A stretch of 64,000 nt of DNA, taken from the IMG/VR virus record IMGVR_UViG_2920292642_000002, positions 19,431-83,430 of that record, one strand, 5' to 3'. This DNA is from a virus. Its lineage: Duplodnaviria > Heunggongvirae > Uroviricota > Caudoviricetes. How positions within the stretch are numbered: position 1 is the stretch's first letter; each line of letters starts with the position of its first letter. The position numbers and the translations under genes were made by a program. The notes under the pieces were generated by a model, which saw nothing but the letters and a program-made list of their open reading frames with translations, was not told the DNA's origin and made no database searches. This document shows positions 1-64,000 of the stretch, one piece after another.

Positions 1-68
1 ATCACCAGCTTGCCGTTGGCGTAGAGTCCGACCCAGTCGTCTCCGTTGACGTAGATGATATGCATTTC
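1..68 (-). CDS. hypothetical protein, 5'-partial in window (starts MHIIYVNGDDWVGLYANGKLV, continues off the left edge)
   Basis: ATG at 66-68 on minus strand follows the stop of the upstream small gene; reading frame runs off window start. Confidence 0.3.
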
Positions 69-229
69 AGTTTTCCTCAGCGTCTTCCTGCCACTCGCGC
101 AGGATGTCCATGGCGTGTTCATGACCATCCCAGTTGTCGACGCCGGCAGCCTCCAAGGCGTCCAGCTTCATTCCGTCCGCTACGAGCTTCTGGTATTCCT
201 CCAGCGTGATCGTGATCGTTTCTTTTTCC
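62..229 (-). CDS. hypothetical small protein (~56 aa, MEKETITITLEEYQKLVADGMKLDALEAAGVDNWDGHEHAMDILREWQEDAEEN)
   Basis: manual translation; ATG at 229 directly preceded by the conserved junction motif GGAGGGTTGAGTGCAG; below the 60-aa cutoff of the ORF track. Confidence 0.4.
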
Positions 230-249
230 ATCTGCACTCAACCCTCCGA

Positions 250-429
250 TTACATCCACCAGCCCCGATCACCGGACATCGTGGCCGGCTGGTAGACGTG
301 GTATTTCACGACGTGATGGTCTCCGATCACGAGGCCGCACTTCGGCTGGAATGGAAGATCAACCGTCTTCCAGACCCCATCCGCGTTGGGCTCGTTGTTC
401 GGGACAAGCTTGACCTCGTACTTCGCCAT
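250..429 (-). CDS. hypothetical small protein (start MAKYEVKLVPNNEPNADG...)
   Basis: ORF 250..435; true ATG at 429 immediately after GGTGGGTTGAGTGCAG junction motif. Confidence 0.45.
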   Translation of the reverse strand: MAKYEVKLVPNNEPNADGVWKTVDLPFQPKCGLVIGDHHVVKYHVYQPATMSGDRGWWM

Positions 430-435
430 CTGCAC

Positions 436-645
436 TCAACCCACCAAAGCCATGCCGAGAAGTACGAGACCGACGACGATCCCGGAGCCGAACATGAAGT
501 AGAACATGACCCCACCGAAGATGAGCGCGCTGAGCCCATCCCCCTTCCTGTTCAGGAAGATCGTGAACCACGTCAGCAGCATCGACACGACGTACAGTCC
601 GACAAGGTAGAGTGCAGAGGCACCGACGATTTCCAGACCAGTCAT
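436..645 (-). CDS. small hydrophobic membrane protein (69 aa)
   Basis: ORF track; two predicted TM stretches; stop TGA embedded in junction motif feeding the next gene. Confidence 0.5.
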   Translation of the reverse strand: MTGLEIVGASALYLVGLYVVSMLLTWFTIFLNRKGDGLSALIFGGVMFYFMFGSGIVVGLVLLGMALVG

Positions 646-646
646 G

Positions 647-934
647 TCAGTCTCCGATCATCTTGTCGTAGTAGTGGGGTGACGCGTACTCGGTGCGAGC
701 GTCGGCGACCTCATCCAGAGCAGCCTCGGCGAGGTATTCGCTGAGCTTCGCGCCCTCTTCCGTGATGCTCCAAGGCACCACGATCACGCCGCCCTCACGC
801 CCCTTGCGAAGCTCCTCGGGGAACATCTCCAGCATGGTGGCGATCCCGCCCATGATGCCGCGCATTTCCTTGGGCGCGACACGCATCGCCCAGAAGGACA
901 AGAGGGATGAGAGCAGAAGACGGAGCTTGGCCAT
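647..934 (-). CDS. hypothetical protein (95 aa)
   Basis: ORF track, codon usage consistent with neighbours, tight spacing in minus-strand operon. Confidence 0.45.
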   Translation of the reverse strand: MAKLRLLLSSLLSFWAMRVAPKEMRGIMGGIATMLEMFPEELRKGREGGVIVVPWSITEEGAKLSEYLAEAALDEVADARTEYASPHYYDKMIGD

Positions 935-937
935 CGC

Positions 938-1213
938 TCAACCCAGATGCTTGAGGGACAGGATGCAGTGATCACGATCCAGCACCACGGAAGACATCGC
1001 GCAGGGCGTGTCGTTCGACGTGATGTAGGTGATCTCGAAGTCAGCCGAGCGGCCGGAGTAACCACCGCCGAACGGTTCGTACTCTTCGAGGCGGATCACC
1101 TGCCCGACCTTGAAGTCGCGGTCCTTCTTACGCACGTCGTGCGTCTTCTTGCCGGCGATCATCTCGCGAAAGAACGCCGGCCACGACTTCATGGTGTGTG
1201 CTGGAATGTTCAT
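938..1213 (-). CDS. ASCH/PUA-like domain protein (91 aa)
   Basis: sequence pattern (KKTHDVRKKDRDFKVGQVIRLEEYEP) resembles ASCH-domain proteins; 4-nt overlap with upstream HNH gene. Confidence 0.4.
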   Translation of the reverse strand: MNIPAHTMKSWPAFFREMIAGKKTHDVRKKDRDFKVGQVIRLEEYEPFGGGYSGRSADFEITYITSNDTPCAMSSVVLDRDHCILSLKHLG

Positions 1214-1742
1214 CGAATTTCCTCAACAAGAAAAGGGTCGTCCGGCTCGATCAGAGGAGCAAAACAATCAAGTACGACGGTTCTGAATTTCTCGGAAAGC
1301 GCAGGCATCGCCTGTGCGTAGAAACAGATGTAATCATAGACGCCGGAGAAATCGCCAGCCTCTGCGAGTGTCGTCAATTCTGCATAGTTGAAGCCGCGAG
1401 AAGTAAGGCGAACGAATATGTGGTCCATGTGCCCTTGATAAGTTGTCTGCTTGTTAGCGAACCAACTCCAATACATGGATTTATTGTACTGCTCAGCGAG
1501 CCCTTCACTCTCAATGTGACAGGGCGCACAAAGTACATGCAGGTTGTCAGGCGAGTTGTCGCCGCCATGCCAGATTGCGACGATATGAGCGCGCTCAAGG
1601 CGCGCCCCGTCACCACACGCCGCACAGCATACGTCTCCAGAGACCTCAAACCCTTGTTCCTCCAAGATTGGAAGCCAATGATCGTGAATGGCCTGCTTCG
1701 ACGGCATCCCCTTCCGTCTCTGTTTCTGCTCCTTACTCATCA
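1210..1742 (-). CDS. HNH endonuclease (about 176 aa; start MSKEQKQRRKG at 1740, ATGA overlap with polymerase stop)
   Basis: HNH motif CAACGDGARLERAHIVAIWHGGDNSPDNLHVLCAPCH in ORF 1210..1905; upstream part of that ORF overlaps polymerase gene so internal Met chosen. Confidence 0.7.
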
Positions 1743-3842
1743 GTGCGTCTGAGCCCACGTTAGTCCAATCTTTGCTTCCGCATCGACCGGCGCGACATAG
1801 TTGAAGTGATGGCCGGCATCGGCGGCGGCGCGCTTGGCGATCTCGGCCGCGTGCTCGGCGATCTCCTTGGTCCGGCAGGCCGACTGGATTTCGTCGTGGA
1901 CCCATGCGCAGAGCGTGAAGTCACCATCCCAGCCGAAACGGTAGCCGGCGTCTTCCATGTACTCGACGTAGAGGCAGACCCACTTCTTGGCGATCAGAGC
2001 GCCGTCCGACTGGAGCAGCAAATTCAATGCCGAGTGAGGCGACTTCACCCAGAGCTTGCGCCCGTCGAGGCCGGGCATCCAGCCCTGACGCGCCTGCTTG
2101 GCGACCCAGCGCATAAGCTCGCGGTACGCCGGCACGCCCTGCTGGAACTTCGCCTTCAGTTCCTTGCCGCGCGCCGCCATGATCTTCTCAGGCGTGCCCG
2201 GAGGACAGACGATCGAGCCGATCTTGGCGTCGCCACCACCGTAGAGGGTCGCGTAGATGAAGGTCTTCGCGTTGTCGCGGGTCGGCAGACCTGCGGCCTG
2301 CTGATTGGTCGTGTGAACGTCGCCGTTGAGGACGACTTCGAGATATGATCCCTCGTCCCAGCGGGCGAGATGGTGGCCGAAGCAGCGAAGCTCGATGCCC
2401 GACAGGTCGCAACCCATGAGCCACCACTGGTGGCCGTTGAGGACCGGAGCCTGAAAGAGGTTTCGGCACTCCCATCCATAATTGCCAGCGCGGCCATAGA
2501 CGACCGCAGCCTTCTTGAGACTGCCGTCCGCCTTGTAGCACTGCGGTAGCCACTCACCATTCGCGTCGAGCAGCAGATTGTTCTTGGAGCCGTCCTTCAA
2601 GATCAGGTCGACGACCTTGACCTTCGGCACCTGCGCAATATTCGGGAACGAATGGCTGGCGCGGCCGGAGCGCGTGCCGCCTGCGTTCGTGCGAGCGTGA
2701 ATGAAGCCGTCCTCGTCGACGAGCTTCATCCATCCGTTCTGACCCTTGGCGACCTGACCGTGCAGCTTGGCTAGGAAGAACAGTTCCGCCAGCGTGTCAC
2801 AGATCGGCCAGTCGTCCGCGAGCTTGCGCAGGACCTCGTCATCAACCTGAGGATTGCCGGCCTCGGTGAAGTCGACGGGTTCCCAGTTGTAGACGACGCG
2901 CAGGCGATCGATGATCTGCGGGCGCGAGTTCGGATTGAAGTCCTTACGCTCGACCTTGCAGTACGGAGCGTCGGCGCTGAAATGGCACCAGACGCCGGCC
3001 GCGTCGCCTTCCTTCATCCGGACGCGCCGGGTCGCGCGCTTCTCGATCGTGACCTCGGCCCAGACCGAGCGGCTGTCGTCCTCGCCGAAGTGCTCGCGCG
3101 GCTCACCCTTGTACTTCTTCGACGGAGCCAGCCACCATCCAAAGTGCTCGATCGCGACCTTGGAAAGCTTTTCGTATTCGGCCGTGACCTCGTCTTCGAG
3201 CGCCTGTCCACCAATACGGTCGAACCAGAAGCCCGCCCGCTCTTGCAGCGCCATCAGGTGCGTGATCTGGTGTTCGAGGCGGATCGCCTCGTCGGACCAC
3301 TGAACACCCTTGCACTTCATCCACAGGCGGTAGGTGACCTCGATGTCGTCCTCGCAGTAGGGGACGCCCGTCTCGAAATCGAAGTCTTTCCAAGGGTCGC
3401 GGCCGAGAGCCTGCATGTCCTTGGCGTAGGAGCCCTTGTAATGACCAAGGCGCTGACCCCACGCTTCAAGTCCGTGCCGGCCGATCAACTTGCCTTCCAA
3501 CACGCCGCGTTCATGCAACTTGTAGTCTTTGTCCTTCTGGTTGGCGAAGATCATCTGCGACAAGGCTTGCGTGTCGCGGATGATCTGCCCTTCCTTCGGG
3601 TTGAAATCTTCGTAGAGCTTTTCGAGGACCAGAAGGTCGTAGCCGAGCAGGTTGTGGCCGATCGAAATGTCAGCCTCTTCGATGATGCCCACGGCGTCAT
3701 CGATCTCGTCTCCGGTGTAGGAGAAGATCGGGCTAGGCTCGTCGTTCTCGATGATCATCAGCGAGATCACCCAGATGCGGGAGACCTCAGGCAGCAGACC
3801 ATCGGTTTCGCAGTCCCAGATGACCTCACGCACGTGCGTCAC
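1740..3842 (-). CDS. family A DNA polymerase with 3'-5' exonuclease domain (700 aa)
   Basis: Exo motifs DCETDGL and HNLLGYDLLVL; polymerase motif A LMGCDLSGIELR, motif B KTFIYATLYGGG, motif C VHDEIQ. Confidence 0.9.
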   Translation of the reverse strand: MTHVREVIWDCETDGLLPEVSRIWVISLMIIENDEPSPIFSYTGDEIDDAVGIIEEADISIGHNLLGYDLLVLEKLYEDFNPKEGQIIRDTQALSQMIFANQKDKDYKLHERGVLEGKLIGRHGLEAWGQRLGHYKGSYAKDMQALGRDPWKDFDFETGVPYCEDDIEVTYRLWMKCKGVQWSDEAIRLEHQITHLMALQERAGFWFDRIGGQALEDEVTAEYEKLSKVAIEHFGWWLAPSKKYKGEPREHFGEDDSRSVWAEVTIEKRATRRVRMKEGDAAGVWCHFSADAPYCKVERKDFNPNSRPQIIDRLRVVYNWEPVDFTEAGNPQVDDEVLRKLADDWPICDTLAELFFLAKLHGQVAKGQNGWMKLVDEDGFIHARTNAGGTRSGRASHSFPNIAQVPKVKVVDLILKDGSKNNLLLDANGEWLPQCYKADGSLKKAAVVYGRAGNYGWECRNLFQAPVLNGHQWWLMGCDLSGIELRCFGHHLARWDEGSYLEVVLNGDVHTTNQQAAGLPTRDNAKTFIYATLYGGGDAKIGSIVCPPGTPEKIMAARGKELKAKFQQGVPAYRELMRWVAKQARQGWMPGLDGRKLWVKSPHSALNLLLQSDGALIAKKWVCLYVEYMEDAGYRFGWDGDFTLCAWVHDEIQSACRTKEIAEHAAEIAKRAAADAGHHFNYVAPVDAEAKIGLTWAQTH

Positions 3843-4455
3843 CTGTGACGATCGTCAGCTTCGGCTTCAGGGCGTAGTGGACCTCGGCCGCGCGATTGCC
3901 CGCGCCGGGACTCCAGATGAACCACGCGTAGTTGTGTCGGGGAGAGCCGGTGCTGTCGGCGATCCAGCGCGGACGCCAAAGCAGTGACAGCTTCGTGTCG
4001 TACTGCGCACAGTCGAGGAAGAACTTACGGCGGGTGATCGCGCTGTCGACTTCGTTGCGCATCAGCATCGCGCATGTGACGCCGTATTCGCGGGCGAACG
4101 TCACGCACTTCGCCATAAAGGCGTCAATCACGTCCCGCTTGTAGGGCGGGTTGGTGATGATGTAGTCGATCGGCTCCTCGACGCCGATCACGGCCGTGGT
4201 GAAGTCACCGACGACTGCGTTCTTCGTTTGCGGGGCGATGTCGGACTCGATCACTTGCGCGCCGTAGAGGCGACACACCTTGGAGATGTGCCCCTGACCG
4301 GCAGCCGGCTCCCAGACGAGCTTGTCGAGAACGCCGCGACCCTGCGCCTCAAGGAAGCGCAGGAGCGCATGCGTGCACTCAGCCGGCGTCGGGTAGAAAT
4401 CGTTCTCGACACGCTCGTGACCCGACGTGCCAAGCATGGCATTGTCGGAGCGCAT
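3826..4455 (-). CDS. DNA N6-adenine methyltransferase (209 aa)
   Basis: DFYPTP and NPPY motifs typical of phage-type N6-adenine MTases. Confidence 0.75.
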   Translation of the reverse strand: MRSDNAMLGTSGHERVENDFYPTPAECTHALLRFLEAQGRGVLDKLVWEPAAGQGHISKVCRLYGAQVIESDIAPQTKNAVVGDFTTAVIGVEEPIDYIITNPPYKRDVIDAFMAKCVTFAREYGVTCAMLMRNEVDSAITRRKFFLDCAQYDTKLSLLWRPRWIADSTGSPRHNYAWFIWSPGAGNRAAEVHYALKPKLTIVTGDARA

Positions 4456-5177
4456 CAGAAGTAGGTCTCACCCGAGCGAAGGAGGGCCGGAAGGGGATTT
4501 CGGTAGCTGTCATCAACCGGATTCTGGCTGAGCGGTCCGCCAGCCACGTCGTCGGTCATGACATCGATCCGACCGGCGCGTTGCATCAAGCGTATGAAGC
4601 CGGCGACCACGGCCGCAAGCCGATCGTCTTCATGGTCCCAGATGACATCATCGTTCAGAAGACGAGGCGTGTTCGGATCGACCCATTCGAACTCGGTGTC
4701 CTCCTCGGTGCCATCCGCGTGTAGGTAATAGCCGTCGATCTGGAAGCGCAGCGCCTCCTCGACGACCGCCTGCCGGTCGGCCCACTGGAGCAGATCGTCA
4801 TACTTCTCCATGAGGCCGTGCAGATCGAAGCGCTCGACTACGGCCGCGAGAACACGTGCCTCGATCTGCTTGTAGACATCACCGAGCAGTCGCTTCAGCG
4901 GCGTCGGCACGTCGACAACAGCAAACTCCGGGAAATCGTGAACGAGGCCGACGATGCCGGCCTCGGCGATCTCGACATCCGACATGCCAAGGCCGCTCGC
5001 GCGCTCCATCATCAGGTGCGCGACTTCGCAGATATGCTGCCCAACTTTCAAAGGCGAATGTCCATTGAATCTGGACACGCGGGACAAAGAGTTGGCGATG
5101 TCGAAAAGGGTAATCTGCGTGGGGTCGGGATTGAGAAAATCAATCCGCCGCCCGGTGCCGGTTTTGATCCACGACAT
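4455..5177 (-). CDS. HD-domain phosphohydrolase-like protein (240 aa)
   Basis: H...HD-type metal-binding pattern (GQHICEVAHLM ... GLVHDFPE); phage nucleotide metabolism context. Confidence 0.55.
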   Translation of the reverse strand: MSWIKTGTGRRIDFLNPDPTQITLFDIANSLSRVSRFNGHSPLKVGQHICEVAHLMMERASGLGMSDVEIAEAGIVGLVHDFPEFAVVDVPTPLKRLLGDVYKQIEARVLAAVVERFDLHGLMEKYDDLLQWADRQAVVEEALRFQIDGYYLHADGTEEDTEFEWVDPNTPRLLNDDVIWDHEDDRLAAVVAGFIRLMQRAGRIDVMTDDVAGGPLSQNPVDDSYRNPLPALLRSGETYF

Positions 5178-5270
5178 CGGCCGCTCCTGATTTTTGGTGT
5201 GTCCAGTTATTCTTTACGATTAGGTCGAGAAATGGTTAACAGTCAAGAAGATGTTAGGAACGTCGCGTTC

Positions 5271-7577
5271 CTAACCATCGAGCGCCTGATCGATAATCTC
5301 TTGTTTCCCCACGATCTTTCCGAGCAGACTGTCGTCGAGAGAACCTTGCACGACCAGATGTTGTGCTATGACGTGGTCCGTCTGTCCGAAACGGTGAGCG
5401 CGGTCTTCGGCCTGACACAACTCGTGTGGCAGCCACGTCAGTTCGGCGCAGACGACAAAGCGCGCGGCCGTCAGCGTGTAGCCGGTGCCAGCAGCGGTGT
5501 ACTGACCGATAAACGGGTTGCAGTCCGGGTCGTCCTGAAAGCGATCTGCCTCGGCCTGCCTGTGCTTCGTCGGCGTACCGCCATAGATGCAGGCTGCGGA
5601 GTTGTCCCAGCGCTTCTTCAGCGCCTCGATCACCGCCCGGTGGTAGGCAAAGACAATGACCTTCTCGCCCTGCTCCATCAGGCTCTGGACGTGCTCGATG
5701 ATCATCGGCACCTTCTCCAGCGCCAGTTCGGCGCGGGCGATCGCGAGCTTGTTCAGTGGCGTGTCCGGATCGAGGCTGCCGTCGACCGTCTTGGCGTAGT
5801 CGTCGAACATCTGCGGTCTGGCGTTCATCACCAGTTCTGCGATGTCGGCGTCTGGCATGTCCTTATGGATGCCGAGATGGGCTTCGTACTGAGCCAGCAG
5901 CGCCTTGACTGCGCTCTTCTCAGCCGCGACCTTCTTGACCAAGCCTTCGGAGGAAAGCGGGATTACCTGCCGCGTCTTCGGCGGTAGGTCCTTCAGCACG
6001 TCGGCCTTGAGATGGCGGACCATGAAGCGGTCGCGCATGAGCTTGCGCAACTCGTCGAGGTTCGTCGCGCCGTTGTCGTCGAGCCCCATTGCCGTTTCAT
6101 AGGCACCGCAATAGCGATAAGCGAAGGCGCGGTAGTTGCGGCCGAGCCCGTCCGGATCGCAGCGCCGGACCAGCGGCCAGATGTTTTTGACGCGGTTCGG
6201 GATTGGCGTCCCGGTCAGGTAAAGCTCACGCTTGGCACTGATCTCCTTGAAGCGGCGCTTCTTCTTTTCGCGCTGGTACTTGTTGTCAGCGTCTCGAAAC
6301 TCCTCGGTGACCTTGATCTCCTTGCCGTAGGAGCCCATCACGTTGACGGTGCGGCGCGCGAGTTCGTTCTGGAGGTAGTGGGCCTCGTCACAGATCAGCA
6401 CGTCCCACGTGCCGGCGCGGATTGCCTCATAGTGCCGGTGCAGGATGTCGTAGTTGATGACGACGCATTCGGTATCCGGGAAGAAGTCGCCCTCGGCGAT
6501 GCCGACGCTGAGTCCGTGGATGTCCCACTTCTCGACGGCGCGCGCCCAGTGAATTTTATGGCTGGCAAGGCAGATGATCAGCACCGACCGGACTTCCGGC
6601 AGGTTGTTGCAGAAGCCGATGCCACTCACGGTGTTATGGGTAAGGATGAACTGATCGGTCAGGTACAGTCTGTCCGGAGCCTCGACCTCGATGCAGCGGA
6701 CGAACTCCTGACCGCAGGGCAGGATTTGCGTGATCGAGCGCGGCGGGATGCCGGGCACGAAGTGTTTCCAGCGGCGATGGATGCGTGTGACGTTTGGTCG
6801 ATAACCGACCAGAGACAGCCACAGATCGTCGGGCAGATAGATGTCGACCCGATTGTGCCATGGTAGTTTCTTGACCAGCGCCAGACCGCCGAGGCTGCGC
6901 GTGATCTGCACAATCGCCTCGATCAGGTCGGCGACCGGCTCGTTGTGATGTTTGATGAACAGGCGAATGTTCATGTCGCCGCGCACGCGGCCATGATTGC
7001 GGATGATGGCCGACAGGAACGCGATGCGCTGCCCCGGCGAGCCGTCGACATAGGCGAGCGGGTCGATGACGGGATAGCCTTCGATGCACGGTCGCATCAG
7101 ATGTGCGCCGGCCAGTCTCGGCTCGATCTCGTAGGTCTTGGCCAGAAACTCGACCGGCTTGCCGACTACCGGAAGATCGAACTGATCACCCTTCAACAGC
7201 CGCGCCGCGATTTCCGTGGTGCCGATCGTCACGAAGTCGCCGGCCACGTAGTCGTAGACGGTCCACAGATGATCGCCGTCGACAACGACAGACGCGCCGT
7301 CGCTGGTCATGACGCGATAGACCGGCAGGACACCGCGCTCGTGAATTTTGATGATGCGGTTTGGAGAGCCGTCCGATCCGAAGACGTGGTCACCCTCACG
7401 CAGATCGCCGACCGGTCGGAATCCTGTCGGGGTCGGCAAAAGCTGCGTCAGGGGATGGCCCTTGCCAAGGCCCGGCTGGTCGGCAATCAGCGTCCGCTTG
7501 CGCCGAAGCGCGTAGCGGATGCTGTTATGCTGAAAGTCTAGGTAGTTCTCGCCCTCGGGGCGAATGAGGACTTGCAC
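5271..7577 (-). CDS. SNF2-family DNA helicase/translocase, interrupted by an intein in the Walker A loop
   Basis: ADQPGLGK | 276-aa insertion | TVSGIGF restores GLGKT; DEAH box LICDEAHYLQN; motif III LTGTPIPN; C-terminal helicase motif QAEDRAHRFGQ. Confidence 0.8.
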   Translation of the reverse strand: MQVLIRPEGENYLDFQHNSIRYALRRKRTLIADQPGLGKGHPLTQLLPTPTGFRPVGDLREGDHVFGSDGSPNRIIKIHERGVLPVYRVMTSDGASVVVDGDHLWTVYDYVAGDFVTIGTTEIAARLLKGDQFDLPVVGKPVEFLAKTYEIEPRLAGAHLMRPCIEGYPVIDPLAYVDGSPGQRIAFLSAIIRNHGRVRGDMNIRLFIKHHNEPVADLIEAIVQITRSLGGLALVKKLPWHNRVDIYLPDDLWLSLVGYRPNVTRIHRRWKHFVPGIPPRSITQILPCGQEFVRCIEVEAPDRLYLTDQFILTHNTVSGIGFCNNLPEVRSVLIICLASHKIHWARAVEKWDIHGLSVGIAEGDFFPDTECVVINYDILHRHYEAIRAGTWDVLICDEAHYLQNELARRTVNVMGSYGKEIKVTEEFRDADNKYQREKKKRRFKEISAKRELYLTGTPIPNRVKNIWPLVRRCDPDGLGRNYRAFAYRYCGAYETAMGLDDNGATNLDELRKLMRDRFMVRHLKADVLKDLPPKTRQVIPLSSEGLVKKVAAEKSAVKALLAQYEAHLGIHKDMPDADIAELVMNARPQMFDDYAKTVDGSLDPDTPLNKLAIARAELALEKVPMIIEHVQSLMEQGEKVIVFAYHRAVIEALKKRWDNSAACIYGGTPTKHRQAEADRFQDDPDCNPFIGQYTAAGTGYTLTAARFVVCAELTWLPHELCQAEDRAHRFGQTDHVIAQHLVVQGSLDDSLLGKIVGKQEIIDQALDG
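6633..7460 (-). other. intein (276 aa) inserted in SNF2 helicase P-loop; first residue reads Gly (GGC) instead of Cys/Ser
   Basis: Hint blocks: A-like PLTQLLPTPTG...GDHVFGSDG, B DGDHLWTV, F/G LYLTDQFILTHN followed by +1 Thr; degenerate endonuclease-like middle. Confidence 0.6.
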
Positions 7578-7578
7578 G

Positions 7579-7821
7579 TTAGGTTCCGGTGCCGGAACCC
7601 GGTGCGGTAAGCTCTTCGCCAGTCAGCATGTAGTCGAAGTCGTGGAGAGGGGCCTGCTCCTCGATCTTGGCGACGATGTTGTTGTGCATGGGATCGGAAG
7701 CGGCGAAGGCAAAGTTGCCGATGTCGGTGAACAACGCGACGCCGACACCCTCCTGCCGAACGGCAGCATATCCAAGCTGGGCCATGGGTACTCCTATGGT
7801 TAACGTCGGGCTGATAACCAC
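7579..7821 (-). CDS. hypothetical protein (80 aa or shorter from internal Met)
   Basis: ORF track; ends 2 nt before helicase start. Confidence 0.35.
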   Translation of the reverse strand: MVISPTLTIGVPMAQLGYAAVRQEGVGVALFTDIGNFAFAASDPMHNNIVAKIEEQAPLHDFDYMLTGEELTAPGSGTGT

Positions 7822-7915
7822 AAGAAGCGCGAATGTCCAGATATTCTTAACAACGGCTCATGAGCCGGAGTACGAATCGGTTCGGGATCGGAGGAATGTG
7901 TGCTATGGTTTCCGC

Positions 7916-8092
7916 ATGCGCCCAGACGATCCCGAAATGCTTGATTGCACCTGCGTCCACCGTGCGTTGACGCGCGAGGAAGTCATTGAATTTCTTTGCC
8001 CGGACGGGACAGGCTTCCGGGTCGCCAAGGACTGTCCAGTGCACGGGATGATCGATCATAAAAAAGAGGGCTCAACTCCGGAAACGTATTGA
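7916..8092 (+). CDS. hypothetical small Cys/His-rich protein (58 aa, MRPDDPEMLDCTCVH...)
   Basis: internal Met of ORF 7667..8092; upstream part of that ORF overlaps minus-strand gene; sits just upstream of recombinase. Confidence 0.3.
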   Translation: MRPDDPEMLDCTCVHRALTREEVIEFLCPDGTGFRVAKDCPVHGMIDHKKEGSTPETY

Positions 8093-8146
8093 CACGTCCA
8101 GAATTTCTGTCTAATTCTGTGCATGTCAACACAACGGAGTTAGGCC

Positions 8147-8803
8147 ATGAACATCGCAGTCCGCATCCCACCGCGCAAGAAGACCCGGCTCACCCCGGTC
8201 GTCACCAAGGTGCAGCCGTCGCATAGCGGCGCGCATGGCAAGGCCAAGATTCTCACCCCTGACCAGTTGCAGACGGCGCTCGGCAAGTGCGACGAGTCGA
8301 CGTTCCCGACGCGCGATCGCCTGATGCTGCTGCTGTCACACTATGCGGCGCTGCGTGCGCAGGAGATTGCCTATCTGGAGTATGAGGATATCTGCGACGT
8401 GGAAGGCCGGATCGTCGGCACGCTCCATGTATCGAAGAAGGCCGGCAAGTACGGCAAGGAGCGGGACATCCCGATGCATCCGGTCCTGCTCAAGGCGCTC
8501 AAGGCGTATTGCGCCGAGGCCGAGATCACCGATGGTCCGATCTTCTTCAGCCGCTTCGGTGAGCAGATGACGCCCAATGCGGTCCAGAAGCAAATCAAGG
8601 CGATCTACAAGGCCTGCAACTTCAAGGGCGCGTCGTCGCACAGCGGCCGGCGTGGTTTCATCACCCGGCTGGCAAGGTCGGCCGGTCAGGAGGAATGCTC
8701 GCTGGTCGACGTGCAGAAGTTGGCCGGTCACGCGTCTCTGACGACGACTGCGCTCTATATCGACGCCAGCCCGCAGGCCAAGCGTCTGGTGATGGCCCTG
8801 TGA
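8147..8803 (+). CDS. int: tyrosine recombinase / phage integrase family (218 aa, short form)
   Basis: catalytic region HSGRRGFITRL ... LAGHASLTTTALYID (R..H-R-Y signature); preceded by GTCAACACAACGGAG leader. Confidence 0.8.
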   Translation: MNIAVRIPPRKKTRLTPVVTKVQPSHSGAHGKAKILTPDQLQTALGKCDESTFPTRDRLMLLLSHYAALRAQEIAYLEYEDICDVEGRIVGTLHVSKKAGKYGKERDIPMHPVLLKALKAYCAEAEITDGPIFFSRFGEQMTPNAVQKQIKAIYKACNFKGASSHSGRRGFITRLARSAGQEECSLVDVQKLAGHASLTTTALYIDASPQAKRLVMAL

Positions 8804-8883
8804 TGGGCCATCGCCAAGATTCACTTTACGATTCCGTCAAGATTTGGTAGACACCGGGTTCTCCCAACGATAAAGACCCCGGA

Positions 8884-11800
8884 ATGCCCAGCGAACAGAC
8901 CTTCCTCCAGACATGGCTCGGCGGAACCTTCGGCCACGTCGACGGTGACCTCGACTTCCTGAATGCAGATGGCTCAGCCATCGTCACGACCGGCGACTAC
9001 GCCGAGATCGTCCAGTTTATCGAGGAGCAGGAAGAGGTCTTCATCGATCTGGTGGCCGGCGAACTGTTCGCCGGCTTCGCTCTCCAGTTCCCGGACGATG
9101 GAAATGTCGAGGCCGGCGTGTTCGCGCCGAGCTTCGCGATTCGAGGCAACGGCTATCGCTGGGATGTCTATCTTACCGACGCCTCGGACGGTGAGCTTCG
9201 TGGTCTGATCGACGAGCTTCAGCCGCAACAGGACGACACCTATACGGTTGAACGCCTGATCCCGCTACCCATCAACAATTTCGAGATGTCGGACGCGGAC
9301 GCCGATCGCGCGACCGAAGGTTATCGGGTCTTCACTCTGGAGGAAATCGAGGCGGTCTTCTTCGCCCCTGTCGAGGAGCCGGCCGCGCCGGCGACCGAGC
9401 CGTCCGGCCACATCAACGACGCCGAAATCTGGGGCGACGTGACGCCCGAGATGCAGGCGCTCGAAGTCGCCATCTCCACCGCCAAGAATCGAGAGGCCAA
9501 GGAGTGGACGACCCACGACCCGAAGCCGTTCATGGACATCTTCCAGACCGTCTTCTCCAAGCACGTCGCCGGTAAGAAGGACGGCAACTCCGTCGTGCTG
9601 GGCGCGCTCGGGCAGCAGACCAAGCGGCGCACAAAGACCAACGTCATCCGCAATTCGATGATGGGGCTCGACATCGACTCGGGTGCGTCCATGGAGGAGA
9701 CCTTCCAGCGCGTCCGCAAGATGGGTCTGGCCGCGATCTTCTACACCACGCACAGCCATGGCTCGACCGAGATCGAGATCGCCTACGACAAGTTCTATCG
9801 CTGGGCGCTCAAGAATGAGATCGAGCCGTCCGAGTCGACGGAACTGATCCGCCGCTACATGCGCGAGGAGACCAACTACGTCTCCGACGTGTGCGACCAT
9901 TCCGAGTTCGTGGAGAAGCGTCACGAGGACGGCATGAAGCTGATCCTGCGCACCCGGCCGATCGACAAGTTCCGCGTGATCTTCCCGCTCAAGGAAGCCT
10001 TCGTCTACGCGCAGCAGCAAGGCGCGCATAAGGACGTGATCCATCAGTGGGAATTGAAGGTCCTCGGCATGGGCCGCTCGATCGGCGTCGAGATCGACCG
10101 CGTCGCGCGCGACCCGAGCCGCCTTTTCTACCTGCCGCGCCACGGTAAGGACTCTACCAACCATCGCATCATGCTGACCTGCGGTAAGCTGGTCGCCTAT
10201 GAGGATGTCCCGGCCGCGTCCACCACCAGCCGCGTCTCTGACGATCCGTTCGATCAAGCCGCCGCGATCATGGGCGGCACCATGCGTGGCCGCACCATGT
10301 CACCGACACTCGGCCTCGATCTCGGTCAGTGGGCGAAGGACCACGCGCACGAGTTCGACATTGCCAGCGTCTTTCGCGATCATTGTTCGGATCGCATCCG
10401 CGTCGAGCAGACGCAGGACAAGCTAACGGTCGAGTGTCCGTTCGACGACGACCACTCCAATCCCGGTGATCCCGACGATCCCGGCTGCTTCATCCAGTCG
10501 GCCGGCATGGAGGCGGAGAGCTTTGCTTTCCATTGCAGCCACGCCGGCTGCGCCGGCCGCAACCGTCTGGTCATGCTCCAGAAGGCGATGCAGGAGGACT
10601 GGTTCCCCGACAACGTCCTCAACGACAAGGTCTATCTGGTCGAGAGCGAGGACGAGGAGGAGGAAAAGACCAAGGACGACGCCGGTCCGGATGCGGATGA
10701 CGACGAGGTCGAGGACAAGGCCTATTCCGACCGTCATCAGGAGGCGGTCGAGGCCATCTCCAAAATCTCGAAGGAGGCCAAGCGCTCGCAGATCAAGGAG
10801 GTCTACGAACTGGTTGCGACACTCAACCGGTCGGACCGTGGTCAGTTGGCGAAGACGCTGGCGAAGAAGCTCGGACTCGTCAAGGATGACGTGATCGCCC
10901 ACATCAACAGCCTGCGTTCCAGCGGCGCGGTCGAGGTTGATGACGAGACGCCGGACCCTGCCTCCGTGGTCAAGAATCTGAAGCGCAGGTACAAGGCGTT
11001 CAAGAACTCGAAGAAGCCGATCGTGCCGCAGATCGACGCCAACATGAAAGGCTCGATCGACTATTTCGTAGACACGGTCAGCACGGTGAACGATCAGAAG
11101 CCGATGCTCTTCCTGTACGGCTCGGAGAAAATCCGCTGCGTCCGGTCGACCAATAACGAGTTCCATCCCGAGACTCTGTCCAAGCCGGTGATGCGATCGG
11201 TGGCGATCGAGGAACTGGACGTGGTCGAGATCACGGCGGATGGGACCGTGAATCGAAAGGCCGTCAATGACGTGATGGCCGAGCAGGCTTGCATGTCGAC
11301 CCGGTTGAAGCTGCACAAGCTCGACGGCTATTCCGACCTGCCCTACTTCACCCGTGAGGGCAAGCTGGTCACCACGCCCGGCTATGATCGCGACGGCCGG
11401 CGTATCCTGCGCCTCTCCGAGAATGCGGAAAGCGCCTATGCGCCGGACAAGTTGCTCCCGGTGACGGCCGAGAACCTGCGCTTGGCCAAGGATGAAATCC
11501 GCTACGTGTTCTCCGACTTCCCGTTCAAGGATGCGGAAGTCGGCGACGGCGGCGCGTCCTCCTATTGCCACCTTCTGGCAATGATGCTCCAGCCGCTGGT
11601 CCGATCCATGTTCGACGGCAACAGTCCGTTCTACATGGTCAACAAGCCGATGGCCGGCACAGGCGCGACGCTCATGGTCACCACGGCGATGCACATCGCC
11701 ACCGGCACCAATCCTGGCACCGTGGCGATGTCGCACAATGACGAGGAGCTTCGCAAGGCGATCACGGCCCGGTTCCAGACCGGAACCAACGTCACCTTCT

Positions 11801-12633
11801 TCGACAACCTGACCCAGCCGTTGAGCAGTCCGCATCTGGCGAACCTCGCGACTTCGGCGGAATGGGAGGATCGCATCCTCGGCCAGACGACGATGACCAA
11901 GATTCCGAACCGGATGCAGGTGATCGTCGCCGGTAACAGCGTGCGGACCTCGGAGGAGAACACACGCCGCGTGCTGCCGATCTTCCTCGATACGCTCGAC
12001 GATCCGACCGAGCGTAAGGGATTCAAAATCAACGACCTCAAGGGTTATGTCGAAGAGAACCGCGAGGAGCTTTTCAAATACCTTATCTTGTTGGTCCAGT
12101 ATTGGCTCCAGAACCGCCCGGCCGGCTGGGACTATCGCAACTGGAAGGGTTTCAAGCTGCCGTCGTTCGAGCAGTATTGCGCCGTCATGGGCTCCATCAT
12201 GGAGACGATCGGTGTCGAAGGCTTTGGCGTCAATTGCAAGTACGTCCGTGCCGAGAACTCGGACCGGCAGGCGTGGAACGTCTTCCTCGGCGAGGTCGCC
12301 TCGAAGGCCAAAATTACCGCACTCGTACCGTTCGTCGAGTCGAAGCCGTTCACCCAGCACCAGATGGCCGGCTGGTTCGTCGACTGGGAGAACAAGATGG
12401 AGCTTCGCGTCAACGGACAGGCGCGACCGCTTCAAGGTATCGACGTGGACGATGTCAACCGCGATTTCTCGCGTCTCGTGCCCGGCATCCAGAACAACAT
12501 CTTCAAGATCATGTGGGAGGAAGCGCGCGACCACCATGTCGAGGTCAAGGTCCGCTTGCACGTCGGCAAGGACGCCAAAGGCGCGCCGCTCTTCACTCTG
12601 CGGCGGGTCGGCGAGAGCGCCGAGGCAGCCTAA
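8884..12633 (+). CDS. large replication protein: putative primase-polymerase (AEP-like) with zinc-ribbon and C-terminal NTPase-like region (1249 aa)
   Basis: GLDIDSG (acidic motif) and YTTHSHGSTEI resemble prim-pol motifs I/II; CPFDDDHSNPGDPDDPGCF zinc-binding primase-like motif; acidic linker; no close recall beyond family level. Confidence 0.55.
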   Translation: MPSEQTFLQTWLGGTFGHVDGDLDFLNADGSAIVTTGDYAEIVQFIEEQEEVFIDLVAGELFAGFALQFPDDGNVEAGVFAPSFAIRGNGYRWDVYLTDASDGELRGLIDELQPQQDDTYTVERLIPLPINNFEMSDADADRATEGYRVFTLEEIEAVFFAPVEEPAAPATEPSGHINDAEIWGDVTPEMQALEVAISTAKNREAKEWTTHDPKPFMDIFQTVFSKHVAGKKDGNSVVLGALGQQTKRRTKTNVIRNSMMGLDIDSGASMEETFQRVRKMGLAAIFYTTHSHGSTEIEIAYDKFYRWALKNEIEPSESTELIRRYMREETNYVSDVCDHSEFVEKRHEDGMKLILRTRPIDKFRVIFPLKEAFVYAQQQGAHKDVIHQWELKVLGMGRSIGVEIDRVARDPSRLFYLPRHGKDSTNHRIMLTCGKLVAYEDVPAASTTSRVSDDPFDQAAAIMGGTMRGRTMSPTLGLDLGQWAKDHAHEFDIASVFRDHCSDRIRVEQTQDKLTVECPFDDDHSNPGDPDDPGCFIQSAGMEAESFAFHCSHAGCAGRNRLVMLQKAMQEDWFPDNVLNDKVYLVESEDEEEEKTKDDAGPDADDDEVEDKAYSDRHQEAVEAISKISKEAKRSQIKEVYELVATLNRSDRGQLAKTLAKKLGLVKDDVIAHINSLRSSGAVEVDDETPDPASVVKNLKRRYKAFKNSKKPIVPQIDANMKGSIDYFVDTVSTVNDQKPMLFLYGSEKIRCVRSTNNEFHPETLSKPVMRSVAIEELDVVEITADGTVNRKAVNDVMAEQACMSTRLKLHKLDGYSDLPYFTREGKLVTTPGYDRDGRRILRLSENAESAYAPDKLLPVTAENLRLAKDEIRYVFSDFPFKDAEVGDGGASSYCHLLAMMLQPLVRSMFDGNSPFYMVNKPMAGTGATLMVTTAMHIATGTNPGTVAMSHNDEELRKAITARFQTGTNVTFFDNLTQPLSSPHLANLATSAEWEDRILGQTTMTKIPNRMQVIVAGNSVRTSEENTRRVLPIFLDTLDDPTERKGFKINDLKGYVEENREELFKYLILLVQYWLQNRPAGWDYRNWKGFKLPSFEQYCAVMGSIMETIGVEGFGVNCKYVRAENSDRQAWNVFLGEVASKAKITALVPFVESKPFTQHQMAGWFVDWENKMELRVNGQARPLQGIDVDDVNRDFSRLVPGIQNNIFKIMWEEARDHHVEVKVRLHVGKDAKGAPLFTLRRVGESAEAA

Positions 12634-12635
12634 AG

Positions 12636-12665
12636 AAAAGGCCCGGTCAATGCCGGGCCTTTTTG
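12636..12665. terminator. bidirectional rho-independent terminator
   Basis: GGCCCGGTCAATGCCGGGCC hairpin flanked by AAAGAAAA and TTTTTGA. Confidence 0.6.
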
Positions 12666-12667
12666 AT

Positions 12668-12865
12668 TCATTCGCTCTTGAAGAGAAAAGCGCGGACCGC
12701 CGCGTCCTTGGCTTCGAGGAGTTTTCGGAGTGCCACGGTGCGCTCGGGGTTGCGCGGCAGCGTGTCGACGATGCTCTTGGCCATCTCGCCGAACGGGCGA
12801 GAGATGTCCTGCAAGTGCGCCGGAAGATGCTCGTAGGCGAAGAACTGAAGGATTGCTTCCTGCAT
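12668..12865 (-). CDS. hypothetical small protein (65 aa)
   Basis: ORF track; flanked by hairpin terminators at 12636-12665 and 12893-12920. Confidence 0.45.
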   Translation of the reverse strand: MQEAILQFFAYEHLPAHLQDISRPFGEMAKSIVDTLPRNPERTVALRKLLEAKDAAVRAFLFKSE

Positions 12866-13299
12866 AAAGACTCCGTGCTGATGTTGAAAAGAAAAAGCCC
12901 GGCTGGAGCCGGGCTTTCTTCCCCTGTTCTGTTTACAGGCCGGGGATGCCCAGTGGGTTACGCCGCGAGGCGGTTGGCCACAGGGAAATTGTCGTTTGCG
13001 ACAGTTTCTAGGTTCGGACGATAACGGTGTACCTCACCGGGTCGCGTGTCCCCTTGCTCACAGCAGTCGATCCTATTTCGCCCCCATCATAACCACACTG
13101 AGCGCTGCCGTCTTGTGGAAGGCGCGGCCGTTGCCAGTGACGCCCACAGGCGTGATATCTAACCCCAAACGCGGGCCAGTGTGGTTATGGTGGAGGCGGC
13201 GGGTTCCGCCCCCGCGTCCTGCATGCAATCCAGTTTCCCGGATTACGACCATGCGACGTACATACTCCGAAGACCGAGGTGCTGTCAAGTGTTTCTTGC

Positions 13300-13599
13300 C
13301 TAGCCGGTCAAAATTTTCTGCGCCTGTGTGGTCAGGCCTCCATGCTCCACGATCGCCGCGAAGATGAAGTTGATGAGGTCCTGCGGATCAGTTTTTGGCT
13401 TCCGCTTCCCGAACTCCACCTGCTCGTACTCCTTCCAACGCTCATTGAGGGAGTCGGCGCAGGCCTTCGCCTTCGCCTGCGAAGCGAAGACGATCTCGAC
13501 GCCGGGGAACTCCGCATCCTTCCAGAAGAGAATCGTGCGGCCCTTGCGATGGCAGAGCCGCCACGACTTGTCGTCATGCTGTCGCGCGCCGAAGGCCAT
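13300..13599 (-). CDS. hypothetical protein (99 aa)
   Basis: ORF track; start/stop overlap with upstream 256-aa gene suggests operon. Confidence 0.5.
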   Translation of the reverse strand: MAFGARQHDDKSWRLCHRKGRTILFWKDAEFPGVEIVFASQAKAKACADSLNERWKEYEQVEFGKRKPKTDPQDLINFIFAAIVEHGGLTTQAQKILTG

Positions 13600-14369
13600 C
13601 AGCCGTCCTCCAGTCCTGCCAAGGTCTCGCGAATCGTGGCGAGGCGCGTCGTGAAACCCAACGGCTCAAGAAACTCCTCGGATTTCCGCAGGTGGGTGAC
13701 GATAGCCTCCTTCGTGATGGCTCCGTCCTTGATCCGCTTGTGGAAGTATTCGGCCGGCGTCAGGTTCTCAAGCGCGTGAGGACCCTTGGCCTGAGCGACG
13801 ATCTGGAATCGCCTGAGCTTGATGTCCGCCTCCGAGGGAGGATGGTGATCGTCGATCCGATCGACCTCGACCATTTCCGGGAAAGCAATGACTTCATTTT
13901 CGTCCGACAGGAACAGCAGGACATTCGGCACCGGTAGGCGTCCGACCGTCACCGTGGGTTGGTGGGAGCCGGAGAGGTTGGCGAACTGCTCGGCGCGGGC
14001 ACGCTTGGTCGTCCACGAGAAGCCTGTGTGGTTGAGTGCAGAGCCTCCGCGATAGACCTTCAGAGGGGCATCGCGCCGCGCCGCCCGCTTGATGAAGTCA
14101 AGCTCCTCGGCACTCATCGCCATGAACCGGGCCGGCGACTGGATGCGCGCCAGAGTCAGCATGTTCCTGATCTCAACTCCATGCAGGAAGAGAGATTCCG
14201 ATTCACGCCAGACCCTGCGGAACAGGGACCAGAACGCCTCATCGGTAAGCTCCTCATGAATATCGTGCAGGGCGGAAACCCGCTCGAATTTGTCGTGCAT
14301 CGTGAAGATGGCACGGACGAGATCGTCCAACATGTTTTTTGCCTCCCCGTAGAGTTTTGATTGACACAA
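13599..14369 (-). CDS. hypothetical protein (256 aa)
   Basis: ORF track; non-shadow composition; weak R/S-T/E pattern (YRGGSA, FSWTT, EMVEVD) noted. Confidence 0.5.
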   Translation of the reverse strand: MCQSKLYGEAKNMLDDLVRAIFTMHDKFERVSALHDIHEELTDEAFWSLFRRVWRESESLFLHGVEIRNMLTLARIQSPARFMAMSAEELDFIKRAARRDAPLKVYRGGSALNHTGFSWTTKRARAEQFANLSGSHQPTVTVGRLPVPNVLLFLSDENEVIAFPEMVEVDRIDDHHPPSEADIKLRRFQIVAQAKGPHALENLTPAEYFHKRIKDGAITKEAIVTHLRKSEEFLEPLGFTTRLATIRETLAGLEDG

Positions 14370-14450
14370 TCGGCAAGGAAATCTATACGGACTGCGATCG
14401 CGACAATCAATAGACTCTGTCGCGTTTTAACAAGGGATAAGTGGGGCAAC

Positions 14451-15680
14451 ATGTCCGATTTCGAGTTTATCGCCCAAGAGGGCAAGATGAGGTCCCATAT
14501 CAAGGCGTGGAACAGGGGCGTCGAGTTCGACGAGGGCACCTATGCCCAACTTAGAAACATCGCCAGCCTGCCATTCATCCACAAGCATGTGGCCGCTATG
14601 CCAGATGCACATGTCGGCATCGGAGCGACGGTCGGTTCGGTCATCGCCACCAAGGGCGCAGTGATCCCGGCAGCGGTCGGAGTCGACCTCGGCTGCGGAA
14701 TGATGGCGTGGCGCATCTCCCTGAAGGAGAGCGATCTGCCCGACTCGCTTGGCCACATCCGCGCCGAGATGGAGCGCGCGACGCCGCACGGTCGCACCAA
14801 CAACGGTGAGAAGGGTGATCGCGGCGCGTGGGATAACGCTCCGACCTCTGCACTCAACCGCTGGAATGGTCTCTTCGATCGTTACGAACAGATCATCGCC
14901 AAGCACCCGAAGGCCAAGAGCTACAACGGCCTCAACCATCTCGGCACGCTCGGCACCGGCAACCACTTCATCGAGCTTTGCGGTGACGAGAATCAGGACC
15001 TCTGGGTCATGCTGCATTCCGGCTCGCGTGGCATCGGCAACAAGATCGGCTCCTACTTCATTGAGCAGGCGAAGAAGGAGATGGAGCGCTACCACGTCAC
15101 CGAGTACCTGCCGAATGCGGACTGCGCCTATCTGGTCGAACACACCGAGCTTTTCCAAGACTATGTCGAGGCGGTTAGCTGGGCTCAGGACTTCGCGTGG
15201 GAGAACCGCAAGCAGATGATGCACCAGACCATTATGGCCCTGCGGAAGGTGCTGCCGCCGTTCGCTGTAACCCAAGAGGCGATCAACTGCCATCACAACT
15301 ACATCTCTCGCGAGCATCATTTCGGCGAGAACGTGATCGTCACGCGCAAGGGCGCTGTCCGGGCGCGCGAAGGTGATCTCGGGATCATCCCCGGCTCCAT
15401 GGCAACCGGCTCCTACATCGTGCGCGGCAAGGGGAATCACGATTCCTTCTGCTCGTGCTCGCATGGTGCCGGCCGGCGCATGAGCCGTGGTCAGGCCTTC
15501 AAGGCGATCAGCCTCGAAGACCACATCAAGGCGACCGAGGGGGTTGAGTGCAGAAAGGATGCCGACGTGATCGACGAGAGCCCGGCAGCCTACAAGGACC
15601 TCGGCGCGGTGCTCGCCGCCCAGTCCGATCTCGTCGAGGTCGTGCACCGGCTGCGGACGCTCGTGAACGTCAAGGGTTGA
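14451..15680 (+). CDS. rtcB: RNA-splicing ligase RtcB (3'-phosphate/5'-OH RNA ligase)
   Basis: VGVDLGCGM, GNHFIELCGDEN, HSGSRGIGNKIG, SCSHGAGRRMSRGQA metal/GTP-binding motifs; start aligned to canonical RtcB N-terminus (MSDFEFIAQEGKMRSHIKAW). Confidence 0.9.
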   Translation: MSDFEFIAQEGKMRSHIKAWNRGVEFDEGTYAQLRNIASLPFIHKHVAAMPDAHVGIGATVGSVIATKGAVIPAAVGVDLGCGMMAWRISLKESDLPDSLGHIRAEMERATPHGRTNNGEKGDRGAWDNAPTSALNRWNGLFDRYEQIIAKHPKAKSYNGLNHLGTLGTGNHFIELCGDENQDLWVMLHSGSRGIGNKIGSYFIEQAKKEMERYHVTEYLPNADCAYLVEHTELFQDYVEAVSWAQDFAWENRKQMMHQTIMALRKVLPPFAVTQEAINCHHNYISREHHFGENVIVTRKGAVRAREGDLGIIPGSMATGSYIVRGKGNHDSFCSCSHGAGRRMSRGQAFKAISLEDHIKATEGVECRKDADVIDESPAAYKDLGAVLAAQSDLVEVVHRLRTLVNVKG

Positions 15681-15686
15681 GTGCAG

Positions 15687-15860
15687 ATGGGCGACCGGCT
15701 GCTCCTTGAGTGGAGCAAGAAAGGCATCTGGTACGGTTCGACAGACCCAAAGTACGTCGAACCGTACCGTGAATGGGCTCTGGAAGCCCTATCCAAAACA
15801 TCCGAGCGCTACGTCTATCTGCACGGCAGGGCTCGGATTTCATTCTACGAGGGATGTTGA
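15687..15860 (+). CDS. hypothetical small protein (57 aa, MGDRLLLEWSKKGIWYG...)
   Basis: manual translation; ATG immediately after GGTTGAGTGCAG junction containing rtcB stop. Confidence 0.4.
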   Translation: MGDRLLLEWSKKGIWYGSTDPKYVEPYREWALEALSKTSERYVYLHGRARISFYEGC

Positions 15861-15865
15861 CGGTA

Positions 15866-16042
15866 ATGGAATCTGTTGTCGTTGAGTTCCCGACTGGGCG
15901 GCGCGAAGTCGCCGCCTATCTCGACACGTCGCGAAGGCGTGCGCTCCAGCTTCCAGTGGTCACGCCAGCACCGATTCCCGGCTATCGCTTCGAGCAGTCG
16001 ATCGCCGGAGACTGGTACGCCTTTGAAACATGGAGGGACTAA
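15866..16042 (+). CDS. hypothetical small protein (MESVVVEFPTGRREVAAYL...)
   Basis: internal Met of ORF 15773..16042; coupled TAATG to next gene. Confidence 0.35.
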   Translation: MESVVVEFPTGRREVAAYLDTSRRRALQLPVVTPAPIPGYRFEQSIAGDWYAFETWRD

Positions 16043-16452
16043 TGTCTGATCCTTCTCCGTGGGCCAACCCGCCTAAGAACGTTCCGGAACCTCGGCGTCC
16101 ACAGGCCTTCGTCGCGATCTCATCAGTCGAATATGACCGGGTCTGTGAGCACCTGATCCGGGTGGCGGCTGGTCTTAGACGCCTTGCCGGTAAGAAGGTC
16201 GCCCTTGGTTTTGGCTGGACCACCATGCCGGCGTTGAAGCTCGACGATAGTCAATTGCGGGAGCGGGTCGTCATCAACAACGACATTCCGCAGCGGTACG
16301 GACGCCTTCTCGACGATAGGGGTGAATGGGCTGAAGCACCCCTTACCAATCTCTTTCCCTCGATCGAGGACAGGTCGAAGGAAGACGATGAGGTAGGTCA
16401 GTGGACCTACTTCTTTGTGGACTGGTTCGAAAGGCCGGCGTGCCATGGGTAG
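16042..16452 (+). CDS. hypothetical protein (about 136 aa, MSDPSPWANPPKN...)
   Basis: ORF 16030..16452 from ATG 16042. Confidence 0.4.
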   Translation: MSDPSPWANPPKNVPEPRRPQAFVAISSVEYDRVCEHLIRVAAGLRRLAGKKVALGFGWTTMPALKLDDSQLRERVVINNDIPQRYGRLLDDRGEWAEAPLTNLFPSIEDRSKEDDEVGQWTYFFVDWFERPACHG

Positions 16453-16606
16453 CGCGGCCGACGACCTGTTCGACGCGGTGCTGCGTGAGCAGGAGATGCG
16501 ACATATCCTGCGCACCGCCTGCCCCTGTCACAATGAGAGCAACTGGTTCCGCAACGACGATGGCGTGATGGAATGCCGTCAATGCGGGGAAATGGTGGAT
16601 GAATAG
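16445..16606 (+). CDS. hypothetical small zinc-ribbon-like protein (CPCHNESNWF...CRQCGEM)
   Basis: ORF 16415..16606 from internal ATG 16445. Confidence 0.35.
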   Translation: MGSAADDLFDAVLREQEMRHILRTACPCHNESNWFRNDDGVMECRQCGEMVDE

Positions 16607-16607
16607 G

Positions 16608-17069
16608 ATGAGTGCAGAGCCTCAATACAAGAACATTCCAACGGTCTGCGTCACCGTCGTGCCGTTGACCACTGACAACAGGTTCAGCGGCATATTGCTG
16701 GTGAAGCGCGGTCTCAAGGACGATTGGCACGGTAAGTTGGCGCTACCGGGCGGCTATCAGGAGTTTGGCGAGACGTGGCAGGAGGCAGCCGCGCGCGAAG
16801 TTCGCGAGGAGACCGGGCACGAGGTCGAGATCGCGAGCAGGCCTTTTGCAGTCATGACGGTTCCGTCCGGCCACAACCTAATTTTCGGCGTGGCTTATCC
16901 GATCCCGTTCGACCAGCATGCCAACTACGAGCAGGTCGAGACGCTGGAGATCATGGCCGGCCGGGAGCCGTTCGAGCTTGCCTTTCCAGCGCACACCCAG
17001 ATTTACAATACGTGCCTGAGATTCCTCCGACAATCGCTGGACCTGAGCCACCTTTTCAGTAAAACTTGA
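16608..17069 (+). CDS. NUDIX hydrolase
   Basis: Nudix box GGYQEFGETWQEAAAREVREETG. Confidence 0.7.
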   Translation: MSAEPQYKNIPTVCVTVVPLTTDNRFSGILLVKRGLKDDWHGKLALPGGYQEFGETWQEAAAREVREETGHEVEIASRPFAVMTVPSGHNLIFGVAYPIPFDQHANYEQVETLEIMAGREPFELAFPAHTQIYNTCLRFLRQSLDLSHLFSKT

Positions 17070-17117
17070 CAGATACGTCCAGAATATCTAACCGAGAACG
17101 TAAATGGGAGTGTACTC

Positions 17118-17285
17118 ATGAACGCCTTCTTCGCCCTCGCCTTCTGGCTCACCATGCTCGCGTCGTGGCTGACGCACTTCTACGTCTCGATCGTCGACGA
17201 CAGGATCGCCCTCCTCTTCCTTGGGACGTTTGTCCCTCCGATCGGCTGGCTGCACGGCCTCGGCGTCTGGGTGGGTCTCTTCTGA
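17118..17285 (+). CDS. small membrane protein (55 aa)
   Basis: manual translation MNAFFALAFWLTMLASWLTHFYVSIVDDRIALLFLGTFVPPIGWLHGLGVWVGLF; GGGAG RBS upstream. Confidence 0.4.
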   Translation: MNAFFALAFWLTMLASWLTHFYVSIVDDRIALLFLGTFVPPIGWLHGLGVWVGLF

Positions 17286-17527
17286 TGGCCCAGCCGGTCG
17301 CGTTTGCCGGTCAGACGGACATCCTCGGCGCACCAAAGGGGAGTGCCGGCGTCAAGCCCCTCCCCTGCTATATGGACGGATCACAGGTGATCTCGGCGTG
17401 GCAACTTTCGCCTGAGGAGATCGAGGAGGTCCTGCGCACGGGCATCGTCTGGTGCTTCGTCATGAGCAGCAACCAGCCGCCAGTTTACCTTACCGGCACG
17501 AACCCGTTTCCCAAGACACAAAACTGA
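17285..17527 (+). CDS. hypothetical protein (80 aa)
   Basis: ATG overlapping previous stop (TGATG); tail of ORF 17066..17527. Confidence 0.4.
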   Translation: MAQPVAFAGQTDILGAPKGSAGVKPLPCYMDGSQVISAWQLSPEEIEEVLRTGIVWCFVMSSNQPPVYLTGTNPFPKTQN

Positions 17528-17561
17528 CGACAATGAGCCTCTGTCATGCTATCTCTTTGAC

Positions 17562-17768
17562 ATGACAGAGATTCAGAAGCTTGAGCGCGCAATCAACCAA
17601 GTCCTCGCCGAGGCAAAGCCCGGTGACGTATTCCTGTGTTGCGCGCAGCACGTAGGCGACTGCCCGCACTATGCCGAGCAGACCTGCGACTGTCCCATGA
17701 TCACGATCACCGAGGAGACGACGGCCGCTGAGGTCGTCGCCCTCTATCAGCAGCAGCCGAAGCACTGA
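17562..17768 (+). CDS. hypothetical Cys-rich small protein (68 aa)
   Basis: ORF track. Confidence 0.4.
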   Translation: MTEIQKLERAINQVLAEAKPGDVFLCCAQHVGDCPHYAEQTCDCPMITITEETTAAEVVALYQQQPKH

Positions 17769-18041
17769 TCATTCCGTCGTCGTGAACTTGGTGCGGTGCT
17801 TGACACAGAACGGGCACTGCCATCCGTACTTGCGCGTTCTCTTGTAGCCACGCGCTCTCGCTTCCTCGGCCGATCGCTTCATCATCCAGTCCGGCCGCTG
17901 CCCAGTCCTGAACAGGAGACCTGAGTTTTCCGCGTCTTGCGTGGCGCACGACATCATCCCATAGGGCGGAGCCTTGCGCCAAATACTGTCCGGCACATCC
18001 TCAGCCGGCGTGTCGCAGTGTATTTCAATCCAGACAGCCAT
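17769..18041 (-). CDS. hypothetical protein with C-terminal zinc-ribbon (CPFCVKH)
   Basis: internal Met (MAVWIEIHCDT) of ORF 17769..18287; upstream remainder is high-GC shadow. Confidence 0.4.
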   Translation of the reverse strand: MAVWIEIHCDTPAEDVPDSIWRKAPPYGMMSCATQDAENSGLLFRTGQRPDWMMKRSAEEARARGYKRTRKYGWQCPFCVKHRTKFTTTE

Positions 18042-18510
18042 TCCAAATCTCCTCGGTATCAATGACCGGAAAACCCTGCTGGCGCGACCGGCAGACCATG
18101 TCGGCCGTCCCGGAGCCTCCGGGCATGGCCACGACGGCATGTGGGCGCGGCTGGCTGTCCAGTATGGCTTGGTTGCGGCGAGGCCCTGCGGCCTTCCTGA
18201 AGCGCTCCCAGTCGGCCTTGGTGATCGGCAGTGCACGCTCGCCGACTGAGTTCGATCGAGCCCAGAAGCCGAGCAGCTTGTCGGCACCTGTAGCGTTCCC
18301 GTGGGTGATGAAGCTCGGGTTGAGGATGGACTTGATCGGCTGCATCGAGAGATCGAGGAACTTCAAGTTAAGGAAATTCCGTCCACCGGTCCCGGCAATG
18401 ACAATGCGTTGGAGAGGACCCCAGCGCTCGATGATCTCAGTTAGAGCGGCGCGCGCCTCGGCTATCAGCGCGCGCCGGTATCTCTCCAACACCTTATCCG
18501 TCGTCGTCAT
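18025..18510 (-). CDS. SLOG/DUF2493-like Rossmann-fold protein (161 aa)
   Basis: IVIAGTGGRNF ... HAVVAMPGGSGTADMV pattern typical of phage YspA-like SLOG proteins. Confidence 0.45.
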   Translation of the reverse strand: MTTTDKVLERYRRALIAEARAALTEIIERWGPLQRIVIAGTGGRNFLNLKFLDLSMQPIKSILNPSFITHGNATGADKLLGFWARSNSVGERALPITKADWERFRKAAGPRRNQAILDSQPRPHAVVAMPGGSGTADMVCRSRQQGFPVIDTEEIWNGCLD

Positions 18511-19189
18511 TGGACGCTTCGATCTGGAGCGGCAGCGGGCCGGACTGGAGAGCGGTGATGCCGGCGCGATTGATCACGTTCTGCATGTAGCCGTGTATTT
18601 CCTGTTTGGCCTTCTCGACGACCTCTTCCGTGTACTCGGCGAAGGATTTTGCGAGGAAAGGATAGTTGGCGGTGAGGTCCTGAATGACCATATCAAGAGC
18701 GTCCTTGATCTCAGCCGTCTTACCCTTCGGCAGGTTCATGCTGTCGATCCTCTCCTGCACCGTCTTGATGCGTCCGACCGTCCGCTTCGAGGCTTCCTTG
18801 AACTCCTCGGCAGACTGCTTCGTCCGAGCTTCCGGATCAGGAAGCGCAGGGATGATCTCTCCACCGATGTAACGGATCGTGCACTGAGTTCCGTCGCCGA
18901 CGTTAGGCGACGAGATCAGCGTCGCCCACTGCGCCTCGGACATATCGATCTCGATCAACTGTCCACGAGCATGTGGTCGATCGTGATAGAGGCTGCGGTG
19001 AAGCTCGCTGCGCGCGATCCTGAGACGGATGGTGGCATTGTGTTGGAAGTCAGAGCCATAGAGGCTGGCACGCCCTCCGGTCATACGACTGACACCAACC
19101 TGCCCGAAGGCAGGATGTGTGGTGACAGTCTCTCTGTCTCTGCCGGGTCCCACGGCCGCTACGGTCTTCGGCTCTTCAACTGGTCTCAT
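18494..19189 (-). CDS. hypothetical protein (about 231 aa)
   Basis: ORF 18494..19210 taken from Met at 19189. Confidence 0.45.
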   Translation of the reverse strand: MRPVEEPKTVAAVGPGRDRETVTTHPAFGQVGVSRMTGGRASLYGSDFQHNATIRLRIARSELHRSLYHDRPHARGQLIEIDMSEAQWATLISSPNVGDGTQCTIRYIGGEIIPALPDPEARTKQSAEEFKEASKRTVGRIKTVQERIDSMNLPKGKTAEIKDALDMVIQDLTANYPFLAKSFAEYTEEVVEKAKQEIHGYMQNVINRAGITALQSGPLPLQIEASNDDDG

Positions 19190-19599
19190 CAGAACAAAAC
19201 CTCTCCCCAATTACGCCGCGACCTGATTGCGGCTTCGTCAATCATCGACTGTTTCCACTTGACCCGGCCGACGACTACCACGTCCTCGATCGGGTAACAG
19301 CATCCGGCCACGCCGGAGCCACAGACGTACTCAGCTTGGGTCTCGTCGCACCATGCAAGGCGCGTCTTACCCTTGCCTGTATCGAACTCGCGGCACGACT
19401 CTTCGAGGATGTCTGCGATGATGGCCTCGAATCCAGTCAGTTTCGACGGCTTTCGCACATGTGCCTTCATGTAGCCCGTGACGCGCCACGTGTAGGGTCG
19501 CTGTCGCCACTTGGCATCCTCCACCGCTCTAGGATGATCCTCGCGCAGTTGGATGATATCGCCGATCCGAGGCACAAAACGAACAAGGGCGGTGCCCAT
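19189..19599 (-). CDS. hypothetical protein (136 aa)
   Basis: ORF track. Confidence 0.45.
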   Translation of the reverse strand: MGTALVRFVPRIGDIIQLREDHPRAVEDAKWRQRPYTWRVTGYMKAHVRKPSKLTGFEAIIADILEESCREFDTGKGKTRLAWCDETQAEYVCGSGVAGCCYPIEDVVVVGRVKWKQSMIDEAAIRSRRNWGEVLF

Positions 19600-19678
19600 G
19601 AATCTATCTCCGTCGTGTTGACGTTGATAGATTTACTAGACACCACCCGTCAAGTCAATCTGGACAGTTCAGGCAAGG

Positions 19679-19873
19679 TTAATGCTGGACGCCCTGAACC
19701 TGTTTTCCGCAGCCGGGGCAGACGATATACCAGACGGTGTCTCTACCGCCACCGTAGTCGGTGTAGCTGAGGGTCTGGACTTCCGACCGGGTGTAACGGA
19801 GCCGGGAGGCGCACGAGCGGCAGGTGCATTCGAACACCTGCGACTCGTCCCGACCGACAATCTGAACCATCAA
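19679..19873 (-). CDS. small zinc-ribbon protein (64 aa; CTCRSC...CPGCGK)
   Basis: ORF track; 4-nt overlap with nadV start. Confidence 0.45.
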   Translation of the reverse strand: MMVQIVGRDESQVFECTCRSCASRLRYTRSEVQTLSYTDYGGGRDTVWYIVCPGCGKQVQGVQH

Positions 19874-21288
19874 AGCCCCCTGTACTGTGCCCGCTCTCGA
19901 ACCTCGGCGAAGTTCCAGTGCTTGATCATCGGCACGGTGCTACGATCATCCATCCGGTAGACCGTCTGGAGGAGATCGCCGGGGACGGTGTATGGTCCTT
20001 CCGTGGGGATGGTTACGATGCCTTCGGTGCCGGGCATCCGGATGACATGCTGCACGCCGGCCTTTGACGCCTTCGACGGGTCGGTCTTCGGCTTCTTCTG
20101 GACGCTGTACCACGAGCCATCCGTGCGACCGATCGCCGAGGCCTTCATGGCGAAGCGCAGCGTGTCGCGGTTGACGTGCTGAAGCAGGCCGGCACCCATG
20201 CCGAAGGCGACGTTGTCGAGCGACCAGCCGTTTCCGATCATGGCGTCGACGATCTCGGTCAGGCTCTCGCGATCGATGCCGTCGCCCTGAATGAGGCGGA
20301 CCTTCGGGTGCAGGACCTTGTAGCCCTTCGAGTTGGTGGTGAAGCCCCATTCGTCGGCAAGCATCTCCAGCGACGACAAGACCAGATCAAGCGGATCGCC
20401 GCTGTCCGGGCGGATCACCAACGTCCCCTCGCGCGCATTCACGAGAGCACTCAGGTCACGACTCCAAATCTTCTGGAGTGCGTTCCAGTAGTCGTAGCTG
20501 TCGGAGACGACGGCGACGAGTCCACGCGGGAACTTCTCCAGCATGTTGCGATAGGCGTCGTTCTCGCGATCCGCACCCCACGACGTGATCGTGCTGTGCT
20601 CGGCGGCCGGGATCGAGAAGCCAGCCATGCCAGCATGGTAGTAGCGCTGGGCGAAGTACGCACCCATCATGGTGTCAGTGCCCTTGAAGTTCACCAGATG
20701 CGCCGCGCCGCCGATGCCGGCCTGCTCATTTGCACCCGTACCACGCGCGCCGAAATCATGGAGCTTGAACGGGGCCTGCCCGGCAGGATCATCGGACGAC
20801 CGCATCAGCGCGTCGACGATCACCTTCTTGATCTCGCGCGAGTTGGTGGCCACGGTCGACGGATACCAGACCGCGCGCAGCAGCGCCGTCTCGACGTAGC
20901 TGGTCAGCCACGGCAGGCGCGGATCGGTGTTGACAACCTGCACCATCGGAGTCCCGGTTGGCACCACCGTGCCCTCGGAAAGCGCCTTGATCTCTAGTGG
21001 TAGATATCCGTCGTATTCGTGAGCGATGATCTCCCAGCCGGTGCGATTGAACGGTACGCCGTGCGCCTCGCAGAAGGCCTCAGCCTCATCGATCACATTG
21101 GCGGTGACCTGCGGACCCCACAGCAGATATTCCTTGATGAACATCTGGAGGCCGAAGAAGACGACCTCGTCGTAGCCCTCCACCGGCCGCGCCTCGATGT
21201 AAGAGTTCACGAAGGCCGTCTCAGGCGGGTACTGGAGGAAGTGCGAAGTCTTGTAGCTGTCGGTATTCAGAATCGGATTGATCTTCAT
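19870..21288 (-). CDS. nadV: nicotinamide phosphoribosyltransferase (NadV/NAMPT)
   Basis: N-terminus MKINPILNTDSYKTSHFLQYP and full-length 472 aa NAMPT-like sequence. Confidence 0.9.
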   Translation of the reverse strand: MKINPILNTDSYKTSHFLQYPPETAFVNSYIEARPVEGYDEVVFFGLQMFIKEYLLWGPQVTANVIDEAEAFCEAHGVPFNRTGWEIIAHEYDGYLPLEIKALSEGTVVPTGTPMVQVVNTDPRLPWLTSYVETALLRAVWYPSTVATNSREIKKVIVDALMRSSDDPAGQAPFKLHDFGARGTGANEQAGIGGAAHLVNFKGTDTMMGAYFAQRYYHAGMAGFSIPAAEHSTITSWGADRENDAYRNMLEKFPRGLVAVVSDSYDYWNALQKIWSRDLSALVNAREGTLVIRPDSGDPLDLVLSSLEMLADEWGFTTNSKGYKVLHPKVRLIQGDGIDRESLTEIVDAMIGNGWSLDNVAFGMGAGLLQHVNRDTLRFAMKASAIGRTDGSWYSVQKKPKTDPSKASKAGVQHVIRMPGTEGIVTIPTEGPYTVPGDLLQTVYRMDDRSTVPMIKHWNFAEVRERAQYRGL

Positions 21289-21290
21289 GA

Positions 21291-22304
21291 TTACAGTCCC
21301 AACATGTCCTGAATGATGCTGAAGTGATCTTCGAAGAACTCACCGCGCTCCAGTGAGTCGACCGGGTGCCAGTTGGCACTCTCGGCGTCGTCCGCGCCGT
21401 TCACCCGCCACAACGGCTTGGCGTCCGGCAGACGGAACAGGAAGGCGTGCGTTACCGTCCGACCGCGAGTTGACCGATAGGGATTGTCGAAGACCTTGCT
21501 CTCGGTGATGTACGTGTCTAGCCGGCCGGGAGGGATGCGTCCGCGCCCGTCCGCGATCTCCGTCTCCTCGCGCAGTTCACGCACGGCCGCTGTACGGATG
21601 CGCTCGTACTGGTCGATGAAGCCGCCCGGCAGTGCGAGCAGACCCTTGCCGGGATAGTCTCCGCGCCGGATCAGGAGGATGTGGCCGGACTGGACGACGA
21701 CGGCGTCGACCGTGATGAAGGTCGGCGGGAAGGGTGCCGCCTCCCACGAGCGCCGGTAGCGCGAGATCGACTCGTGCTCGTAGTGGAGATTCCAATAGAA
21801 GTCGGAACTTACCCAGTCGTTCAGATATTGCCCGACTTCAGCAGGCATGGCCGTCGCGTCGATCTTCTTGAGGAAGGAGAAATAGGCGTTACGAATCGTG
21901 GTCGCGTCGAGCGTTCTGCGCGTCGACTGGATGTCGAGCGAGCCCCAGTCCGGGAAGAGCTTCAGATAGAAACTCGACTGATCCTTCGAGTAGCCGACCA
22001 GAACGATGTCGTCGCCATAGGCGTTTTCGTTCACGCTGTTGCGGACCTCAGCGATCCAGCGCTCATCGCTGGGATAGTCGCAGATCGGCAGGAACTCGAC
22101 CCGGCCGATCTCCTCGTCGGACAGGGTGCGGCTGATCATCTGCACCCGTTCATGGAACAGCCACGGGTTGCGCGTCGACCGCGCCGCGCCGGCCGAGCCG
22201 ACGAGGATCAGAAGTTTGTCGAGTTGGGAAAGAGATTCGCGGACGATCTGGAGATGGCCGCAGTGAAAGGGCTGGAAACGCCCTATAAAGACGCCAGTGC
22301 GCAT
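21291..22304 (-). CDS. natV: bifunctional NMN adenylyltransferase / Nudix ADP-ribose pyrophosphatase (NatV/NadM-Nudix)
   Basis: N-terminal nucleotidyltransferase GRFQPFHCGHL (HxGH) plus C-terminal Nudix box GGFIDQYERIRTAAVRELREETE. Confidence 0.85.
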   Translation of the reverse strand: MRTGVFIGRFQPFHCGHLQIVRESLSQLDKLLILVGSAGAARSTRNPWLFHERVQMISRTLSDEEIGRVEFLPICDYPSDERWIAEVRNSVNENAYGDDIVLVGYSKDQSSFYLKLFPDWGSLDIQSTRRTLDATTIRNAYFSFLKKIDATAMPAEVGQYLNDWVSSDFYWNLHYEHESISRYRRSWEAAPFPPTFITVDAVVVQSGHILLIRRGDYPGKGLLALPGGFIDQYERIRTAAVRELREETEIADGRGRIPPGRLDTYITESKVFDNPYRSTRGRTVTHAFLFRLPDAKPLWRVNGADDAESANWHPVDSLERGEFFEDHFSIIQDMLGL

Positions 22305-22392
22305 GAGACACCCTCATGATGTTGAAGAGGTCACGCCCACCGCGTGACCATGCTCTTACTACTCCGATCGGAGTCGTTTGTCAAGAATTAGT

Positions 22393-22932
22393 TTACATCG
22401 CCAGAACAGGACTGAGTTCGGCAAGCCGCTGCAACGGCATCCGCTGGTCGGCGATCATGCGGTAGAGCGGCATCTGTTCGCGACCACCTTGGAAGAAGGT
22501 CATCATGAAGAAATCGAACTCGTCGATGTGCTTGCCGGCCCAGATCGGATCGCGCGTCAGAAGGTCATGCTGGTGGTGGCAGTAGCGATCGGCGAGCTTG
22601 ACCAGCGACGCCCGTGGATCGGACGCAGCGCGCGGCAGTGAGATGGCCTTGGCTTCGCTCCGGGACAATCCCTCGGGATCGGTCACGAGGTCGACGATCC
22701 GCGCAATCTCGTTGCCGTAGGCGTAGCGGATGTCCTCGCTCTCGACATCGGTATCCTCGACGATGTCGTGCAGCCACGCCGCCGCGATGGTCTCCTGATC
22801 GGTCGTGAACAGTGCCACCATCCCGGCGACGGCCGTCAGGTGGTGCGTGTAGGGAAGATTGCCGTAGGTCTGGTTGCGGTGATGCTCGACCGCGAGCGCA
22901 CGCGCCGTATCGGCGACAGTTCGGTTTTTCAT
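22393..22932 (-). CDS. HD-domain (p)ppGpp hydrolase-like protein (small alarmone hydrolase-like)
   Basis: HHRNQTYGNLPYTHHLTAVAGMVA ... AAWLHDIVEDT resembles RelA/SpoT HD hydrolase domain; start at MKNRTV after GGAGAC RBS. Confidence 0.65.
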   Translation of the reverse strand: MKNRTVADTARALAVEHHRNQTYGNLPYTHHLTAVAGMVALFTTDQETIAAAWLHDIVEDTDVESEDIRYAYGNEIARIVDLVTDPEGLSRSEAKAISLPRAASDPRASLVKLADRYCHHQHDLLTRDPIWAGKHIDEFDFFMMTFFQGGREQMPLYRMIADQRMPLQRLAELSPVLAM

Positions 22933-23042
22933 ACAGGTCTCCTTGAGCCGGTCAGAGGTAATCCTTGACCTCCCGGACTGTCCAGAGTATCTGTCCAAGA
23001 CTGCGCGACTGTCAAGCGTATCTTTTCACTCTTATGGTTAAC

Positions 23043-23117
23043 GACGTGGTGGCGGAGTGGCTTACGCGCCGGATTGCAACCCCGGTCACGCCGGTTCAAT
23101 TCCGGCTCACGTCTCCA
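23043..23117 (+). tRNA. tRNA-Cys(GCA), CCA encoded, U73 discriminator
   Basis: manual cloverleaf: acceptor GACGTGG/TCACGTC, T-arm GCCGG-TTCAATT-CCGGC, anticodon loop TTGCAAC; A31-C39 mismatch. Confidence 0.6.
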
Positions 23118-23131
23118 ACTCCCCTGAGCAA

Positions 23132-23356
23132 ATGCGGCATTTCAAGATCATCACTCAAGACGACTGCAAATACTGTGACCGCGCGAAGGCGCTGATTCGG
23201 GAGATGGGTGATACCTTCTCCGAGATCAATCTTTCGACATTCACTGAGGAGGCGCGGGGCGCGTTCAAGAAACGCTACGGGACCGTTCCGCAGGTCTTCC
23301 TCGAAACGGTGCGCATTGGCGGCTCCGACGATCTTGCGGCATGGTACGCTACTTAG
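23132..23356 (+). CDS. glutaredoxin-like protein (NrdH/Grx family, 74 aa)
   Basis: CKYC active site and GTVPQVF...GG motif. Confidence 0.7.
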   Translation: MRHFKIITQDDCKYCDRAKALIREMGDTFSEINLSTFTEEARGAFKKRYGTVPQVFLETVRIGGSDDLAAWYAT

Positions 23357-23816
23357 CCGACTCCTTGACGTGGTAGGCGTCGCCTTCCTTGTCCTTGACC
23401 AGTATTCCCCTCTTGGCCATCTCGGACAGAGCGGCCCATACCGTCTGCTTGCGGATACCATCACCGAGCGCTGCGATGATCTCGGCGCTCGTCATCGGAC
23501 GTTCCTGACCAATTAATATGGTTGTGATTTGCTGCTTTATCGGCGGTTTTTTCTCGATAACGGCCGACATGAAATCCTTTGCGGCGCGCTTCGTAGATGG
23601 TGGGTTTACCGGGCCATTCGATTTTCGAGTCTTGGGAGCGGCGTGCGATTCCGTTTGTCGTTGCTGGTCGGCTTTCTTGAAGGAGTGGTAGGCCCCGGCC
23701 TCGATCGGCTCTCGGAGAGATTCGATCGTGTTTCTGACATCCTCCAATTTGTTTATTCTGATTTTTAATGCTTCGATCTCGCGGTCGATCTGGGCGCACA
23801 TCGCATCGATGTCCAT
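23349..23816 (-). CDS. hypothetical protein with C-terminal winged-helix DNA-binding domain
   Basis: TSAEIIAALGDGIRKQTVWAALSEMAKRGILV resembles wHTH regulators. Confidence 0.45.
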   Translation of the reverse strand: MDIDAMCAQIDREIEALKIRINKLEDVRNTIESLREPIEAGAYHSFKKADQQRQTESHAAPKTRKSNGPVNPPSTKRAAKDFMSAVIEKKPPIKQQITTILIGQERPMTSAEIIAALGDGIRKQTVWAALSEMAKRGILVKDKEGDAYHVKESAK

Positions 23817-24099
23817 TAACGACTCCCTGTCCCCTTGGTTTGTTGTTGCTGCGGTTCTCCGCAGACGATTACCTCACCCAAGGTCAGACCTTATCTGAAA
23901 TATGGCATCATGGGTATAACTCGTGCGTTAAGGAGGCTGGAAATTAACGGACGAAATCATAAGTCATTATGTCGCATAATTCGTCGGCTTTTAAGCCGGG
24001 TGGGTGCACCATCTAGGGTGCTTTCTGAAGGCGGGCAAGCGACTCATACGTGTACGCATGAAAAAGCCCCGACCGCTATCGGCCGGGGCTCTGTACTCA

Positions 24100-24417
24100 T
24101 CACATTTTGTCGAAATCGACAGCGTCATTGACCGGGATTAGAAGCTCTTCGAGATCGAGCATCACGTCCTCGTACTTCTTGATGAAGGCCTTGGTCACCT
24201 GCACGTCCGGGAGCGCGACGCTGTTGGGCTGGGCGTAGAGGGTGCCGAGCCCATCGACGTAAGCATCCTTGTTGACCTGCCTGACGCGGAGGGTCGTGTC
24301 ACCCTTCGGGCGCTCATGCTTGAACCAGTTCCAGAATGCCTTGTCGACATCCTCGGCCTTGCCCCACGAATTTCCTCCGACCACGATAAAGTGGTTGAGC
24401 GGCTGTTGCTCACTCAT
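24100..24417 (-). CDS. hypothetical protein (105 aa)
   Basis: ORF track; followed by hairpin plus U-tract at 24059-24092. Confidence 0.5.
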   Translation of the reverse strand: MSEQQPLNHFIVVGGNSWGKAEDVDKAFWNWFKHERPKGDTTLRVRQVNKDAYVDGLGTLYAQPNSVALPDVQVTKAFIKKYEDVMLDLEELLIPVNDAVDFDKM

Positions 24418-25106
24418 GTTGACACTCCTATAAGGTTTTCAAAGAACATTCCGCCTCATTGGCAGCATCTATATCATAGCATATCTGGTTGATATTGCAA
24501 CAACTTTGTTCTTTGTAAGAATACTTGCGAGACAAGACTAGGTTGAGTGCAGACTAACTTTGAATACTACTGCAAACACGAAAAAGGCCCGGTGGGAGAC
24601 GGGCCTTGATGGTTAGGGGTTGAGTGCAGAGACTAACATCGCAGGAATGATGACGATCTGGAGGAGAGCGGCTGGTCTTGATCCGCAGACCTCTCCCGAG
24701 GTCCCAACCGTTTTCGAGACGGTGCCGGCGCGCCTGTCCGGTTCACTCTCCATAACTGGTCCGAGGGGAGAGAATTTGCACTCCCACAGTCTAAGACGGC
24801 CGCTTTACAGGCGGTTAGGCTCACTCGTGCCCAGCCCTCGGATGCGCGATCGCGTATAAAGCGAGTTTATCCGGAATCGCGTATAAATGGCGGAAGGCGG
24901 TGGCCCTGATCCACTAACCCGTGCGGGTCTCATCCGTTTAGCAAACGGAGCCGGCCCGAGCCGGTTCACCTTCCAGAAATGAAATGGAGGAGACGGAGAG
25001 CAGGCCAGTATCGCTCGCGCTCGATTACGGGCGCGCCGGCCTGTCTCCTAGCCCTCTTACTCGCGCCATCCTATCGAGCCAACAGGACCGCTTCGGCAGG
25101 GCATCT

Positions 25107-25192
25107 TGGCGGAGAGCGGAGAACTCGAATCCCACACCTTGCGGTGCGCTTCGCCTTCCAAGCGGGCCGGGAACCTATCCCGTTCACTCTCC
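25107..25192 (-). tRNA. tRNA-Ser(GGA), class II
   Basis: manual fold: acceptor GGAGAGU/GCUCUCC, long variable arm, loop UUGGAAG, T-loop TTCGAGT, CCA encoded. Confidence 0.5.
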
Positions 25193-25196
25193 ATAC

Positions 25197-25272
25197 TGGT
25201 CCCAGCGGCAGGATTCGAACCTGCGACCTCTCCCTTATGAGGGGAAAGCACTACCGCCGTGCTCCACTGGGT
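25197..25272 (-). tRNA. tRNA-Met(CAT) (elongator or Ile-lysidine type)
   Basis: manual fold: T-arm GCAGG-TTCGAAT-CCTGC, anticodon loop CTCATAA, CCA encoded. Confidence 0.6.
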
Positions 25273-25748
25273 TAATCGCGTCGGACCACCTGAATGGGGC
25301 CGTCCGACAGAATGTCGTGCTTGATGCAGACCTCGACGGCGCGCTCGGCCGTCGCGCCCATCTCCAGAGCACCCACGGCGATCATGTCGCCGGAGCCGAA
25401 GACGTGCCATTCGCTCTCGACCTCGTAAGGTGGATCGTCCCCCTCGAAGCGGATGCAGACGCCGTCCGGCTTGATCACGAAGCCGGTGCAGTTGTCGTCC
25501 TTCCCAGTCGGCTCGATCCGAGGACTGCTGTACTCCAGATTCTGGAGGAACTTGGGGAAGTTGTCCGAGCGGCACCAGCGGATGAACTTGGCGACGTAGG
25601 GCGCTTCGCCGGTCCCACCGACGAGGTAGGCTTCACCATCGACATCGACGCGAGCGATCTTCTCGGCGTGGCCGAGCACGTTCCAGTTGCGTCGGATCAA
25701 CTGAGAATCCGACGCAAGGACACCGTCACGATAGACGAGGACAGTCAT
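25272..25748 (-). CDS. HslV-like N-terminal-nucleophile peptidase (proteasome beta-subunit family)
   Basis: MTVLVYRDG N-terminus (Thr2) and GSGDMIAVGALEMGATAERAVEV similar to HslV. Confidence 0.5.
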   Translation of the reverse strand: MTVLVYRDGVLASDSQLIRRNWNVLGHAEKIARVDVDGEAYLVGGTGEAPYVAKFIRWCRSDNFPKFLQNLEYSSPRIEPTGKDDNCTGFVIKPDGVCIRFEGDDPPYEVESEWHVFGSGDMIAVGALEMGATAERAVEVCIKHDILSDGPIQVVRRD

Positions 25749-26131
25749 CAGTAGCGCGCCGCGCCGAGCGAACGGGAAGGCGCAGCGCCCAGACCGGTCT
25801 CGGTGGACTTCTTGCCCTTCTTCTTGTTGTCGTCGAAGAACTTGTCGAGCGACTGGACCTGCACCGCCTTGACGATCAGGCGAACGATCGCGACCGGGTA
25901 GGTATTGGCCGAGGCCGAAACATCTCCGAAAGTGGCGATCGACGACTCGGTGTCGCCATTGCCGATCTTCCCGCCGACATCCCCCTTTCCGAGGATCGAA
26001 TTGACGGCCGCAGCCGCCTTGGTCACGTCGGTGAGGTCGGTGCCGAGGAGATTGTTCGCTGCTGCGAGCGCCGCGTCCTCGTCGTTGAGCTTGCTGATTT
26101 CGACCAGCTTCTCGAAGTCGTTTCTGTCCAT
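25748..26131 (-). CDS. hypothetical protein (127 aa)
   Basis: ORF track. Confidence 0.45.
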   Translation of the reverse strand: MDRNDFEKLVEISKLNDEDAALAAANNLLGTDLTDVTKAAAAVNSILGKGDVGGKIGNGDTESSIATFGDVSASANTYPVAIVRLIVKAVQVQSLDKFFDDNKKKGKKSTETGLGAAPSRSLGAARY

Positions 26132-26203
26132 GCCCGGAACTCCCTTGTGGTTAGGCTTGCGGGATTCCGTTTAGGGGTTCTTTACGGCAGTGTCAAGAAA
26201 AAC

Positions 26204-26277
26204 TGGATGCCCTGCCACGACTCGAACGTGGACTCATCGCTTCAAAGGCGCGCGTCCTACCTTTAGACGACAGGGCA
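26204..26277 (-). tRNA. tRNA-Gln(TTG)-like; weak anticodon stem
   Basis: manual fold: acceptor TGCCCTG/CAGGGCA, T-arm CCACG-TTCGAGT-CGTGG, loop CTTTGAA, CCA encoded. Confidence 0.5.
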
Positions 26278-26287
26278 GGAGTGAGGG

Positions 26288-26360
26288 TGGCTCGGCAGGT
26301 ACGGGTCGAACGTACATCGGCTGATTCAGAGTCAGCGTGCTTACCATTAGCGACTGCCGA
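26288..26360 (-). tRNA. tRNA-Gln(CTG)
   Basis: manual fold: anticodon arm GCTGA-CTCTGAA-TCAGC, T-arm GTACG-TTCGACC-CGTAC, CCA encoded. Confidence 0.6.
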
Positions 26361-26366
26361 ATAAAC

Positions 26367-26443
26367 TGGTGCCAAGGGGAAGTTTCGAGCTTCCGACCTC
26401 CGGGGTTTCAATCCGGCGCTCTAACCATCTGAGCTACCAAGGC
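26367..26443 (-). tRNA. tRNA-Phe(GAA)-like; U-U mismatches in acceptor stem
   Basis: manual fold: D-arm GCTC-AGATGGTTA-GAGC, loop TTGAAAC, T-loop CTCGAAA, CCA encoded. Confidence 0.5.
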
Positions 26444-26451
26444 ATAAAAAT

Positions 26452-26537
26452 TGGCTCGCGAGGGAGGGATCGAACCTCCGCCCCCTTCGGGGTCCACCGG
26501 TTAACAGCCGGGAACATTACCACTCTGCCACTCGCAA
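26452..26537 (-). tRNA. class II (long variable arm) tRNA with anticodon loop CTGTTAA (reads GTT/Asn-like; one base from Tyr GTA)
   Basis: manual fold: variable arm CCCCGAAGGGGG, T-arm GGAGG-TTCGATC-CCTCC, acceptor starts UU. Confidence 0.45.
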
Positions 26538-26546
26538 TCATAACAC

Positions 26547-26634
26547 TGGAGAACCGGGTGGGGATCGAACCCACGGTGGGCTTTCGCCATCGGATTAAAA
26601 GTCCGCGCCCTTCGACCAACTTGGATACCGGTTC
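26547..26634 (-). tRNA. class II scaffold tRNA with Lys anticodon TTT
   Basis: manual fold 88 nt: acceptor GAACCGG/CCGGTTC, variable arm GGCGAAAGCC, loop CTTTTAA, T-arm GTGGG-TTCGATC-CCCAC. Confidence 0.45.
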
Positions 26635-26640
26635 ACGATC

Positions 26641-26715
26641 TGGAGCCCTGCTCGGGGACCGCACCCGCTTCTACCGCTTACAAGGCGGCTGCTTCACTCT
26701 CAAAGCTTTCAGGGC
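26641..26715 (-). tRNA. tRNA-Thr(TGT)-like; non-canonical T-loop TGCGGTC
   Basis: manual fold: D-arm GCTT-TGAGAGTG-AAGC, anticodon arm GCCGC-CTTGTAA-GCGGT. Confidence 0.5.
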
Positions 26716-26721
26716 ATTGTC

Positions 26722-26796
26722 TGGAGCCTCGGTCGGGAACTGCACCCGCTTCTGACCGGTACGAACGGCCTGCTTCACTCGCAAAGCTTTCGAGGC
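26722..26796 (-). tRNA. tRNA-Thr(CGT)-like; non-canonical T-loop TGCAGTT
   Basis: paralog of previous unit; anticodon arm GGCCG-TTCGTAC-CGGTC. Confidence 0.5.
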
Positions 26797-26807
26797 ATAA
26801 TAAATAA

Positions 26808-26895
26808 TGGAGTACCCGGCTGGATTCGAACCAGCGGTGTGCTTTCGCAGGCGGATTAAGAGTCCGACGCCATCGACCAACTCGGCCACGGGTAC
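26808..26895 (-). tRNA. class II scaffold tRNA with Lys anticodon CTT
   Basis: manual fold 88 nt: D-arm GCC-GAGTTGGTCGAT-GGC (Ser-like), loop CTCTTAA, variable arm TGCGAAAGCA, T-arm GCTGG-TTCGAAT-CCAGC. Confidence 0.45.
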
Positions 26896-26901
26896 ATTAG
26901 C

Positions 26902-26975
26902 TGGAGCCGACACGTGGAATTGAACCACGGCTCCGTCCTTACCACGGACGGCGTCTACCACTGACATATATCGGC
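26902..26975 (-). tRNA. tRNA-Thr(GGT)
   Basis: manual fold: anticodon arm CGTCC-GTGGTAA-GGACG, T-arm CGTGG-TTCAATT-CCACG. Confidence 0.6.
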
Positions 26976-27060
26976 AAAATTTAACTGTCTCGATTAATCG
27001 AGCCGCAACTTGTCCTTGCTACAACCGCTGTGCTGATCACAACACCACGAGGCAACAGAC

Positions 27061-27243
27061 ATGATGAAACTGCTGAAGCGCTTCCAGAGCGATGAGTCTG
27101 GAGCAACTGCAATCGAATACGGCCTGATCGCTGCTTTGATCGCGCTGGCGATCGTCGTCGGCGCTGGCGCACTCGGCGAGAACCTGAACGCCAAGTTTCA
27201 GGCAATCAGTGACCAGTTGGCGGGTACGCCGGAGGGAGAATAG
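27061..27243 (+). CDS. flp: Flp/Fap-family type IVb (Tad) pilin precursor (60 aa)
   Basis: prepilin signature KRFQSDESGATAIEYGLIAALIALAIVV matching the Flp motif; own terminator follows. Confidence 0.75.
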   Translation: MMKLLKRFQSDESGATAIEYGLIAALIALAIVVGAGALGENLNAKFQAISDQLAGTPEGE

Positions 27244-27282
27244 AGTTCCTTGTCCGCGTTACAGCAACGACAAGCAACTGAC

Positions 27283-27310
27283 CGCCCTCCGGGGCGGTTT
27301 TTTTTTTTTG
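27283..27310 (+). terminator. rho-independent terminator of flp-like gene
   Basis: CCGCCCTCCGGGGCGG hairpin followed by T11. Confidence 0.65.
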
Positions 27311-27386
27311 GTGGAGACGGTGAGAATCGAACTCACAACAGCCTGCTTGCAAGGCGGGCTCGCTAACCCTTAGAACATGCGTCCCC
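27309..27386 (-). tRNA. tRNA-like, probably Ala(TGC); D-arm unclear
   Basis: T-arm GTGAG-TTCGATT-CTCAC, acceptor GGGGACG/CGTCTCC, loop CTTGCAA. Confidence 0.4.
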
Positions 27387-27563
27387 AAACTCTGAAAAAT
27401 GATCCGGCAGGCGGGCGAGTGTCCCCGCGTCATCTCCCCGGCTAGACAGCACCGAGGTTTTGCAGCCACGCCTTGTCTAAGGGCGGGTCGCTATGTCCGG
27501 AAGGTCACGTTATTCCACGCCAGACCATCCGCTGCTCGTCGCGTTCTGAGCTACTGCCGAAAC

Positions 27564-27640
27564 TGGACCTTCCGGCTGGGATCGAACCAGCGCCCTCCAG
27601 CTTCGGAGGCCGGCGCTCTTGTCCGCTGAGCTACGGAAGG
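27564..27640 (-). tRNA. tRNA-Arg(CCG)
   Basis: manual fold: anticodon arm CCGGC-CTCCGAA-GCTGG? with T-arm GCTGG-TTCGATC-CCAGC, acceptor CCTTCCG/CGGAAGG. Confidence 0.55.
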
Positions 27641-27643
27641 AAT

Positions 27644-27718
27644 TGGAGCGGGTAGCGAGGGTCGAACTCGCGCCTCTAGGCTGGCAACCTAGTGCTCTAC
27701 CAACTGAGCTATACCTGC
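27644..27718 (-). tRNA. tRNA-Gly(GCC)
   Basis: manual fold: anticodon arm CTAGG-TTGCCAG-CCTAG, D-arm GCTC-AGTTGGTA-GAGC, T-arm GCGAG-TTCGACC-CTCGC. Confidence 0.6.
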
Positions 27719-27905
27719 AATTTCGCGGGGTGGGGCTCAGGTCATCACTCCTGTCCCCTGAGCGGGTGATGATCCGGTTTGGGGCCGGTCCCTCTCCCCC
27801 TGCTCGGAGAGCCCGAAGGCTCAATCCTTGGAAACTCTCGACAGGGGTCACCTGTCGCTAGGCAAGGCTCTGAAGGTTGACGAGACCTTCGCCCTTGCGT
27901 GCCTA

Positions 27906-27983
27906 TGGCCTCCCCGGAGAGATTCGAACTCCCGACACGGGAGGTAGAAGCTCCCTGCTCTAGGTCCACTGAGCTACGGAGAG
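27906..27983 (-). tRNA. tRNA-Arg(TCT)
   Basis: manual fold: anticodon arm GGGAG-CTTCTAC-CTCCC, T-arm GGGAG-TTCGAAT-CTCTC. Confidence 0.55.
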
Positions 27984-28431
27984 GAGATCGCTTTTGGAGG
28001 GAGGCCAGCAGGCCATCGTTAGATGGAGTGTCAACACAACGGAGTCGCAAGACTTGCCGAAGCTGCCGACCTCCCGCCAAAGGCGATCTAGGTGCCGAAA
28101 GCGTGAGACTACCGCTTTCGATGACGACCTTCCCGCATTATCCGACGCCTTGCGAGCGTGGTTCTCGGGATGTCCACGCCGAGCATATTGCTATGTCTCG
28201 ACGTATTCGTCAATGCCGCCTTTTTTAGCGCGTGGCGTTTCGCGCGTCGCTGCGTGCTATTCGGCGTCTCGTCGACCGTGAGCCTTGCGGGCTCTTCGCG
28301 GCTGCTACACCGCTACGATCTCTTCCTCACCGACACCCTCCAGCTTGCGACCTTCAGGTGACCCAGTTCCCCGCAGGGCTGGGCATTAGGCATCTTTCAC
28401 ACGCAACCGGGACAGGCTTTGCGTTTTGTTA

Positions 28432-28506
28432 TCGTGAGGCCGGATTTGAACCGGCGACCGATGGCTTAGAGGGCCATTGCGCTACCAACTGCGCTACTCG
28501 CAACCC
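28432..28506 (-). tRNA. tRNA-like (anticodon loop CCTCTAA, TCT with C33; no encoded CCA) - possible pseudo-tRNA
   Basis: T-arm GCCGG-TTCAAAT-CCGGC, D-arm GCGC-AGTTGGTA-GCGC, acceptor with mismatch. Confidence 0.35.
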
Positions 28507-29061
28507 ACCGAGACGTGCTGCCCCAGTTGCTCCAAGCCCTTTTGGGACCCAGAATACAACACGCCTGCTGCTACCTTTCGCGCTGCTAACGCTACTCGAT
28601 CATGCTTCGAGATCACGGGTCATTTCAGCCCGAGACCTTGCCACATTGCCAGACGCCCTCGGCCGCTAAGCCTCGAACCTTCTGACTACCCTTCATCATC
28701 GGCCATCGATCAGTTTGCGTGCCGGGCGCGCTTTGCGAGCGCTTGAGGGCCACCATCGGCTACCCTCTTATCCAACCTTGCGGGTCGGACCCTGCCTGAT
28801 CTTCGGGCCTAGCCCACCTTCCGGTAAGCCGGGTGTCCCCGTGACTGGGCTTGCATGGCTGGACGCGGTTACCCGCGTGGAGGTTTATGGGAAACCCTCC
28901 TTTGGGCCGGTTGCCCGGCTTACCCTGACGACGCCATGCCGCCAAACTCTGCTCCGGTTCTCGTCGCCGATCGCCGTCGCCTTGTTGTCCTCTAACTACT
29001 TCACGACTGCGCCGCCCGTCAAGCATTAATTTGCAATCGTGTTAAGATTTTTTCGACATAC

Positions 29062-29141
29062 TGGAGCGCACGGCAGGGGTCGAACCTGCATCTTCCTCCA
29101 TTACCTTACTCTCGGTTCGTAGCCGAGGGGGTTACGTGCGC
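29062..29141 (-). tRNA. tRNA-Arg(ACG)-like with aberrant architecture (no recognisable D-arm, 21-nt insertion after anticodon arm)
   Basis: perfect acceptor GCGCACG/CGTGCGC, anticodon arm CTCGG-CTACGAA-CCGAG identical to E. coli tRNA-Arg ACG, T-arm GCAGG-TTCGACC-CCTGC. Confidence 0.4.
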
Positions 29142-29146
29142 ATAAA

Positions 29147-29222
29147 TGGCGAGCCATAAGGGAGTCGAACCCTCCTTCTCCGATCGACAGTCGGAGCCCT
29201 TCACCACGACGGGAAATGGCCC
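29147..29222 (-). tRNA. tRNA-Asp(GTC)
   Basis: manual fold: anticodon arm TCCGA-CTGTCGA-TCGGA, T-arm GAGGG-TTCGACT-CCCTT, CCA encoded. Confidence 0.6.
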
Positions 29223-29230
29223 ATTGAAAA

Positions 29231-29305
29231 TGGAACTGGGAGCCCGGCTCGAACGGGCGATTCCGGGGACACAACCCGGCCGGTTACCTCTACCGTCATC
29301 CCAGC
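29231..29305 (-). tRNA. tRNA-His(GTG)
   Basis: manual fold: anticodon arm CCGGG-TTGTGTC-CCCGG, T-arm GCCCG-TTCGAGC-CGGGC. Confidence 0.6.
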
Positions 29306-29313
29306 ATAGTGTT

Positions 29314-29388
29314 TGGAGCGGACTGCCGGGATCGAACCGGCCTTGGGAGATTGGAAGCCTCTTAACTCACCGAGAGCAAGCCCGCATG
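29314..29388 (-). tRNA. tRNA-like, probably Gly(TCC); short D-arm
   Basis: T-arm GCCGG-TTCGATC-CCGGC, acceptor GCGGGCT/AGTCCGC, loop CTTCCAA. Confidence 0.4.
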
Positions 29389-29400
29389 TCTGGTACGCCT

Positions 29401-29482
29401 AGCAGGACTTGAACCTGCACGCCGAAGCACGGGCATCTCAGTCCCGCGTGTCTACCTTTCCACCATAGGCGCATGTTTGTTT
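29401..29482 (-). tRNA. tRNA-Leu(GAG), class II
   Basis: loop CTGAGAT, variable hairpin TGCTTCGGCGT, T-arm GCAGG-TTCAAGT-CCTGC. Confidence 0.5.
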
Positions 29483-29621
29483 GGCGGGGCCGAACACCTG
29501 TCGACCCGATCCGGACGCGATCCCGGACCCTGCACGATTACCCTCTCGCCGATCGCGCGGCCGTTCATGACCGGCCTTTGTTCTCGGGCGATTTTGATGA
29601 AGAGAGTCGCCGTCGCCAATC

Positions 29622-29704
29622 TGGTGTCCGAGGGGAGACTTGAACTCCCACGCCGAAGCTCTGCGGTCTGAGCGCAGTGCGTCTTCCGATTCCGCCACTC
29701 GGAC
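29622..29704 (-). tRNA. tRNA-Leu(CAG), class II
   Basis: anticodon arm CTGCG-CTCAGAC-CGCAG, variable AGCTTCGGCGT, T-arm GGGAG-TTCAAGT-CTCCC. Confidence 0.6.
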
Positions 29705-29710
29705 ATGTCT

Positions 29711-29820
29711 GGTGGAGTGTGACCGGATTTTTACCGGAGCCCATAGGGACAGGTGTACGGCCTGTTCGGGATAGGCAGTCCCGCTCGCAGACCTCTAGCG
29801 GTCCGCTTAATCACAACTCC
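29711..29820 (-). ncRNA. unresolved 110-nt tRNA-like RNA (acceptor-like ends GGAGTTGTG...CACACTCCACCA, multiple internal hairpins; no canonical T-loop)
   Basis: encoded CCA tail and terminal helix but atypical internal structure. Confidence 0.3.
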
Positions 29821-29825
29821 ATAGA

Positions 29826-29904
29826 TGGTGCCTCGCCCCGGATTCGAACCGGGAGGATGTCGCCGGGTTTGAGCCGACCGCGTCTTCCGTTCCGCCAGCA
29901 AGGC
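29826..29904 (-). tRNA. tRNA-Leu(CAA)
   Basis: anticodon arm GTCGG-CTCAAAC-CCGGC, T-arm CCCGG-TTCGAAT-CCGGG. Confidence 0.55.
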
Positions 29905-29960
29905 ATTGATACGTTTAGAGGTATAGAGCGCGCGGCTCTATACGTCTAAAGGTATCAGAT

Positions 29961-30035
29961 CGTGGCAAAGGCTGAGAGATTCGAACTCCCGCCGCAGGGT
30001 TTTGGAGACCCGCATGCTACCGCTACAACAAGCCG
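29961..30035 (-). tRNA. tRNA-Trp(CCA)-like; two mismatches in acceptor stem
   Basis: anticodon loop CTCCAAA as in E. coli tRNA-Trp, T-arm GGGAG-TTCGAAT-CTCTC. Confidence 0.45.
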
Positions 30036-30556
30036 ATCCACGAGCCCCGGCCGGACGGATTCCCGGCCGGGGTTTCTGATGTCATCATTCCTACGATGTC
30101 AAAGAACGGGACCCTAACTAAGGTCCAAATGCAAGAAGGCCCCGGAGATTTCTCGCCGGGGCCTTCTGATCGATCCGAGGATGGTACTGTTAGAATACAG
30201 TACCTCCGTCGCCAGAAGACCCCATGATACCGAACAGATTGGTATCAAGCAGACGCAAGGAGGCGCGGCGCGACTGCGCCGTCCCACTCGTCATTTGATG
30301 CCAATACTGCTGTTTCACAGCGGTCTTCCTTGTTCACGTCCCTCAGGAGAGCGGATATCCGCTGGTCGACTCCGAGGGCTCATTCCGAAATTCTGTTGCG
30401 GTCCCCATACGGTGAACCTGAGAGCGGCGTCAGCCAAGCTCAGCGCGAATGATGAACAATCCTGAGACGTTTGTCAAGCAAGAAAATCATCCGTCTCAAG
30501 AAAAAGTTTACATCGGAAAAGGTTGACGATCGAGTCACGAGGGCTAGATGTCGGGC

Positions 30557-30676
30557 TGTTACGAAGTCGGAGCATGGTGCTCTGATCATTTTTGAGAGGG
30601 AGCAATCTCAAGAGTGAAAGTGGACTCTTCCCAGACTTGACCATGAGTCTAGCCCGCTTCGGCGGGCTTCTTTTTT
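30557..30676 (+). ncRNA. candidate small RNA (promoter-like TTGACG-N17-TAGATG upstream, strong terminator at 3' end)
   Basis: no credible ORF; hairpin GCCCGCTTCGGCGGGC followed by TTCTTTTTT at 30653-30676. Confidence 0.25.
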
Positions 30677-30679
30677 GGA

Positions 30680-30754
30680 TGGCAGCCCATGACGGTTTCG
30701 ATCCGTCTTCTCCTGATTGAGAATCAGGTGTCCTATCCACTAGACGAATGGGCC
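30680..30754 (-). tRNA. tRNA-Glu(CTC); T-loop ATCGAAA (A54)
   Basis: anticodon arm CCTGA-TTCTCAA-TCAGG, D-arm GTC-TAGTGGATAG-GAC, CCA encoded. Confidence 0.55.
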
Positions 30755-30758
30755 AAAT

Positions 30759-30837
30759 TGGTCGGGCGGACGGGGCTCGAACCCGCATCGCAACGCTTGA
30801 AAGGCGCGCCACCTAGTCCAGTTTAGAAGGACCGCCC
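30759..30837 (-). tRNA. tRNA-Glu(TTC)-like; weak anticodon stem
   Basis: perfect acceptor CGGGCGG/CCGCCCG, loop CTTTCAA, T-arm GCGGG-TTCGAGC-CCCGT. Confidence 0.5.
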
Positions 30838-30914
30838 GTGGTCCTCGACCGTGGTTTCGATCCACGTGCCTCCGGCGTGTCGTGCCGGCGCTCTCCCGAG
30901 TGAGCTAGTCGAGG
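30838..30914 (-). tRNA. tRNA-Val(GAC)-like with C33 (loop ACGACAC); abuts previous tRNA
   Basis: anticodon stem CCGGC/GCCGG, T-arm CGTGG-ATCGAAA-CCACG, acceptor CCTCGAC/GTCGAGG. Confidence 0.45.
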
Positions 30915-30915
30915 T

Positions 30916-30991
30916 TGGTTGACCCTGCCGGTTTCGATCCGGCTGCCTCCTGTGTGTAAGACAGGCGCTCTCCCGAGTGAGCTAAGGGTCT
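30916..30991 (-). tRNA. tRNA-Val(TAC); 1-72 mismatch
   Basis: anticodon arm CCTGT-CTTACAC-ACAGG, T-arm GCCGG-ATCGAAA-CCGGC. Confidence 0.55.
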
Positions 30992-30995
30992 GAAC

Positions 30996-31069
30996 TGGTT
31001 GTCCCACTGAGAATCGAACTCAGATCAACCGCTTATCAAGCGGACGCTCTACCGTTGAGCTATGGGACG
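30996..31069 (-). tRNA. tRNA-Ile(GAT); C1-A72 mismatch
   Basis: loop TTGATAA, D-arm GCTC-AACGGTA-GAGC, T-arm CTGAG-TTCGATT-CTCAG. Confidence 0.55.
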
Positions 31070-31110
31070 ACACCGGGCCGAGGCTTGCGCCCCGACCCGA
31101 TGGGGCTTGT

Positions 31111-31185
31111 TGGTCTGGGTGCGGAGTTCCGCCCTCCGGCATCCGGCTTCCAAGGCCGGTACTCTTCTGCACGAGCTTCACCCAG
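31111..31185 (-). tRNA. tRNA-Pro(TGG)-like with non-canonical D- and T-loops
   Basis: perfect acceptor CTGGGTG/CACCCAG, anticodon arm CCGGC-CTTGGAA-GCCGG, T-loop GGCGGAA. Confidence 0.4.
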
Positions 31186-31195
31186 TTATCAGGCA

Positions 31196-31240
31196 AAAAA
31201 GAAGGCCCGGTTTTCACCGGGCCTTTGAAGTTGCCAACAG
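31196..31240. terminator. bidirectional hairpin terminator
   Basis: GGCCCGGTTTTCACCGGGCC flanked by AAAAAAGAA and TTTGAAG. Confidence 0.5.
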
Positions 31241-31352
31241 AACTCTTGATTGGTTCAGTCGCGCAATACCTTCCGGCCCGATTCCTCGGTCGGTTCAATG
31301 ATCTCCACGACGGGGACGATCAGGTTGCGCACTGGTGTTCTCCTAACGAAAT

Positions 31353-31431
31353 TGGTTGCGGCGGCTGGATTTGAACCAGCGATCTTCTGGTTATGAACCA
31401 AACGAGATTGACCGGGCTTCTCTACACCGCA
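31353..31431 (-). tRNA. tRNA-Met(CAT) (second CAU tRNA; Met/Ile2 unresolved)
   Basis: loop TTCATAA, D-arm GAGA-AGCCCGGTCAA-TCTC, T-arm GCTGG-TTCAAAT-CCAGC, CCA encoded. Confidence 0.5.
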
Positions 31432-31515
31432 TCAGTCGGAGCGAACTCTCTCACAGGTCGGAGGTTGTGTCAACTCTTTTTTAGCGGCTCAATAAACTTT
31501 TTCTGGACACACAAA

Positions 31516-31545
31516 AGCCGGCGAGGGTGTCGCCGGCTTCTTTAG
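31516..31545 (-). terminator. rho-independent terminator of band-7 operon
   Basis: GCCGGCGACACCCTCGCCGGC hairpin then TTTTGTGTG on minus strand. Confidence 0.55.
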
Positions 31546-31562
31546 TGAGGGTTGAGTGCAGA

Positions 31563-32414
31563 TCAGTTCGGAGAGAGATTGACGAACGGCAGGGCTCCGC
31601 CCGGCACCATGGTGGCCGGAAGCTGGCCGTTCCACGTCTCCACCTTCACGAGATCGATGACAGTCGGATTGTCGCGCAGCGCCTTGCCGCGTGCCGCGAT
31701 CGCCGAGGCGTCGGCGTCGCCCTTCAGTCGGATCGCATCGGCATCGGCCTGCGCCTTCTTACGAATCGCGTCGGCATCAGCCTGCGCCTTGGCGACCGTA
31801 ATCTCGTTGCGTTCGGCCTCCTGCTTCTTCTCCTGCTTGAGGCGTTCGACCTCATTCTCGGCGAGCATGCGCTTCTCGATCGACTTCTCGTAAGCGTCGG
31901 AGAAGTTGACATCCTCGATCTGAACCGACTCGATCAGGATGGGGCCGGCGATGTTCTCGGTCATGGCCTTGGCGACTTCGACGCCGAGACGTTCGCGCTC
32001 GGTGATGGCGGTCGCGGCCGTGAACGTGCCCATGACCTCCTTCAGTTCCTTCTTCACACGTCGGTCGACGAGTCGCGTCAGGACGCCCTCCTCGCCGCCA
32101 TATTCGGAATAAATCTGCGCGATCTTGTCAGCCGCGAGCTTGTAGGTGACCGACACCGTCATCGTCGCCGCCTGTCGGTCGGCCGAATAGAAGGGCTCGT
32201 CCTGATAAAGCCGCGAGTTGGTCCGGATGGAAATCGACTTGACGCTGTCGACCAGCGGGGTGATGAAGTTCATACCCGGCTCGGCGATCGACGAGTACGC
32301 ACCGTTGCGCAGGACCACGCCGCGCTCGCCCTCATCGATCGTCTCGATACTGAGGAGCGCGCCGAACATAACGACCACTGCGATCGTCCCAATTGCTGCA
32401 AAAATTCCCTTCAT
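31563..32414 (-). CDS. SPFH/band-7 (prohibitin/HflK-like) membrane protein with C-terminal coiled-coil
   Basis: N-terminal TM, SPFH core (GVVLRNGAYSSIAEPGMNFITPLVDSV...), repeated KKAQADADAIR coiled coil. Confidence 0.8.
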   Translation of the reverse strand: MKGIFAAIGTIAVVVMFGALLSIETIDEGERGVVLRNGAYSSIAEPGMNFITPLVDSVKSISIRTNSRLYQDEPFYSADRQAATMTVSVTYKLAADKIAQIYSEYGGEEGVLTRLVDRRVKKELKEVMGTFTAATAITERERLGVEVAKAMTENIAGPILIESVQIEDVNFSDAYEKSIEKRMLAENEVERLKQEKKQEAERNEITVAKAQADADAIRKKAQADADAIRLKGDADASAIAARGKALRDNPTVIDLVKVETWNGQLPATMVPGGALPFVNLSPN

Positions 32415-32415
32415 G

Positions 32416-32520
32416 CTATTTCCTTTTTCCCTTCTTCACAGTTACGTTCTCGACGACCCAGTAGACGCCGAATGCTACGAGCGCGACGAGGACGGCCGCG
32501 CCCAGTATTTTCAGTCCCAT
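32416..32520 (-). CDS. small membrane peptide (34 aa, MGLKILGAAVLVALVAFGVYWVVENVTVKKGKRK)
   Basis: C-terminal part of ORF 32416..32715; immediately upstream of band-7 gene. Confidence 0.35.
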   Translation of the reverse strand: MGLKILGAAVLVALVAFGVYWVVENVTVKKGKRK

Positions 32521-32533
32521 GACTTGTCTCCTT

Positions 32534-32812
32534 CTATGAAAGGACTTCCATGACGCCGCCCGGAACCAGACGGAGACGGACGATATTCTCGATCCAGTTG
32601 ACGACCATCTGATCATCAAAATCCAGTCCGGGGAGGACGACGATCCGTTCGCAAGGCAGTGCTTGGAGCCCGCCGAACGTGCCGATCGTCCGCCACTCGG
32701 CTTCCGGCAGGCCAAAGGCCTTGCGGGCGCGGCGGGCGATCAGTTCGGTGCGGCCGACGATGAGTTTGAAGGTGCGGCGGCTCGGGACTTCGATGGGGCG
32801 ATCGAGCGACAT
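32534..32812 (-). CDS. hypothetical protein (92 aa)
   Basis: ORF track. Confidence 0.45.
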   Translation of the reverse strand: MSLDRPIEVPSRRTFKLIVGRTELIARRARKAFGLPEAEWRTIGTFGGLQALPCERIVVLPGLDFDDQMVVNWIENIVRLRLVPGGVMEVLS

Positions 32813-33319
32813 TCAGTCGACTCCCACCACGTCGAGGACATAGCGGACGCCCATGGCAGCGACCTGCAAGGCCTCGGTCTGGGCCATCCGCGTACGTCCT
32901 TCATCGGGCCGCACCAGTTCCCAAAGCTCGTCGACCTCCTCGGCGATGACGCCGTAGGCCTCGAAGCCGGACACCATTGGTTTGTGCTTGAGAGTAGCCT
33001 TCCGGACTTCCTGCTCGACGGCGTCGAGCGCGACCTGAAGATCATCCTCTCCCGGCAGATGGGAGAGCGTGGTGAGATCGAGGACGTAGCGGACCGCCGC
33101 GCCGGACAGGTTGAGGCCATCGTGGAGTGGCTTCGTCGAGGAAGCGGCGGGATCGGTCACGCCCTTCCAAAGCTGCTCCATGGACGCGAAGATATAGGCA
33201 TAGCCCTCATGCGGAGAGTTGAGCACCTTGGCCCGCTCGACCGCGTACGACACCTTCTTCATCACCTTGGCGAGATCGGCGTCCAGCAATTCTGGACACG
33301 CTTTATAGTCTTTGGCCAT
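32813..33319 (-). CDS. hypothetical protein (168 aa)
   Basis: ORF track. Confidence 0.5.
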   Translation of the reverse strand: MAKDYKACPELLDADLAKVMKKVSYAVERAKVLNSPHEGYAYIFASMEQLWKGVTDPAASSTKPLHDGLNLSGAAVRYVLDLTTLSHLPGEDDLQVALDAVEQEVRKATLKHKPMVSGFEAYGVIAEEVDELWELVRPDEGRTRMAQTEALQVAAMGVRYVLDVVGVD

Positions 33320-33623
33320 CCTGCCTCTTCCTCAGACCTTGAAGTTTCGCATGGCGCGATCCTCTAGCTCGCGGATGTGTCGGATCAGTTTGCGGCGCAT
33401 GCGCCACGCCTTGATCTGGCGTGACCCTTCCTGCACCGCACGGATGCAGTGGGAAACGCCTACGCCGAGGCCAAACCCGACTACCGCTGCAAAGATCACG
33501 TCTTCCATATCCGGCTCATTAACCTTACCAAGCGGAAATGTCCAGAGGTTCTTTACAAAAGTTAGGAACGTTTCTTGACAGCATCGGAGGTCAGGTATAG
33601 GTCTCAACGAAAAGGAGTCTCGG

Positions 33624-33854
33624 ATGGATTGGCCGATCGTAGTGAAGACCTTGCGCGCCAGCGCACAGAAGGATGCGTCGCGCTCCGCCGACATGCAGCG
33701 CACCGATCCGGCGTTCGCCATGGAGCTTCATCTTATGTCGCTGCTGTCGAACCGACTGGCGGAGGCTTTCGAGGCCGGGCATGTTGCGGCGGGGGTCGAG
33801 CCGGTTCCCGAGTCCGTGCCGGAAAAGCGCGGCCGGCCGCGCAAGGTCGCTTGA
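33624..33854 (+). CDS. hypothetical protein with AT-hook-like KRGRPRK tail
   Basis: ORF track. Confidence 0.4.
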   Translation: MDWPIVVKTLRASAQKDASRSADMQRTDPAFAMELHLMSLLSNRLAEAFEAGHVAAGVEPVPESVPEKRGRPRKVA

Positions 33855-33865
33855 GGAGGAGTCCG

Positions 33866-34144
33866 ATGCCTAGACATACCTACGAACAGGCACGTACCGA
33901 TCACGAATATCTCTGGGCCTATGGCCCGGCCAACGACATGACCGGTGGGTATGTCGATCAGACTGATTTGGCGAAGCTCTTGAAGAAGCCGACCAAGACG
34001 ACGGCTCGCAATTGCTACATCGACCAGATCGAATACTGGTTCCAAGTCGGTCCGGATCGTAATTTTCAGGGGATGTCGAAGGAATTAATCATCGAGACTG
34101 ATCCCGCCGTCCGCGAAATCGGCGAACGCTATGGGTGCCTCTGA
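33866..34144 (+). CDS. hypothetical protein (92 aa, MPRHTYEQARTDHEYLWAYGP...)
   Basis: internal ATG of ORF 33575..34144 with GAGGAGGAG RBS. Confidence 0.45.
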   Translation: MPRHTYEQARTDHEYLWAYGPANDMTGGYVDQTDLAKLLKKPTKTTARNCYIDQIEYWFQVGPDRNFQGMSKELIIETDPAVREIGERYGCL

Positions 34145-34395
34145 TGAATAATGAGAGACCAGCCACCACTAAGAAGCGATGCCCAAAGTGCCGCTCTCGC
34201 TCCTTCTACATTCACGAGACACAGGAAGTGCACCAGACATGGCGGGTCGAGGGCGGTAACCTCGATCGCACGCCCGGTGACACCATGTTTGGTAGCTTCG
34301 TCGGCGTCTCCGGTGAGTGTTTACACTGTGACCACCGTTGGACATTTCGCGCTCAGCAGATCGACGACTTAGTGACGGAGAACGACGATGGATGA
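34144..34395 (+). CDS. zinc-ribbon protein (CPKC...CLHC)
   Basis: ORF 34135..34395 from ATG 34144 (ATGA coupling). Confidence 0.45.
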   Translation: MNNERPATTKKRCPKCRSRSFYIHETQEVHQTWRVEGGNLDRTPGDTMFGSFVGVSGECLHCDHRWTFRAQQIDDLVTENDDG

Positions 34396-34564
34396 AGCGC
34401 TGATCAGGCTTGTGTCCCTTTGGGACGATGTCGACAACGCTGCCGCGCGCGTCGAAACGTCCTTGCCCTTTCAGATGTCAGAAGCAATCGCCCGGTTGGA
34501 GGAGACCCGCAAGGTCTTTCGGATCGCGCTTCAGAGCTATGCCATGAGCAGGAATAAGCCATGA
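34388..34564 (+). CDS. hypothetical small protein (58 aa, MDEALIRLVSLWDD...)
   Basis: manual translation; ATGA coupling to next gene. Confidence 0.35.
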   Translation: MDEALIRLVSLWDDVDNAAARVETSLPFQMSEAIARLEETRKVFRIALQSYAMSRNKP

Positions 34565-34938
34565 ACAACATGACGCTGGAAGCGATCCTCGAAGAGCTTT
34601 GCCGCTACGGCCTACCGTCTCTGCATCCGTTCATGGCGGACCCCTACGATCGAGATCAAACCAAGCCAACTAAGCCCGGTCTGTGGGACTGCCACATTCA
34701 GGTGCCCTACAACGACGCCTCCTATGAACTCAACCCGTATCGCCACGGTGAATGCTCGGGGACGCGGGCATACGCACGCAAGTTCAAGCAGCAGGTCGGC
34801 TTCAATGGACGCGGCAAGACGGCGCGGGAAGCTGCGCAGCAGTGCCTCGATCGGGTCCTGCTCTATCAGGAATATGGCTGGCACTATCTGTGGCCGGCCG
34901 AAAAGAAACCCGCAGGAGTGCCCGACATTGCCGCGTAA
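34561..34938 (+). CDS. hypothetical protein (125 aa)
   Basis: ORF track. Confidence 0.45.
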   Translation: MNNMTLEAILEELCRYGLPSLHPFMADPYDRDQTKPTKPGLWDCHIQVPYNDASYELNPYRHGECSGTRAYARKFKQQVGFNGRGKTAREAAQQCLDRVLLYQEYGWHYLWPAEKKPAGVPDIAA

Positions 34939-34966
34939 ATTGACCGTGACCGAAGCCCTTGCAGAG

Positions 34967-35131
34967 ATGAAACAGAACGTGATCGACTGTGACGGCATTG
35001 AAGTCTTCAAGGCCGATTGGCCTCTGGGTGACAAGCTCGTCGCAGCCGGGGAGTGTGAGTGGATCGGCGATCCTCGCGGTCCCTATTTAGCGTGGAAGCG
35101 CCTCGGACTAGCAGGGAGTGTCCAGTCTTGA
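34967..35131 (+). CDS. hypothetical small protein (start uncertain; MKQNVIDCDGIEVFKADWPLGDK...)
   Basis: tail of ORF 34724..35131; alternative TTG/GTG starts at 34939/34945. Confidence 0.3.
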   Translation: MKQNVIDCDGIEVFKADWPLGDKLVAAGECEWIGDPRGPYLAWKRLGLAGSVQS

Positions 35132-35394
35132 AGACCTTTGAGATCGAAGTCCGCCAGACCGTCAAGGTCACGCTCGACGAGTCCAAGTTCACTGAACCGT
35201 TCATGGAGGAGTTCCGGGCGCACTTCTTCCCGTTTTATGACGTGGAAGACCACGCCAAGCACATTGCTCAGCTTACCGCCCGCGAGGTCGCCGACTTTGG
35301 CCACAACCGGCATGAGTTCGTCGAAGGTTATGGGCCGATCGGCGACTTCGGCATCCGCGCCGAGGTCACCGACACCGAGATGGAGGTTCTGTAA
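35128..35394 (+). CDS. hypothetical protein (KTFEIEVRQTVKVTLDESKF...; non-ATG start likely)
   Basis: tail of ORF 35059..35394. Confidence 0.35.
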   Translation: MKTFEIEVRQTVKVTLDESKFTEPFMEEFRAHFFPFYDVEDHAKHIAQLTAREVADFGHNRHEFVEGYGPIGDFGIRAEVTDTEMEVL

Positions 35395-35619
35395 ATGAGT
35401 GCAGCAACCTCAGCAGCTACGGCAGCAACCACCGCGTGTCTTGCAGTGATTCTGATCGAGGAAGATCGGCGTCGCCGGGAGAAAGAGGGAGAAATACCCT
35501 ACTATCCTTATTATTCGAGCGACTACGTTGCGCCTTCACCGTGGTGGTGGCGTTTGTTTGTGCTCACGATGATCCTCTTCTGTGTTGGCGTGGCCGGCGT
35601 CGTCTGGGCCTTGTCATGA
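35395..35619 (+). CDS. small membrane protein (74 aa)
   Basis: ORF track; C-terminal TM LFVLTMILFCVGVAGVVWAL. Confidence 0.45.
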   Translation: MSAATSAATAATTACLAVILIEEDRRRREKEGEIPYYPYYSSDYVAPSPWWWRLFVLTMILFCVGVAGVVWALS

Positions 35620-35804
35620 TCGACCCCGGAGAGCACGAACTGGTCACCATCGAGCAGCCTTATGACAAGGTCGAAGAGGGGCTGCTGAGGAGGATTGAGG
35701 ACCTGCGGCAGGAGTACATGCAGCGGATACAGCCTTTGGTCGACGAGTTCGTCGCACGCAGGGCCACAAAGGTGCCGAAGTATATTTTGGTGAGGAAGGG
35801 TTGA
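35616..35804 (+). CDS. hypothetical protein (62 aa, MIDPGEHELVTIEQPYDK...)
   Basis: ATGA overlap with previous gene; tail of ORF 35436..35804. Confidence 0.4.
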   Translation: MIDPGEHELVTIEQPYDKVEEGLLRRIEDLRQEYMQRIQPLVDEFVARRATKVPKYILVRKG

Positions 35805-36035
35805 TTGATGGCATCGGTCAACGTTTCAGAAGCTGAGTTCATGGTCGTCGCACACGCTGCCTACGAGGCTCATGCGCATGGTGACACGGATTCGGCCAAG
35901 GTGTTGGATAAGCTCGCCCGCAAGATCAATGCGGCGCTGTCCAATGAGACCACGTCAAGGGCCACTCCTTTCGCCCGCGTGACAAAACCGGCGTCGTGGA
36001 AGGACATGCCGTCGACATTGGATAGGGAGGGTTGA
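35805..36035 (+). CDS. hypothetical protein (76 aa); stop embedded in GGTTGAGTGCAG junction
   Basis: ORF track. Confidence 0.45.
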   Translation: MMASVNVSEAEFMVVAHAAYEAHAHGDTDSAKVLDKLARKINAALSNETTSRATPFARVTKPASWKDMPSTLDREG

Positions 36036-36041
36036 GTGCAG

Positions 36042-36344
36042 ATGAAGTCGATCCTGAGCCCACGTGAGACCGAATTTCTCGTCGATCTCTTCCGCAAGTC
36101 GAAGGGCGAGCCGTGGGAGCCGAACAATCCCAAGCACCCGTTCTTCGACAAGGCGATCAAGGCCGGTTACCTGCGGCGTGCAGACGGACGCTGCGGCTTC
36201 GAGCGGTTCAAGGACTCCTTCGTCGCGTGGACAGAGGCCGGGCACAATGCTCTAACCCTGTCCGAGGCGGTCATGGAGCCTGTCCGTCGCCAAGAGATCA
36301 TTAGACACCGAGCAATGGGGATCGTGAATGCAGCTACCAATTGA
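36042..36344 (+). CDS. hypothetical protein (100 aa)
   Basis: ATG directly after junction motif. Confidence 0.45.
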   Translation: MKSILSPRETEFLVDLFRKSKGEPWEPNNPKHPFFDKAIKAGYLRRADGRCGFERFKDSFVAWTEAGHNALTLSEAVMEPVRRQEIIRHRAMGIVNAATN

Positions 36345-36783
36345 CGTGGCGCGGCAAGCGCCATTCAAGAAGCCAAAATACATCGACGAAGAGACGCCGA
36401 TGCTCTCGCGATGGATGGTCTTCGGCTTCCGGCCCGAGGATCAGCACAAGCCCTACGCACATCAACGCGTCGACGTGACCGATCCGAACGGCAGTGACAT
36501 CTTCACGAACGTCACCGGAAAGCAGGCAGACGCGATCCTAAAGGCGCGAAACGACTTCGTCGACGCGATCCTCAAGATCATCAATCATCGCGTTCCTGAG
36601 GCGTGGCGGGTTGGGATGCGGGTCGAGTATATCCGCCAAATCTCGTGGGGACCAAGTACCGGCGACAAGGGAACGATCGTCGAAGTCAACGGCGTGAACG
36701 ACTTCATCGTCATGCCCGACGAAAACGAGTCCCATCGGTTCTACACCACCACCGACGACGTGACGTGGTTGCCCGACGATTAA
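36328..36783 (+). CDS. hypothetical protein (151 aa)
   Basis: ORF track. Confidence 0.45.
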   Translation: MQLPIDVARQAPFKKPKYIDEETPMLSRWMVFGFRPEDQHKPYAHQRVDVTDPNGSDIFTNVTGKQADAILKARNDFVDAILKIINHRVPEAWRVGMRVEYIRQISWGPSTGDKGTIVEVNGVNDFIVMPDENESHRFYTTTDDVTWLPDD

Positions 36784-36858
36784 CCATGTCCAGTTTTTCT
36801 GTTTGATTTTGTCCAGAATCGGTGTAATTCTGTCTTCGTCAACACACGGAGATTACGC

Positions 36859-37377
36859 ATGACGGACCTGCTCAAAGAACTCGCCGACGCTGAGGCTGAA
36901 GCTGCCCAGCGCGTCAGGCTGGAGAAGCGGCCGAAGCCCCAGTTCGGATATCGCAACATGTACGCGGTCATGATCGACGGCGTGTACCGGGGCTTCGTTG
37001 CCATGCGGAACGGATGGGGCGGTCGCTGGGACTATCTGAACATCTATCAGCGGCGTCCTCAGAGCGCATTTCTTCCCTTTATCTACGACAAGGAAGGTGC
37101 GCCTCGACGCATCCTTGAAGCCTACACGAAGTATCCAAACGAATCGTTCTGGCGCAGCGTTGAGGAGATCGAGGCAGCGGAGTCCAAGAAGAAGGAAGAG
37201 GCCGAGCAGCGTGAGCAGGCTTGGAAGAAGGCTGCCGAAGAGCGGCGAGAGAAGAACGCGGCGACGCTGGAAGGTCTTATTTCCCTGCGCGACAATCACG
37301 ACAGCCGGCGCTATACCAATCAGGAGTTCGCGGCGATTGTTGCGGCGATCGACTATTTCAAGGGGCAGGTAGGGTGA
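36859..37377 (+). CDS. hypothetical protein (172 aa), own promoter/leader GTCAACACACGGAG
   Basis: ORF track. Confidence 0.5.
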   Translation: MTDLLKELADAEAEAAQRVRLEKRPKPQFGYRNMYAVMIDGVYRGFVAMRNGWGGRWDYLNIYQRRPQSAFLPFIYDKEGAPRRILEAYTKYPNESFWRSVEEIEAAESKKKEEAEQREQAWKKAAEERREKNAATLEGLISLRDNHDSRRYTNQEFAAIVAAIDYFKGQVG

Positions 37378-37616
37378 TGGCCGGCGATCAAAACTACGAG
37401 CGGTATCTGGAGGGTCGGCAGCTACGCCGCATGAAGGCCGACGATCGCTGGCTTGCCCGGCGCGAGCGGCTTGAGGCCAAGGCCGATCGGATGATCGGCG
37501 AACTCTGTCGCGACGGTAAGACCGTCCACTACGTCTTTCCAGTTGGCGGACGCTACAAGGAAGGAACGTGGGGAGAACTGGTCGACTACCTGATCCGTAA
37601 CAAGTGGGTGCACTGA
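37377..37616 (+). CDS. hypothetical protein (79 aa)
   Basis: TGATG coupling; tail of ORF 37221..37616. Confidence 0.4.
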   Translation: MAGDQNYERYLEGRQLRRMKADDRWLARRERLEAKADRMIGELCRDGKTVHYVFPVGGRYKEGTWGELVDYLIRNKWVH

Positions 37617-37801
37617 TGGGATACCCAAACGTCACCGCATTCTGCAAGGCTCTCGGGCATCATGGAGTGTGTCCCGAGGGTCTGGAGGTCATGGGTAAGG
37701 TCGCGCACTTCCTCGACGAGGAGACGCGCGAGGAATACGACCAGATCATGCGCGATCTCCGGGCGATGTTCGCGCCGGTAGGCGAGTCGTCACAGGACTG
37801 A
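37616..37801 (+). CDS. hypothetical protein (61 aa)
   Basis: ATG in ORF 37604..37801. Confidence 0.4.
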   Translation: MGYPNVTAFCKALGHHGVCPEGLEVMGKVAHFLDEETREEYDQIMRDLRAMFAPVGESSQD

Positions 37802-37881
37802 CGTTAACCACGTCCAGTTTTTCTGTTTGATTTTGTCCAGAATCACTGTAGATATGTGTACGTCAACACACGGAGAGACCA

Positions 37882-38469
37882 ATGACCAACGAACCGAACA
37901 TGCGCTCGATCGCGGACACCATCAACAAGGCGCAGGAAGGCTTGAGGGGCGTCCATGTGAATGCCGTCCCACGCATGTCAAAGCTGCCTGAAATCACGAT
38001 CAAGTGTGATTCCTTCGGATATACCTTCGAGCACGCACGATTCACCGCTAACTGGACGGAAGGGGACGCTCGTTTCCACGTCTGGATCAACAGCGACGGC
38101 GAAGTCGAAGAGACGATCCACAAGAATAGCATCGCGGACATGTGGATGGACACGCCGGACGGCCGTCGCGTGCACAATCCGGCGTATTATCCACATCGCA
38201 CGCTTGACCTCACTGCGAAGAAGAATCAGCCCATTCGCGAAGCGATCCTCGAACTCATCAAGGACGGTGAAGTTCTACGATCCCTTCACGCGGCTGCCAA
38301 GCAGAAAAAGGACGATGAGGAGGCAGCCAAGCAGTCTGCCTACGCCGAGAAGATGCGCAACGCGCTCCTGACCGAAGGCGCTACCCTCGGCGACGAGTTT
38401 GCGTCCTTGGTCAAGTCCCTGAGCGAGGAGCAGTTGCATACGCTCGCGAAGATAGTGCATTCAGCATGA
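37882..38469 (+). CDS. hypothetical protein (195 aa), own promoter/leader
   Basis: ORF track. Confidence 0.5.
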   Translation: MTNEPNMRSIADTINKAQEGLRGVHVNAVPRMSKLPEITIKCDSFGYTFEHARFTANWTEGDARFHVWINSDGEVEETIHKNSIADMWMDTPDGRRVHNPAYYPHRTLDLTAKKNQPIREAILELIKDGEVLRSLHAAAKQKKDDEEAAKQSAYAEKMRNALLTEGATLGDEFASLVKSLSEEQLHTLAKIVHSA

Positions 38470-38828
38470 GCATCAGGAACATCATCGCCGGCCTCTTCGG
38501 CTATGGCAAGGCGAGGGTGAATGTCGCCCTCGCCGACGCCTTCAAGAACTGGGAGCGGCCGGCTGATGCCGGCGAGCTTCCCGACGATCAGTTGCGCTAT
38601 ATCTACGACGCCAGCAAATGTCCCTACTGCAAGTCCAAGCATGGACTTTTCGAGGGTCCACGCGGCGGCGCGAGCGTCAACATGTTCTGCGGTGATCCGG
38701 ACTGCGACAGCCGATTCAACGTCGTCGACGGGAAGATTTGGGGCTTTATCCCGTGGGGCGAGTTCACCGGCCGCTGTCCTCCTGAGTTCATCGAGCAGCG
38801 CCGGAAGGAGATCGCCAATGTGGTATGA
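38466..38828 (+). CDS. zinc-finger protein (CPYC...CGDPDC)
   Basis: ORF track. Confidence 0.45.
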   Translation: MSIRNIIAGLFGYGKARVNVALADAFKNWERPADAGELPDDQLRYIYDASKCPYCKSKHGLFEGPRGGASVNMFCGDPDCDSRFNVVDGKIWGFIPWGEFTGRCPPEFIEQRRKEIANVV

Positions 38829-39123
38829 TCAGTACCAGAACAAGCTCGTCGGCTTCGTCGTCGAGACCCGTCGCGGCATGTTCAAGCCGCTGATCGGGAA
38901 GTGCATCGAGAGCGACGGCGATGACGATTGCTTCATCAGTGTGATTGGCAACCAGCCGCCGCAGGAGACGCTTGATCAAGCGCTCGCTTTCTTTGCACCT
39001 GATCAGGACAAGTTTGTCCGCGTCTTCACCAAGCCAAACAAGTCGGGCGGGATGATGGGGCATTGGCTGTGGGCGTTGATGTTCAATGAGGATGGCGTCA
39101 ACCCGAGGAAGATCGCGACCTGA
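38818..39123 (+). CDS. hypothetical protein (101 aa, MWYDQYQNKLVGF...)
   Basis: internal ATG of ORF 38521..39123. Confidence 0.4.
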   Translation: MWYDQYQNKLVGFVVETRRGMFKPLIGKCIESDGDDDCFISVIGNQPPQETLDQALAFFAPDQDKFVRVFTKPNKSGGMMGHWLWALMFNEDGVNPRKIAT

Positions 39124-39347
39124 TGGACGACCTCGACCGCTTGATCCACCACATCCAAGGCACCTGCCTGTCGATCGAGCAAGCCGTCGAGAGTCTTGAA
39201 CTCGATCCCTCGATCGACTGGAAAGACAAGCTCCTCGACCGCAACATTGAATTGTGCGGCGTCTGTAACTGGTGGCACGAGTCCGGGGAACTGGAGTTCG
39301 ATGAGCAGCGGAACTTCGGTGTCTGCGAACAGTGTCTCGACGATTAA
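39123..39347 (+). CDS. Cys-rich small protein (74 aa)
   Basis: ORF track. Confidence 0.4.
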   Translation: MDDLDRLIHHIQGTCLSIEQAVESLELDPSIDWKDKLLDRNIELCGVCNWWHESGELEFDEQRNFGVCEQCLDD

Positions 39348-39425
39348 CCATCGTCAAGATTTGCTTGACAAACCTCTTGCCGAGGAGGCGGGAGGCGTAT
39401 AGGTTGGCGGAAAGGTTGAGTACAG

Positions 39426-39779
39426 ATGCAAACTCCTAGCCTCATGGATATCATCAGGGCCAACAAGAATGAGCCCTCGGGTCCGGAAAAGCCACTTAGT
39501 TTCGGAACGCATCTTCTGGGTTCGAGGGGTTGGGCCATTCTCGAAATCACAAGAATGGAGCCGGATTGGGCGATGACCAAGGTGGTCGACGCCTCGCGCG
39601 CCGACTGTATTGGCAACGTCATGCACATATCGGGGAACACCGGCTTCATCAAGCGCGCCCGCGCCAGCAGACGCGAGGATTTGAGGACCTTCAAGGTCGG
39701 CACCCGGATCACGATCGCGATGACCTATCGCGATAAATTTGGTCATCGTCTGGCCGAGATCGAGAAGGTTGAGGGATGA
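39426..39779 (+). CDS. hypothetical protein (117 aa)
   Basis: ATG after junction motif variant GGTTGAGTACAG. Confidence 0.45.
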   Translation: MQTPSLMDIIRANKNEPSGPEKPLSFGTHLLGSRGWAILEITRMEPDWAMTKVVDASRADCIGNVMHISGNTGFIKRARASRREDLRTFKVGTRITIAMTYRDKFGHRLAEIEKVEG

Positions 39780-39970
39780 GCATCCAAGATGACATCTTTG
39801 ACGTTGAGCATGCCCTGCGTCGCAATCCGGCGATGAAGAAGGCATTCGAGCGCATCGTCACACACCTTGCCGCCGTCGAGCGGAGAGAAGAGCAGGCACG
39901 GACACATCTGCTCCGTCTTGCTGATGGTGCGAAGGCCTTCAAGGAACTGGTCGATCTAGGTCGGGGTTGA
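39776..39970 (+). CDS. hypothetical protein (64 aa)
   Basis: ORF track; stop in junction motif. Confidence 0.4.
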   Translation: MSIQDDIFDVEHALRRNPAMKKAFERIVTHLAAVERREEQARTHLLRLADGAKAFKELVDLGRG

Positions 39971-39977
39971 GTGCAGA

Positions 39978-40295
39978 ATGAACCGCAAGGACCGCACCAT
40001 AGCAGCCGGTCTGGCGGCGCGCTGGGAATGGGGAAGCACGAGCAGCGGTCCTGAGGCAGCGGCGAAGTATGCCTGCGCCAAGGACCTGATCGAGGAGCTT
40101 GCGATCCCGGCCGAGGACCTGTCCTTCGCGCGCGCTTGGGAGATAGCCGAGCGCATGCAGATCAAGGACGACGAAGCGCTGATGGATGTCCTGAATGACA
40201 TGGTGGACGACGACTACAAGGCCGTGGTCGACATGATCGAGGACTTTGGTTTCGACGGCCTGAAGCATGAGATCACGAAGAGGGCGACGGCATGA
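39978..40295 (+). CDS. hypothetical protein (105 aa)
   Basis: ORF track. Confidence 0.45.
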   Translation: MNRKDRTIAAGLAARWEWGSTSSGPEAAAKYACAKDLIEELAIPAEDLSFARAWEIAERMQIKDDEALMDVLNDMVDDDYKAVVDMIEDFGFDGLKHEITKRATA

Positions 40296-40699
40296 TTGTC
40301 GAGTGGGACAAGGTCGACGCCGACTACCTGCGCAAGGTTCTGGCCGAGAACGATCCGGCCGCGTTCCGCAAGCTCTATCTGTGCGAGCCGGTGCCAGAGC
40401 CTTTTCCTGAGGTCTACTGGTTCTTCGCGCCGAGCTTCCGCGTCGCCGAGGCGGTCCTGTGGTCCGACTATGACATCCACCCGAAGCTACCGATCATCAA
40501 GATCGTGACCAAGTCTATAGACAGTCTGCGTAGCCTCAAGGCCGGATCGACCGTGACGATGTTTGATGACCCTGAATTTTCAGAGCGCATCCGCATGCGA
40601 GACCGTGAAGAGTTCTGGATGCTGGGCAGATATCGCGGCTGGCGTAACTGGGACAAGCGCGACAGGGATTACCTTCGAGCTTTGACAAGACAGGGTTGA
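40292..40699 (+). CDS. hypothetical protein (135 aa)
   Basis: ORF track. Confidence 0.45.
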   Translation: MIVEWDKVDADYLRKVLAENDPAAFRKLYLCEPVPEPFPEVYWFFAPSFRVAEAVLWSDYDIHPKLPIIKIVTKSIDSLRSLKAGSTVTMFDDPEFSERIRMRDREEFWMLGRYRGWRNWDKRDRDYLRALTRQG

Positions 40700-40705
40700 G
40701 TGCAG

Positions 40706-40972
40706 ATGACGGATCAGGCTAAAAGCACGCGCCTATTTACGTTTCCAGACAAACTTCTCGTGGCGACGAGCCTTATGGAGGCACGTCGAATCAAGCGCGT
40801 GCTTGGCCTCGGCGACGATTGGCGACCGGTTGGGTTGTACCAGAACATGGCTGGATTCCGTGCTTCCAAGATCGTGGTGATCGGCGTCAAGTTCTATAGA
40901 GGACTGGAGGTCGACTTGGTCGAGCAGCTTCGGTCGCGCCTGCGGCCGGGCGGTGATTTGGAGACCATTTGA
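40706..40972 (+). CDS. hypothetical protein (88 aa)
   Basis: ATG after junction motif. Confidence 0.45.
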   Translation: MTDQAKSTRLFTFPDKLLVATSLMEARRIKRVLGLGDDWRPVGLYQNMAGFRASKIVVIGVKFYRGLEVDLVEQLRSRLRPGGDLETI

Positions 40973-40973
40973 G

Positions 40974-41144
40974 ATGACCACGGAAGAAGAGGTTGAATGG
41001 TGGGCTCCGATGCTCGCTTACCATAACGGCCGTAAGCATGCAGCTTGGGGCTGGCCTCGGCGGTATGGAGCCAACTGGCACCAGAAGCAGAAAGACGCCT
41101 ACGATCGTGGCTGGAAAGAGACGGTGAATGGCCGAGGAAGCTGA
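40974..41144 (+). CDS. hypothetical small protein (56 aa)
   Basis: manual; tail of ORF 40953..41144. Confidence 0.35.
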   Translation: MTTEEEVEWWAPMLAYHNGRKHAAWGWPRRYGANWHQKQKDAYDRGWKETVNGRGS

Positions 41145-41433
41145 AAGCGAACGCCTGCGCCGACTTGGCTGGGACTGGCTGCGAAAGACACGTCGGGACA
41201 TCAGAGCCCGCGAAGCTGCCGAGGCTTTGCAGACCGACGCCGGTCTCCTGAAAGCCCTGCCGGCGATGATCCAAGTGCACCGCACGATCGCCGAGAACAC
41301 GGACAACAACTACTATATCCGCGACCTGTCGGCGAAGACCTATCAGGTGATGGAGCACGCGGAACGGCGACTCAAGGAACTGCTCAAGGACGAGGCCCTG
41401 CGCCAGTGGGGAGAGTCCTCGAACTTCTCGTGA
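41128..41433 (+). CDS. hypothetical protein (101 aa)
   Basis: ORF track. Confidence 0.45.
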   Translation: MAEEAESERLRRLGWDWLRKTRRDIRAREAAEALQTDAGLLKALPAMIQVHRTIAENTDNNYYIRDLSAKTYQVMEHAERRLKELLKDEALRQWGESSNFS

Positions 41434-41442
41434 TGGGTTGAC

Positions 41443-41673
41443 ATGTCTAAGCTGACACAGCGCCTACTCAACAGAGCCGCAGACCTCGCCGAGCTTCAGT
41501 CGAAGGTCCAGTCCGATCTTACCGAGGCCTTCCGAGAGCGCTACGGCACCACCTACTCCGATGTCAACGCCGACGAAATCATAGATGTGCTTGACTATCA
41601 TGGCGGACATATCACACTCAGTGATGTCGACGAAATCATGACAAAGGCCGGGTATCCGCCGCGAAAGGGTTGA
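41443..41673 (+). CDS. hypothetical protein (76 aa)
   Basis: ORF track. Confidence 0.45.
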   Translation: MSKLTQRLLNRAADLAELQSKVQSDLTEAFRERYGTTYSDVNADEIIDVLDYHGGHITLSDVDEIMTKAGYPPRKG

Positions 41674-41679
41674 GTGCAG

Positions 41680-41958
41680 ATGGGTAGCTACACACTCCTC
41701 GAAAAGAACGGCCTCATGGTCGACCTCGACGAGGCGAAGAAGGACTTCACCTTGGCGATCGTCGCCGAGGAGCCAGCCATGCTCAAGGTGAGCACGCACT
41801 ATCACCACCACGTCGAGATCATCGACCCGATGCTCTCGCCGGAGGACCTGATTCAGATCGGCATGCGGCTGATCAAGGTCGCGGCCGGACGGATGTCGCC
41901 GGAGGCCATCAAGGAGGCGGCTGGTGAGTTCGAGAAGATACTAGCCGTCAAGGAGTGA
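41680..41958 (+). CDS. hypothetical protein (92 aa)
   Basis: ATG after junction motif. Confidence 0.45.
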   Translation: MGSYTLLEKNGLMVDLDEAKKDFTLAIVAEEPAMLKVSTHYHHHVEIIDPMLSPEDLIQIGMRLIKVAAGRMSPEAIKEAAGEFEKILAVKE

Positions 41959-41967
41959 TCGCCGGCC

Positions 41968-42381
41968 ATGATCGCTCACTACATCCTGCGCGATCGCGAA
42001 CCGGTCCCGGCCGAGTTGATGGAGTGGGCGCGGTGGTTCGAGACGGCCGATCGGCACGTCGCGCTCGCCGACACCCAGCTTCACACGGTCTCGACGGTCT
42101 TCCTCGGCATCGATCACAATTTCAGCCGCCACGGCCGGCCGCTGCTCTTCGAGACGATGGTGTTCGAGCGCTGGAAGGGGGAAGACCGACAGGATGAGCC
42201 CGAGCGCGACGGTTTACCAGACCGGGTCATCGACTGGATCGAGACTCTTGGCATCTGCCGGCGCTACCCGACATGGGGCGACGCCGAGGAAGGTCACCGC
42301 AAGGTCGTGGCCGAGGTCCTGCGCACTGAGATGGACGCCAATCACCAACTGTTCGAAGCGATCCGCAAGCCCGCTCGCTGA
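41968..42381 (+). CDS. hypothetical protein (137 aa)
   Basis: ORF track. Confidence 0.45.
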   Translation: MIAHYILRDREPVPAELMEWARWFETADRHVALADTQLHTVSTVFLGIDHNFSRHGRPLLFETMVFERWKGEDRQDEPERDGLPDRVIDWIETLGICRRYPTWGDAEEGHRKVVAEVLRTEMDANHQLFEAIRKPAR

Positions 42382-43848
42382 TCACCGGACCTGATATTTC
42401 CGGTTTGCCTCATCCATCTCACGCTGGCGCTTCTGCCGGCTGCGCTCCCACATCACGTCCTCGACATCCTCAGGGCAGAATAGGTCGAGCGCTTCCTGCG
42501 TCAGCCGGCGATCGTAGGTCGTGACCTTCTCGATCCACGTGCCCTTGCCGTCGCCATAGCCTTTCGTCTCCCTGTTCAGACGCATGCGCGCGTAATGCGC
42601 GTCCGGGATCGTGCCGTGGAATTTCTGCCAATCCGGATGGAAGTCCCTGATGTCCTCCATCATCCCGTTGAAGGTGAAAAAGGCATCCGGGCTGACCTGC
42701 TGGCGGAACGCCTGCCGGCGCATGAACTCGTAGAACCAGTCGACCAGATAGTTCTCCTTGACATCGTAGTCGTGGAAAGCCTGCCGGCGCGGCCGGTAGA
42801 GTCCGTAACGCACGCGCTCAATTCGCGCTTCTCGATCGGTGTCGTCCGCACCCTTGCTCTTGGTTCGCCGCCAGCGTTCGAGATGGGTATCGATCGTGTG
42901 TGGGTTGGAGGGCTCACCGAAGACCTCGGGATCGGCCGTCATCCTGACCACGGTCTCTCGATCGAAGACGGGGAAATGCTCCAGCTTGAGGAGGATGTCC
43001 TTCCACGTCCACATCCGCTCATTGCGCTTGGCCGAAAGCTTCTCGATGTTGAAGGCGGCGCGGCGCTCGCGGAACACGTCATAGACATCCGACCGGTTGA
43101 TCCTGTCCAGAATCTCCGGCTGGATCATGAACTGGCCGGTCGATTTCGGCATGCGGCCGTTCGGAAGGGTCCGATGCTTGGCGAACATCTCCGCCTCGAT
43201 CGGCGCAATCATGTGACGGGCCGACTCGATCGTATGTGGAGTGAACAGATACTTCTTGGCAACGCGTCGGAAGAATGGCTCGCTCGGGTGATAGAAGGTC
43301 CGGCTCGGGTCCACGTCCATGGCGTAACGACCCATGGGACCGACACCCAACGTCTCGATCATCTCGTCGGACCGCTCCAGCTTCTTGCGATATCCCTCGG
43401 GATCGGCGTCGAGATGGAACACGTCGGTGAAGCAGGAGGAGAAGAGCTTGCGGGTCATCCACACCGCGCCCGGCCGGAAGTCGCGCTCCTGACTGTCGCG
43501 GGTGATTGTGAACGGGTTGCCGTCACTGTCGAGCACAGGCTTGCCGTCGATCAGGTATGGCGTCTCGATCGGCGGGTGGTAGATGCCCTTGTGATCGGTG
43601 TAGCCATAATACTCGCGCCGGGTCGCGGCCGGGAAGGGTGTCGCCCGGAGATAGGCGTCGCAGACCGCGCGCATCCATATCTCCATGGCGGTGAAGACGA
43701 ACTCCTTGCCGTCCTCCTCGACCTCGAACAGATTCTGAAACCTCGGCGAGACGCGGCGCTTGCGGGCATTGCTACGAATGTTTCGGTTCTGCGACCGTCG
43801 CTCCTTCGAACGCCCGCTTCCCATCTTCAGCTTCATTCTGCACTCACT
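42382..43848 (-). CDS. hypothetical protein (~488 aa) with highly basic N-terminus
   Basis: ORF 42382..43854; ATG at 43848 follows duplicated junction motif; no family recognised. Confidence 0.5.
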   Translation of the reverse strand, partial: SECRMKLKMGSGRSKERRSQNRNIRSNARKRRVSPRFQNLFEVEEDGKEFVFTAMEIWMRAVCDAYLRATPFPAATRREYYGYTDHKGIYHPPIETPYLIDGKPVLDSDGNPFTITRDSQERDFRPGAVWMTRKLFSSCFTDVFHLDADPEGYRKKLERSDEMIETLGVGPMGRYAMDVDPSRTFYHPSEPFFRRVAKKYLFTPHTIESARHMIAPIEAEMFAKHRTLPNGRMPKSTGQFMIQPEILDRINRSDVYDVFRERRAAFNIEKLSAKRNERMWTWKDILLKLEHFPVFDRETVVRMTADPEVFGEPSNPHTIDTHLERWRRTKSKGADDTDREARIERVRYGLYRPRRQAFHDYDVKENYLVDWFYEFMRRQAFRQQVSPDAFFTFNGMMEDIRDFHPDWQKFHGTIPDAHYARMRLNRETKGYGDGKGTWIEKVTTYDRRLTQEALDLFCPEDVEDVMWERSRQKRQREMDEANRKYQVR

Positions 43849-44593
43849 CTGCACTCAACCTGTTTGGGCCGGGTTTCCCTGTGTGCGCAAGCGCAGTCGC
43901 GCGGTCTCAATAGTGGACGATCTGGGTGCACCGGTCCCAACCCCTTCCTCTCCCTTTAAGCCAAGAGAAGGCGTAGCATTTATGGTTAGCGCCTATGCTT
44001 AATCCTGTCAATCGTATCTTTACACGTTCGGACATCCGTTCTGGACGCGTCGGCTCCTCCTCTCCCCTCGACGAGGCGGTAGCCGGTCGGTCAGACAGGG
44101 CGGTAGTTAGGGATTAGAGTTATTGGCTAATCTAAAATGCTACTGCTTCTCAAGGCTTTTAGGTAGGTTAAGGGGTAAGAGAAATTTAGAGGACCAGAAA
44201 ACTAGAAGCTGAGAAAACCAGAAATCCATCAGTCGATCAGGTTGAGTTCAGAGCGTCTGCACTCAACCCGAGATCAACGGACGGGCACGCCCCTTCTCAC
44301 CGGACAGCCGCCGCGCCGGCCGCACTCGATCCAGCGCAGCACGATCCACTTGATCCAATTCTAAAAGGTTGAGTGCAGACCGGCACCATCCACGCCCAAT
44401 CCCATCCTCTCCAAATCCCTTCTCCCAGCAGGATGAGTGCAGACCGGCACCATCCAAAACTCAGACTTACAAACACCGGGTTGAGTGCAGACGCGCTTCA
44501 CAGCCCGATCGCTTTGTCAAGGTATTATAGTGAGCCACTGTCCAGAATTTCTTGACATTTAGCCTCCAGAAGTCGAGACTCCGCACATTCTCC

Positions 44594-45136
44594 AAAATGC
44601 GTGCGGTGCACATGACTCTGACCCTCAAGCGGCCACGGCCGACCTTTGCGCAAGTCTTCGCGACGACCGCACATCCCGACGTTCTCCATTGGATTTCCAA
44701 AAGCGAAGCGCGCATCGGCCCGGACGCCTATAAGGAGTTCGTCGGCTCGCTCCCCTCCGAGCACACGCAGTTCCTGCACCTGCTCGAAGTGTCACTGCGA
44801 CAGGGTCAGGGCAATCTCGACGGCTTTCGCGTCGCCTCCGATCTCAAATCCTATCTCGATTGGCCGGTCGATTCCGAACTGGTCAAGATCATCGACGACG
44901 CCGTGGACATGACCCAGCGCAAGAACCTGCGGCTGGCGACGATCGCATGGGTGATGGAGACTGGCACCCGCTTCCACGCCAAACCCTCCGAGGAAGTCCA
45001 ATATCGCGGCGAGACCTTTTCCGGCACACGCTCCGGCCGCGTCGTCGAGGTCGACAGGGTGATCGCCTCTGGCACCGTCGCCGATGCCAATGACCAGCGC
45101 TGGACCGTACTCGGCGAAAATCTGGTGGCGGCATGA
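44594..45136 (+). CDS. hypothetical protein (180 aa)
   Basis: ORF 44552..45136 from ATG 44594 preceded by GTCCAGAAT...TTGACA promoter-like region. Confidence 0.45.
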   Translation, partial: KMRAVHMTLTLKRPRPTFAQVFATTAHPDVLHWISKSEARIGPDAYKEFVGSLPSEHTQFLHLLEVSLRQGQGNLDGFRVASDLKSYLDWPVDSELVKIIDDAVDMTQRKNLRLATIAWVMETGTRFHAKPSEEVQYRGETFSGTRSGRVVEVDRVIASGTVADANDQRWTVLGENLVAA

Positions 45137-45699
45137 AGTGGTCGGACAAAACCATCCGGCCGGGACCTGTCTGCGGCATCGATCCGGGCGTCGACGGCGC
45201 ACTCGCCTTTCTCGATGTGACCGACTGGACGATCGAGATCGTCGACGTTCCGAAGATAAAGGTCATCGTCAACGGTAAGCCGCGTCATCACGTCGACCAT
45301 GTCCGCCTCGCCGAGATCATCACGGCGCGCCGGCCGTGGATGATCGTCACCGAGCATCTGTGGTCGCGGCCCGGTCAGGACGCCAAGGGCCTGTTCTCGC
45401 TCGGCCGCTACACCGGACAGGTCGAAATGGCCTCCTCCATGCTCGGCTGTGACCTCCGGCAGGTGACGCCGCAGGAGTGGAAGTCCGACCTCGCCGTCTC
45501 CTCCGACAAGAACCTCAGCCGCGAACGCGCCGCGCAACTGATGCCGTGCCTCGCGCCGACCCTCACCCGCAAGGGCGACCACGATCGCGGCGAGGCCGCG
45601 CTGCTCGCCTTCTGGGGCGCGCTCAAGCTCGGCCGCATGCCCAAGCCGATCCGCCTCATCAACCCACCCGCCCCTCCCAAGAGAAAGAAAGCAGCATGA
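45133..45699 (+). CDS. RuvC-like Holliday-junction resolvase (RNase H fold)
   Basis: N-terminal GIDPGVDGALAFLD motif and acidic residues. Confidence 0.5.
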   Translation: MKWSDKTIRPGPVCGIDPGVDGALAFLDVTDWTIEIVDVPKIKVIVNGKPRHHVDHVRLAEIITARRPWMIVTEHLWSRPGQDAKGLFSLGRYTGQVEMASSMLGCDLRQVTPQEWKSDLAVSSDKNLSRERAAQLMPCLAPTLTRKGDHDRGEAALLAFWGALKLGRMPKPIRLINPPAPPKRKKAA

Positions 45700-46091
45700 A
45701 GAAAATGAACTGGGACGACGAGATGCGTACCCACGTCCCGTCGATGTTCATCACCGAGGATGACGACGACGAGGTCGAGTTGGTCGACACCGGCCGCGTC
45801 GACAAGGACGGCGTCCCGATCATCATCGCGCTCTCTCACAAGCAGGGCTTCGCCGGCTTCCTGCCGCCCGGAATGTACGAGCGTATCCAGCAGGCGAAGG
45901 AGGAGGCCGAGGCCAAGGCTGAGCTTACCGAGATGATCGAGGAGATCGTCACCGTCACGCTGAAGAAGATCGGCATCAAGCTCCCGCCGCCCGCGCCGGG
46001 GCCGGCTCCGGCTGTGATCCCGCGCATCAAGGAGAAGACTGTCAAGGTCTCGAACAAGAAGAAGGGATCGGCCGATGCCCGTCCTGAGTAA
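45696..46091 (+). CDS. hypothetical protein (131 aa)
   Basis: tail of ORF 45477..46091 from ATG 45696. Confidence 0.4.
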   Translation: MKKMNWDDEMRTHVPSMFITEDDDDEVELVDTGRVDKDGVPIIIALSHKQGFAGFLPPGMYERIQQAKEEAEAKAELTEMIEEIVTVTLKKIGIKLPPPAPGPAPAVIPRIKEKTVKVSNKKKGSADARPE

Positions 46092-46566
46092 CCCGAAATG
46101 GGAGGTCTTCGCCACCGGTCTGGCGGACGGCCTCACCGTTCTCGATGCCTATGAGCAGGCCGGCTACCCGCGCTCGGCCTCCTCGGCGTCGCAGTTGAAG
46201 AACCGGCCTGAGCTTCAGTCGCGCGTGCAGGAACTGATCTACGAGAAGCAGAGCGCCGCCCGGCGTGAGTCCGAGAATGATCCCGACATCAACCCGCACG
46301 AACTCAACCGTGCATGGTTGATCACCACGCTGATGAAGAATGTCGAGATCGCCCAGAAGGCGCAGCAGATCGCACCGGCCAACAAGGCGGTCGAGATGCT
46401 GGCCGAGATCATCGGCTACTCGCTCAAGAACCGTGGCGGCAAGAACGCCAACGACGACGACCCCAACAAGGACGGCGAAGCGCCCGGCTTTGATTTCGAC
46501 AAGGCCAATGACGCCATCGGCCGGCTCATGGAAGTGCTGCCGGACGCACCGACCGAGGGTAGCTGA
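46075..46566 (+). CDS. terS: terminase small subunit
   Basis: N-terminal HTH-like region PKWEVFATGLADGLTVLDAYEQAGYP typical of phage small terminase family; immediately upstream of terL. Confidence 0.6.
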   Translation: MPVLSNPKWEVFATGLADGLTVLDAYEQAGYPRSASSASQLKNRPELQSRVQELIYEKQSAARRESENDPDINPHELNRAWLITTLMKNVEIAQKAQQIAPANKAVEMLAEIIGYSLKNRGGKNANDDDPNKDGEAPGFDFDKANDAIGRLMEVLPDAPTEGS

Positions 46567-49379
46567 TGGCCCGTCCCTACCCTTACGCGGATCGGGACCG
46601 GGTCTACGCGTTTCTCAAACAGGCCGAAGAGTTCGCCACTCTGGTCGAGAAGATCGCCGAAGGTCAGGCCGATCACAGTCCCGAGCTTCAGGGCGCGCTC
46701 GCCGCGCTCACCGGAGCCACCGACCTGCATCAGCAGCACAAGGCCGTCCAATACATGCTGGATCGTGCCCGCAAGGAGCACGAGCGCCGGCTGATCGAGG
46801 CCGCGCCGAACGACTTCACCGCCTATGTCGAAGTGATCAATCCGGAGGAGCCGTGCGCCTCGAAGCTGCACCGCTTCCTCGGCGAGACGCTGATGGAGAT
46901 GGAGGCCAATTCCGGCCTCAAGAAGGGCGTCTCGATGCCACCCGGCCACGCCAAGGACATGTGCGTGTCCACGCCTGTGATGTTGGCGGACGGCTCGATG
47001 AAGCCGCTCGGCGAGGTCCAGGTTGGCGACTTCGTCATCACCCACACCGGCAGCGCCCGCGAGGTTCTGGAGGTCCACGATCAGGGCAAGCGCCCGGTCA
47101 TGCGTATGCGCACCCTCTGCGGCCGTGAGCTTTTTCCACATCCCGAGCATCCGTTCCTGACGCCGGCCGGCTGGGTGCAGGCGCAATATCTGAAGCAGGG
47201 TGACGTACTGGCGCAGCAGCGCGAGTTCTCGATTCCCAACGGCTCCGGCCGGTCCCTCTACGATTTCATTCTGGCCGGCTACATGATGGCGGCTGGCATG
47301 GTGCGCGGCCGGCATTACAGCCGCGTCTTCACCGTCGACCGCACCTTCCGCACCGACGATCCCGAGATCATGGCCGATCTCATCGACACGGCCAAGCGAC
47401 TAGGATTCCGCGCGCGGATCGCCAAGAAGGGTAGCTACGGCAAGGAGATCGAGACCGCCCGGTTCGATGAGAAGTTCATCCACTGGCTGCGTGGCCAGCG
47501 CCTGAACGGCCTGCACCGCCATACCATGCGGGTCCCCGACTGGGTGTTCAAGGGTGGGCTGATCGAGATCGCCGCCTTTGTCGGCGCGATCTTCTCGATG
47601 GACGCCAGTCTGGTGCCGACCTCCCACAAGCAGAGCCTGAACGCCCGCAAGATGGTGATCCGGCTGCGCAACGCCGGATTGGTTGGTGACATGCAGCGGC
47701 TGCTCGCCCGCCTCGGCGCGCGCTCGGCACTCGATAAGCATCTGGTCAACAACTACAACTACGAGCCGACCGAGTTCTGGAGCCTGACGGTCTGGGACGC
47801 CGAGGATCAGTATTATCTCCAGCGCTCGATGCGCGTGCGTGGCGTCAACCAGCGCCTGTGGGCCGACCCGATCGTGCCGCGCGCCTTCTTCGACGGACGC
47901 TATGCCACCGACCGCATCATCGCGATCGACTATGACTGGGACGTGCGGGAGACCAAGTGCCTGACCGTCGACGAGGACCATTCCTTCCTCGCTGATGGCG
48001 TGGTGGTGCACAACTCCACCTATTGCTCGCGCCTGTTTCCGTCGTGGTGGATGGGCAAGCGCGAGAACAAGCGCTGGCTTCAGGCCGGCCACACCCAGCG
48101 TTTTGCCGAGAAGGAGTTTGGCAAGAAGACCCGCGACAACATCCTCGCCACGGCAGCCTATCAGAAGGTGTTTCCGGGCGTCGGGGTCAGCACCGCCTCG
48201 CAGGACGAGATCATCCTGACCAATGGCTGCGCCTACAACGTCAAGGGCGTCGGACAGGGCATCTCGGGTTACCGCTCGCACTTCAACAACGTCGACGACC
48301 CATACGCGACCCATGAGGACGCGATGAGCCCGACCATCCGCGAGAAGGTCTGGAACTGGTGGGCGAACGACTTCAGGACCCGTCGCCTGCCGGGCGCGGG
48401 CGAACTGATCATCGTGACGCGCTGGCACACCGACGACGTGGTCGGCCGTCTGGAGGAGATGATCAAGAAAGGCGAAATAGAACCATGGGAGTTTATTAAT
48501 CTACCCGCGTTTGCGGTAGAAGAAAACGATGTATTAAATCGCAAAATTGGTGACGTTTTGTGGCCGGAAGTATTCAAAAAAGAATTTCTTCTGGACATAA
48601 AAGGCACCAGTACGGAAGAAAACTGGTCCGCCCTGTACCAGTGTGCGCCAGTGTTGGAAAAGGGCAACATCCTCCAGCGTAACTGGATTAAATACTATAA
48701 ACAACTGCCGCAGCGTAGTATTCGCCCGGCTGGTACTGTGCAGGCCGTGAACCGGGCTCCCGTGGCCGATCCGCGCCTCGTACGGGTGGACCCTTTGAAA
48801 TTCAAAATCGGGGCCGAGGGACCCTCGGAATCGAAACCGGGGCCGGCCGATTCTGGAAATCAAAATTCGGTTTTTGCAATTCGAACCGTGGTTTCCGTCG
48901 ACACCGCCGAAACGGATTCGGCAAGGGCCGACCGCTCGGCGCTTCAGGTCTGGATTTATGGATCGGACCGCAACCACTATCTGGCGCATGCCTCGGTCGG
49001 CAAGTATCTGTTCCCCGACCTCGTCGAGGCGATCGAGACGACGGCGCTGGCATGGGGAGCCGATCTCGTGCTGATCGAGACCAAGGGCGCGGGTCTGCAA
49101 TACATTCAGGCGCGCACCGGCCACTCGCAGACGCCGATCATCGGTTTCAACCCGAAGAACATCGAGAAGTCGATGCGCTTTGACGGCACCATGGTGATGT
49201 GGCAGACCGGCACCGTGCTGCTGCCGGAGAAAGGGACATGGCTGGCCGACTATGTCGACGAGCTTCTGAAGTTCCCGTCTGGGCGTTACGACGACCAAGT
49301 CGACGCGACCAGCCAGTATTTGCACTGGCACCGGATCGACGGCGGCTGGGATCGCGGCATGAAGAAGATCAAGGGCTGA
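46566..49379 (+). CDS. terL: terminase large subunit interrupted by a 351-aa LAGLIDADG intein
   Basis: N-extein ...MPPGHAKDM | CVSTPVMLADG...VVVHN | STYCS...; C-terminal nuclease/ATPase region typical of TerL. Confidence 0.8.
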   Translation: MARPYPYADRDRVYAFLKQAEEFATLVEKIAEGQADHSPELQGALAALTGATDLHQQHKAVQYMLDRARKEHERRLIEAAPNDFTAYVEVINPEEPCASKLHRFLGETLMEMEANSGLKKGVSMPPGHAKDMCVSTPVMLADGSMKPLGEVQVGDFVITHTGSAREVLEVHDQGKRPVMRMRTLCGRELFPHPEHPFLTPAGWVQAQYLKQGDVLAQQREFSIPNGSGRSLYDFILAGYMMAAGMVRGRHYSRVFTVDRTFRTDDPEIMADLIDTAKRLGFRARIAKKGSYGKEIETARFDEKFIHWLRGQRLNGLHRHTMRVPDWVFKGGLIEIAAFVGAIFSMDASLVPTSHKQSLNARKMVIRLRNAGLVGDMQRLLARLGARSALDKHLVNNYNYEPTEFWSLTVWDAEDQYYLQRSMRVRGVNQRLWADPIVPRAFFDGRYATDRIIAIDYDWDVRETKCLTVDEDHSFLADGVVVHNSTYCSRLFPSWWMGKRENKRWLQAGHTQRFAEKEFGKKTRDNILATAAYQKVFPGVGVSTASQDEIILTNGCAYNVKGVGQGISGYRSHFNNVDDPYATHEDAMSPTIREKVWNWWANDFRTRRLPGAGELIIVTRWHTDDVVGRLEEMIKKGEIEPWEFINLPAFAVEENDVLNRKIGDVLWPEVFKKEFLLDIKGTSTEENWSALYQCAPVLEKGNILQRNWIKYYKQLPQRSIRPAGTVQAVNRAPVADPRLVRVDPLKFKIGAEGPSESKPGPADSGNQNSVFAIRTVVSVDTAETDSARADRSALQVWIYGSDRNHYLAHASVGKYLFPDLVEAIETTALAWGADLVLIETKGAGLQYIQARTGHSQTPIIGFNPKNIEKSMRFDGTMVMWQTGTVLLPEKGTWLADYVDELLKFPSGRYDDQVDATSQYLHWHRIDGGWDRGMKKIKG
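46962..48014 (+). other. intein with double LAGLIDADG homing-endonuclease domain inside terL
   Basis: block A CVSTPVMLADG, block B HPEHPFLT, LAGLIDADG-like LYDFILAGYMMAAGMV and LIEIAAFVGAIFSMDASL, block G VVVHN + Ser. Confidence 0.75.
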
Positions 49380-49688
49380 GCGGCGTTAACCTTACCTGCA
49401 CAAGGTTAACGCCCGCGCCCGGCTCTGCACTCAACCCAGTTTCCCTAATGATTTCAAGGCTTTACGCCGGACTCCTACCAACTCCTAGAATGTACGAATT
49501 AGGAGTTGGGGAAAATTTGGATGATCATGGCCTCCAGATTTTGGATGAGCATGGTTTTGCATGAGGTCTGGCATGAGCATGGTCGAATTTTTGGATGGGG
49601 GAGAATTGGAACACGCGCCTGCGCGAGCGCGCGCCCGGATCGCTCAGATTTTCGGAAAACTTGAGTAAAATTTGAAACAAGCCCGCCG

Positions 49689-49845
49689 TTAACCATGCTC
49701 AGGTAAGGTTAACGCGCCTTGTTAACCATTCTCAGGTAAGGTTAACGGCCGGCGTTAACCATGCGGGAGTAAGGTTAACGCCGACCGCCTCCACCCAGCC
49801 CGCCTCGTTAACCCTACCCGAGTAAGGTTAACAACGCCAGCCCCG
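49689..49845. promoter_or_regulatory. cluster of four tandem GTTAACC-N10-GGTTAAC palindromes plus a half-site (operator-like array)
   Basis: perfect 7-bp inverted repeats with 10-bp spacer repeated at 49692, 49727, 49762, 49812; same element precedes every downstream cassette. Confidence 0.55.
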
Positions 49846-49927
49846 GCGTTAACCTTGCTGGCGATCGCCACTTGCATTTCGTGCGCAATGCATTATTCTG
49901 TATCAGTCAACGCAACAGGAAAGAAAA

Positions 49928-50149
49928 ATGAGCAAGGAACCTCCCTTCCTCGACTGGGACGCGATCGAGACCGAGATCGCCGACACCAATCGCAAGGCGT
50001 GGGACGCCGAAAACACCCCGGAGAAGATCGCGGCGCGCAAGGCCAAGTCTGAAGCCGAGTTCGAGCGCGGAGTCCGTAACGGCTGGTGGGACAAGGACGG
50101 CAATTCCCTCCAGCCCGAGGAGCCGGACGAGGAGGAGGACGAGGAATAA
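49928..50149 (+). CDS. cassette small protein (73 aa, acidic C-terminus)
   Basis: preceded by TTGCAT...TATTCTGTATCAGTCAACGCAACAGGAAAG leader. Confidence 0.5.
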   Translation: MSKEPPFLDWDAIETEIADTNRKAWDAENTPEKIAARKAKSEAEFERGVRNGWWDKDGNSLQPEEPDEEEDEE

Positions 50150-50286
50150 GACGCCGGCCGTTAACCATTCCGGGGTAAGGTTAACGCGTGCCGGCCGCGC
50201 CCGGCGTTAACCTTGCTGTCCAGATTCGCTTTACAAATCCGGAGGCGTCGCCTAAGGTGCTCTGGTCAACGCAACCGGAGGACCCC

Positions 50287-50613
50287 ATGAGCAAGCGATC
50301 CGACAAGGCAGCGGCCAAGCTGTTCCACCAACTGTTTCCCGGCGTCGGCTGGGATTACACCGACCACAAGGCCAAGCCGCTGCTGCGCGCCGCGTTCGCC
50401 CTTTACGAATCGGAGTGGAAGACCACCCAGCCTCAGGCGTTCAGGATTGAGCGCTGGGAGTGGCCGGCTAAGGCGTTCAAGAGCGACGATCCATATGTTT
50501 TCGACGCGCATGAGCCGTGGACGGTGCTTTTCCGCGAGGTCAAGATGCTGCACGACGCTCACCGCGAGACAAGCGGATACCCGCGCACGCTGGCGGACCG
50601 GATGCCCCGGTGA
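50287..50613 (+). CDS. cassette small protein (108 aa)
   Basis: promoter TTTACA-N17-TAAGGT and leader GTCAACGCAACCGGAGG upstream. Confidence 0.5.
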   Translation: MSKRSDKAAAKLFHQLFPGVGWDYTDHKAKPLLRAAFALYESEWKTTQPQAFRIERWEWPAKAFKSDDPYVFDAHEPWTVLFREVKMLHDAHRETSGYPRTLADRMPR

Positions 50614-50726
50614 TGACCTACGAAATCACCACGGCGCTTACCTTCCTGCTGATCCTCAAAGTGCCGCTGCTGCTCTGGATCGTCCAGTTCACGATGGACG
50701 TGGACTCCGGTCGCATCAAGCTCTGA
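50613..50726 (+). CDS. hydrophobic micro-protein (37 aa, MTYEITTALTFLLILKVPLLLWIVQF...)
   Basis: TGATG coupled to previous ORF; terminator follows. Confidence 0.4.
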   Translation: MTYEITTALTFLLILKVPLLLWIVQFTMDVDSGRIKL

Positions 50727-50907
50727 AACGTCGAGGCCGGGCCAAGCGCCCGGCCTTTTTCGTGCCGGCCGGCGTTAACCATACCCGAGTAAGGTTAACG
50801 GCGAGCGCGCCGGCTGCTCCGAGGCATTAACCTTGCTGTCCAGAATCGCTTTACAAAAGCGGAGGTATGGCCTAAGGTCCTCTGGTCAACGCAACGGAGA
50901 GACCGAC

Positions 50908-51168
50908 ATGTTCAAAATGGAGTTCAGGACCGACAACGCCGCTTTCGTCGACGATCAGGCCGGCGAGATCGACCGGATTTTCCGCGAGGTCGCCGAGCGC
51001 GTCGCGGCGGCGGAAAAGGGCGGCACGATCCGCGATAGCAACGGCAACCGAGTCGGCCGCTGGGAACTGGAGGCCGAAGACGAAGAGGAGGAAAACCCCT
51101 TCGATCCCGAGAGCCCGGAGGGTCGCGCGTGGGAGCGCGGCGACCGTCACCTTGTGGGAGGCAACTGA
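50908..51168 (+). CDS. cassette small protein (86 aa)
   Basis: leader GTCAACGCAACGGAGAG. Confidence 0.5.
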   Translation: MFKMEFRTDNAAFVDDQAGEIDRIFREVAERVAAAEKGGTIRDSNGNRVGRWELEAEDEEEENPFDPESPEGRAWERGDRHLVGGN

Positions 51169-51404
51169 TGACCAAGCGAGAGAAGCGCCGTTTCATCCGC
51201 GAACTGATCAGCGCTGTCCAGAAGTCAATTCTGGATCGTGTCCCAGACATGCCGGAGGAGTGGGACGGTCACGAACTGCGCGCCTATATCGCCGAGAAGT
51301 TCGGCGAAACCGTTGTGACGGTCGGCAGGACCGGGCACTATGGCAAGCCCTACGCCAAGCGGACCCGTGACTATCGCAACACCGTTATCGAGCGCAACCT
51401 ATGA
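51168..51404 (+). CDS. cassette small protein (78 aa)
   Basis: coupled to previous. Confidence 0.45.
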   Translation: MTKREKRRFIRELISAVQKSILDRVPDMPEEWDGHELRAYIAEKFGETVVTVGRTGHYGKPYAKRTRDYRNTVIERNL

Positions 51405-51532
51405 CCCTATTCGTGGAAGGCTACGAGGCCGCGAGACGTGGCGTCAAATGGTGGCGCAATCCCTATCCCTCAGGCTCTGAGGACGCCTACACATGGGACA
51501 AGGGACACACGAGGTTCCGCACCATCGGCTGA
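51401..51532 (+). CDS. small protein (43 aa)
   Basis: ATGA coupling; manual translation. Confidence 0.35.
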   Translation: MTLFVEGYEAARRGVKWWRNPYPSGSEDAYTWDKGHTRFRTIG

Positions 51533-51843
51533 TGCTGCACCGCACAACACGATAAATCAGGAGGTCGGGCCGCGTGCCCGGCCTCTTTTGCATTGCGGTA
51601 AGAGATTGATCTGCAAGGCTGATCTGGTCCAACTCCGAAAAGGTGGAAAAGCGGAGATGTCCGAAATCTGCGGCAAAGTTCGGACCGGCCGGGCCTTAAC
51701 CCTACCCGGTCAAGGTTAACCCGTCGACAGGCTCAGGACGCCCGGCCGCGCCACCTGCCGGCGTTAACCATGGCCGAAATCTCCGCTTGCAAATCATGCG
51801 GGATGCACTATTCTGATCCTGTCAACGCAACGGAGTTTTCGAC

Positions 51844-52077
51844 ATGGCAGTGCATTCCCTCGACACCTTCGGCCAGCCGGACGGCTCGACCCAGATCAAG
51901 GATCGGACCGGCGCACTGGTCGCCACCCTCGACTGGGACGGAGAGGCCAGCGCATGGAAGGTCACCCCGGACAACGACCCGATCGGCTTCCCGCGCCCGG
52001 CACACTTCGCCAGCCGCGTCGCGGCCGAGTTCTGGGTGCTGGCCTACGCCAACGAACTGGAGGCGACCGGGCATTGA
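51844..52077 (+). CDS. cassette small protein (77 aa)
   Basis: leader GTCAACGCAACGGAG. Confidence 0.5.
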   Translation: MAVHSLDTFGQPDGSTQIKDRTGALVATLDWDGEASAWKVTPDNDPIGFPRPAHFASRVAAEFWVLAYANELEATGH

Positions 52078-52149
52078 GCCCGGTCTTTTCCTTGCCCGGC
52101 CGGCGTTAACCCTACCCGAGTAAGGTAAACGCGGCCGGCTGCGGCGTTA

Positions 52150-52225
52150 ACCTTGCTGTCCAGATTAGCTTTACAAGAGCGGAGACCACACCTATGATGC
52201 TCTGGTCAACGCAACGGAGGACGTA
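52150..52225 (+). promoter_or_regulatory. representative cassette promoter and leader: GTTAACCTTGCTGTCCAGATT - TTTACA - N17 - TATGAT - GCTCTG - GTCAACGCAACGGAGG - ATG
   Basis: -35 TTTACA at 52170-52175, -10 TATGAT at 52193-52198, SD GGAGG 7 nt before ATG 52226. Confidence 0.55.
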
Positions 52226-52477
52226 ATGACTAAAGGCCCTATCATCCATGCACCTGTCGTGGTGCGCGAAGCATTCCGCATCGGCGATGAGATCATCGAC
52301 GCCAACCCGATCAGCGGTTTCCATTTCTCCGTCGAGACGATCGGCGGCAAGGTCTACACCGGATGCCCGGAAGAGTACGCCGACAACGGCGTTCTAATTC
52401 TCGACTGCGTTGGCGGCACGCCGACGCCGATCATCGACGTTGCCAAGATCGCCGCCATCACCGTGGTTGAGGTCTGA
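52226..52477 (+). CDS. cassette small protein (83 aa)
   Basis: ORF track. Confidence 0.5.
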   Translation: MTKGPIIHAPVVVREAFRIGDEIIDANPISGFHFSVETIGGKVYTGCPEEYADNGVLILDCVGGTPTPIIDVAKIAAITVVEV

Positions 52478-52480
52478 ACT

Positions 52481-52696
52481 ATGACGCACTATCCCCTTAC
52501 CCACGTCGACGGGAGCGCCGACAAGCGCTACTCGATCGCCAAGGAGTTTTGCGGCCACGCCGATCGCCGCTGGGTGCTCCGCTTCTGCGGCGAGTTCGTC
52601 AAGTCGTCGATCAGCTTTGCCAGCGTCGCCATCCGCGCCGCTGGTCACCGCTCGGCACTCAACGGCCAAGTGATATTTGAGGAGGTCCGGGCATGA
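52481..52696 (+). CDS. cassette small protein (71 aa)
   Basis: ORF track. Confidence 0.45.
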   Translation: MTHYPLTHVDGSADKRYSIAKEFCGHADRRWVLRFCGEFVKSSISFASVAIRAAGHRSALNGQVIFEEVRA

Positions 52697-52887
52697 AGAC
52701 CCAACTGCAACATTTTTGGGAAGCGCATCGCCGCATCGCCGATCTCAATGAAGCGATGCTCGATGCACTCTTCGGACCCAACCCGATCACCGACGCCGAG
52801 CTTCGCGCCTTGATCGAGAAGCGGCCGGAGCGTTACGGCCGCTTTGCCGGCTATCTCGGCACCCGTCAGATGGAGCAGGCCGCGTGA
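52693..52887 (+). CDS. cassette small protein (64 aa)
   Basis: ORF track. Confidence 0.45.
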   Translation: MKTQLQHFWEAHRRIADLNEAMLDALFGPNPITDAELRALIEKRPERYGRFAGYLGTRQMEQAA

Positions 52888-53023
52888 GCGGCCTTTTCCT
52901 TGCCCGGCCGGCGTTAACCTAACCGAGATAAGGTTAACGCGGCGGCGCGGCCGTTAACCTTGCTGTCCAGATTTGCTTTACAGTCTCCCCGGCTCTGCTA
53001 TGGTGTTCTGGTCAACGCAACGG

Positions 53024-53274
53024 AGAGACTCATGTACGTGATCCGCACCCACACTGTCGAACTGGCCGACAAGCGCTTCCTGTCCAGCGACACGCTGACG
53101 GAGATGACGGCGAAGGAACTGCGTACCGCCGAGGCCGAGAACCGGTCCGGCATCGAATACAACATCGTCACCGCCGAGATGGCGCGCCGCTATGTCAAGC
53201 AAGGCATGGTCCATGAAACGGGACTCTGGGTCGACATGGACGGTAAGGTCCGATACGCCAAGGCCGGGGAGTGA
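53024..53274 (+). CDS. cassette small protein (83 aa)
   Basis: internal ATG of ORF 52960..53274 after leader. Confidence 0.5.
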
Positions 53275-53417
53275 TCCCGGCCAACCCTTCACGCGCGTTA
53301 ACCATTCCAAGGTAAGGTTAACGGCCGCTCCGGCGTTAACCTTGCTGTCCAGAATCACTTGCATCTGGCGCAATCTCCGCTATTGTGAGACTGTCAACGC
53401 AACAAAGGAGATCGCTG

Positions 53418-53741
53418 ATGTACATGTTCAAGGACAAGAAGCTGGAGCAGGACCAACGCAAGGTCCAGTTCGGCGACGCCGACAAGTCCACCCTCGCCAA
53501 CATCTGCATGGTCGCGGCCGAGCGCTTTCGGGAGAACGCGGCCGAGTTCCGCAAGTGTATCGACTACAAGCCGAAGGAAGGCGAGTTCCCAATCTTCCCG
53601 ACCGGCGAGGCAGCCAAGCGGCTGGTCGAGCAGTTCGAGCGGCAGGCAGCCGAGGCGGAGAAGTTCCGCGACCTGTTCGACAACGTGGTTCAAATCCCGG
53701 ACATGGTGACGTTTGTCGAGGAAGAGGAGGAGGCCGCGTAA
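53418..53741 (+). CDS. cassette small protein (107 aa, ends EEEEEAA)
   Basis: stop codon lies in loop of terminator hairpin. Confidence 0.5.
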   Translation: MYMFKDKKLEQDQRKVQFGDADKSTLANICMVAAERFRENAAEFRKCIDYKPKEGEFPIFPTGEAAKRLVEQFERQAAEAEKFRDLFDNVVQIPDMVTFVEEEEEAA

Positions 53742-53886
53742 GCGGCCTTTTTCTTCGCCCGCCATTAACCCTAACCGGTCAAGGTAAACGCGGCCGGCCC
53801 CGGCGTTAACCTTGCTGTCCAGATTCGCTTTACAGATGCCGGCGATCTGCTATGGTGCTCCTGTCAACGCAACGCAGGAGTCCTGA

Positions 53887-54436
53887 CATGGATCATCTCG
53901 CTTTCCTCATGCCCATTTTCAATCGCCCAATGGGCGAAAGCTGGATCACCATGGTGATCGATGTCGTGCAAAAGCGCGACGCCGAGGATCACCCGATCAA
54001 CGGCGCAGATGTCGTCTCTTCCTATGAGACCGACAATCCCAAGCTGATCGGACATTCGCTGCGCGATCTGATCATCTCGGCACAGGCAAGCGTCACCGGA
54101 CAAGAGGACTGGTACGCCATTCGCGTCGAATACCGCAACGCCAATACGGTCGACGCCAAGCGCGCCCGAGCCATGGTCAAGACGCTCACCGCGATCGAGA
54201 AAGCGGCCGAGAAACTGCGCGACAAGCAGGGGCTCGACTATCTCACCGCGATCCTGCTGGCCTTCGACAAGGTATTTCCGGGCATGCAACTGGCCGAGAC
54301 TTCCGAGGGCGGCACAGTGCGCGGCTTCTACAATCGCCACAAGTGGCGGTGGACGCCGATCGGCGGCGCAGTCCGGGCAATCCGATCGAGCGCCGAGGAG
54401 GCGCTTGTCAGACACAGGAAGGAGAAGGCCGCGTAA
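53887..54436 (+). CDS. cassette protein (182 aa)
   Basis: ORF 53852..54436 from ATG 53887. Confidence 0.5.
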
Positions 54437-54584
54437 GCGGCCTTTTCCTTGCCCGGCCGGCGTTAACCCTACCCGGTCAAGGTTAACGCGGCCGACTCCG
54501 GCGTTAACCTTGCTGTCCAGATACGCTTTACAAATGCGGAGGTCGTGGTATGGTGCTCCTGTCAACGCAACAAGGAGTTCTGAC

Positions 54585-54962
54585 ATGACCCACATGGAAA
54601 ACCGCATCGCCCGCGCCGAGGCGCTGCTGGCCGAGAAAGGCGTCAACGTCTCGACCAAGGCCAGCCTCAAGATCGCGATCGATCAGGCCGGCGTCGCCCG
54701 CGTCAAGCTGGCCGATGTCAAGAATCACCTCCATCTGGTCTCCATGGCGGTCGAACGTGTGCTGGAGACGGGTCATCGCCTGACCGCGCACGAGTTCAAC
54801 GACGAACGATATTCCAAGGCGGTCACGGCCTGCGCCGCGATCGGTTTTCGCGAGGCGCTGGCCGCGCTCGATCGCGCGATCGAGTTCGCCGAACGCGATC
54901 TGGTCGCGTGGCGCGACGCGTGGAAGAACATCCGCACCATGACCAAGGAACGGGCCGCGTGA
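54585..54962 (+). CDS. cassette protein (125 aa)
   Basis: ORF 54405..54962 from ATG 54585. Confidence 0.5.
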   Translation: MTHMENRIARAEALLAEKGVNVSTKASLKIAIDQAGVARVKLADVKNHLHLVSMAVERVLETGHRLTAHEFNDERYSKAVTACAAIGFREALAALDRAIEFAERDLVAWRDAWKNIRTMTKERAA

Positions 54963-54974
54963 GCGGTCCGCCCC

Positions 54975-55037
54975 ATGGTCGCAGTCTTCCAACTGATCCT
55001 TGCACTTCTACTACTTTACATCCTCTGGCCGCTCTGA
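54975..55037 (+). CDS. hydrophobic micro-protein (20 aa, MVAVFQLILALLLLYILWPL)
   Basis: sits between main ORF and terminator; paralog at 59283. Confidence 0.4.
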   Translation: MVAVFQLILALLLLYILWPL

Positions 55038-55202
55038 CGAGCGGCCTTTGGCTTGCCCGGCCGGCGTTAACCCTACCCGGTCAAGGTTAATACTACCGCA
55101 CCGGCCGCGACCTCGACGCGTTAACCTTACTACCGATCGCCGCTTGCAATTCATGCAGGATGCACTATTCTGATCCTGTCAACGCAAACGGAGGTTTTCA
55201 AA

Positions 55203-55679
55203 ATGTCTGCATGGATGGTTTCTAACGCCCACGTCACCGCAATGATTTCTTGTGCGGTCGCACTGTTCCGGGAGTCCGACTCCTTCTCCGAGTTCCGTCT
55301 TGCTAATGGCAAGACGGCCGCGCGCCACGCTTTGGCCACTGCCGATCTGACCGAGCTTGGCAAGCTCCTGCTTCAGGAGAACGCCAAGAGCCTCGACGCC
55401 CGCTATCCCGGCGATAAGGGGTCAAGCGATGGCGACATGTACCATCAAGAGGAGATCGACTCCTATGTCTACGCCCGCGACAGTCACGCGGCCGGTCAGG
55501 ATGTCGGATTCCTTGCCAAGTTGATTAGCTGTTACGCTTATCAGTCCTGCGAACATGACGGCTGGGAGACCAGCGCGGCCAAGCAATGGTGCGACTGGGC
55601 GCAGGAGGTCGGCATCTCGGTCCTGCCGAGCTACAAGCGCGCACCATGGGGCTATGACGGACCGCCCGCGCCGCGTTGA
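55203..55679 (+). CDS. cassette protein (158 aa)
   Basis: ORF track. Confidence 0.5.
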   Translation: MSAWMVSNAHVTAMISCAVALFRESDSFSEFRLANGKTAARHALATADLTELGKLLLQENAKSLDARYPGDKGSSDGDMYHQEEIDSYVYARDSHAAGQDVGFLAKLISCYAYQSCEHDGWETSAAKQWCDWAQEVGISVLPSYKRAPWGYDGPPAPR

Positions 55680-55864
55680 CACACACGCGGGCCAAAGGAG
55701 GCCGGGCCGATCGCCCGGCCTCTTTTTCGCGCCGCGCCGGCCGTTAACCCTACCCGAGTAAGGTTAACGCCGATCGCCGGCCGCGTTAACCTTTCTGTCC
55801 AGATTTGCTTGCATCTGGCACAATCTCCGCTATTGTGGAATAGTCAACGCAAACGGAGGCTCCC

Positions 55865-56263
55865 ATGCCGCTACCTTCTCACCTGTTCATCGCCGATGAC
55901 GGCGCGCTCTACGACACCCGCGAACCAAACTGGGCGGAGCGCGCCCTTCGCCCGGTCTACAGAAAGACCGCCGTAACCATCCACGATGTCGCCGAACTGA
56001 AGGCGACCCTGCGCGTCGGTTCGCATGCATGGCCGGGTGGCTATCCCCTGTACATCGTATTGCAGGATGGATCGCCGATCACCCATGACACCGCGCGCAA
56101 GAATTTCCGCGAACTGGTCGCCGCAATGTGGGACGAGAACCTGCGCAACGACTGGCGACCGGTCGCCACGGGAATCAACTGGGAAGACCCGGACCTGTAC
56201 GACGCGCACACAAATGAGCGAATCCCCTCGGCCTATGCCGAGCCGGAGGAGGAGGCGGCGTGA
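55865..56263 (+). CDS. cassette protein (132 aa)
   Basis: ORF track. Confidence 0.5.
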   Translation: MPLPSHLFIADDGALYDTREPNWAERALRPVYRKTAVTIHDVAELKATLRVGSHAWPGGYPLYIVLQDGSPITHDTARKNFRELVAAMWDENLRNDWRPVATGINWEDPDLYDAHTNERIPSAYAEPEEEAA

Positions 56264-56331
56264 TCCTGCTGGTCCGACTCTTCGGGCTGGCACTGGCGCT
56301 GCTGTTTGCCTTCATCGTCTTCCAACTATGA
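56260..56331 (+). CDS. hydrophobic micro-protein (23 aa, GTG start, ILLVRLFGLALALLFAFIVFQL)
   Basis: GTGA overlap with previous stop; followed by terminator. Confidence 0.3.
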   Translation: MILLVRLFGLALALLFAFIVFQL

Positions 56332-56514
56332 CCGGGCGCAAGCCCGGTCCTTCCCTCCCCGGCCGGCGTTAACCCTACCCGCGTAAGGTTAACGCGCCGA
56401 GCGCCGGCCGCACCTGTCGGCGTTAACCTTACCTGCCGGCCGGTCAAGTTTCCGCTTGCAATTGTCCAGAATTACTTTACAACTCAAGGAGGTCAACGCA
56501 ACGGAGTTTCCGCG

Positions 56515-57147
56515 ATGGAACGCATAAAACTTCCCAACGGCTGGTCCGCCGAAATTCATCAGGATGAGGACTGCGAACGTCCCTATCAGGACGATGACGC
56601 GGTGCGGATCGTCGTCCTGCACGGCCGTTACATCGATCCGGCCAAGGGAAACTGCGGATCGGACCCGGATGAGGTCGCGCGCTGGGTCAAGGAAAACGCC
56701 CGCGATTGGTTCGTGACCAATCTCTATCTGTACGATCATAGCGGCGTCGCCTATCGGGCCGGCGAACGCAATCCATTCTCCTGCCCATGGGATAGCGGGC
56801 AGGTTGGCATCGTCGCGCTCAAAAAGAGCGAATGGGGACGCGGCAAGGGCGAACGCAACGCCAAGCGGCTGGAATATGCCAAGTCCGTCGCCGAGGAGTA
56901 TGGCCGCTGGGCCAATGGCGAATGCTATGGCTATGTGCTGCACGATCCCGAGGGCGAGGAAAGCGACTCCTGCTGGGGACACATCGGTTACGATTGGGTA
57001 TGCGAGGCCGCGAAGGACGCGGCCGAGGCCGGCGAGAAAGCCCGGCAACGGAGATTGAAGGAGGAGCAGGAGGAACGGAGACTGGCCCGGCAATCCAGAA
57101 CCAAAGCTTACATCCGCAACCACGTGCCGCTGGACAGGCGAGTCTAG
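56515..57147 (+). CDS. cassette protein (210 aa)
   Basis: ORF track. Confidence 0.5.
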   Translation: MERIKLPNGWSAEIHQDEDCERPYQDDDAVRIVVLHGRYIDPAKGNCGSDPDEVARWVKENARDWFVTNLYLYDHSGVAYRAGERNPFSCPWDSGQVGIVALKKSEWGRGKGERNAKRLEYAKSVAEEYGRWANGECYGYVLHDPEGEESDSCWGHIGYDWVCEAAKDAAEAGEKARQRRLKEEQEERRLARQSRTKAYIRNHVPLDRRV

Positions 57148-57390
57148 GAGGTCGACAAATCCCACACATTGATTAAAAGGCCGGACAAACTGTCCGGCCT
57201 TTTTGCTTGTCCGGCCGGTGTTAACCTTACCTGATCAAGGTTAACGGCCGTCGACGAGGCCTCCGACCTCGACCTCCGCGTTAACCTTACCGTCGACATC
57301 GGAGTTCGATTTTTGAAAAATTAGCTTGCATCCGTCCAGAAAATCTGTACGGTCAGAGTTGTCAATGCAACGCGAAATGGAGATCGCACA

Positions 57391-58476
57391 ATGACCACTC
57401 TGATCAACGCCCACAACAATTGGGCGCGCCGCGCACCCGATGAACGCTTTTCGTCGGTCGCGGACCTGCACGCCGCAGCCCTCAACTACAAGAACGCTGC
57501 GCGGCAGACCTCGAACCTGCCCGCCACCCGGCTGGAGGCGAAGGCGACCGAGGACGGCGCAGTCGTCCTCAACGGGTCGATGACCGAAACTAAGCTCACT
57601 CACTGGAGCTTTGGCCAGCTTGCCAAGATCGCCGATGCGCCGGCCGGCTATCTTCAGGACCTGCCCGCGCCGCTTGCGGCCGACTGCCTGAACAACGGCC
57701 TGCGCAAGGCGGGCGGCAAGGTCAACCTGTTCTACAAGATGGATGATCCGACCGAGCCGGCCGGCATGCGCACGCTGCGCGCGCTGACCTCGAACCGCTA
57801 TACCCGAATCTGGAATAGTGACATCACCCGCCGACTTGGCGAACTGGAGGCCGAAGGGCCATGGCAGCCCGCGCCGGCTGCGTTTGACGGCAGCCGTGGG
57901 TTGTATCTCGGCGACCGCGACATGTTCGCCTTTATGGTTGACAATGATCGCCGTATCTTCGAGACTGGTCCTGCTGGAGGCCTAAGCCGTGGATTTTTCG
58001 TAGAAAACTCCGAAGTCGGCGCGGCCTCTTTCAAGTTCACCAGCTTCCTGTATGAGTTTGTATGTGGCAACCACCGCGTGTGGGGCGCTTCCGAAGTCAA
58101 GGAGGTGCGCATCCGTCACGTGGGCGCGGCCGACGACTCCGCCTTCCGTCAACTGGAGGCCGAACTGGTCGCCTATGCCAATGCATCGGCGGCAGACGAT
58201 GAACTGAAAATCCAGCGCATGCGCCGCTATACGCTGGGCAAGGACCTCGACGCCGTCATCGATACCGTTATGGGCTTGCGAGTGCCCGGACTCGGCAAGA
58301 AGATGATCGAAGCAGGCTACGATCGCGCAGAGCAGTACATTGATTGGTACGGCGCGCCTAACACCGCTTGGGCGCTGGCCGGAGGCCTGACGCAGATCGC
58401 CCGCGACATGCCGAACGCTAACGATCGGGTGGCGCTGGAGCGGGCTTCCTCGAAGGTCATGGAAATGGCCTTCTGA
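57391..58476 (+). CDS. cassette protein (361 aa; possibly DUF932-like)
   Basis: ORF track; largest cassette gene. Confidence 0.5.
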   Translation: MTTLINAHNNWARRAPDERFSSVADLHAAALNYKNAARQTSNLPATRLEAKATEDGAVVLNGSMTETKLTHWSFGQLAKIADAPAGYLQDLPAPLAADCLNNGLRKAGGKVNLFYKMDDPTEPAGMRTLRALTSNRYTRIWNSDITRRLGELEAEGPWQPAPAAFDGSRGLYLGDRDMFAFMVDNDRRIFETGPAGGLSRGFFVENSEVGAASFKFTSFLYEFVCGNHRVWGASEVKEVRIRHVGAADDSAFRQLEAELVAYANASAADDELKIQRMRRYTLGKDLDAVIDTVMGLRVPGLGKKMIEAGYDRAEQYIDWYGAPNTAWALAGGLTQIARDMPNANDRVALERASSKVMEMAF

Positions 58477-58703
58477 TCCGACCGGGCCGGGCGAAAAGCC
58501 CGGCCCTCCCCTCCCCGAACGGCCCGGTTTCGACCGGGCCGTTTTGATTCAAACTTTAATCGTCGGCCGGCCGAAATTAACCCTACACGATTAAGGTTAA
58601 CGGAAATCGGAGCCGTCGACGACCTCCGACCGTCCATATTTTCCGCTTGCATCCGTCAAGATTTCCTGTACAAATCAGGAGGTCAACGCAACGGAGATGA
58701 GAC

Positions 58704-59213
58704 ATGCCTGAGTTCATCATGGAAGGAAAGGAACTCCCTGAGTTCCGCAAACTCGATAGCTTCACACAGGGCTACATCCAAGCCCTATTCTTCACCGAAT
58801 GCGAGCCTAACACCACGGCGGACGCCGGACAGGTCGACGACTTCATTCGGCTCTGGGACCCGGAAACGCAATCGAGCCTCCCCGGCGATGTCGGTTTCGC
58901 CGATCTCGACGCCGACTCGCTGGCGCGGATCATCAAGGCCTGTCAGGAGTTCCAAGCGATCTACGAAGCGGACCTCGATACCGTCGACGGCTACGCCCAT
59001 GGCCGACGCGGTGAGACATATTGCCGGGAACACGCCGGCCATGACTTCTGGCTGACCCGCAACGGCCATGGCGCTGGCTTCTGGGACCGCTACAAGTCCT
59101 CAGACGACCAGCCCGACGTGAAGGCGGCATTCGATCGCCTCAGCGATGCGGCCAAGGCCAAGGGCGAATGCTGGGCCACCTATGGCGATGACGGCAAGGT
59201 CTACCAGTCTTGA
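58704..59213 (+). CDS. cassette protein (169 aa)
   Basis: ORF track. Confidence 0.5.
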   Translation: MPEFIMEGKELPEFRKLDSFTQGYIQALFFTECEPNTTADAGQVDDFIRLWDPETQSSLPGDVGFADLDADSLARIIKACQEFQAIYEADLDTVDGYAHGRRGETYCREHAGHDFWLTRNGHGAGFWDRYKSSDDQPDVKAAFDRLSDAAKAKGECWATYGDDGKVYQS

Positions 59214-59282
59214 CGTGATTCCGTCCCGGTGACCGGCGCGACGCCGGGCCGGGATCATGCAGAGCGCGCCGCAAGGTGTTTT

Positions 59283-59345
59283 ATGCAAGCCGTGTTTTCG
59301 CTGATCCTATCGGGTCTATTCCTTTACATTCTATGGCCCTTGTGA
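59283..59345 (+). CDS. hydrophobic micro-protein (20 aa, MQAVFSLILSGLFLYILWPL)
   Basis: paralog of 54975..55037; terminator follows. Confidence 0.4.
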   Translation: MQAVFSLILSGLFLYILWPL

Positions 59346-59518
59346 GGCCGGGCCGGGGAACCTCCCCGGCCTTTCTTTTGCGCCGCGCCGGCCGTTAACC
59401 CTACACCATTAAGGTAAACGCCGCGCCGGCCGCGCGTTAACCTTGCTGCGCGCAACGGCTTGCATCTGTCCAGCGAATCTGTACAAATCAGGAGGTCAAC
59501 GCAACGGAGTTTCACACA

Positions 59519-60103
59519 ATGACCCGCAAGGAATTTGACCTGCACGGCTTCACCGCCGCACTCGCCGCCGTCCTCGGCGGCAAAGATCAGTCCAATTCAG
59601 ACCATTCGATGACGCGGCTTAGCGTCATGACTGGAGCGGTGGAGATGAGCCTGCGCACCGGCTACGGCTCGACATGGAACAAGGTGACGATCTGCCCCTA
59701 TTTTCCATGCCAGCAAGGCTTGAACCACTATGAGCAAATCAAGGTCGACTCGATAACCGTGACCGGCGATCGTGACATAGCGGCCGTGGCCAAGGACGTT
59801 AAGCGGCGCATTCTCGACGGCATCGAACCCAAGCTGGAGGAGGCGCGCGCCCGCGTCGCCGCCCGTGAGACGCTGAAAAGCAGCGTCGCCGAACGTGCGG
59901 CCGATTGGCAAAGGCGTTTCCCCGGACTGCAAGTGAAGATCAGCAGTGATGGAACGGGCGCAGATGTTTATTACAACCGCGCCGGCCGTTATCTCAACGG
60001 CTCAATGACCCGCGATGGTACGCTGAGTCTTCAGCGGGTGTCACTCGACGGGCCTGAGACCTCTGAGGCACTGCTGGCCTTACTGACCGCCGCGCCGCGT
60101 TGA
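59519..60103 (+). CDS. cassette protein (194 aa)
   Basis: ORF track. Confidence 0.5.
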   Translation: MTRKEFDLHGFTAALAAVLGGKDQSNSDHSMTRLSVMTGAVEMSLRTGYGSTWNKVTICPYFPCQQGLNHYEQIKVDSITVTGDRDIAAVAKDVKRRILDGIEPKLEEARARVAARETLKSSVAERAADWQRRFPGLQVKISSDGTGADVYYNRAGRYLNGSMTRDGTLSLQRVSLDGPETSEALLALLTAAPR

Positions 60104-60348
60104 CATCTAAGCGCGGCAACGGCCGGGGATGAGCCAAGCTCTCCCCGGCCTTTTCACGCGTGCACCTGAGACCTGTTAACCATATCCGGGTAAGGTTAAC
60201 GCCGTCCTAACGGGCCGGGACCCTTCGGAATCAAACTCCGGGCCTTTCGAATCGCTGGTTAACTTTATCTCCGCTTTTGTACAGTTTCGCTTGACTTGTC
60301 GCACTCCGGCCCTATCCTCGACCCTGTCAACGCAATGGAGTTCATGAC

Positions 60349-60987
60349 ATGGCCAAGGAAAAGTTTTTGATCATCGCCGAAAAGATGATTCCGGACTGTT
60401 TCGGTGTCTTCTCGGAGACCGCCAATTGCGCGGCGATCGACGCCGGCACCGCTGACCCGTCCGATCCTTATAGCTGGATCGAGGCGAGCTTCGAGATCAA
60501 GCTGGTGCGCTATCGCGAGGCCACCCACATTTGCAGCCTCACCCCGTCCGCTTATTATGTCTGGCTGCAAAACCAGTTTGTCGGCGAGCCGAACGCCGCG
60601 TGGGATCGCGATGGTGATCCTGAGGGTCTGGAGTTCGAAAACGGTGGCGAATGTCACGGCTATGGCACCTATCGCGATGAGTACGATCCGCGCTTCATTT
60701 GCGAGACCTTCACAATCGACACGATGAAGGACCTCCCCGATCCGATGCGCAAGCCGACCGTGCGCAACACCCTGTCACACCGCACCGACAAGGAACAGTC
60801 GGCGCTCGATCGCTATCACCGGGCAATCTGGAAAGCTGCCGAGGAGGCCGCGCGCGAGATGATGTGCAATAGTCTCTGGTGCGACATCCTGAACGTCTAC
60901 ACCTATCGCCAGTGGGAGCGCGACAAGCTGGAGGCCACACGGCGGCGATCATTGGATGAGTCCAAGCGTGCATGGATGAGCCTGTGA
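60349..60987 (+). CDS. cassette protein (212 aa)
   Basis: ORF track. Confidence 0.5.
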   Translation: MAKEKFLIIAEKMIPDCFGVFSETANCAAIDAGTADPSDPYSWIEASFEIKLVRYREATHICSLTPSAYYVWLQNQFVGEPNAAWDRDGDPEGLEFENGGECHGYGTYRDEYDPRFICETFTIDTMKDLPDPMRKPTVRNTLSHRTDKEQSALDRYHRAIWKAAEEAAREMMCNSLWCDILNVYTYRQWERDKLEATRRRSLDESKRAWMSL

Positions 60988-61239
60988 TCAGCATGTGATG
61001 AGATCGCGGGCGCTTCATCCCTCCCCCCGGAGCCGCGCGCCTGCGAGACGCGGGGACCTCCCGCCGAGGTCCCGGCGTTTTCGTTTGCCGGCCGGCGTTA
61101 ACCATACCGAGGTAAGGTTAACGGCTACGCCTGCCCGCGTTAACCAAAGATGCCGGGGACCCTTCGGAATCAAAGATAGGGCCTTGCTATTATTGCAGAA
61201 TGCAATATTCTGATCTGGTCAACGCAACGGAGTTTTCAC

Positions 61240-61524
61240 ATGTCCATCGAAGTCGATACCGTCACTGCGCCGGCCTACTGGGCTTCAGCCCTGATCAATG
61301 GTGATGAGTCCGGCATGGAGGACCACGAGATCAAGGCAATGGAGATGTGGCTGAAAGGTCTCGGCGACTTCTACGTCGTCGACGTTGCCCGCGATGAGGC
61401 CGGGGAGTCGCAGGAGGCGCGCTTCACTTGGAGCTATGAACTGTATGGCGGCACGGCTCAAGGTGGAGACGTTCTCGACTATGTGGTGCACCGAATCGTC
61501 AAGCAGGAGGCCGGCGCGGCTTAG
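61240..61524 (+). CDS. cassette small protein (94 aa)
   Basis: ORF track. Confidence 0.5.
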   Translation: MSIEVDTVTAPAYWASALINGDESGMEDHEIKAMEMWLKGLGDFYVVDVARDEAGESQEARFTWSYELYGGTAQGGDVLDYVVHRIVKQEAGAA

Positions 61525-61751
61525 GCCGAGCCCTTTCCTATCGCTGATCTCGCTGGATGGCGGGAGCGCATGCAGAACCTGATCGAGGGCGGGCCGCGCA
61601 AGCGGCCCTTTCCTTGTGCGGCCGAGGCCGTTAACCTTGACCCGGTAAGGTAAACAAATGCACCGGCCGGCGTTAACCATGTTTCCGAATGGGCCTTGCA
61701 TTTAATGCAGGATGCAATATTCTGCACTGGTCAACGCAACGGAGTTACGAA

Positions 61752-62006
61752 ATGTCCATCACCCAGACCAAAGGCGCGATCATCGCAACCGGCGAGGGCG
61801 TCAGCGTCTTTCAGGCGATCACGATCAAGACCGCCCTGAAGCTCTACGCCAAGACAGGCATCAAGGCCAATCGGGCATACACGCCGAAGGCCATGATGAC
61901 CATGGCCGAGAAGATCACGGGCCAGAAGTTCCGGGCACGGGATTACCTCGGCGCGGTCGCCGGGCTGGAGACGTGGATCGACGAGCGCAAGGAGGCAGGG
62001 GCGTAA
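61752..62006 (+). CDS. cassette small protein (84 aa)
   Basis: ATG in ORF 61689..62006 after leader. Confidence 0.5.
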   Translation: MSITQTKGAIIATGEGVSVFQAITIKTALKLYAKTGIKANRAYTPKAMMTMAEKITGQKFRARDYLGAVAGLETWIDERKEAGA

Positions 62007-62226
62007 GCCCCTCGACCTTGCCTAAAATTTTACCGAAATTTTTTACCGACCGTTAACCATACTCAGGTAAGGTAAACGAAAAGTTAACGCGACCGGCGCA
62101 GGTCGAGGCCGCGCGCCGGCCGCGTTAACGCGCCGTTAACCATGTCCAGAATAGGTCGACAAAGGCGCTTGCAATTCATGCAGGATGCACTAATCTCCGT
62201 CATGTCAACGCAACGGAGATTTGGTC

Positions 62227-62388
62227 ATGAAAAAGAATGTTCTGCACTTCGGACTGGATAGCGGATTCAAGGCGATCGCCCGCGATCACAACGTGACTCG
62301 CCGGACTTTCAAGGGCGAATACGTCACGGTAAAGCCGAGCTTCGCCCGCGTCATCGTCGACGCGATCAAAAACATTTTCGGCCTTTAA
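62227..62388 (+). CDS. cassette small protein (53 aa)
   Basis: manual translation. Confidence 0.4.
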   Translation: MKKNVLHFGLDSGFKAIARDHNVTRRTFKGEYVTVKPSFARVIVDAIKNIFGL

Positions 62389-62400
62389 GGAGGCCGAGAA

Positions 62401-62565
62401 ATGAAGCCGATCCGCTTCGATATCATCGATCGCCACACTGGAAAGAAGGTCGGCGAGGCGACGACTCGGGCAGGGGCGAATCGCTCCGTTGATCGCCGCG
62501 ATAACGCGTATGGCGCATATCGATACTCGGCAAAACCGATCTATGCCGAGGACAAGGCCGCGTAA
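62401..62565 (+). CDS. cassette small protein (54 aa, ends EDKAA)
   Basis: manual translation; stop in terminator loop. Confidence 0.4.
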   Translation: MKPIRFDIIDRHTGKKVGEATTRAGANRSVDRRDNAYGAYRYSAKPIYAEDKAA

Positions 62566-62695
62566 GCGGCCTTTTCTTTTGCCGATCGAGGCCGTTAACC
62601 CGGCGTTAACCATGTCCAGAATGGGTTTACAATCGTCCTTGCAATTCGTGCCGAATGCAATATTCTGTCCTTGTCAACGCAACGGAGTAAGCAAA

Positions 62696-62872
62696 ATGCG
62701 CTGCAAGATTTTCAATCTCTTCGAAGGCGAAATTCTTTTCCGAGTCGGCGAGGCGTTTCACGTCCAGTTGGACAACGGAATCGAAGTCAAGGTCGACGCG
62801 GCCGATGTCGATTTCTTCGCCTACATGCCGACGATCGAACTGGTCGAAGTTGTGGAGTATGTCGCGGCTTAG
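62696..62872 (+). CDS. cassette small protein (58 aa)
   Basis: tail of ORF 62489..62872. Confidence 0.4.
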   Translation: MRCKIFNLFEGEILFRVGEAFHVQLDNGIEVKVDAADVDFFAYMPTIELVEVVEYVAA

Positions 62873-62902
62873 GCCGCGACATTTCAACCGAGGAGGTTTG
62901 AA

Positions 62903-63145
62903 ATGCAGCCTTTCACCCTTTCGATCGAAACCGATGCTGGCACCTATCGGCACGGATTCCATCTCGGCACAATCGAGCGACTCGCGCGCGAACTGGCGGA
63001 GGAGATTTGTCTAAAGCGGAGGCCGCAACGCGGCACGCGAATCGTCACTGTCGCGCTTTGCCGCTTTGAGTCGATCGTCGACGTTTTCGACGGTAAAGAC
63101 TGGTCAAATGCGCTGCTTTCCAAGTTCGCCGAGGAGGCCGCGTAA
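62903..63145 (+). CDS. cassette small protein (80 aa, ends EEAA)
   Basis: ORF track. Confidence 0.5.
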   Translation: MQPFTLSIETDAGTYRHGFHLGTIERLARELAEEICLKRRPQRGTRIVTVALCRFESIVDVFDGKDWSNALLSKFAEEAA

Positions 63146-63265
63146 GCGGCCTTTTCTTTTGTTAACTCGGCGTTAACCATGGCGAGGAGTGGTTTACAAA
63201 AGGACTTGCGGCAATTCGTGCGGCATGCAATATTCACATTGTCAACGCAACTGAGGAGTCACCAA

Positions 63266-63496
63266 ATGCGCCGCTATCATCGTCCTGAAATGCTCCGCCA
63301 AGCCGCCCGCGTCCTCGGGCTGAATCGCACGCGCGATGGCGATCTCCGCCCCATGGTTTATGCTCTCCGCATGCTGCCGCGCCTTAACACTCCTGAGGAG
63401 AATCAGCGACTCGATGCGGCCGTTTACGCAATGCGACATTGGACGGAATTTCAAAACTTGTGCGGCCGTGTTCGAACTGGTCGCGAAACACTCTAA
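63266..63496 (+). CDS. cassette small protein (76 aa)
   Basis: tail of ORF 63179..63496. Confidence 0.45.
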   Translation: MRRYHRPEMLRQAARVLGLNRTRDGDLRPMVYALRMLPRLNTPEENQRLDAAVYAMRHWTEFQNLCGRVRTGRETL

Positions 63497-63530
63497 AAGA
63501 AAGGCCGCGAAAGCGGCCTTTTTCTTTTAC

Positions 63531-63768
63531 TGCACGCGATCGGCCGTCCTGCCGTCCAGAGGCGCGCCTGCACGCGATCGGCCGTCCTGCCGTCCAGAGG
63601 CGCGCCTGCACGCGATCGGCCGTCCTGCCGTCCAGAGGCGCGCCTGCACGCGATCGGCCGTCCTGCCGTCCAGAGGCGCGCCTGCACGCGATCGGCCGTC
63701 CTGCCGTCCAGAGGCGCGCCTGCACGCGATCGGCCGTCCTGCCGTCCAGAGGCGCGCCTGCACGCGTT
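63531..63768. repeat. tandem direct repeat, about 6.3 copies of a 38-bp unit (GCACGCGATCGGCCGTCCTGCCGTCCAGAGGCGCGCCT)
   Basis: perfect head-to-tail copies; each unit carries GTCCAGAGG resembling the promoter-proximal GTCCAGAAT box. Confidence 0.8.
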
Positions 63769-63871
63769 AACCTCTTGTTAACCATGTCCAGTATTGGTTT
63801 ACAAAAGGACTTGTGCCAAATCATGCGCCATGCAATAACACTCTTGTCAACGCAACTGAGGAGTTCAAGAC

Positions 63872-64000
63872 ATGGCCAGCCAAGTTTTCACCGTCACCGC
63901 AGAGTCCGAGGACTATCGCCCCTATCGCCTGACCTTCGTTCGTAGCAACTTCGGCGCTTTCCCCAAACTAACCAAAGTAGAGCGTCAGCAGGACAATGGC
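63872..64000 (+). CDS. cassette protein, 3'-partial at window end (MASQVFTVTAESEDYRPYRLTF...)
   Basis: leader GTCAACGCAACTGAGGAG then ATG. Confidence 0.4.
   Translation, partial: MASQVFTVTAESEDYRPYRLTFVRSNFGAFPKLTKVERQQDNG

Follow-up and report, generated by a model that had tools for sequence, protein, structure and literature searches.

A phage tRNA gene island with conserved, unusual tRNA bodies: candidate evasion of tRNA-targeting defences by shape

The DNA analyzed here, a 64,000-nucleotide stretch referred to as the window, carries on its minus strand (31431→24659) the tRNA gene island of a large phage, or prophage, whose host is a Rhizobium-like alphaproteobacterium, probably one of the Rhizobiales. 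Judged by sequence comparison, the unusual tRNA architectures of the island are held by selection and are common to many other phages. These shapes probably keep phage protein synthesis independent of host tRNAs, known targets of bacterial defences, and represent a plausible candidate for evasion of tRNA-targeting defences by shape instead of by anticodon-loop mutation. The reading as a whole, a phage-owned tRNA pool with re-engineered bodies that would let translation continue while the host pool is attacked, we consider reasonably likely. The tRNA island type, GOLLD RNA and the 8/4 form of tRNA-Ser are already known.

Default ARAGORN called 25 minus-strand tRNAs within 25197-31431, 22 of which are supported by Rfam at the gathering score. 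Relaxed ARAGORN, weak Rfam matches, hand folding and comparison with relatives added 10 genes: Pro(TGG), Glu(TTC), a five-armed Tyr(GTA)-like element, Arg(ACG), Thr(CGT), Thr(TGT), Ser(GGA), Ser(GCT), Tyr(GTA) and Ser(CGA) (Table 1). The total of ~35 tRNA-like genes covers 20 of 20 amino acids, and the decoding set comprises about 34 tRNAs that serve nearly every sense codon. An earlier note on this DNA had described about 30 minus-strand tRNA genes; the array stands, but its lower limit lies ~450 bases further on, at 24659. The amino-acid list in that note holds for three to four Arg, Pro, three Thr and Ser, but left out Asn, two Lys, Ala and Tyr. Dense packing was borne out (the two Val genes are 1 base apart; Val(GAC) and Glu(TTC) abut), as was a plus-strand Cys at 23043, called by ARAGORN as Cys(GCA). 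Every gene encodes CCA, as had been claimed, except a tRNA-like module nested in GOLLD RNA; this module had been taken for an Arg gene, and GOLLD itself had gone unrecognized.

Table 1. Features of the tRNA island and its surroundings, in minus-strand order
Feature	Position	Strand	Character	Evidence
tRNA-Met(CAT)	31353..31431	-	79 nt; first gene of island	ARAGORN 119; Rfam 59.3 bits
tRNA-Pro(TGG)	31111..31185	-	altered elbow	minimum-energy fold is cloverleaf
tRNA-Ile(GAT)	30996..31069	-	C1.A72, U27.U43 mismatches	
tRNA-Val(TAC)	30916..30991	-	A1.A72 mismatch; T-loop AUCGAAA (A54)	
tRNA-Val(GAC)	30839..30914	-	A54, C33	
tRNA-Glu(TTC)	30759..30838	-	irregular D region; C27.U43	Rfam 28.2 bits; relaxed-threshold ARAGORN 88
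tRNA-Glu(CTC)	30680..30754	-	A54	ARAGORN
Conserved structured RNA	30138..30442	-	~300 nt	compensatory changes in both relatives
tRNA-Trp(CCA)	29963..30037	-	two acceptor mismatches; C27.U43	
tRNA-Leu(CAA)	29826..29904	-	variable loop only 8 nt, unpaired, no long arm	
Tyr(GTA)-like element	29710..29820	-	five-armed; ends ACCA	fold z-score -3.1
tRNA-Leu(CAG)	29622..29704	-		ARAGORN
tRNA-Leu(GAG)	29391..29472	-	A31.G39 mismatch	ARAGORN
tRNA-Gly(TCC)	29314..29385	-	A27.C43	ARAGORN
tRNA-His(GTG)	29231..29305	-	no G-1; U73; 3-nt linker; 7/5 form	
tRNA-Asp(GTC)	29147..29222	-		ARAGORN
tRNA-Arg(ACG)	29062..29141	-	D-arm-less	Rfam tRNA 31.6 bits
GOLLD RNA	28100..~29000	-	~900 nt	RF02032, 205 bits vs gathering score 150
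tRNA-like module	28430..28504	-	in GOLLD linker; no CCA; C33	ARAGORN
tRNA-Arg(TCT)	27906..27983	-		ARAGORN
tRNA-Gly(GCC)	27644..27718	-	A3.C70 mismatch	
tRNA-Arg(CCG)	27564..27640	-		ARAGORN
tRNA-Ala(TGC)	27309..27386	-	C29.A41; weak score	Rfam 30.4 bits
tRNA-Thr(GGT)	26902..26975	-	G32	ARAGORN
tRNA-Lys(CTT)	26808..26895	-	88 nt; long variable arm UGC-GAAA-GCA; U73	ARAGORN; family analysis
tRNA-Thr(CGT)	26722..26796	-	T-loop UGCAGUU; D-loop without GG	relaxed-threshold ARAGORN 94.6
tRNA-Thr(TGT)	26641..26715	-	T-loop UGCGGUC	Rfam 29.0 bits
tRNA-Lys(TTT)	26547..26634	-	88 nt; long variable arm GGC-GAAA-GCC; U73; G27.A43	ARAGORN
tRNA-Asn(GTT)	26452..26537	-	86 nt; long variable arm; G73; C27.U43	ARAGORN
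tRNA-Phe(GAA)	26367..26443	-	C54; two U.U acceptor mismatches; A31.C39	
tRNA-Gln(CTG)	26288..26360	-		ARAGORN
tRNA-Gln(TTG)	26204..26277	-	anticodon stem of 3 pairs only	ARAGORN
Two ORFs within island	25272..26131	-	127 aa; 158 aa, HslV-family peptidase-like	syntenic in Cp1R7A-A1
tRNA-Met(CAT) type	25197..25271	-	Met or Ile2; G8; CCC/GGG in anticodon stem	ARAGORN
tRNA-Ser(GGA)	25107..25192	-	8/4 form	relaxed ARAGORN; comparison with relatives
tRNA-Ser(GCT)	24888..24974	-	8/4 form; T-loop AUCAGGG	relaxed ARAGORN; comparison with relatives
tRNA-Tyr(GTA)	24757..24841	-	T-loop UGCAAAUU	Cp1R7A-A1 ortholog annotated tRNA-Tyr
tRNA-Ser(CGA)	24659..24751	-	8/4 form; one T-stem bulge; U73	comparison with relatives
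Terminator-like hairpin and U-run	24584..24607	-	island end	
tRNA-Cys(GCA)	23043..23117	+	sole plus-strand tRNA	ARAGORN, Rfam
RtcB RNA ligase	14361..15680	+		Pfam PF01139, E 3.5e-122
Permuted (two-piece) tmRNA	12958..13250	-		RF04321, 101.6 bits

The window was compared with two relatives, metagenome contig L041 and Mesorhizobium phage Cp1R7A-A1 (L001), the latter being the closest (PolA protein 83.6% identical); island gene order is the same in both. Between the window and Cp1R7A-A1, 402 stem pairs are identical, 67 are altered on both sides yet paired, 20 are altered on one side compatibly and 23 are broken. The deviations noted earlier are real and do not reflect decay; compensatory evolution keeps the odd features in two relatives, and the tRNAs are not pseudogenes. 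Pro(TGG), called by neither ARAGORN nor Rfam, has an elbow with D-loop GUGCAGAA, lacking GG, and T-loop GGCGGAA; a region of Cp1R7A-A1 that bears no annotation matches it at 94.7% identity, and both the acceptor and the T stem show compensatory changes. The Cp1R7A-A1 ortholog of Val(TAC) has 3 compensatory pairs, the paralogs Thr(CGT) and Thr(TGT) differ in a compensatory way, and Trp(CCA) is 97% identical to its Cp1R7A-A1 counterpart. Ile(GAT) C1.A72, Gly(GCC) A3.C70 and Phe(GAA) C54 are retained in both relatives, where the features of His(GTG) are also identical. No clear ortholog of the low-scoring Glu(TTC) was found in Cp1R7A-A1, and the Tyr(GTA)-like element, whose fifth arm is an additional 7-bp hairpin between acceptor and D arms, is window-specific and absent from that phage.

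Lys(UUU), Lys(CUU) and Asn(GUU) share a long variable arm with a GNRA loop cap. The family comprises 62 distinct sequences from 55 loci, phiKZ tRNA-Asn among them, and the cap is present in 43 of the 62. None of the three arm pairs is broken in any of 20 representatives, and they are altered on both sides 12, 8 and 2 times. Discriminators respect identity rules: 9/9 long-arm Asn have G73, whereas the 53 long-arm Lys have A or U at this position and in no case G. The Lys pattern matches 10 viral and 38 metagenome contigs and, in species genomes, only 3 contigs among 185,579 genomes; by these matches it appears restricted to phages.

Arg(ACG) dispenses with the D arm. A 7-bp acceptor is followed by the linker UAACCCC, an anticodon arm (CUCGG-CUACGAA-CCGAG) with a loop invariant across all family members, the 21-nt AGUAAGGUAAUGGAGGAAGAU, a T arm and U73-CCA. 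Homologues, at least 10, occur in diverse phages and are annotated in none of the GenBank records examined. In 7 homologues, pairing holds in 99.3% of cells, and two-sided changes affect 12 pairs. A covariance model (R1) scored Arg(ACG) at 106.7 bits and ordinary tRNAs at 38 or less, and found three more members at 54-78 bits (versus ≤38 for ordinary tRNAs). Charging of this tRNA is uncertain because the ArgRS identity element A20 sits in the D-loop. Our literature search found no published description of either the D-arm-less Arg or the long-arm Lys/Asn form. The three island Ser tRNAs correspond to the known 8/4 form; among six 8/4 Ser genes, acceptor and T-stem pairs are paired in 6/6, with 11 pairs altered on both sides.

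Most deviations proposed earlier as recurrent were seen in named genes: 27-43 mismatches in 10 (Ile, Glu(TTC), Trp, Gly(TCC), two Lys, Asn, Gln(TTG), Ser(GGA) and Tyr), 31-39 mismatches in Leu(GAG) and Phe, acceptor mismatches in Ile, Val(TAC), Trp, Gly(GCC), Phe and two Thr, A54 in both Val and Glu(CTC), C54 in Phe, and T-loops other than T-psi-C in Pro, two Thr, Ser(GCT) and Tyr. C33 does not hold as a shared, conserved deviation, occurring only in Val(GAC), where both relatives have U33, and in the GOLLD-nested module. With 418 further phage tRNAs as the reference, anticodon-stem (p=0.027) and acceptor (p=0.034) mismatches are enriched ~2-3 fold in the window by itself; with window and relative pooled, values are p=0.0017 and p=0.00017, respectively. 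Neither C33 alone nor A54 alone is significantly enriched against this set. Some of the features could be neutral traits of the lineage, among them the window-only C33 and the 27-43 mismatches, the latter being present in 14% of the other phage tRNAs as well.

Departures are greatest in the body of the tRNA and not in its anticodon loop. Strong conserved departures affect the variable arm, D-arm, elbow, acceptor/T partition and pairs 1-72 and 3-70, and since the families concerned spread over many unrelated phages, they are not the local adaptation of loops and stems envisaged earlier. Evasion through loop and stem variants is partly supported: the genes are not pseudogenes and neighboring genes fit, but anticodon loops, the part of the tRNA recognized by PrrC, colicins and VapC, are almost all canonical (seven bases, U33, purine at 37), so that nucleases reading the loop only would not be escaped. 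Also against evasion, Lys(UUU) still carries the AriB site UAAUC, starting at U36, with C41 as sole difference.

Evasion by body shape would proceed as follows. Several minus-strand transcription units, each with a TTGACA-type promoter element, encode the tRNAs, GOLLD and the ~300-nt RNA. The tRNAs, with their own CCA, are presumably released by RNase P and 3' processing enzymes of the host and charged by host synthetases, to serve as a phage-owned pool. Many of them combine a re-engineered body with an ordinary anticodon loop: a GNRA-capped arm in Lys/Asn, no D-arm in Arg(ACG), the 8/4 partition in Ser, Pro/Thr elbows without GG/T-psi-C contacts, A54 or C54, and fixed 1-72, 3-70 and 27-43 mismatches. 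Synthetase and ribosome recognition would be kept, and features read by tRNA-cleaving or -modifying enzymes removed. Such enzymes, from the host or rival elements, may include AriB-like Toprim nucleases, PrrC/RloC, colicin-type nucleases and the acceptor-reading toxSAS and GNAT toxins. The phage would then translate during attack on the host tRNA pool. The general idea has already been published (van den Berg 2023, PMC10264068), and two further reports describe how phage tRNAs restore infection in the face of PARIS and retron nucleases (PMC11464382, PMC11555353). AriB cleaves Lys/Thr/Asn tRNAs and reads the D-loop too (PMC12409363), and recognition by toxSAS toxins involves acceptor pairs 1, 2, 4 and 5 (PMC11245113). 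Human studies tie Schlafen-type nucleases to type II tRNAs; a tRNA with a long variable arm could be exposed to cleavage by such a nuclease, which would count against evasion.

Five intergenic sites that head tRNA or RNA blocks carry TTGACA on the minus strand. The element lies upstream of the first Met(CAT) (31468-31473), Trp(CCA) (30097-30102) and Arg(TCT) (28029-28034) and ahead of the two ORFs (26191-26196), and the ~300-nt RNA has its own (30472-30477). TTGACG (29017-29022) precedes the GOLLD 5' domain, which extends to ~29000 and is conserved in both relatives; Rfam delimits the 3' domain at 28100-28566. The GOLLD-nested module is non-decoding, its body being conserved and its anticodon loop varying among relatives (CCUCUAA, UUCAGGA, CAUCUAA). 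The ~300-nt RNA matches no Rfam family at E<=1 and has its own terminator at 30138-30163.

Genes near the island include Nampt and NMNAT/Nudix (NAD salvage), an HD_4 hydrolase, RtcB and the permuted tmRNA, which has TTGACA upstream (13283-13288). RtcB, placed earlier about 10 kb away, indeed lies ~9 kb past the 3' end of the array. Together these neighbors fit a theme of translation kept alive under attack, and would serve the same end as the tRNA pool.

Default ARAGORN settings returned 25 minus-strand tRNA genes between 25197 and 31431 and a tRNA-Cys on the plus strand, and 22 of these tRNAs were also found by the Rfam tRNA model at its gathering score. A relaxed ARAGORN threshold, weak Rfam matches and comparison with relatives yielded ten further tRNA-like genes (table), and the island therefore spans 31431 down to 24659, with a terminator-like hairpin at its end. 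The dense minus-strand array of about 30 tRNA genes described in an earlier note is thus real, and its upper limit of 31431 holds, but the lower limit given there falls about 450 bases short. As expected of a phage tRNA island, the approximately 35 tRNA-like genes cluster on one strand in 6.8 kb and are flanked by phage genes (terminase, PolA, SNF2 helicase and primase-like). Packing is as tight as the note claimed, with the two Val genes 1 base apart and Val and Glu directly abutting. Its hand-made list of specificities was largely right (Pro, a third and fourth Arg, three Thr and Ser), but Ala, Asn, Tyr and the two Lys were absent from it. CCA, said to be encoded by all, is present in every tRNA gene except a tRNA-like module nested within GOLLD, a giant structured RNA inside the island. 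About one in four of the island genes escapes standard tRNA finders, and phage tRNA counts are therefore underestimates.

Counting Cys, the island covers all 20 amino acids, and wobble rules extend its reach to nearly all sense codons. The sole Lys, Asn, Pro and Ser tRNAs of the window, and the sole Arg tRNA reading CGU, CGC and CGA, are non-canonical ones. Low-scoring ARAGORN calls at 28659-28752 (inside the GOLLD 5' domain), 25676-25771 (inside an ORF), 27829-27923 and 27461-27535 were rejected as false. A search of the phage collection for a homologue of Thr(TGT) found none. Two minus-strand tRNAs with CAT anticodons, at 25197-25271 and 31353-31431, both lack the bacterial initiator hallmarks of C1xA72 and a GGG/CCC anticodon stem; one has G8 and CCC/GGG in reverse orientation, as in tRNA-Ile2. 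These tRNAs could be Met, initiator Met or Ile2.

Positions of tRNA genes added to the default ARAGORN set, and of other features in and around the island
Feature	Position	Strand	Remark
Pro(TGG)	31111-31185	-	one of ten added genes
Glu(TTC)	30759-30838	-	one of ten added genes; weak
Five-armed Tyr(GTA)-like element	29710-29820	-	one of ten added genes
Arg(ACG)	29062-29141	-	one of ten added genes
Thr(CGT)	26722-26796	-	one of ten added genes
Thr(TGT)	26641-26715	-	one of ten added genes
Ser(GGA)	25107-25192	-	one of ten added genes
Ser(GCT)	24888-24974	-	one of ten added genes
Tyr(GTA)	24757-24841	-	one of ten added genes
Ser(CGA)	24659-24751	-	one of ten added genes
tRNA-Cys	23043	+	ARAGORN default
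Terminator-like hairpin	24584-24607		end of island
GOLLD (Rfam RF02032)	28100-28566		205 bits, gathering score 150; model positions 1-416 of 416
GOLLD-nested tRNA-Arg(TCT)-like module	28430-28504		in variable linker; no CCA; C33
Structured RNA, ~300 nt	30138-30442	-	TTGACA 30472-30477; terminator 30138-30163
Flp/Fap pilin gene, 60 aa	27061-27243	+	PF04964, E 4.3e-19; mid-island
Strong terminator	27280-27299		after Flp pilin gene
Two ORFs interrupting array	25272-26131	-	one HslV-like
HD_4 (RelA/SpoT-hydrolase-like) gene	22393-22998	-	adjoins tRNA island
NMNAT/Nudix fusion	21291-22304	-	
Nampt (NAPRTase + NAMPT_N)	19870-21288	-	
Second Nudix	16599-17069	+	
RtcB	14361-15680		E 3.5e-122
TTGACA	13283-13288		just upstream of tmRNA
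Permuted (two-piece) tmRNA, alphaproteobacterial type	12958-13250	-	RF04321 101.6 bits; alpha_tmRNA 89.1 bits
Large terminase gene, 937 aa	46566-49379	+	weak Hint, intein and LAGLIDADG matches between N- and C-terminal domains

Automated folding reproduced the non-canonical features that the note had recognized by hand, and the mismatches are not manual errors. Anticodon-stem pair 27-43 is mismatched in Ile, Glu(TTC), Trp, Gly(TCC), both Lys, Asn, Gln(TTG), Ser(GGA) and Tyr, and pair 31-39 in Leu(GAG) and Phe. Acceptor mismatches occur in Ile (C1.A72), Val(TAC) (A1.A72), Trp, Gly(GCC) (A3.C70), Phe and two Thr. Cellular elongator tRNAs have near-invariant U33 and T54; in the window, the T-loop is AUCGAAA, with A54, in both Val and Glu(CTC), has C54 in Phe, and is not of the T-psi-C type in Pro, Thr(CGT), Thr(TGT), Ser(GCT) and Tyr. 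Relative to 418 other phage tRNAs, a baseline made up of phage arrays only, the window has more anticodon-stem mismatches (42 versus 21.5%, p=0.027) and more acceptor mismatches (23 versus 9%, p=0.034). When window and relative were pooled, p fell to 0.0017 and 0.00017, respectively. Against the same 418 tRNAs, neither C33 alone nor A54 alone was in significant excess. C33, listed in the note as a shared deviation, is present, but only in Val(GAC), where neither Cp1R7A-A1 nor the metagenome contig L041 conserves it, and in the GOLLD-nested module, a non-decoder; it was rejected as a recurrent adaptation.

The sole close cultured relative is Mesorhizobium phage Cp1R7A-A1 (MT188704), whose DNA is ~81% identical over 29% of the island and whose PolA is 83.6% identical. 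L041, in which the gene order is also shared, makes a third member, and phages of Alphaproteobacteria of the phiCbK-like, DSS3P8-like and RcXuper-like kinds are more distantly related. The window is a new member of the Cp1R7A-A1 lineage. Its island resembles that of Cp1R7A-A1 in gene order, in two Lys and one Asn tRNA with an extra variable arm (long-arm tRNAs), in three Ser with an 8-bp acceptor and 4-bp T stem (8/4), in A54 Val/Glu and C54 Phe, in two in-island ORFs, in GOLLD with a nested tRNA, and in a D-arm-less Arg and an odd Pro that are both unannotated there. Extra or different in the window are a second Gln, the Thr(CGT)/Thr(TGT) pair with odd T-loops, the five-armed Tyr-like element, Arg(TCT), the Flp pilin gene and the anticodon of the nested GOLLD tRNA. 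This comparison found no orthologs of the five-armed element or Glu(TTC). Kept in all three phages are the long-arm Lys and Asn, C54 of Phe, A54 of Val(GAC) and Glu, C1.A72 of Ile, A3.C70 of Gly(GCC), the D-arm-less Arg and a His without G-1. Of the stem pairs compared between window and Cp1R7A-A1, 402 are identical, 67 have changed on both sides and still pair, 20 carry compatible one-sided changes and 23 are broken. The ratio of 67 compensatory to 23 broken pairs indicates purifying selection on structure.

At 86-88 nt, Lys(CTT), Lys(TTT) and Asn(GTT) each have a variable arm of 15-16 nt with 3-4 pairs, capped by GAAA in both Lys and by a GAAG loop in Asn. A pattern spanning the D-arm to the anticodon arm, used in place of a strict 36-nt Lys(CTT) pattern that had no match in metagenomes, matched 10 viral contigs, 38 metagenome contigs and only 3 contigs among 185,579 species genomes; save for those three, the special tRNA families are restricted to phages. 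The 62 distinct long-arm sequences, in 55 loci, share a 3-5 bp hairpin with a GNRA cap in 43 (GAAA in 30). Three arm pairs are broken in none of 20 representatives and have changed on both sides 12, 8 and 2 times. The discriminator is G73 in 9/9 Asn, and A (28) or U (25) but never G in the 53 Lys. With a variable arm of more than 10 nt, a helix of 3-5 bp (type II range, 3-7 bp) and a Ser/Tyr-like D-arm, these Lys and Asn tRNAs resemble type II tRNAs, which in bacteria are specific for Leu, Ser, Tyr and Sec. They differ in having anticodons (UUU, CUU, GUU) and discriminators of Lys and Asn, type I tRNAs in all textbook sets, and in an arm that is short and GNRA-capped. Long-arm tRNAs also occur in cultured Ruegeria, Roseobacter, Rhodobacter, Rhizobium and Xanthomonas phages, where they are annotated plainly as tRNA-Lys or tRNA-Asn. 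The tRNA-Asn of Pseudomonas phage phiKZ (NC_004629 269557-269645; L012 572-660) is 89 nt long, with arm GGC-GAAA-GCC and G73. Phage Tyr(GTA) and Ser(GCT), each one anticodon base from GUU, are the nearest non-family sequences and hint at an origin by anticodon shift.

Two Thermoleophilia MAGs (72% G+C) each have a single long-arm tRNA-Lys(UUU) without encoded CCA (L015 6852-6937, L016 7181-7266). The contigs are large and chromosomal, belong to two species and have one neighbouring gene in common; the long-arm form may be native to a bacterial lineage, or these may be prophage remnants. On a 275-kb Saprospiraceae MAG contig, 11 tRNAs, long-arm Asn and Lys among them, form a phage-like array (L014 644-2545); although binned as bacterial, this is likely a prophage or mis-binned phage. 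Long arms with 'wrong' specificities are found in other viral and metagenome contigs (L006, L007, L011, L021, L040 and others), namely Cys(GCA) of 86-88 nt, Gln(TTG) of 88 nt, Ile(TAT) of 90-95 nt, Trp(CCA) of 85 nt and Gly(TCC) of 84 nt. Arm gain in jumbo-phage arrays extends beyond Lys and Asn.

Arg(ACG) has no D-arm. As in 10 homologues, seven bases, UAACCCC, lie between the acceptor and anticodon arms, and a 21-nt segment, AGUAAGGUAAUGGAGGAAGAU, separates the anticodon and T arms. The remaining features of a canonical Arg(ACG) are present: acceptor, anticodon and T helices, a 7-nt ACG loop, T-psi-C and CCA. BLAST revealed unannotated D-arm-less Arg genes in Cp1R7A-A1, Rhizobium phage RHph_I1_18, Xanthomonas phages XacN1 and Xoo-sp13, and Stenotrophomonas phages CM1 and RAS14. 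Across seven aligned sequences, pairing holds in 99.3% of pair cells, with changes on both sides in 12 pairs, while the anticodon loop CUACGAA, the linkers GUAACC and GGUAAUGGA..GAA.AU and the T-loop UUCGACC are invariant. A covariance model gave the known members 98-107 bits and ordinary tRNAs no more than 38 bits, and added three members at 54-78 bits. These lie on viral contigs L008, L011 and L033, share the motifs and U73-CCA, and have the T-loops UUCGAAU, UUCGAAG and UUCGAGU. There are at least 10 D-arm-less Arg(ACG) genes, none of them annotated among the GenBank records examined. The 21-nt segment contains a D-loop-like AAUGGA, and D-loop function seems to have moved 3' of the anticodon arm rather than been lost. 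A short ACC/GGU helix may form under the anticodon stem; both of its strands are nearly invariant, so the candidate gives no covariation signal. The anticodon arm matches that of E. coli tRNA-Arg2, and the loop of tRNA-Arg(ACG) is read by ArgRS and the deaminase TadA. Like D-arm-lacking mitochondrial tRNAs (nematode and mammalian mt-tRNA-Ser), the window Arg has three helices and a short connector replacing the D-arm. Unlike them, it is a gene of a bacterial virus with a normal T arm, a T-psi-C loop and the conserved 21-nt segment with its D-loop-like motif.

All three Ser genes of the window (anticodons GGA, GCT and CGA; arms of 4-6 bp; G73, G73 and U73) are partitioned into an 8-bp acceptor and a 4-bp T stem, helices that are paired in 6/6 genes (three from the window) with an eighth pair of GC in five and UA in one. 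In these helices, long arm, serine anticodons and, for two of three, G73, they resemble the (8/4) tRNA-Ser and allo-tRNA known from tRNA clusters of alphaproteobacterial phages (Mukai et al. 2017, PMC5389517), but one window Ser has U73 and a bulged T stem. An (8/4) tRNA-His co-occurs in the systems of that study and was not found in the window, where it was rejected for His, a 7/5 tRNA with a 3-nt linker in which U8 would face C. This His has U73 and no G-1, like the tRNA-His of alphaproteobacterial systems (Mukai 2017, PMC5389517). Pro, Thr(CGT) and Thr(TGT) have neither the D-loop GG nor a T-psi-C T-loop, and the elbow contacts must therefore be replaced. Leu(CAA) (29826-29904) has only an 8-nt unpaired variable loop, its long arm being absent. 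Two Leu of Cp1R7A-A1 (L001 7368-7524) have 5-nt variable loops, the reverse of the arm gain in Lys and Asn.

GOLLD matches its Rfam model over the full length. Approximately 450 nt upstream of the match, rich in helices with GNRA loops, are kept in three phages, back to a TTGACG at 29017-29022. With the 5' end placed from this motif, the RNA would total ~900 nt, in line with the large variable 5' domain of GOLLD (~800 nt or more). The anticodon loop of the nested module is CCUCUAA (TCT) in the window, UUCAGGA (CAG) in Cp1R7A-A1 and CAUCUAA (TCT with A33) in L041, on a body that is kept; the module is therefore structural and not a decoder. GOLLD within tRNA islands, with a nested and possibly pseudo tRNA, is well documented, and the window RNA has the same full-length 3'-domain match, variable 5' domain, linker-nested tRNA and location in the array. 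It differs in belonging to a lineage of high-G+C alphaproteobacterial phages. The homo-14-mer nanocage of GOLLD has been seen only by cryo-EM of the env-38 RNA (PMC12286853).

Neighboring genes are of repair or counter-defense type. RtcB, which the note had correctly placed near the array, seals the 2',3'-cyclic phosphate and 5'-OH ends left by anticodon nucleases. NAD+ salvage sets like Nampt plus NMNAT/Nudix are used by phages against NAD-depleting defenses, and a second Nudix gene is also present. The alphaproteobacterial-type tmRNA of this region was not reported by ARAGORN. HD-type small alarmone hydrolases strip the pyrophosphate that toxSAS toxins place on the tRNA CCA end (PMC11245113), and by analogy the HD_4 protein could be such a hydrolase, reversing CCA pyrophosphorylation.

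The island is a complete decoder set, under selection and with encoded CCA, in which non-canonical bodies carry canonical anticodon loops and Lys and Asn obey discriminator rules. Most likely, these tRNAs would be processed and charged by host enzymes, and their altered bodies are predicted to lack the features read by tRNA-targeting defenses. A more far-reaching and less probable proposal is that phages of Proteobacteria share a set of such tRNAs not yet described as a class, among them GNRA-arm Lys/Asn, Arg(ACG) that has lost its D-arm and has a D-loop-like segment 3' of the anticodon arm, Pro/Thr lacking the elbow, and Ser of the 8/4 form. The set would act as a shape-orthogonal translation kit, or its GNRA arm would dock to a phage RNA, the GOLLD cage for instance. 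As a kit, the re-engineered molecules would be accepted by synthetases and ribosomes, and not by immune enzymes that read a standard tRNA body. The earlier note had proposed that loop and stem variants evade anticodon nucleases. Lys(UUU) keeps UAAUC and the Arg(ACG) anticodon loop is invariant, and that idea is therefore only partly supported: anticodon loops are canonical, and the strong departures lie in the tRNA bodies. Architectural departures of this size did not figure in the note's description.

Published defenses that target tRNA are known to recognize features outside the anticodon loop too. AriB requires the site U36AAUC|A41, also contacts the D-loop, and targets Lys(UUU), Thr(UGU) and Asn(GUU) (PMC12409363); toxSAS toxins read acceptor pairs 1, 2, 4 and 5 (PMC11245113). 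A contiguous block at 26452-26975, Asn-Lys-Thr-Thr-Lys-Thr, with bodies strongly altered in five of six genes (all but Thr(GGT)), holds exactly the specificities targeted by AriB, a coincidence that is suggestive only. Set against the AriB site of E. coli, Lys(UUU) of the window reads UAAUCC, keeping U39, the sensitive state, and having C41, a partly protective change; anticodon loops are otherwise canonical. The island recalls the nuclease-insensitive tRNAs of other phages (T5 tRNA-Lys/Thr/Asn versus PARIS, T5 tRNA-Tyr versus retron Ec78, and mycobacteriophage C1 arrays) in its large set, which includes targeted specificities, and in a tRNA repair ligase encoded in the genome (PMC10264068, PMC11464382, PMC12409363, PMC11555353). 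By analogy, it could likewise be a phage-owned pool that survives tRNA-targeting immunity. In the published cases, phage and host tRNAs are distinguished by point changes to the D-loop or anticodon stem-loop, whereas the tRNAs of the window have canonical loops and whole elements added or removed. Evasion, if it is the driver, would act mainly by shape. Shape evasion would then be a second route beside the known anticodon-loop point mutations, and bacterial systems would have to tolerate non-cloverleaf tRNAs.

Less probably, the island only boosts or balances tRNA supply (codon usage, late expression, host shut-off), and the odd shapes are neutral or near-neutral quirks, tolerated by host enzymes and spread as cassettes. 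Simple self-sufficiency agrees with a decoder set that is nearly complete and has its CCA encoded, the presence of the same families in phages of very different hosts (G+C 35-61%) fits cassette inheritance, and several deviations are either not conserved or common elsewhere. However, neutral drift leaves unexplained the GNRA cap, the GGUAAUGGA linker and the eighth acceptor pair, all kept through many compensatory changes, and would not account for the character of the neighboring genes. Moreover, the G+C content of the window, about 60%, is close to that typical of Rhizobiales, and little codon compensation should therefore be needed.

More doubtful is the idea that some members, namely the D-arm-less Arg, the five-armed Tyr-like element, Glu(TTC) and the nested module, are decoys or sponges, regulators, or partners or cargo of GOLLD nanocages. 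A non-decoding role is true of the nested module, which lacks CCA and whose anticodon varies freely among relatives, and possible for the two orphan elements. GNRA loops, moreover, are classic docking elements. GOLLD cages have been proposed as possible containers of phage tRNAs (Kretsch 2025, PMC12286853), and work on AriB raises tRNA as a competitive inhibitor (PMC12409363). Against a wider role of this kind, the acceptor stem, discriminator and CCA are kept in all the needed Lys, Asn, Pro, Ser and Arg genes, and the invariance of the Arg(ACG) loop is as expected if ArgRS and TadA still read it. The window has no other tRNA for Lys, Asn, Pro, Ser or the CGU, CGC and CGA codons, and a complete set therefore needs the non-canonical genes as decoders.

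For the same Lys and Asn genes to be serine-type bodies, charged by an anticodon-blind SerRS so as to recode AAR/AAY or poison host translation, is very unlikely. No other Lys or Asn tRNA is encoded in the island, and many phages conserve the family, which occurs with both anticodons; proteome-wide misincorporation is hard to reconcile with this. The D-arm of these tRNAs, GGCCGAG..GGUCGA, resembles that of E. coli tRNA-Ser/Tyr, in keeping with their nearest non-family sequences. SerRS uses a long arm and G73 (Mukai 2017, PMC5389517; Krahn 2020), and Asn has G73, but AsnRS requires this base as well, the Lys type never has it, and the arm is short. Finally, decay into pseudogenes, or error in manual folding, may be rejected as scarcely credible: ten genes do fall below default ARAGORN or Rfam thresholds, and Glu(TTC) and the five-armed element are without orthologs, but the compensatory changes, the agreement of automated folding and the conservation of the families across distant phages already contradict it for all but perhaps these two orphans.

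Why phages carry tRNAs is an old question, and recent work has demonstrated that some phage tRNAs beat tRNA-cleaving immunity by point changes. Islands of tRNA genes in phages, their GOLLD RNAs, 8/4 Ser and the hypothesis of evasion itself are already known. A search of open-access papers, weak evidence of absence, returned no long-arm Lys or Asn tRNAs and, mitochondria apart, no D-arm-less tRNAs. Phages go unmentioned in a 2020 review of non-canonical tRNAs, and according to a 2024 paper every known bacterial tRNA is a cloverleaf. Natural tRNAs with whole elements added or removed and identity rules kept are ready-made test substrates. They would probe which tRNA parts are needed by defense nucleases, toxins, synthetases, RNase P, TadA and the bacterial ribosome, as well as bacterial use of non-cloverleaf tRNA and a functional tie between GOLLD and tRNA.

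Several further elements lie in the island. The structured RNA of ~300 nt shows compensatory changes in Cp1R7A-A1 and L041 and matched no Rfam family; part of it is annotated in Cp1R7A-A1 as a 43-aa hypothetical protein. Minus-strand TTGACA motifs at 31473, 30477, 30102, 28034 and 26196 each head a block, which suggests several polycistronic units. This plain search was more informative than a sigma-70 consensus scan (3 sites versus 2.0 expected). A 149-nt minus-strand spacer between Leu(CAG) and Leu(GAG) (29473-29621) is G+C-rich and moderately structured (z -1.95), with no BLAST match in Cp1R7A-A1. The minus-strand inter-tRNA spacers 27391-27563 and 27795-27839, neither tRNA nor obvious ORF, are 79% and 93% identical to Cp1R7A-A1, with fold z-scores of only -1.4 and -1.8. 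No relatives of a 158-aa island ORF were found among the viral contigs. As for the pilin gene, relatives of this phage group are reported to be pilus- or flagellum-tropic (PMC9437464). Outside the island, the large terminase gene probably contains an intein.

Follow-up and report, generated by a model that had tools for sequence, protein, structure and literature searches.

By textbook rule, a long variable arm is reserved for the tRNAs of Leu, Ser, bacterial Tyr, and Sec. The locus studied here, in a 64-kb stretch of phage DNA that we call the window, raises the question of what tRNAs with such an arm and with Lys and Asn anticodons could be. A sequence-only reading had reported three of them, and ARAGORN recovered all three in the window at exactly the same positions (88, 88, and 86 nt), on the minus strand, which that reading had left unstated.

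26895–26808, minus strand: tRNA-Lys(CUU), 88 nt, class II shape, called by ARAGORN, Rfam tRNA 54.3 bits; anticodon 26858–26860; variable hairpin UGC-GAAA-GCA at 26840–26849; G1-C72, U2-A71, A3-U70; U73 at 26811; CCA encoded
26634–26547, minus strand: tRNA-Lys(UUU), 88 nt, class II shape, called by ARAGORN, Rfam 47.5 bits; anticodon 26597–26599; variable hairpin GGC-GAAA-GCC at 26579–26588; G1-C72, A2-U71, A3-U70; U73; CCA encoded
26537–26452, minus strand: tRNA-Asn(GUU), 86 nt, second class II scaffold, called by ARAGORN, Rfam 46.2 bits; anticodon 26503–26505; variable region 26480–26495 with a CCCC/GGGG hairpin at 26481–26492; U1-A72, U2-G71; G73; CCA encoded

All three are cloverleaves in which the acceptor stem has 7 bp and the T stem 5 bp, the T-loop reads TTCGA, and the CCA end is encoded. 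Each scores above the Rfam RF00005 (tRNA) gathering score of 29, with E-values of 1e-9 to 2e-7. The anticodon loops in the ARAGORN folds, CUCUUAA for Lys(CUU), CUUUUAA for Lys(UUU), and CUGUUAA for Asn(GUU), are those first read by eye. The architecture is that of class II, in which a variable region of at least 10 nt forms a stem-loop and is accompanied by a 3-bp D stem. In all three the D stem consists of three Watson-Crick pairs and a loop of 9–12 nt, with a fourth pair possible in Lys(CUU) through a G13-U22 wobble. The variable region of both Lys tRNAs is 15 nt long (1 nt, a 3-bp stem capped by GAAA, and the 4 nt CACC), and the Asn tRNA has 16 nt there, with a 4-bp CCCC/GGGG stem. The earlier claim that the array lacks a class I Lys or Asn tRNA holds across the 64-kb window, where ARAGORN found no Lys or Asn tRNA besides these three; two extra weak tRNA-like matches in the array have the anticodons UGU and UUC. 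The same reading had named a software assignment to Ser, Tyr, or Leu anticodons as a refutation; ARAGORN returned Lys, Lys, and Asn, which favours the observation.

Judged from their identity marks, the three tRNAs are most likely genuine, functional Lys and Asn decoders on a class II body, and we would put the probability of this reading at roughly 0.7. All features that translation needs are intact in the three: a 7/5 acceptor/T helix, G18G19, TTCGA, U33, A37, N73, and CCA. Together, CUU and UUU for Lys and GUU for Asn would serve every codon of the AAN box, and Lys and Asn identity marks would, on this reading, sit on a class II core of 3-bp D stem and variable stem-loop. Since the anticodon and base 73 are what LysRS and AsnRS chiefly recognize, a class II body would be no bar to cognate charging, and we regard cognate charging with normal AAN decoding as probable. 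Marks that would attract SerRS, TyrRS, or LeuRS are absent or weakened: G2-C71 and A73 occur in none of the three, and the variable stem of the two Lys tRNAs has only 3 bp, with four unpaired bases after it. It had been objected that class II tRNAs are not normally charged through the anticodon. This is beside the point, as LysRS and AsnRS use the anticodon and N73 whatever the body (PMC9976931), and bacterial TyrRS also uses U35.

In more specific terms, Asn identity consists of the anticodon and G73 and can be transplanted into tRNA-Lys, bacterial Lys identity consists of all three bases of a YUU anticodon together with A73, and both LysRS and AsnRS rely on anticodon and N73 (PMC9976931). 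The Asn tRNA of the window bears the Asn marks (GUU, G73, and U1-A72). Its Lys tRNAs bear a YUU anticodon and U73, not the A73 of E. coli; U73 is also found in 7 of 28 class I-shaped phage Lys tRNAs. Across the phages sampled, class II Asn tRNAs have G73 in 20 of 22 cases and U1-A72 in 17 of 22, compared with 11/12 and 8/12 for class I Asn tRNAs. The discriminator of class II Lys tRNAs is U73 in 11, A73 in 11, and G73 in none, and that of class I Lys tRNAs is A in 20, U in 7, and C in 1. The difference between Asn and Lys in G73 is strong (Fisher test, 2.6e-10), with the qualification that the sampled sequences are related by descent and the counts are not independent events.

By sequence, the three window tRNAs have neither Tyr nor Leu identity. 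Bacterial Tyr identity depends critically on A73 and U35, with a contribution from G1-C72 (PMC9976931); the window tRNAs have U35, but their discriminators are U73, U73, and G73, whereas 15 of 17 phage Tyr tRNAs have A73. In other phages, half of the class II Lys tRNAs do combine A73 with U35, the two main bacterial Tyr determinants, and by sequence these A73 forms would pass as Tyr tRNAs. Bacterial Leu identity involves A73 and a Leu-type D loop with its tertiary bases. None of the three window tRNAs has A73, and their D arm, GCCGAGUUGGUCGAUGGC, does not resemble the GGUGGAAUUGGUAGACAC type found in the phage Leu tRNAs.

The design is not peculiar to this phage. Its closest relative, Mesorhizobium phage Cp1R7A-A1, has an 88-nt tRNA-Lys 89.5% identical to the Lys(CUU) of the window, and Lys/Asn tRNAs of 85–91 nt occur in Cp1R7A-A1, RcXuper, Xanthomonas phages X1 and XacN1, and Ruegeria phage V10, as well as in phiKZ, Psa21, phiCbK, and the T5-like Proteus phage Stubb. 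A sequence-pattern search found the long-arm Lys/Asn design in dozens of IMG/VR contigs. Homologues of the window Asn scaffold are present in Cp1R7A-A1, in Sphingobium phage Lacusarx, in two Erythrobacter phages, and in 11 IMG/VR contigs, with a GUU anticodon in all 11. The carriers are very distant from one another, with alpha- and gamma-proteobacterial hosts and including both siphoviruses and jumbo myoviruses. Among 185,579 bacterial genomes there were 3 matches to the design, each inside a dense tRNA array; the design is nearly restricted to phage arrays. Most arrays have the class II gene in place of, and not in addition to, a class I gene with that anticodon. When the anticodon was left free in the IMG/VR pattern for the Lys scaffold, only UAA (Leu), GUA (Tyr), GUU, CUU, and UUU were recovered; UAA and GUA mark normal class II tRNAs, which leaves GUU, CUU, and UUU as the only non-class II anticodons on this scaffold. 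Phage T5 itself was considered as a carrier and rejected, as its tRNAs for Asn and Lys have a length of 78 nt; among the T5 group, only the T5-like phages of Proteus have the class II form. No prior description of long-arm Lys/Asn tRNAs was found in the searchable full-text literature, a body of text to which most subscription journals do not belong.

How such molecules arose is suggested by their mosaic make-up. The tRNA-Lys(UUU) matches class I-shaped phage Lys tRNAs at 93% identity in the acceptor stem and 100% in the anticodon arm with the anticodon masked, and in a segment comparison its D and variable arms are nearest to Tyr and Ser tRNAs, which bears out the suspicion of chimeric decoders voiced in the sequence-only reading. 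With class I tRNA-Lys and tRNA-Asn, the window tRNAs share the anticodon loop and stem sequence, the type of acceptor stem, N73, and the 1:72 pair, and their CGGACUGUUAAUCCG matches the anticodon arm of E. coli tRNA-Asn. They differ in having a stem-loop of 15–16 nt and a 3-bp D stem in place of a 4–5-nt variable loop and a 4-bp D stem. With bacterial tRNA-Tyr they share the 3-bp D stem, a Ser/Tyr-type D loop, and an arm of 1 nt, 3–4 bp, and about 3 unpaired bases, and the anticodon loops are one base apart, GUA versus GUU. The A73 of tRNA-Tyr is G73 in the Asn forms, which have U1-A72, and U73 in the window Lys forms. Because MAFFT could not align variable arms of unequal length, hairpins were compared sequence by sequence. 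Class II Lys tRNAs have an arm of 3 bp with 3–4 unpaired 3′ bases, a Tyr-like geometry, whereas in the 29 phage Ser tRNAs analysed the arm has 4–8 bp and 0–1 unpaired 3′ bases. This geometry of the Lys scaffold agrees with the earlier observation that a single base separates CUGUUAA from the Tyr loop. The Lys scaffold looks like a tRNA-Tyr-type body that would have shifted first to a GUU anticodon and later to YUU. A second scaffold, separate from this one, is that of the window Asn tRNA. A derivation of this second scaffold from tRNA-Ser(GCU), suggested by likeness of the D arm, was set aside, as the segment comparison is too weak.

It is less clear why the long arm has been kept. One possibility, to which we give clearly less than even odds, is that the tRNAs are cognate decoders whose arm has no function: a Tyr- or Ser-type gene of an array would have changed its anticodon and been captured by AsnRS or LysRS, and the body would have been carried along and spread with the arrays. 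One-step anticodon paths do exist (GUA to GUU and GCU to GUU), the variable-arm geometry is Tyr-like, and in most arrays the class II gene merely replaces the class I gene. The same phage loci, moreover, contain 13 Leu tRNAs without a long arm and class II-shaped Trp, Gln, His, and Cys tRNAs; therefore, arm length seems to drift where the synthetase tolerates it. Against a functionless arm speak the retention of the scaffold in very distant phages with a conserved, covarying, GNRA-capped 3-bp arm, the arrival of at least two separate scaffolds at the same Asn design, and the occurrence of both shapes of one isoacceptor in some phages with few tRNA genes, such as phiKZ.

Another possibility, our leading idea but a tentative one, is that the long arm is kept to make the tRNAs poor substrates, or decoys, for host nucleases that cut tRNAs. 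It leads because PARIS targets Lys, Asn, and Thr tRNAs and because the phage has RtcB, an enzyme able to reseal cut tRNAs. Two further features of the window bear on it:

26796–26641, minus strand: a tandem pair of Thr-like tRNAs of non-canonical type, flanked by the Lys genes, from Rfam and folding (CGU anticodon, 26796–26720; UGU anticodon, 26716–26641)
14361–15680, plus strand: phage-encoded RtcB RNA ligase, Pfam PF01139 at 409 bits, matching solved RtcB structures

The AriB nuclease of PARIS cuts E. coli tRNA-Lys(UUU), Thr(UGU), Asn(GUU), and Thr(CGU) (PMC12409363); the odd tRNAs of the window (Lys, Asn, and Thr-like) are for the same isoacceptors, and RtcB is in the same genome. Beyond the anticodon stem, AriB apparently needs contacts with the D loop and other parts of the tRNA body, as indicated by an AlphaFold 3 model and a U16C mutant (PMC12409363). 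Infection hit by PrrC is rescued by a phage tRNA-Lys (PMC11555353). Against the idea, variable arms can themselves be nuclease targets, as tRNA-Tyr is for Septu (PMC13096335).

The closest known parallel comprises the T5 tRNA-Lys(UUU), Thr(UGU), and Asn(GUU) that neutralize AriB and the PrrC-rescuing tRNA-Lys, which are the same isoacceptors and likewise lie in large arrays (PMC12409363, PMC11555353); these and the window tRNAs alike would presumably sustain AAN and ACN decoding after the host tRNAs are cut. The T5 tRNAs, however, are class I, 78 nt long, and owe their escape to single-base differences at positions 39, 41, and 16 (PMC12409363), whereas the window tRNAs keep the UAAUC motif in the anticodon stem, have a core that is class II throughout, and have a resistance that is only putative. 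The Lys scaffold retains the U36-A-A-U-C motif beside the AriB cleavage site, which T5 mutates; therefore, any protection from AriB would rest on body shape alone.

A broader version, which we find rather doubtful, is that the long arm is an evolved counter-defence device, one strategy that would also account for the Leu tRNAs without an arm, the unusual Thr-like tRNAs, and the class II shape of Trp, Gln, and His tRNAs. A new shape would be tolerated only in tRNAs whose own synthetase recognizes the anticodon and base 73, and the altered body would be invisible or inhibitory to nucleases that recognize the body (PARIS AriB, PrrC/RloC-like enzymes, and others) while staying fully translatable. 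If so, “shape disguise” would be a general principle of tRNAs in the arms race between phage and host, and the textbook rule that class II comprises only Leu, Ser, Tyr, and Sec tRNAs would be broken. As a side observation, 2 of the 4 tRNA genes in the 6-kb stretch of phiKZ examined are for Asn(GUU), one of each shape, a pair that was counted toward the link to defence.

Turning to the tRNAs as decoders, an improbable alternative to Lys and Asn decoding is that the long arm leads to charging by SerRS (or TyrRS), so that Ser or Tyr would be put at Lys and Asn codons. There are precedents. Nematode nev-tRNAs and other eukaryotic noncanonical V-arm tRNAs likewise combine class II bodies with non-Leu/Ser/Tyr anticodons; the nev-tRNAs are descended from tRNA-Leu, have retained its determinants, and misread codons, and those with Gly and Ile anticodons are charged with Leu only (PMC3333845). 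Bacterial allo-tRNAs, some of them in phages, likewise combine non-Ser anticodons with a long variable arm and with G73 or U73, and the arm and the discriminator have been taken as Ser identity (PMC5389517). The window discriminators (U73, U73, and G73) would fit this, as would A3-U70, a typical Ser feature that 17 of 22 class II Lys tRNAs share; U73 is also found in 9 of 30 phage Ser tRNAs.

The comparison nevertheless breaks down in several places. Unlike in the nev-tRNAs, the acceptor-end marks of the phage tRNAs match the amino acid of the anticodon, and the synthetases concerned read the anticodon. Allo-tRNAs have 8/4 or 9/3 acceptor/T helices, cover 35 codons, and have a predicted Ser identity (PMC5389517), whereas the phage tRNAs serve the AAN box only, all three window tRNAs are 7/5, and beyond normal class II tRNAs the Lys scaffold bears only GUU, CUU, and UUU. 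Bacterial Ser identity comprises conserved G1-C72 and G2-C71 and a long variable stem with 0–1 unpaired 3′ bases, with help from G73 (PMC9976931). Of the phage Ser tRNAs from these loci, 29 of 30 have G2-C71, as do 7 of 22 class II Lys tRNAs and 0 of 3 window tRNAs; in the latter, the 2:71 pair is U-A, A-U, or U-G. The Lys arms of the window, 3 bp with 4 unpaired bases, resemble none of the 29 Ser tRNAs analysed; the Asn tRNA departs from Ser geometry only in part, with G73 and a single unpaired 3′ base beside its 4-bp variable stem, and may be recognized to some extent by SerRS.

The mis-incorporation at Lys and Asn codons that the sequence-only reading had envisaged thus lacks support, since N73 and the first pair switch with the anticodon just as Asn and Lys identity predict and as in ordinary Asn and Lys tRNAs, and the class II gene substitutes for class I in most arrays. 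The three are also the sole Lys/Asn tRNAs in arrays that otherwise resemble full decoding sets, and AAG makes up 4% of codons, with the conserved catalytic Lys residues of the phage RtcB on AAG codons. In the RtcB motifs GNHF, HHN, RKGA, and YKD, the conserved catalytic Asn and Lys residues stand on AAC and AAG codons. A recoding of AAN codons was rejected for the same reason, as standard translation yields the 409-bit Pfam match with conserved Lys and Asn on AAG and AAC.

A use solely outside translation appears very unlikely, whether the molecules would act as decoys for, or would inhibit, the tRNA nucleases of the host or further proteins that bind tRNA, or would have a part in processing or regulating the array. 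Non-productive complexes of viral tRNAs with immune effectors have been suggested (PMC12409363), and the nuclease recognition motif is kept in the conserved anticodon stem-loop; but every feature needed for translation is intact, the identity marks are conserved, and these arrays have no other Lys or Asn tRNA. That the tRNAs are decayed pseudogenes or artefacts of software or hand folding, the latter raised in the sequence-only reading, is already refuted in our judgement by the comparative data, in which ARAGORN and the Rfam model, independent tRNA detectors, concur, every helix is backed by covariation, and the genes are conserved across many phages, even though minimum-free-energy folding of the single sequences misses the full cloverleaf (z-scores of −1.2 to +0.5), such folding being commonly poor for tRNAs and hence uninformative.

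The covariation comes from an alignment of 28 related sequences, in which 95.3% of cells pair, changes on both sides occur at 18 of 23 pairs, and all five helices are represented; as the patterns used for sampling kept the anticodon stem and some of the variable stem constant, invariance there is by construction. At the variable-arm pair 49:58, which the search pattern left unfixed, we observed UA in 10, GC in 8, AU in 7, and CG in 2. An RNAalifold run on the 11 Asn sequences of the second scaffold was set aside, having mis-paired their invariant D and anticodon regions.

Taken as Lys and Asn decoders, these tRNAs would join a class II core to Lys/Asn identity, conserved in the well-studied phiKZ and phiCbK and in many uncultured phages. 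They would offer a natural test of the tolerance of LysRS, AsnRS, EF-Tu, and the ribosome for a class II body, of use in tRNA engineering and in building orthogonal pairs, and a record of tRNA genes changing amino acid identity, with anticodon and N73 switching together. For phage-borne Lys, Asn, and Thr tRNAs they suggest the hypothesis of escape from tRNA-cutting immunity through body shape, for which phiKZ on Pseudomonas and phiCbK on Caulobacter are tractable systems. Annotation pipelines that name tRNAs by anticodon only conceal this long-arm class.

The Thr-like units are unusual in other respects. Their D loop is without GG, their T loop is UGCAGUU or UGCGGUC, and both have U73 and CCA. 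ARAGORN called neither, the UGU unit scores 29 bits with the Rfam tRNA model, and both form a cloverleaf at minimum free energy. The structurally odd tRNAs of the window, the two Lys, the Asn, and the two Thr-like units, all adjoin one another.

The minus-strand tRNA array of the window, at 23043-31431, holds at least 26 tRNA genes (ARAGORN), including three in which a class II body, with its long variable arm, carries a Lys or Asn anticodon:

26895-26808, minus strand, tRNA-Lys(CUU), 88 nt, Rfam tRNA model 54.3 bits
26634-26547, minus strand, tRNA-Lys(UUU), 88 nt, Rfam tRNA model 47.5 bits
26537-26452, minus strand, tRNA-Asn(GUU), 86 nt, Rfam tRNA model 46.2 bits

The gathering score of the Rfam general tRNA model is 29, and ARAGORN also calls all three. 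In the ARAGORN cloverleaves each has an acceptor stem of 7 bp, a T stem of 5 bp, a T-loop with TTCGA, an encoded CCA and a D stem of three Watson-Crick pairs with a long loop; the 7-nt anticodon loops are CUCUUAA, CUUUUAA and CUGUUAA, respectively. The variable region of both Lys tRNAs is 15 nt (one unpaired nucleotide, a 3-bp stem capped by GAAA and four unpaired nucleotides, CACC), and that of the Asn tRNA is 16 nt, with stem CCCC/GGGG. ARAGORN and Rfam bear out in every particular the sequence-only reading, which had placed class II-shaped Lys and Asn tRNAs at 26452-26895 and omitted the strand alone. Across the 64-kb window no further Lys or Asn tRNA was detected, and two additional weak tRNA-like matches have anticodons UGU and UUC. 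Besides Leu tRNAs, these three are the only long-arm tRNAs in the array; Ser, Tyr and Pro tRNAs were not detected there, and the check for further irregular tRNAs covered the array apart from several gaps of 150-600 nt.

The window is related to Mesorhizobium phage Cp1R7A-A1, with which its first 24 kb share 78% identity over 41% of their length. The run recurs there in unchanged order: Thr, Lys(CUU) of 88 nt, Thr, Thr, Lys(UUU) of 88 nt, Asn(GUU) of 88 nt, Phe and Gln. When single tRNAs were compared by BLAST with 50,697 phage records and the matches inspected, long Lys tRNAs (87-91 nt) were found in Rhodobacter phage RcXuper, Ruegeria phage V10, Xanthomonas phages X1 and XacN1 and Caulobacter phage phiCbK, and long Asn(GUU) tRNAs (82-88 nt) in Pseudomonas phages phiKZ and Psa21, the T5-like Proteus phage Stubb, Xanthomonas phage X1, Sphingobium phage Lacusarx and Erythrobacter phage XM05. 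Of the four tRNA genes in the part of phiKZ that was inspected, two are Asn(GUU), one long-armed and one ordinary. The Lys and Asn tRNAs of T5 itself are all ordinary, at 78 nt, with no long form. Two IMG/VR pattern scans added 49 contigs; a pattern scan of 185,579 bacterial and archaeal species, one genome each, gave just three matches, each within a dense phage-like tRNA array. Because so many phages and contigs carry the long forms and so few of these species do, the feature is recurrent and largely phage-specific.

These tRNAs are built on two scaffolds. The two Lys genes of the window belong to scaffold 1, as do the Asn genes from phiKZ-like and T5-like phages. In this scaffold the D arm is of Ser/Tyr type (GCC-GAGUUGGUCGAU-GGC), the anticodon arm reads CGGACU-NUU-AAUCCG, and the variable arm consists of 1 nt, 3 bp, a GNRA loop (GAAA, GCAA, GUAA or GGAA) and 3-4 nt (CAYC). 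Scaffold 2 comprises the window Asn gene and its homologues in Sphingobium, Erythrobacter and Mesorhizobium phages. Its D arm is GGCAGAGUGGUAAUG and its anticodon arm is CCCGGCUGUUAACCGG; its variable arm consists of 3 nt, 2-5 bp and 1 nt, with a stem sequence that varies by phage (CCAUC/GAUGG, CCAC/GUGG, CUGC/GCAG, CACC/GGUG). In an alignment of 28 scaffold 1 sequences, 95.3% of cells pair, versus 74% when shuffled and 34-48% when partners are slid, and 18 of 23 pairs show changes on both sides. Because the search pattern fixed the anticodon stem and two inner pairs of the variable stem, these are invariant by construction; the variable-arm pair left free is UA in 10 sequences, GC in 8, AU in 7 and CG in 2. 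An anticodon-free IMG/VR pattern for the scaffold 1 anticodon and variable arms returned only UAA (Leu) and GUA (Tyr), both normal class II tRNAs, together with GUU, CUU and UUU.

With a probability of roughly three in four, the sequence evidence indicates that the window tRNAs are charged cognately, with Lys and Asn. Charging of class II tRNAs by their body rather than their anticodon has real precedent: nematode nev-tRNAs, which are class II, are charged with Leu (PMC3333845), and long-armed allo-tRNAs whose base 73 is G or U are interpreted as Ser acceptors (PMC5389517). For the phage tRNAs, sequence evidence of five kinds points away from this possibility. First, acceptor-end marks track the anticodon. 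Established work (PMC9976931) places Asn identity in the anticodon and G73, a set that can be transferred to tRNA-Lys, and Lys identity in the anticodon and base 73, the discriminator. Among 22 class II Asn tRNAs, 20 have G73 and 17 have U1-A72 (11 and 8, respectively, of 12 class-I-shaped Asn tRNAs from the same loci), whereas base 73 of class II Lys tRNAs is U in 11, A in 11 and G in none (class I Lys: A 20, U 7, C 1). The G73 contrast between Asn and Lys (Fisher P = 2.6e-10) recurs in several unrelated acceptor-stem lineages, and the Asn and Lys members of scaffold 1 differ exactly by the published identity elements. Second, Ser marks are absent. Of the Ser tRNAs from these loci, 29 of 30 have the G2-C71 pair; 7 of 22 class II Lys tRNAs have it, and all three window genes lack it. 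Ser variable stems have 4-8 bp and 0-1 unpaired 3' nucleotides, versus 3 bp and 3-4 in class II Lys arms, a geometry that is Tyr-like. Base 73 is A in 15 of 17 Tyr tRNAs and 51 of 53 Leu tRNAs, but in no window gene of the three. Third, segment comparison shows the window Lys(UUU) gene to be a mosaic: its acceptor stem is 93% and its anticodon arm, with the anticodon masked, 100% identical to class-I-shaped phage Lys tRNAs. Its D arm and variable arm, when class II Lys and Asn tRNAs are set aside, are most similar to Tyr, Ser and other long-arm tRNAs. Fourth, in most arrays the class II gene takes the place of the class I gene for a given anticodon, as when class I Lys(CUU) accompanies class II Lys(UUU), or the reverse. 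Finally, the window phage uses AAN codons with their standard meaning, as seen in the following gene:

14361-15680, plus strand, RtcB RNA ligase, Pfam 409 bits by standard-table translation

Its conserved GNHF, HHN, RKGA and YKD residues, with codons AAC and AAG, match solved RtcB structures, and ten long ORFs use AAG and AAC at 40 and 25 per 1000 codons.

Several features limit confidence in cognate charging. The window Lys genes have U73, not A73, a base that 9 of 30 phage Ser tRNAs share with them; A3-U70 is common among class II Lys tRNAs; the window Asn tRNA combines G73 with a 4-bp arm and one unpaired 3' base; and some class II Lys tRNAs of other phages have A73 and U35, the main Tyr determinants. 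By membership tests the three genes classify as tRNAs and as class II in architecture, and the Asn gene, on sequence, as having Asn identity; the Lys genes fit Lys identity by anticodon, base 73 (U) being the one ambiguous point. The nearest structural parallels, nev-tRNAs and allo-tRNAs, also join class II bodies to foreign anticodons, and synthetases that read the body charge the former (shown) and the latter (predicted). The three window tRNAs fall in neither group; allo-tRNAs have 8/4 or 9/3 helices and scattered anticodons, whereas scaffold 1 anticodons are few.

The arm geometry, the D arm and the single base separating GUA from GUU suggest that scaffold 1 may have begun as a tRNA-Tyr-type gene that came to serve first Asn (A36U, A73G, U1-A72) and then Lys (position 34, base 73). 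Alternatively, recombination may have given a Lys or Asn tRNA its class II core; both paths are equally consistent with the mosaic pattern. Scaffold 2 would have reached that design separately.

Why the long arm is kept is a different matter, and disguise from tRNA-cutting host nucleases is a tentative answer, somewhat doubtful as it stands. The PARIS effector AriB cuts Escherichia coli tRNA-Lys(UUU), Thr(UGU), Asn(GUU) and Thr(CGU) between positions 40 and 41, requires the context U36-A-A-U-C and apparently also depends on the D-loop (AlphaFold 3 model and U16C mutant) and other body contacts; T5 evades it by encoding Lys, Thr and Asn tRNAs with point changes (PMC12409363). Infection blocked by PrrC is likewise rescued by phage tRNA-Lys (PMC11555353). 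The T5-type anti-defence tRNAs are the nearest functional parallel, but they are class I, escape by point mutation and have been tested experimentally. The structurally deviant tRNAs of the window are exactly the AriB target set and lie adjacent: the two Lys, the Asn and, in tandem between the two Lys genes, two Thr-like tRNAs that ARAGORN missed:

26720-26796, minus strand, Thr-like tRNA, anticodon CGU, cloverleaf fold, no Rfam tRNA match
26641-26716, minus strand, Thr-like tRNA, anticodon UGU, cloverleaf fold, Rfam 29 bits

Both have a D stem of 5 bp, a D loop of 6 nt without GG, a T stem of 4 bp, a T loop without the usual TTC (UGCAGUU or UGCGGUC), and U73 followed by CCA. RtcB can reseal cleaved tRNAs, and the window RtcB, which Cp1R7A-A1 shares as an annotated tRNA splicing ligase, suggests repair of cleaved tRNAs. 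Two further adjoining genes look like an NAD salvage pair of the type that phages use against NAD-depleting defences, a known counter-defence theme:

19870-21288, minus strand, nicotinamide phosphoribosyltransferase
21291-22304, minus strand, cytidylyltransferase-like plus Nudix protein

A separate Nudix ORF lies at 16599-17069 (plus strand). The variation of tRNA bodies across phage arrays is compatible with selection for disguise from body-reading nucleases and equally so with neutral drift. Against disguise, the UAAUC motif persists in scaffold 1, and a variable arm can itself be the target, as for Septu and tRNA-Tyr (PMC13096335).

The genes themselves are not new, because GenBank records already list them as tRNA-Lys and tRNA-Asn. 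In the literature searched we found no description of their class II nature, spread, identity-mark pattern or link to nuclease targets, all of which appear undescribed within it.

Changes of body shape extend to other isotypes at the phage loci and contigs compared (L numbers; L001 is from Cp1R7A-A1):

window 29826-29904, minus strand, Leu(CAA), variable region shortened to 8 nt
L001 3197-3273 and 3278-3353, Leu tRNAs of 76-77 nt with a 5-nt loop
L022 4387-4473 (minus), L042 8187-8273 (minus), L055 876-964 (minus), L032 8298-8378 (plus), L050 678-766 (minus) and L015 5230-5313 (minus), class-II-shaped tRNAs for Trp(CCA), Gln(UUG), His(GUG) and Cys(GCA)

Leu tRNAs lacking the long arm, 13 of them with a 5-nt loop among the loci compared and all with a Leu-type D arm, are the converse of the long-arm Lys and Asn tRNAs. 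The three class-II-shaped Trp genes have G73 and A1-U72, matching class I Trp at both sites. Since class-II-shaped Trp, Gln, His and Cys tRNAs exist, the phenomenon is wider than Lys and Asn; with the arm-short Leu tRNAs added, the shape of tRNA bodies in phage arrays therefore appears to change wherever the synthetase permits.

The array also contains a GOLLD RNA at 28100-28566 (minus strand; Rfam RF02032, 205 bits versus gathering 150, E 3e-57), which encloses tRNA-Arg(UCU) at 28430-28504. A weak Glu(UUC)-like unit at 30762-30838 (minus strand; Rfam 22-28 bits, loop CUUUCAA, oversized D region), uncalled by ARAGORN, adjoins tRNA-Glu(CUC). The opposite strand within the array has an ORF for a Flp/Fap pilin of 60 aa at 27061-27243 (plus; Pfam 68.5 bits). 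After it, at about 27283-27310, come a GC hairpin and a T10 run. Elsewhere, the 937-aa large terminase subunit at 46566-49379 (plus) appears to be interrupted by an intein, with Hint and intein-splicing matches at about residues 135-483 that are below Pfam gathering scores. The array is flanked by an HD_4 domain protein at 22393-22998 (minus) and an SPFH/Band 7 protein at 31563-32414 (minus), and the XacN1 and Cp1R7A-A1 arrays also adjoin Band 7 or HflK/C-like genes.
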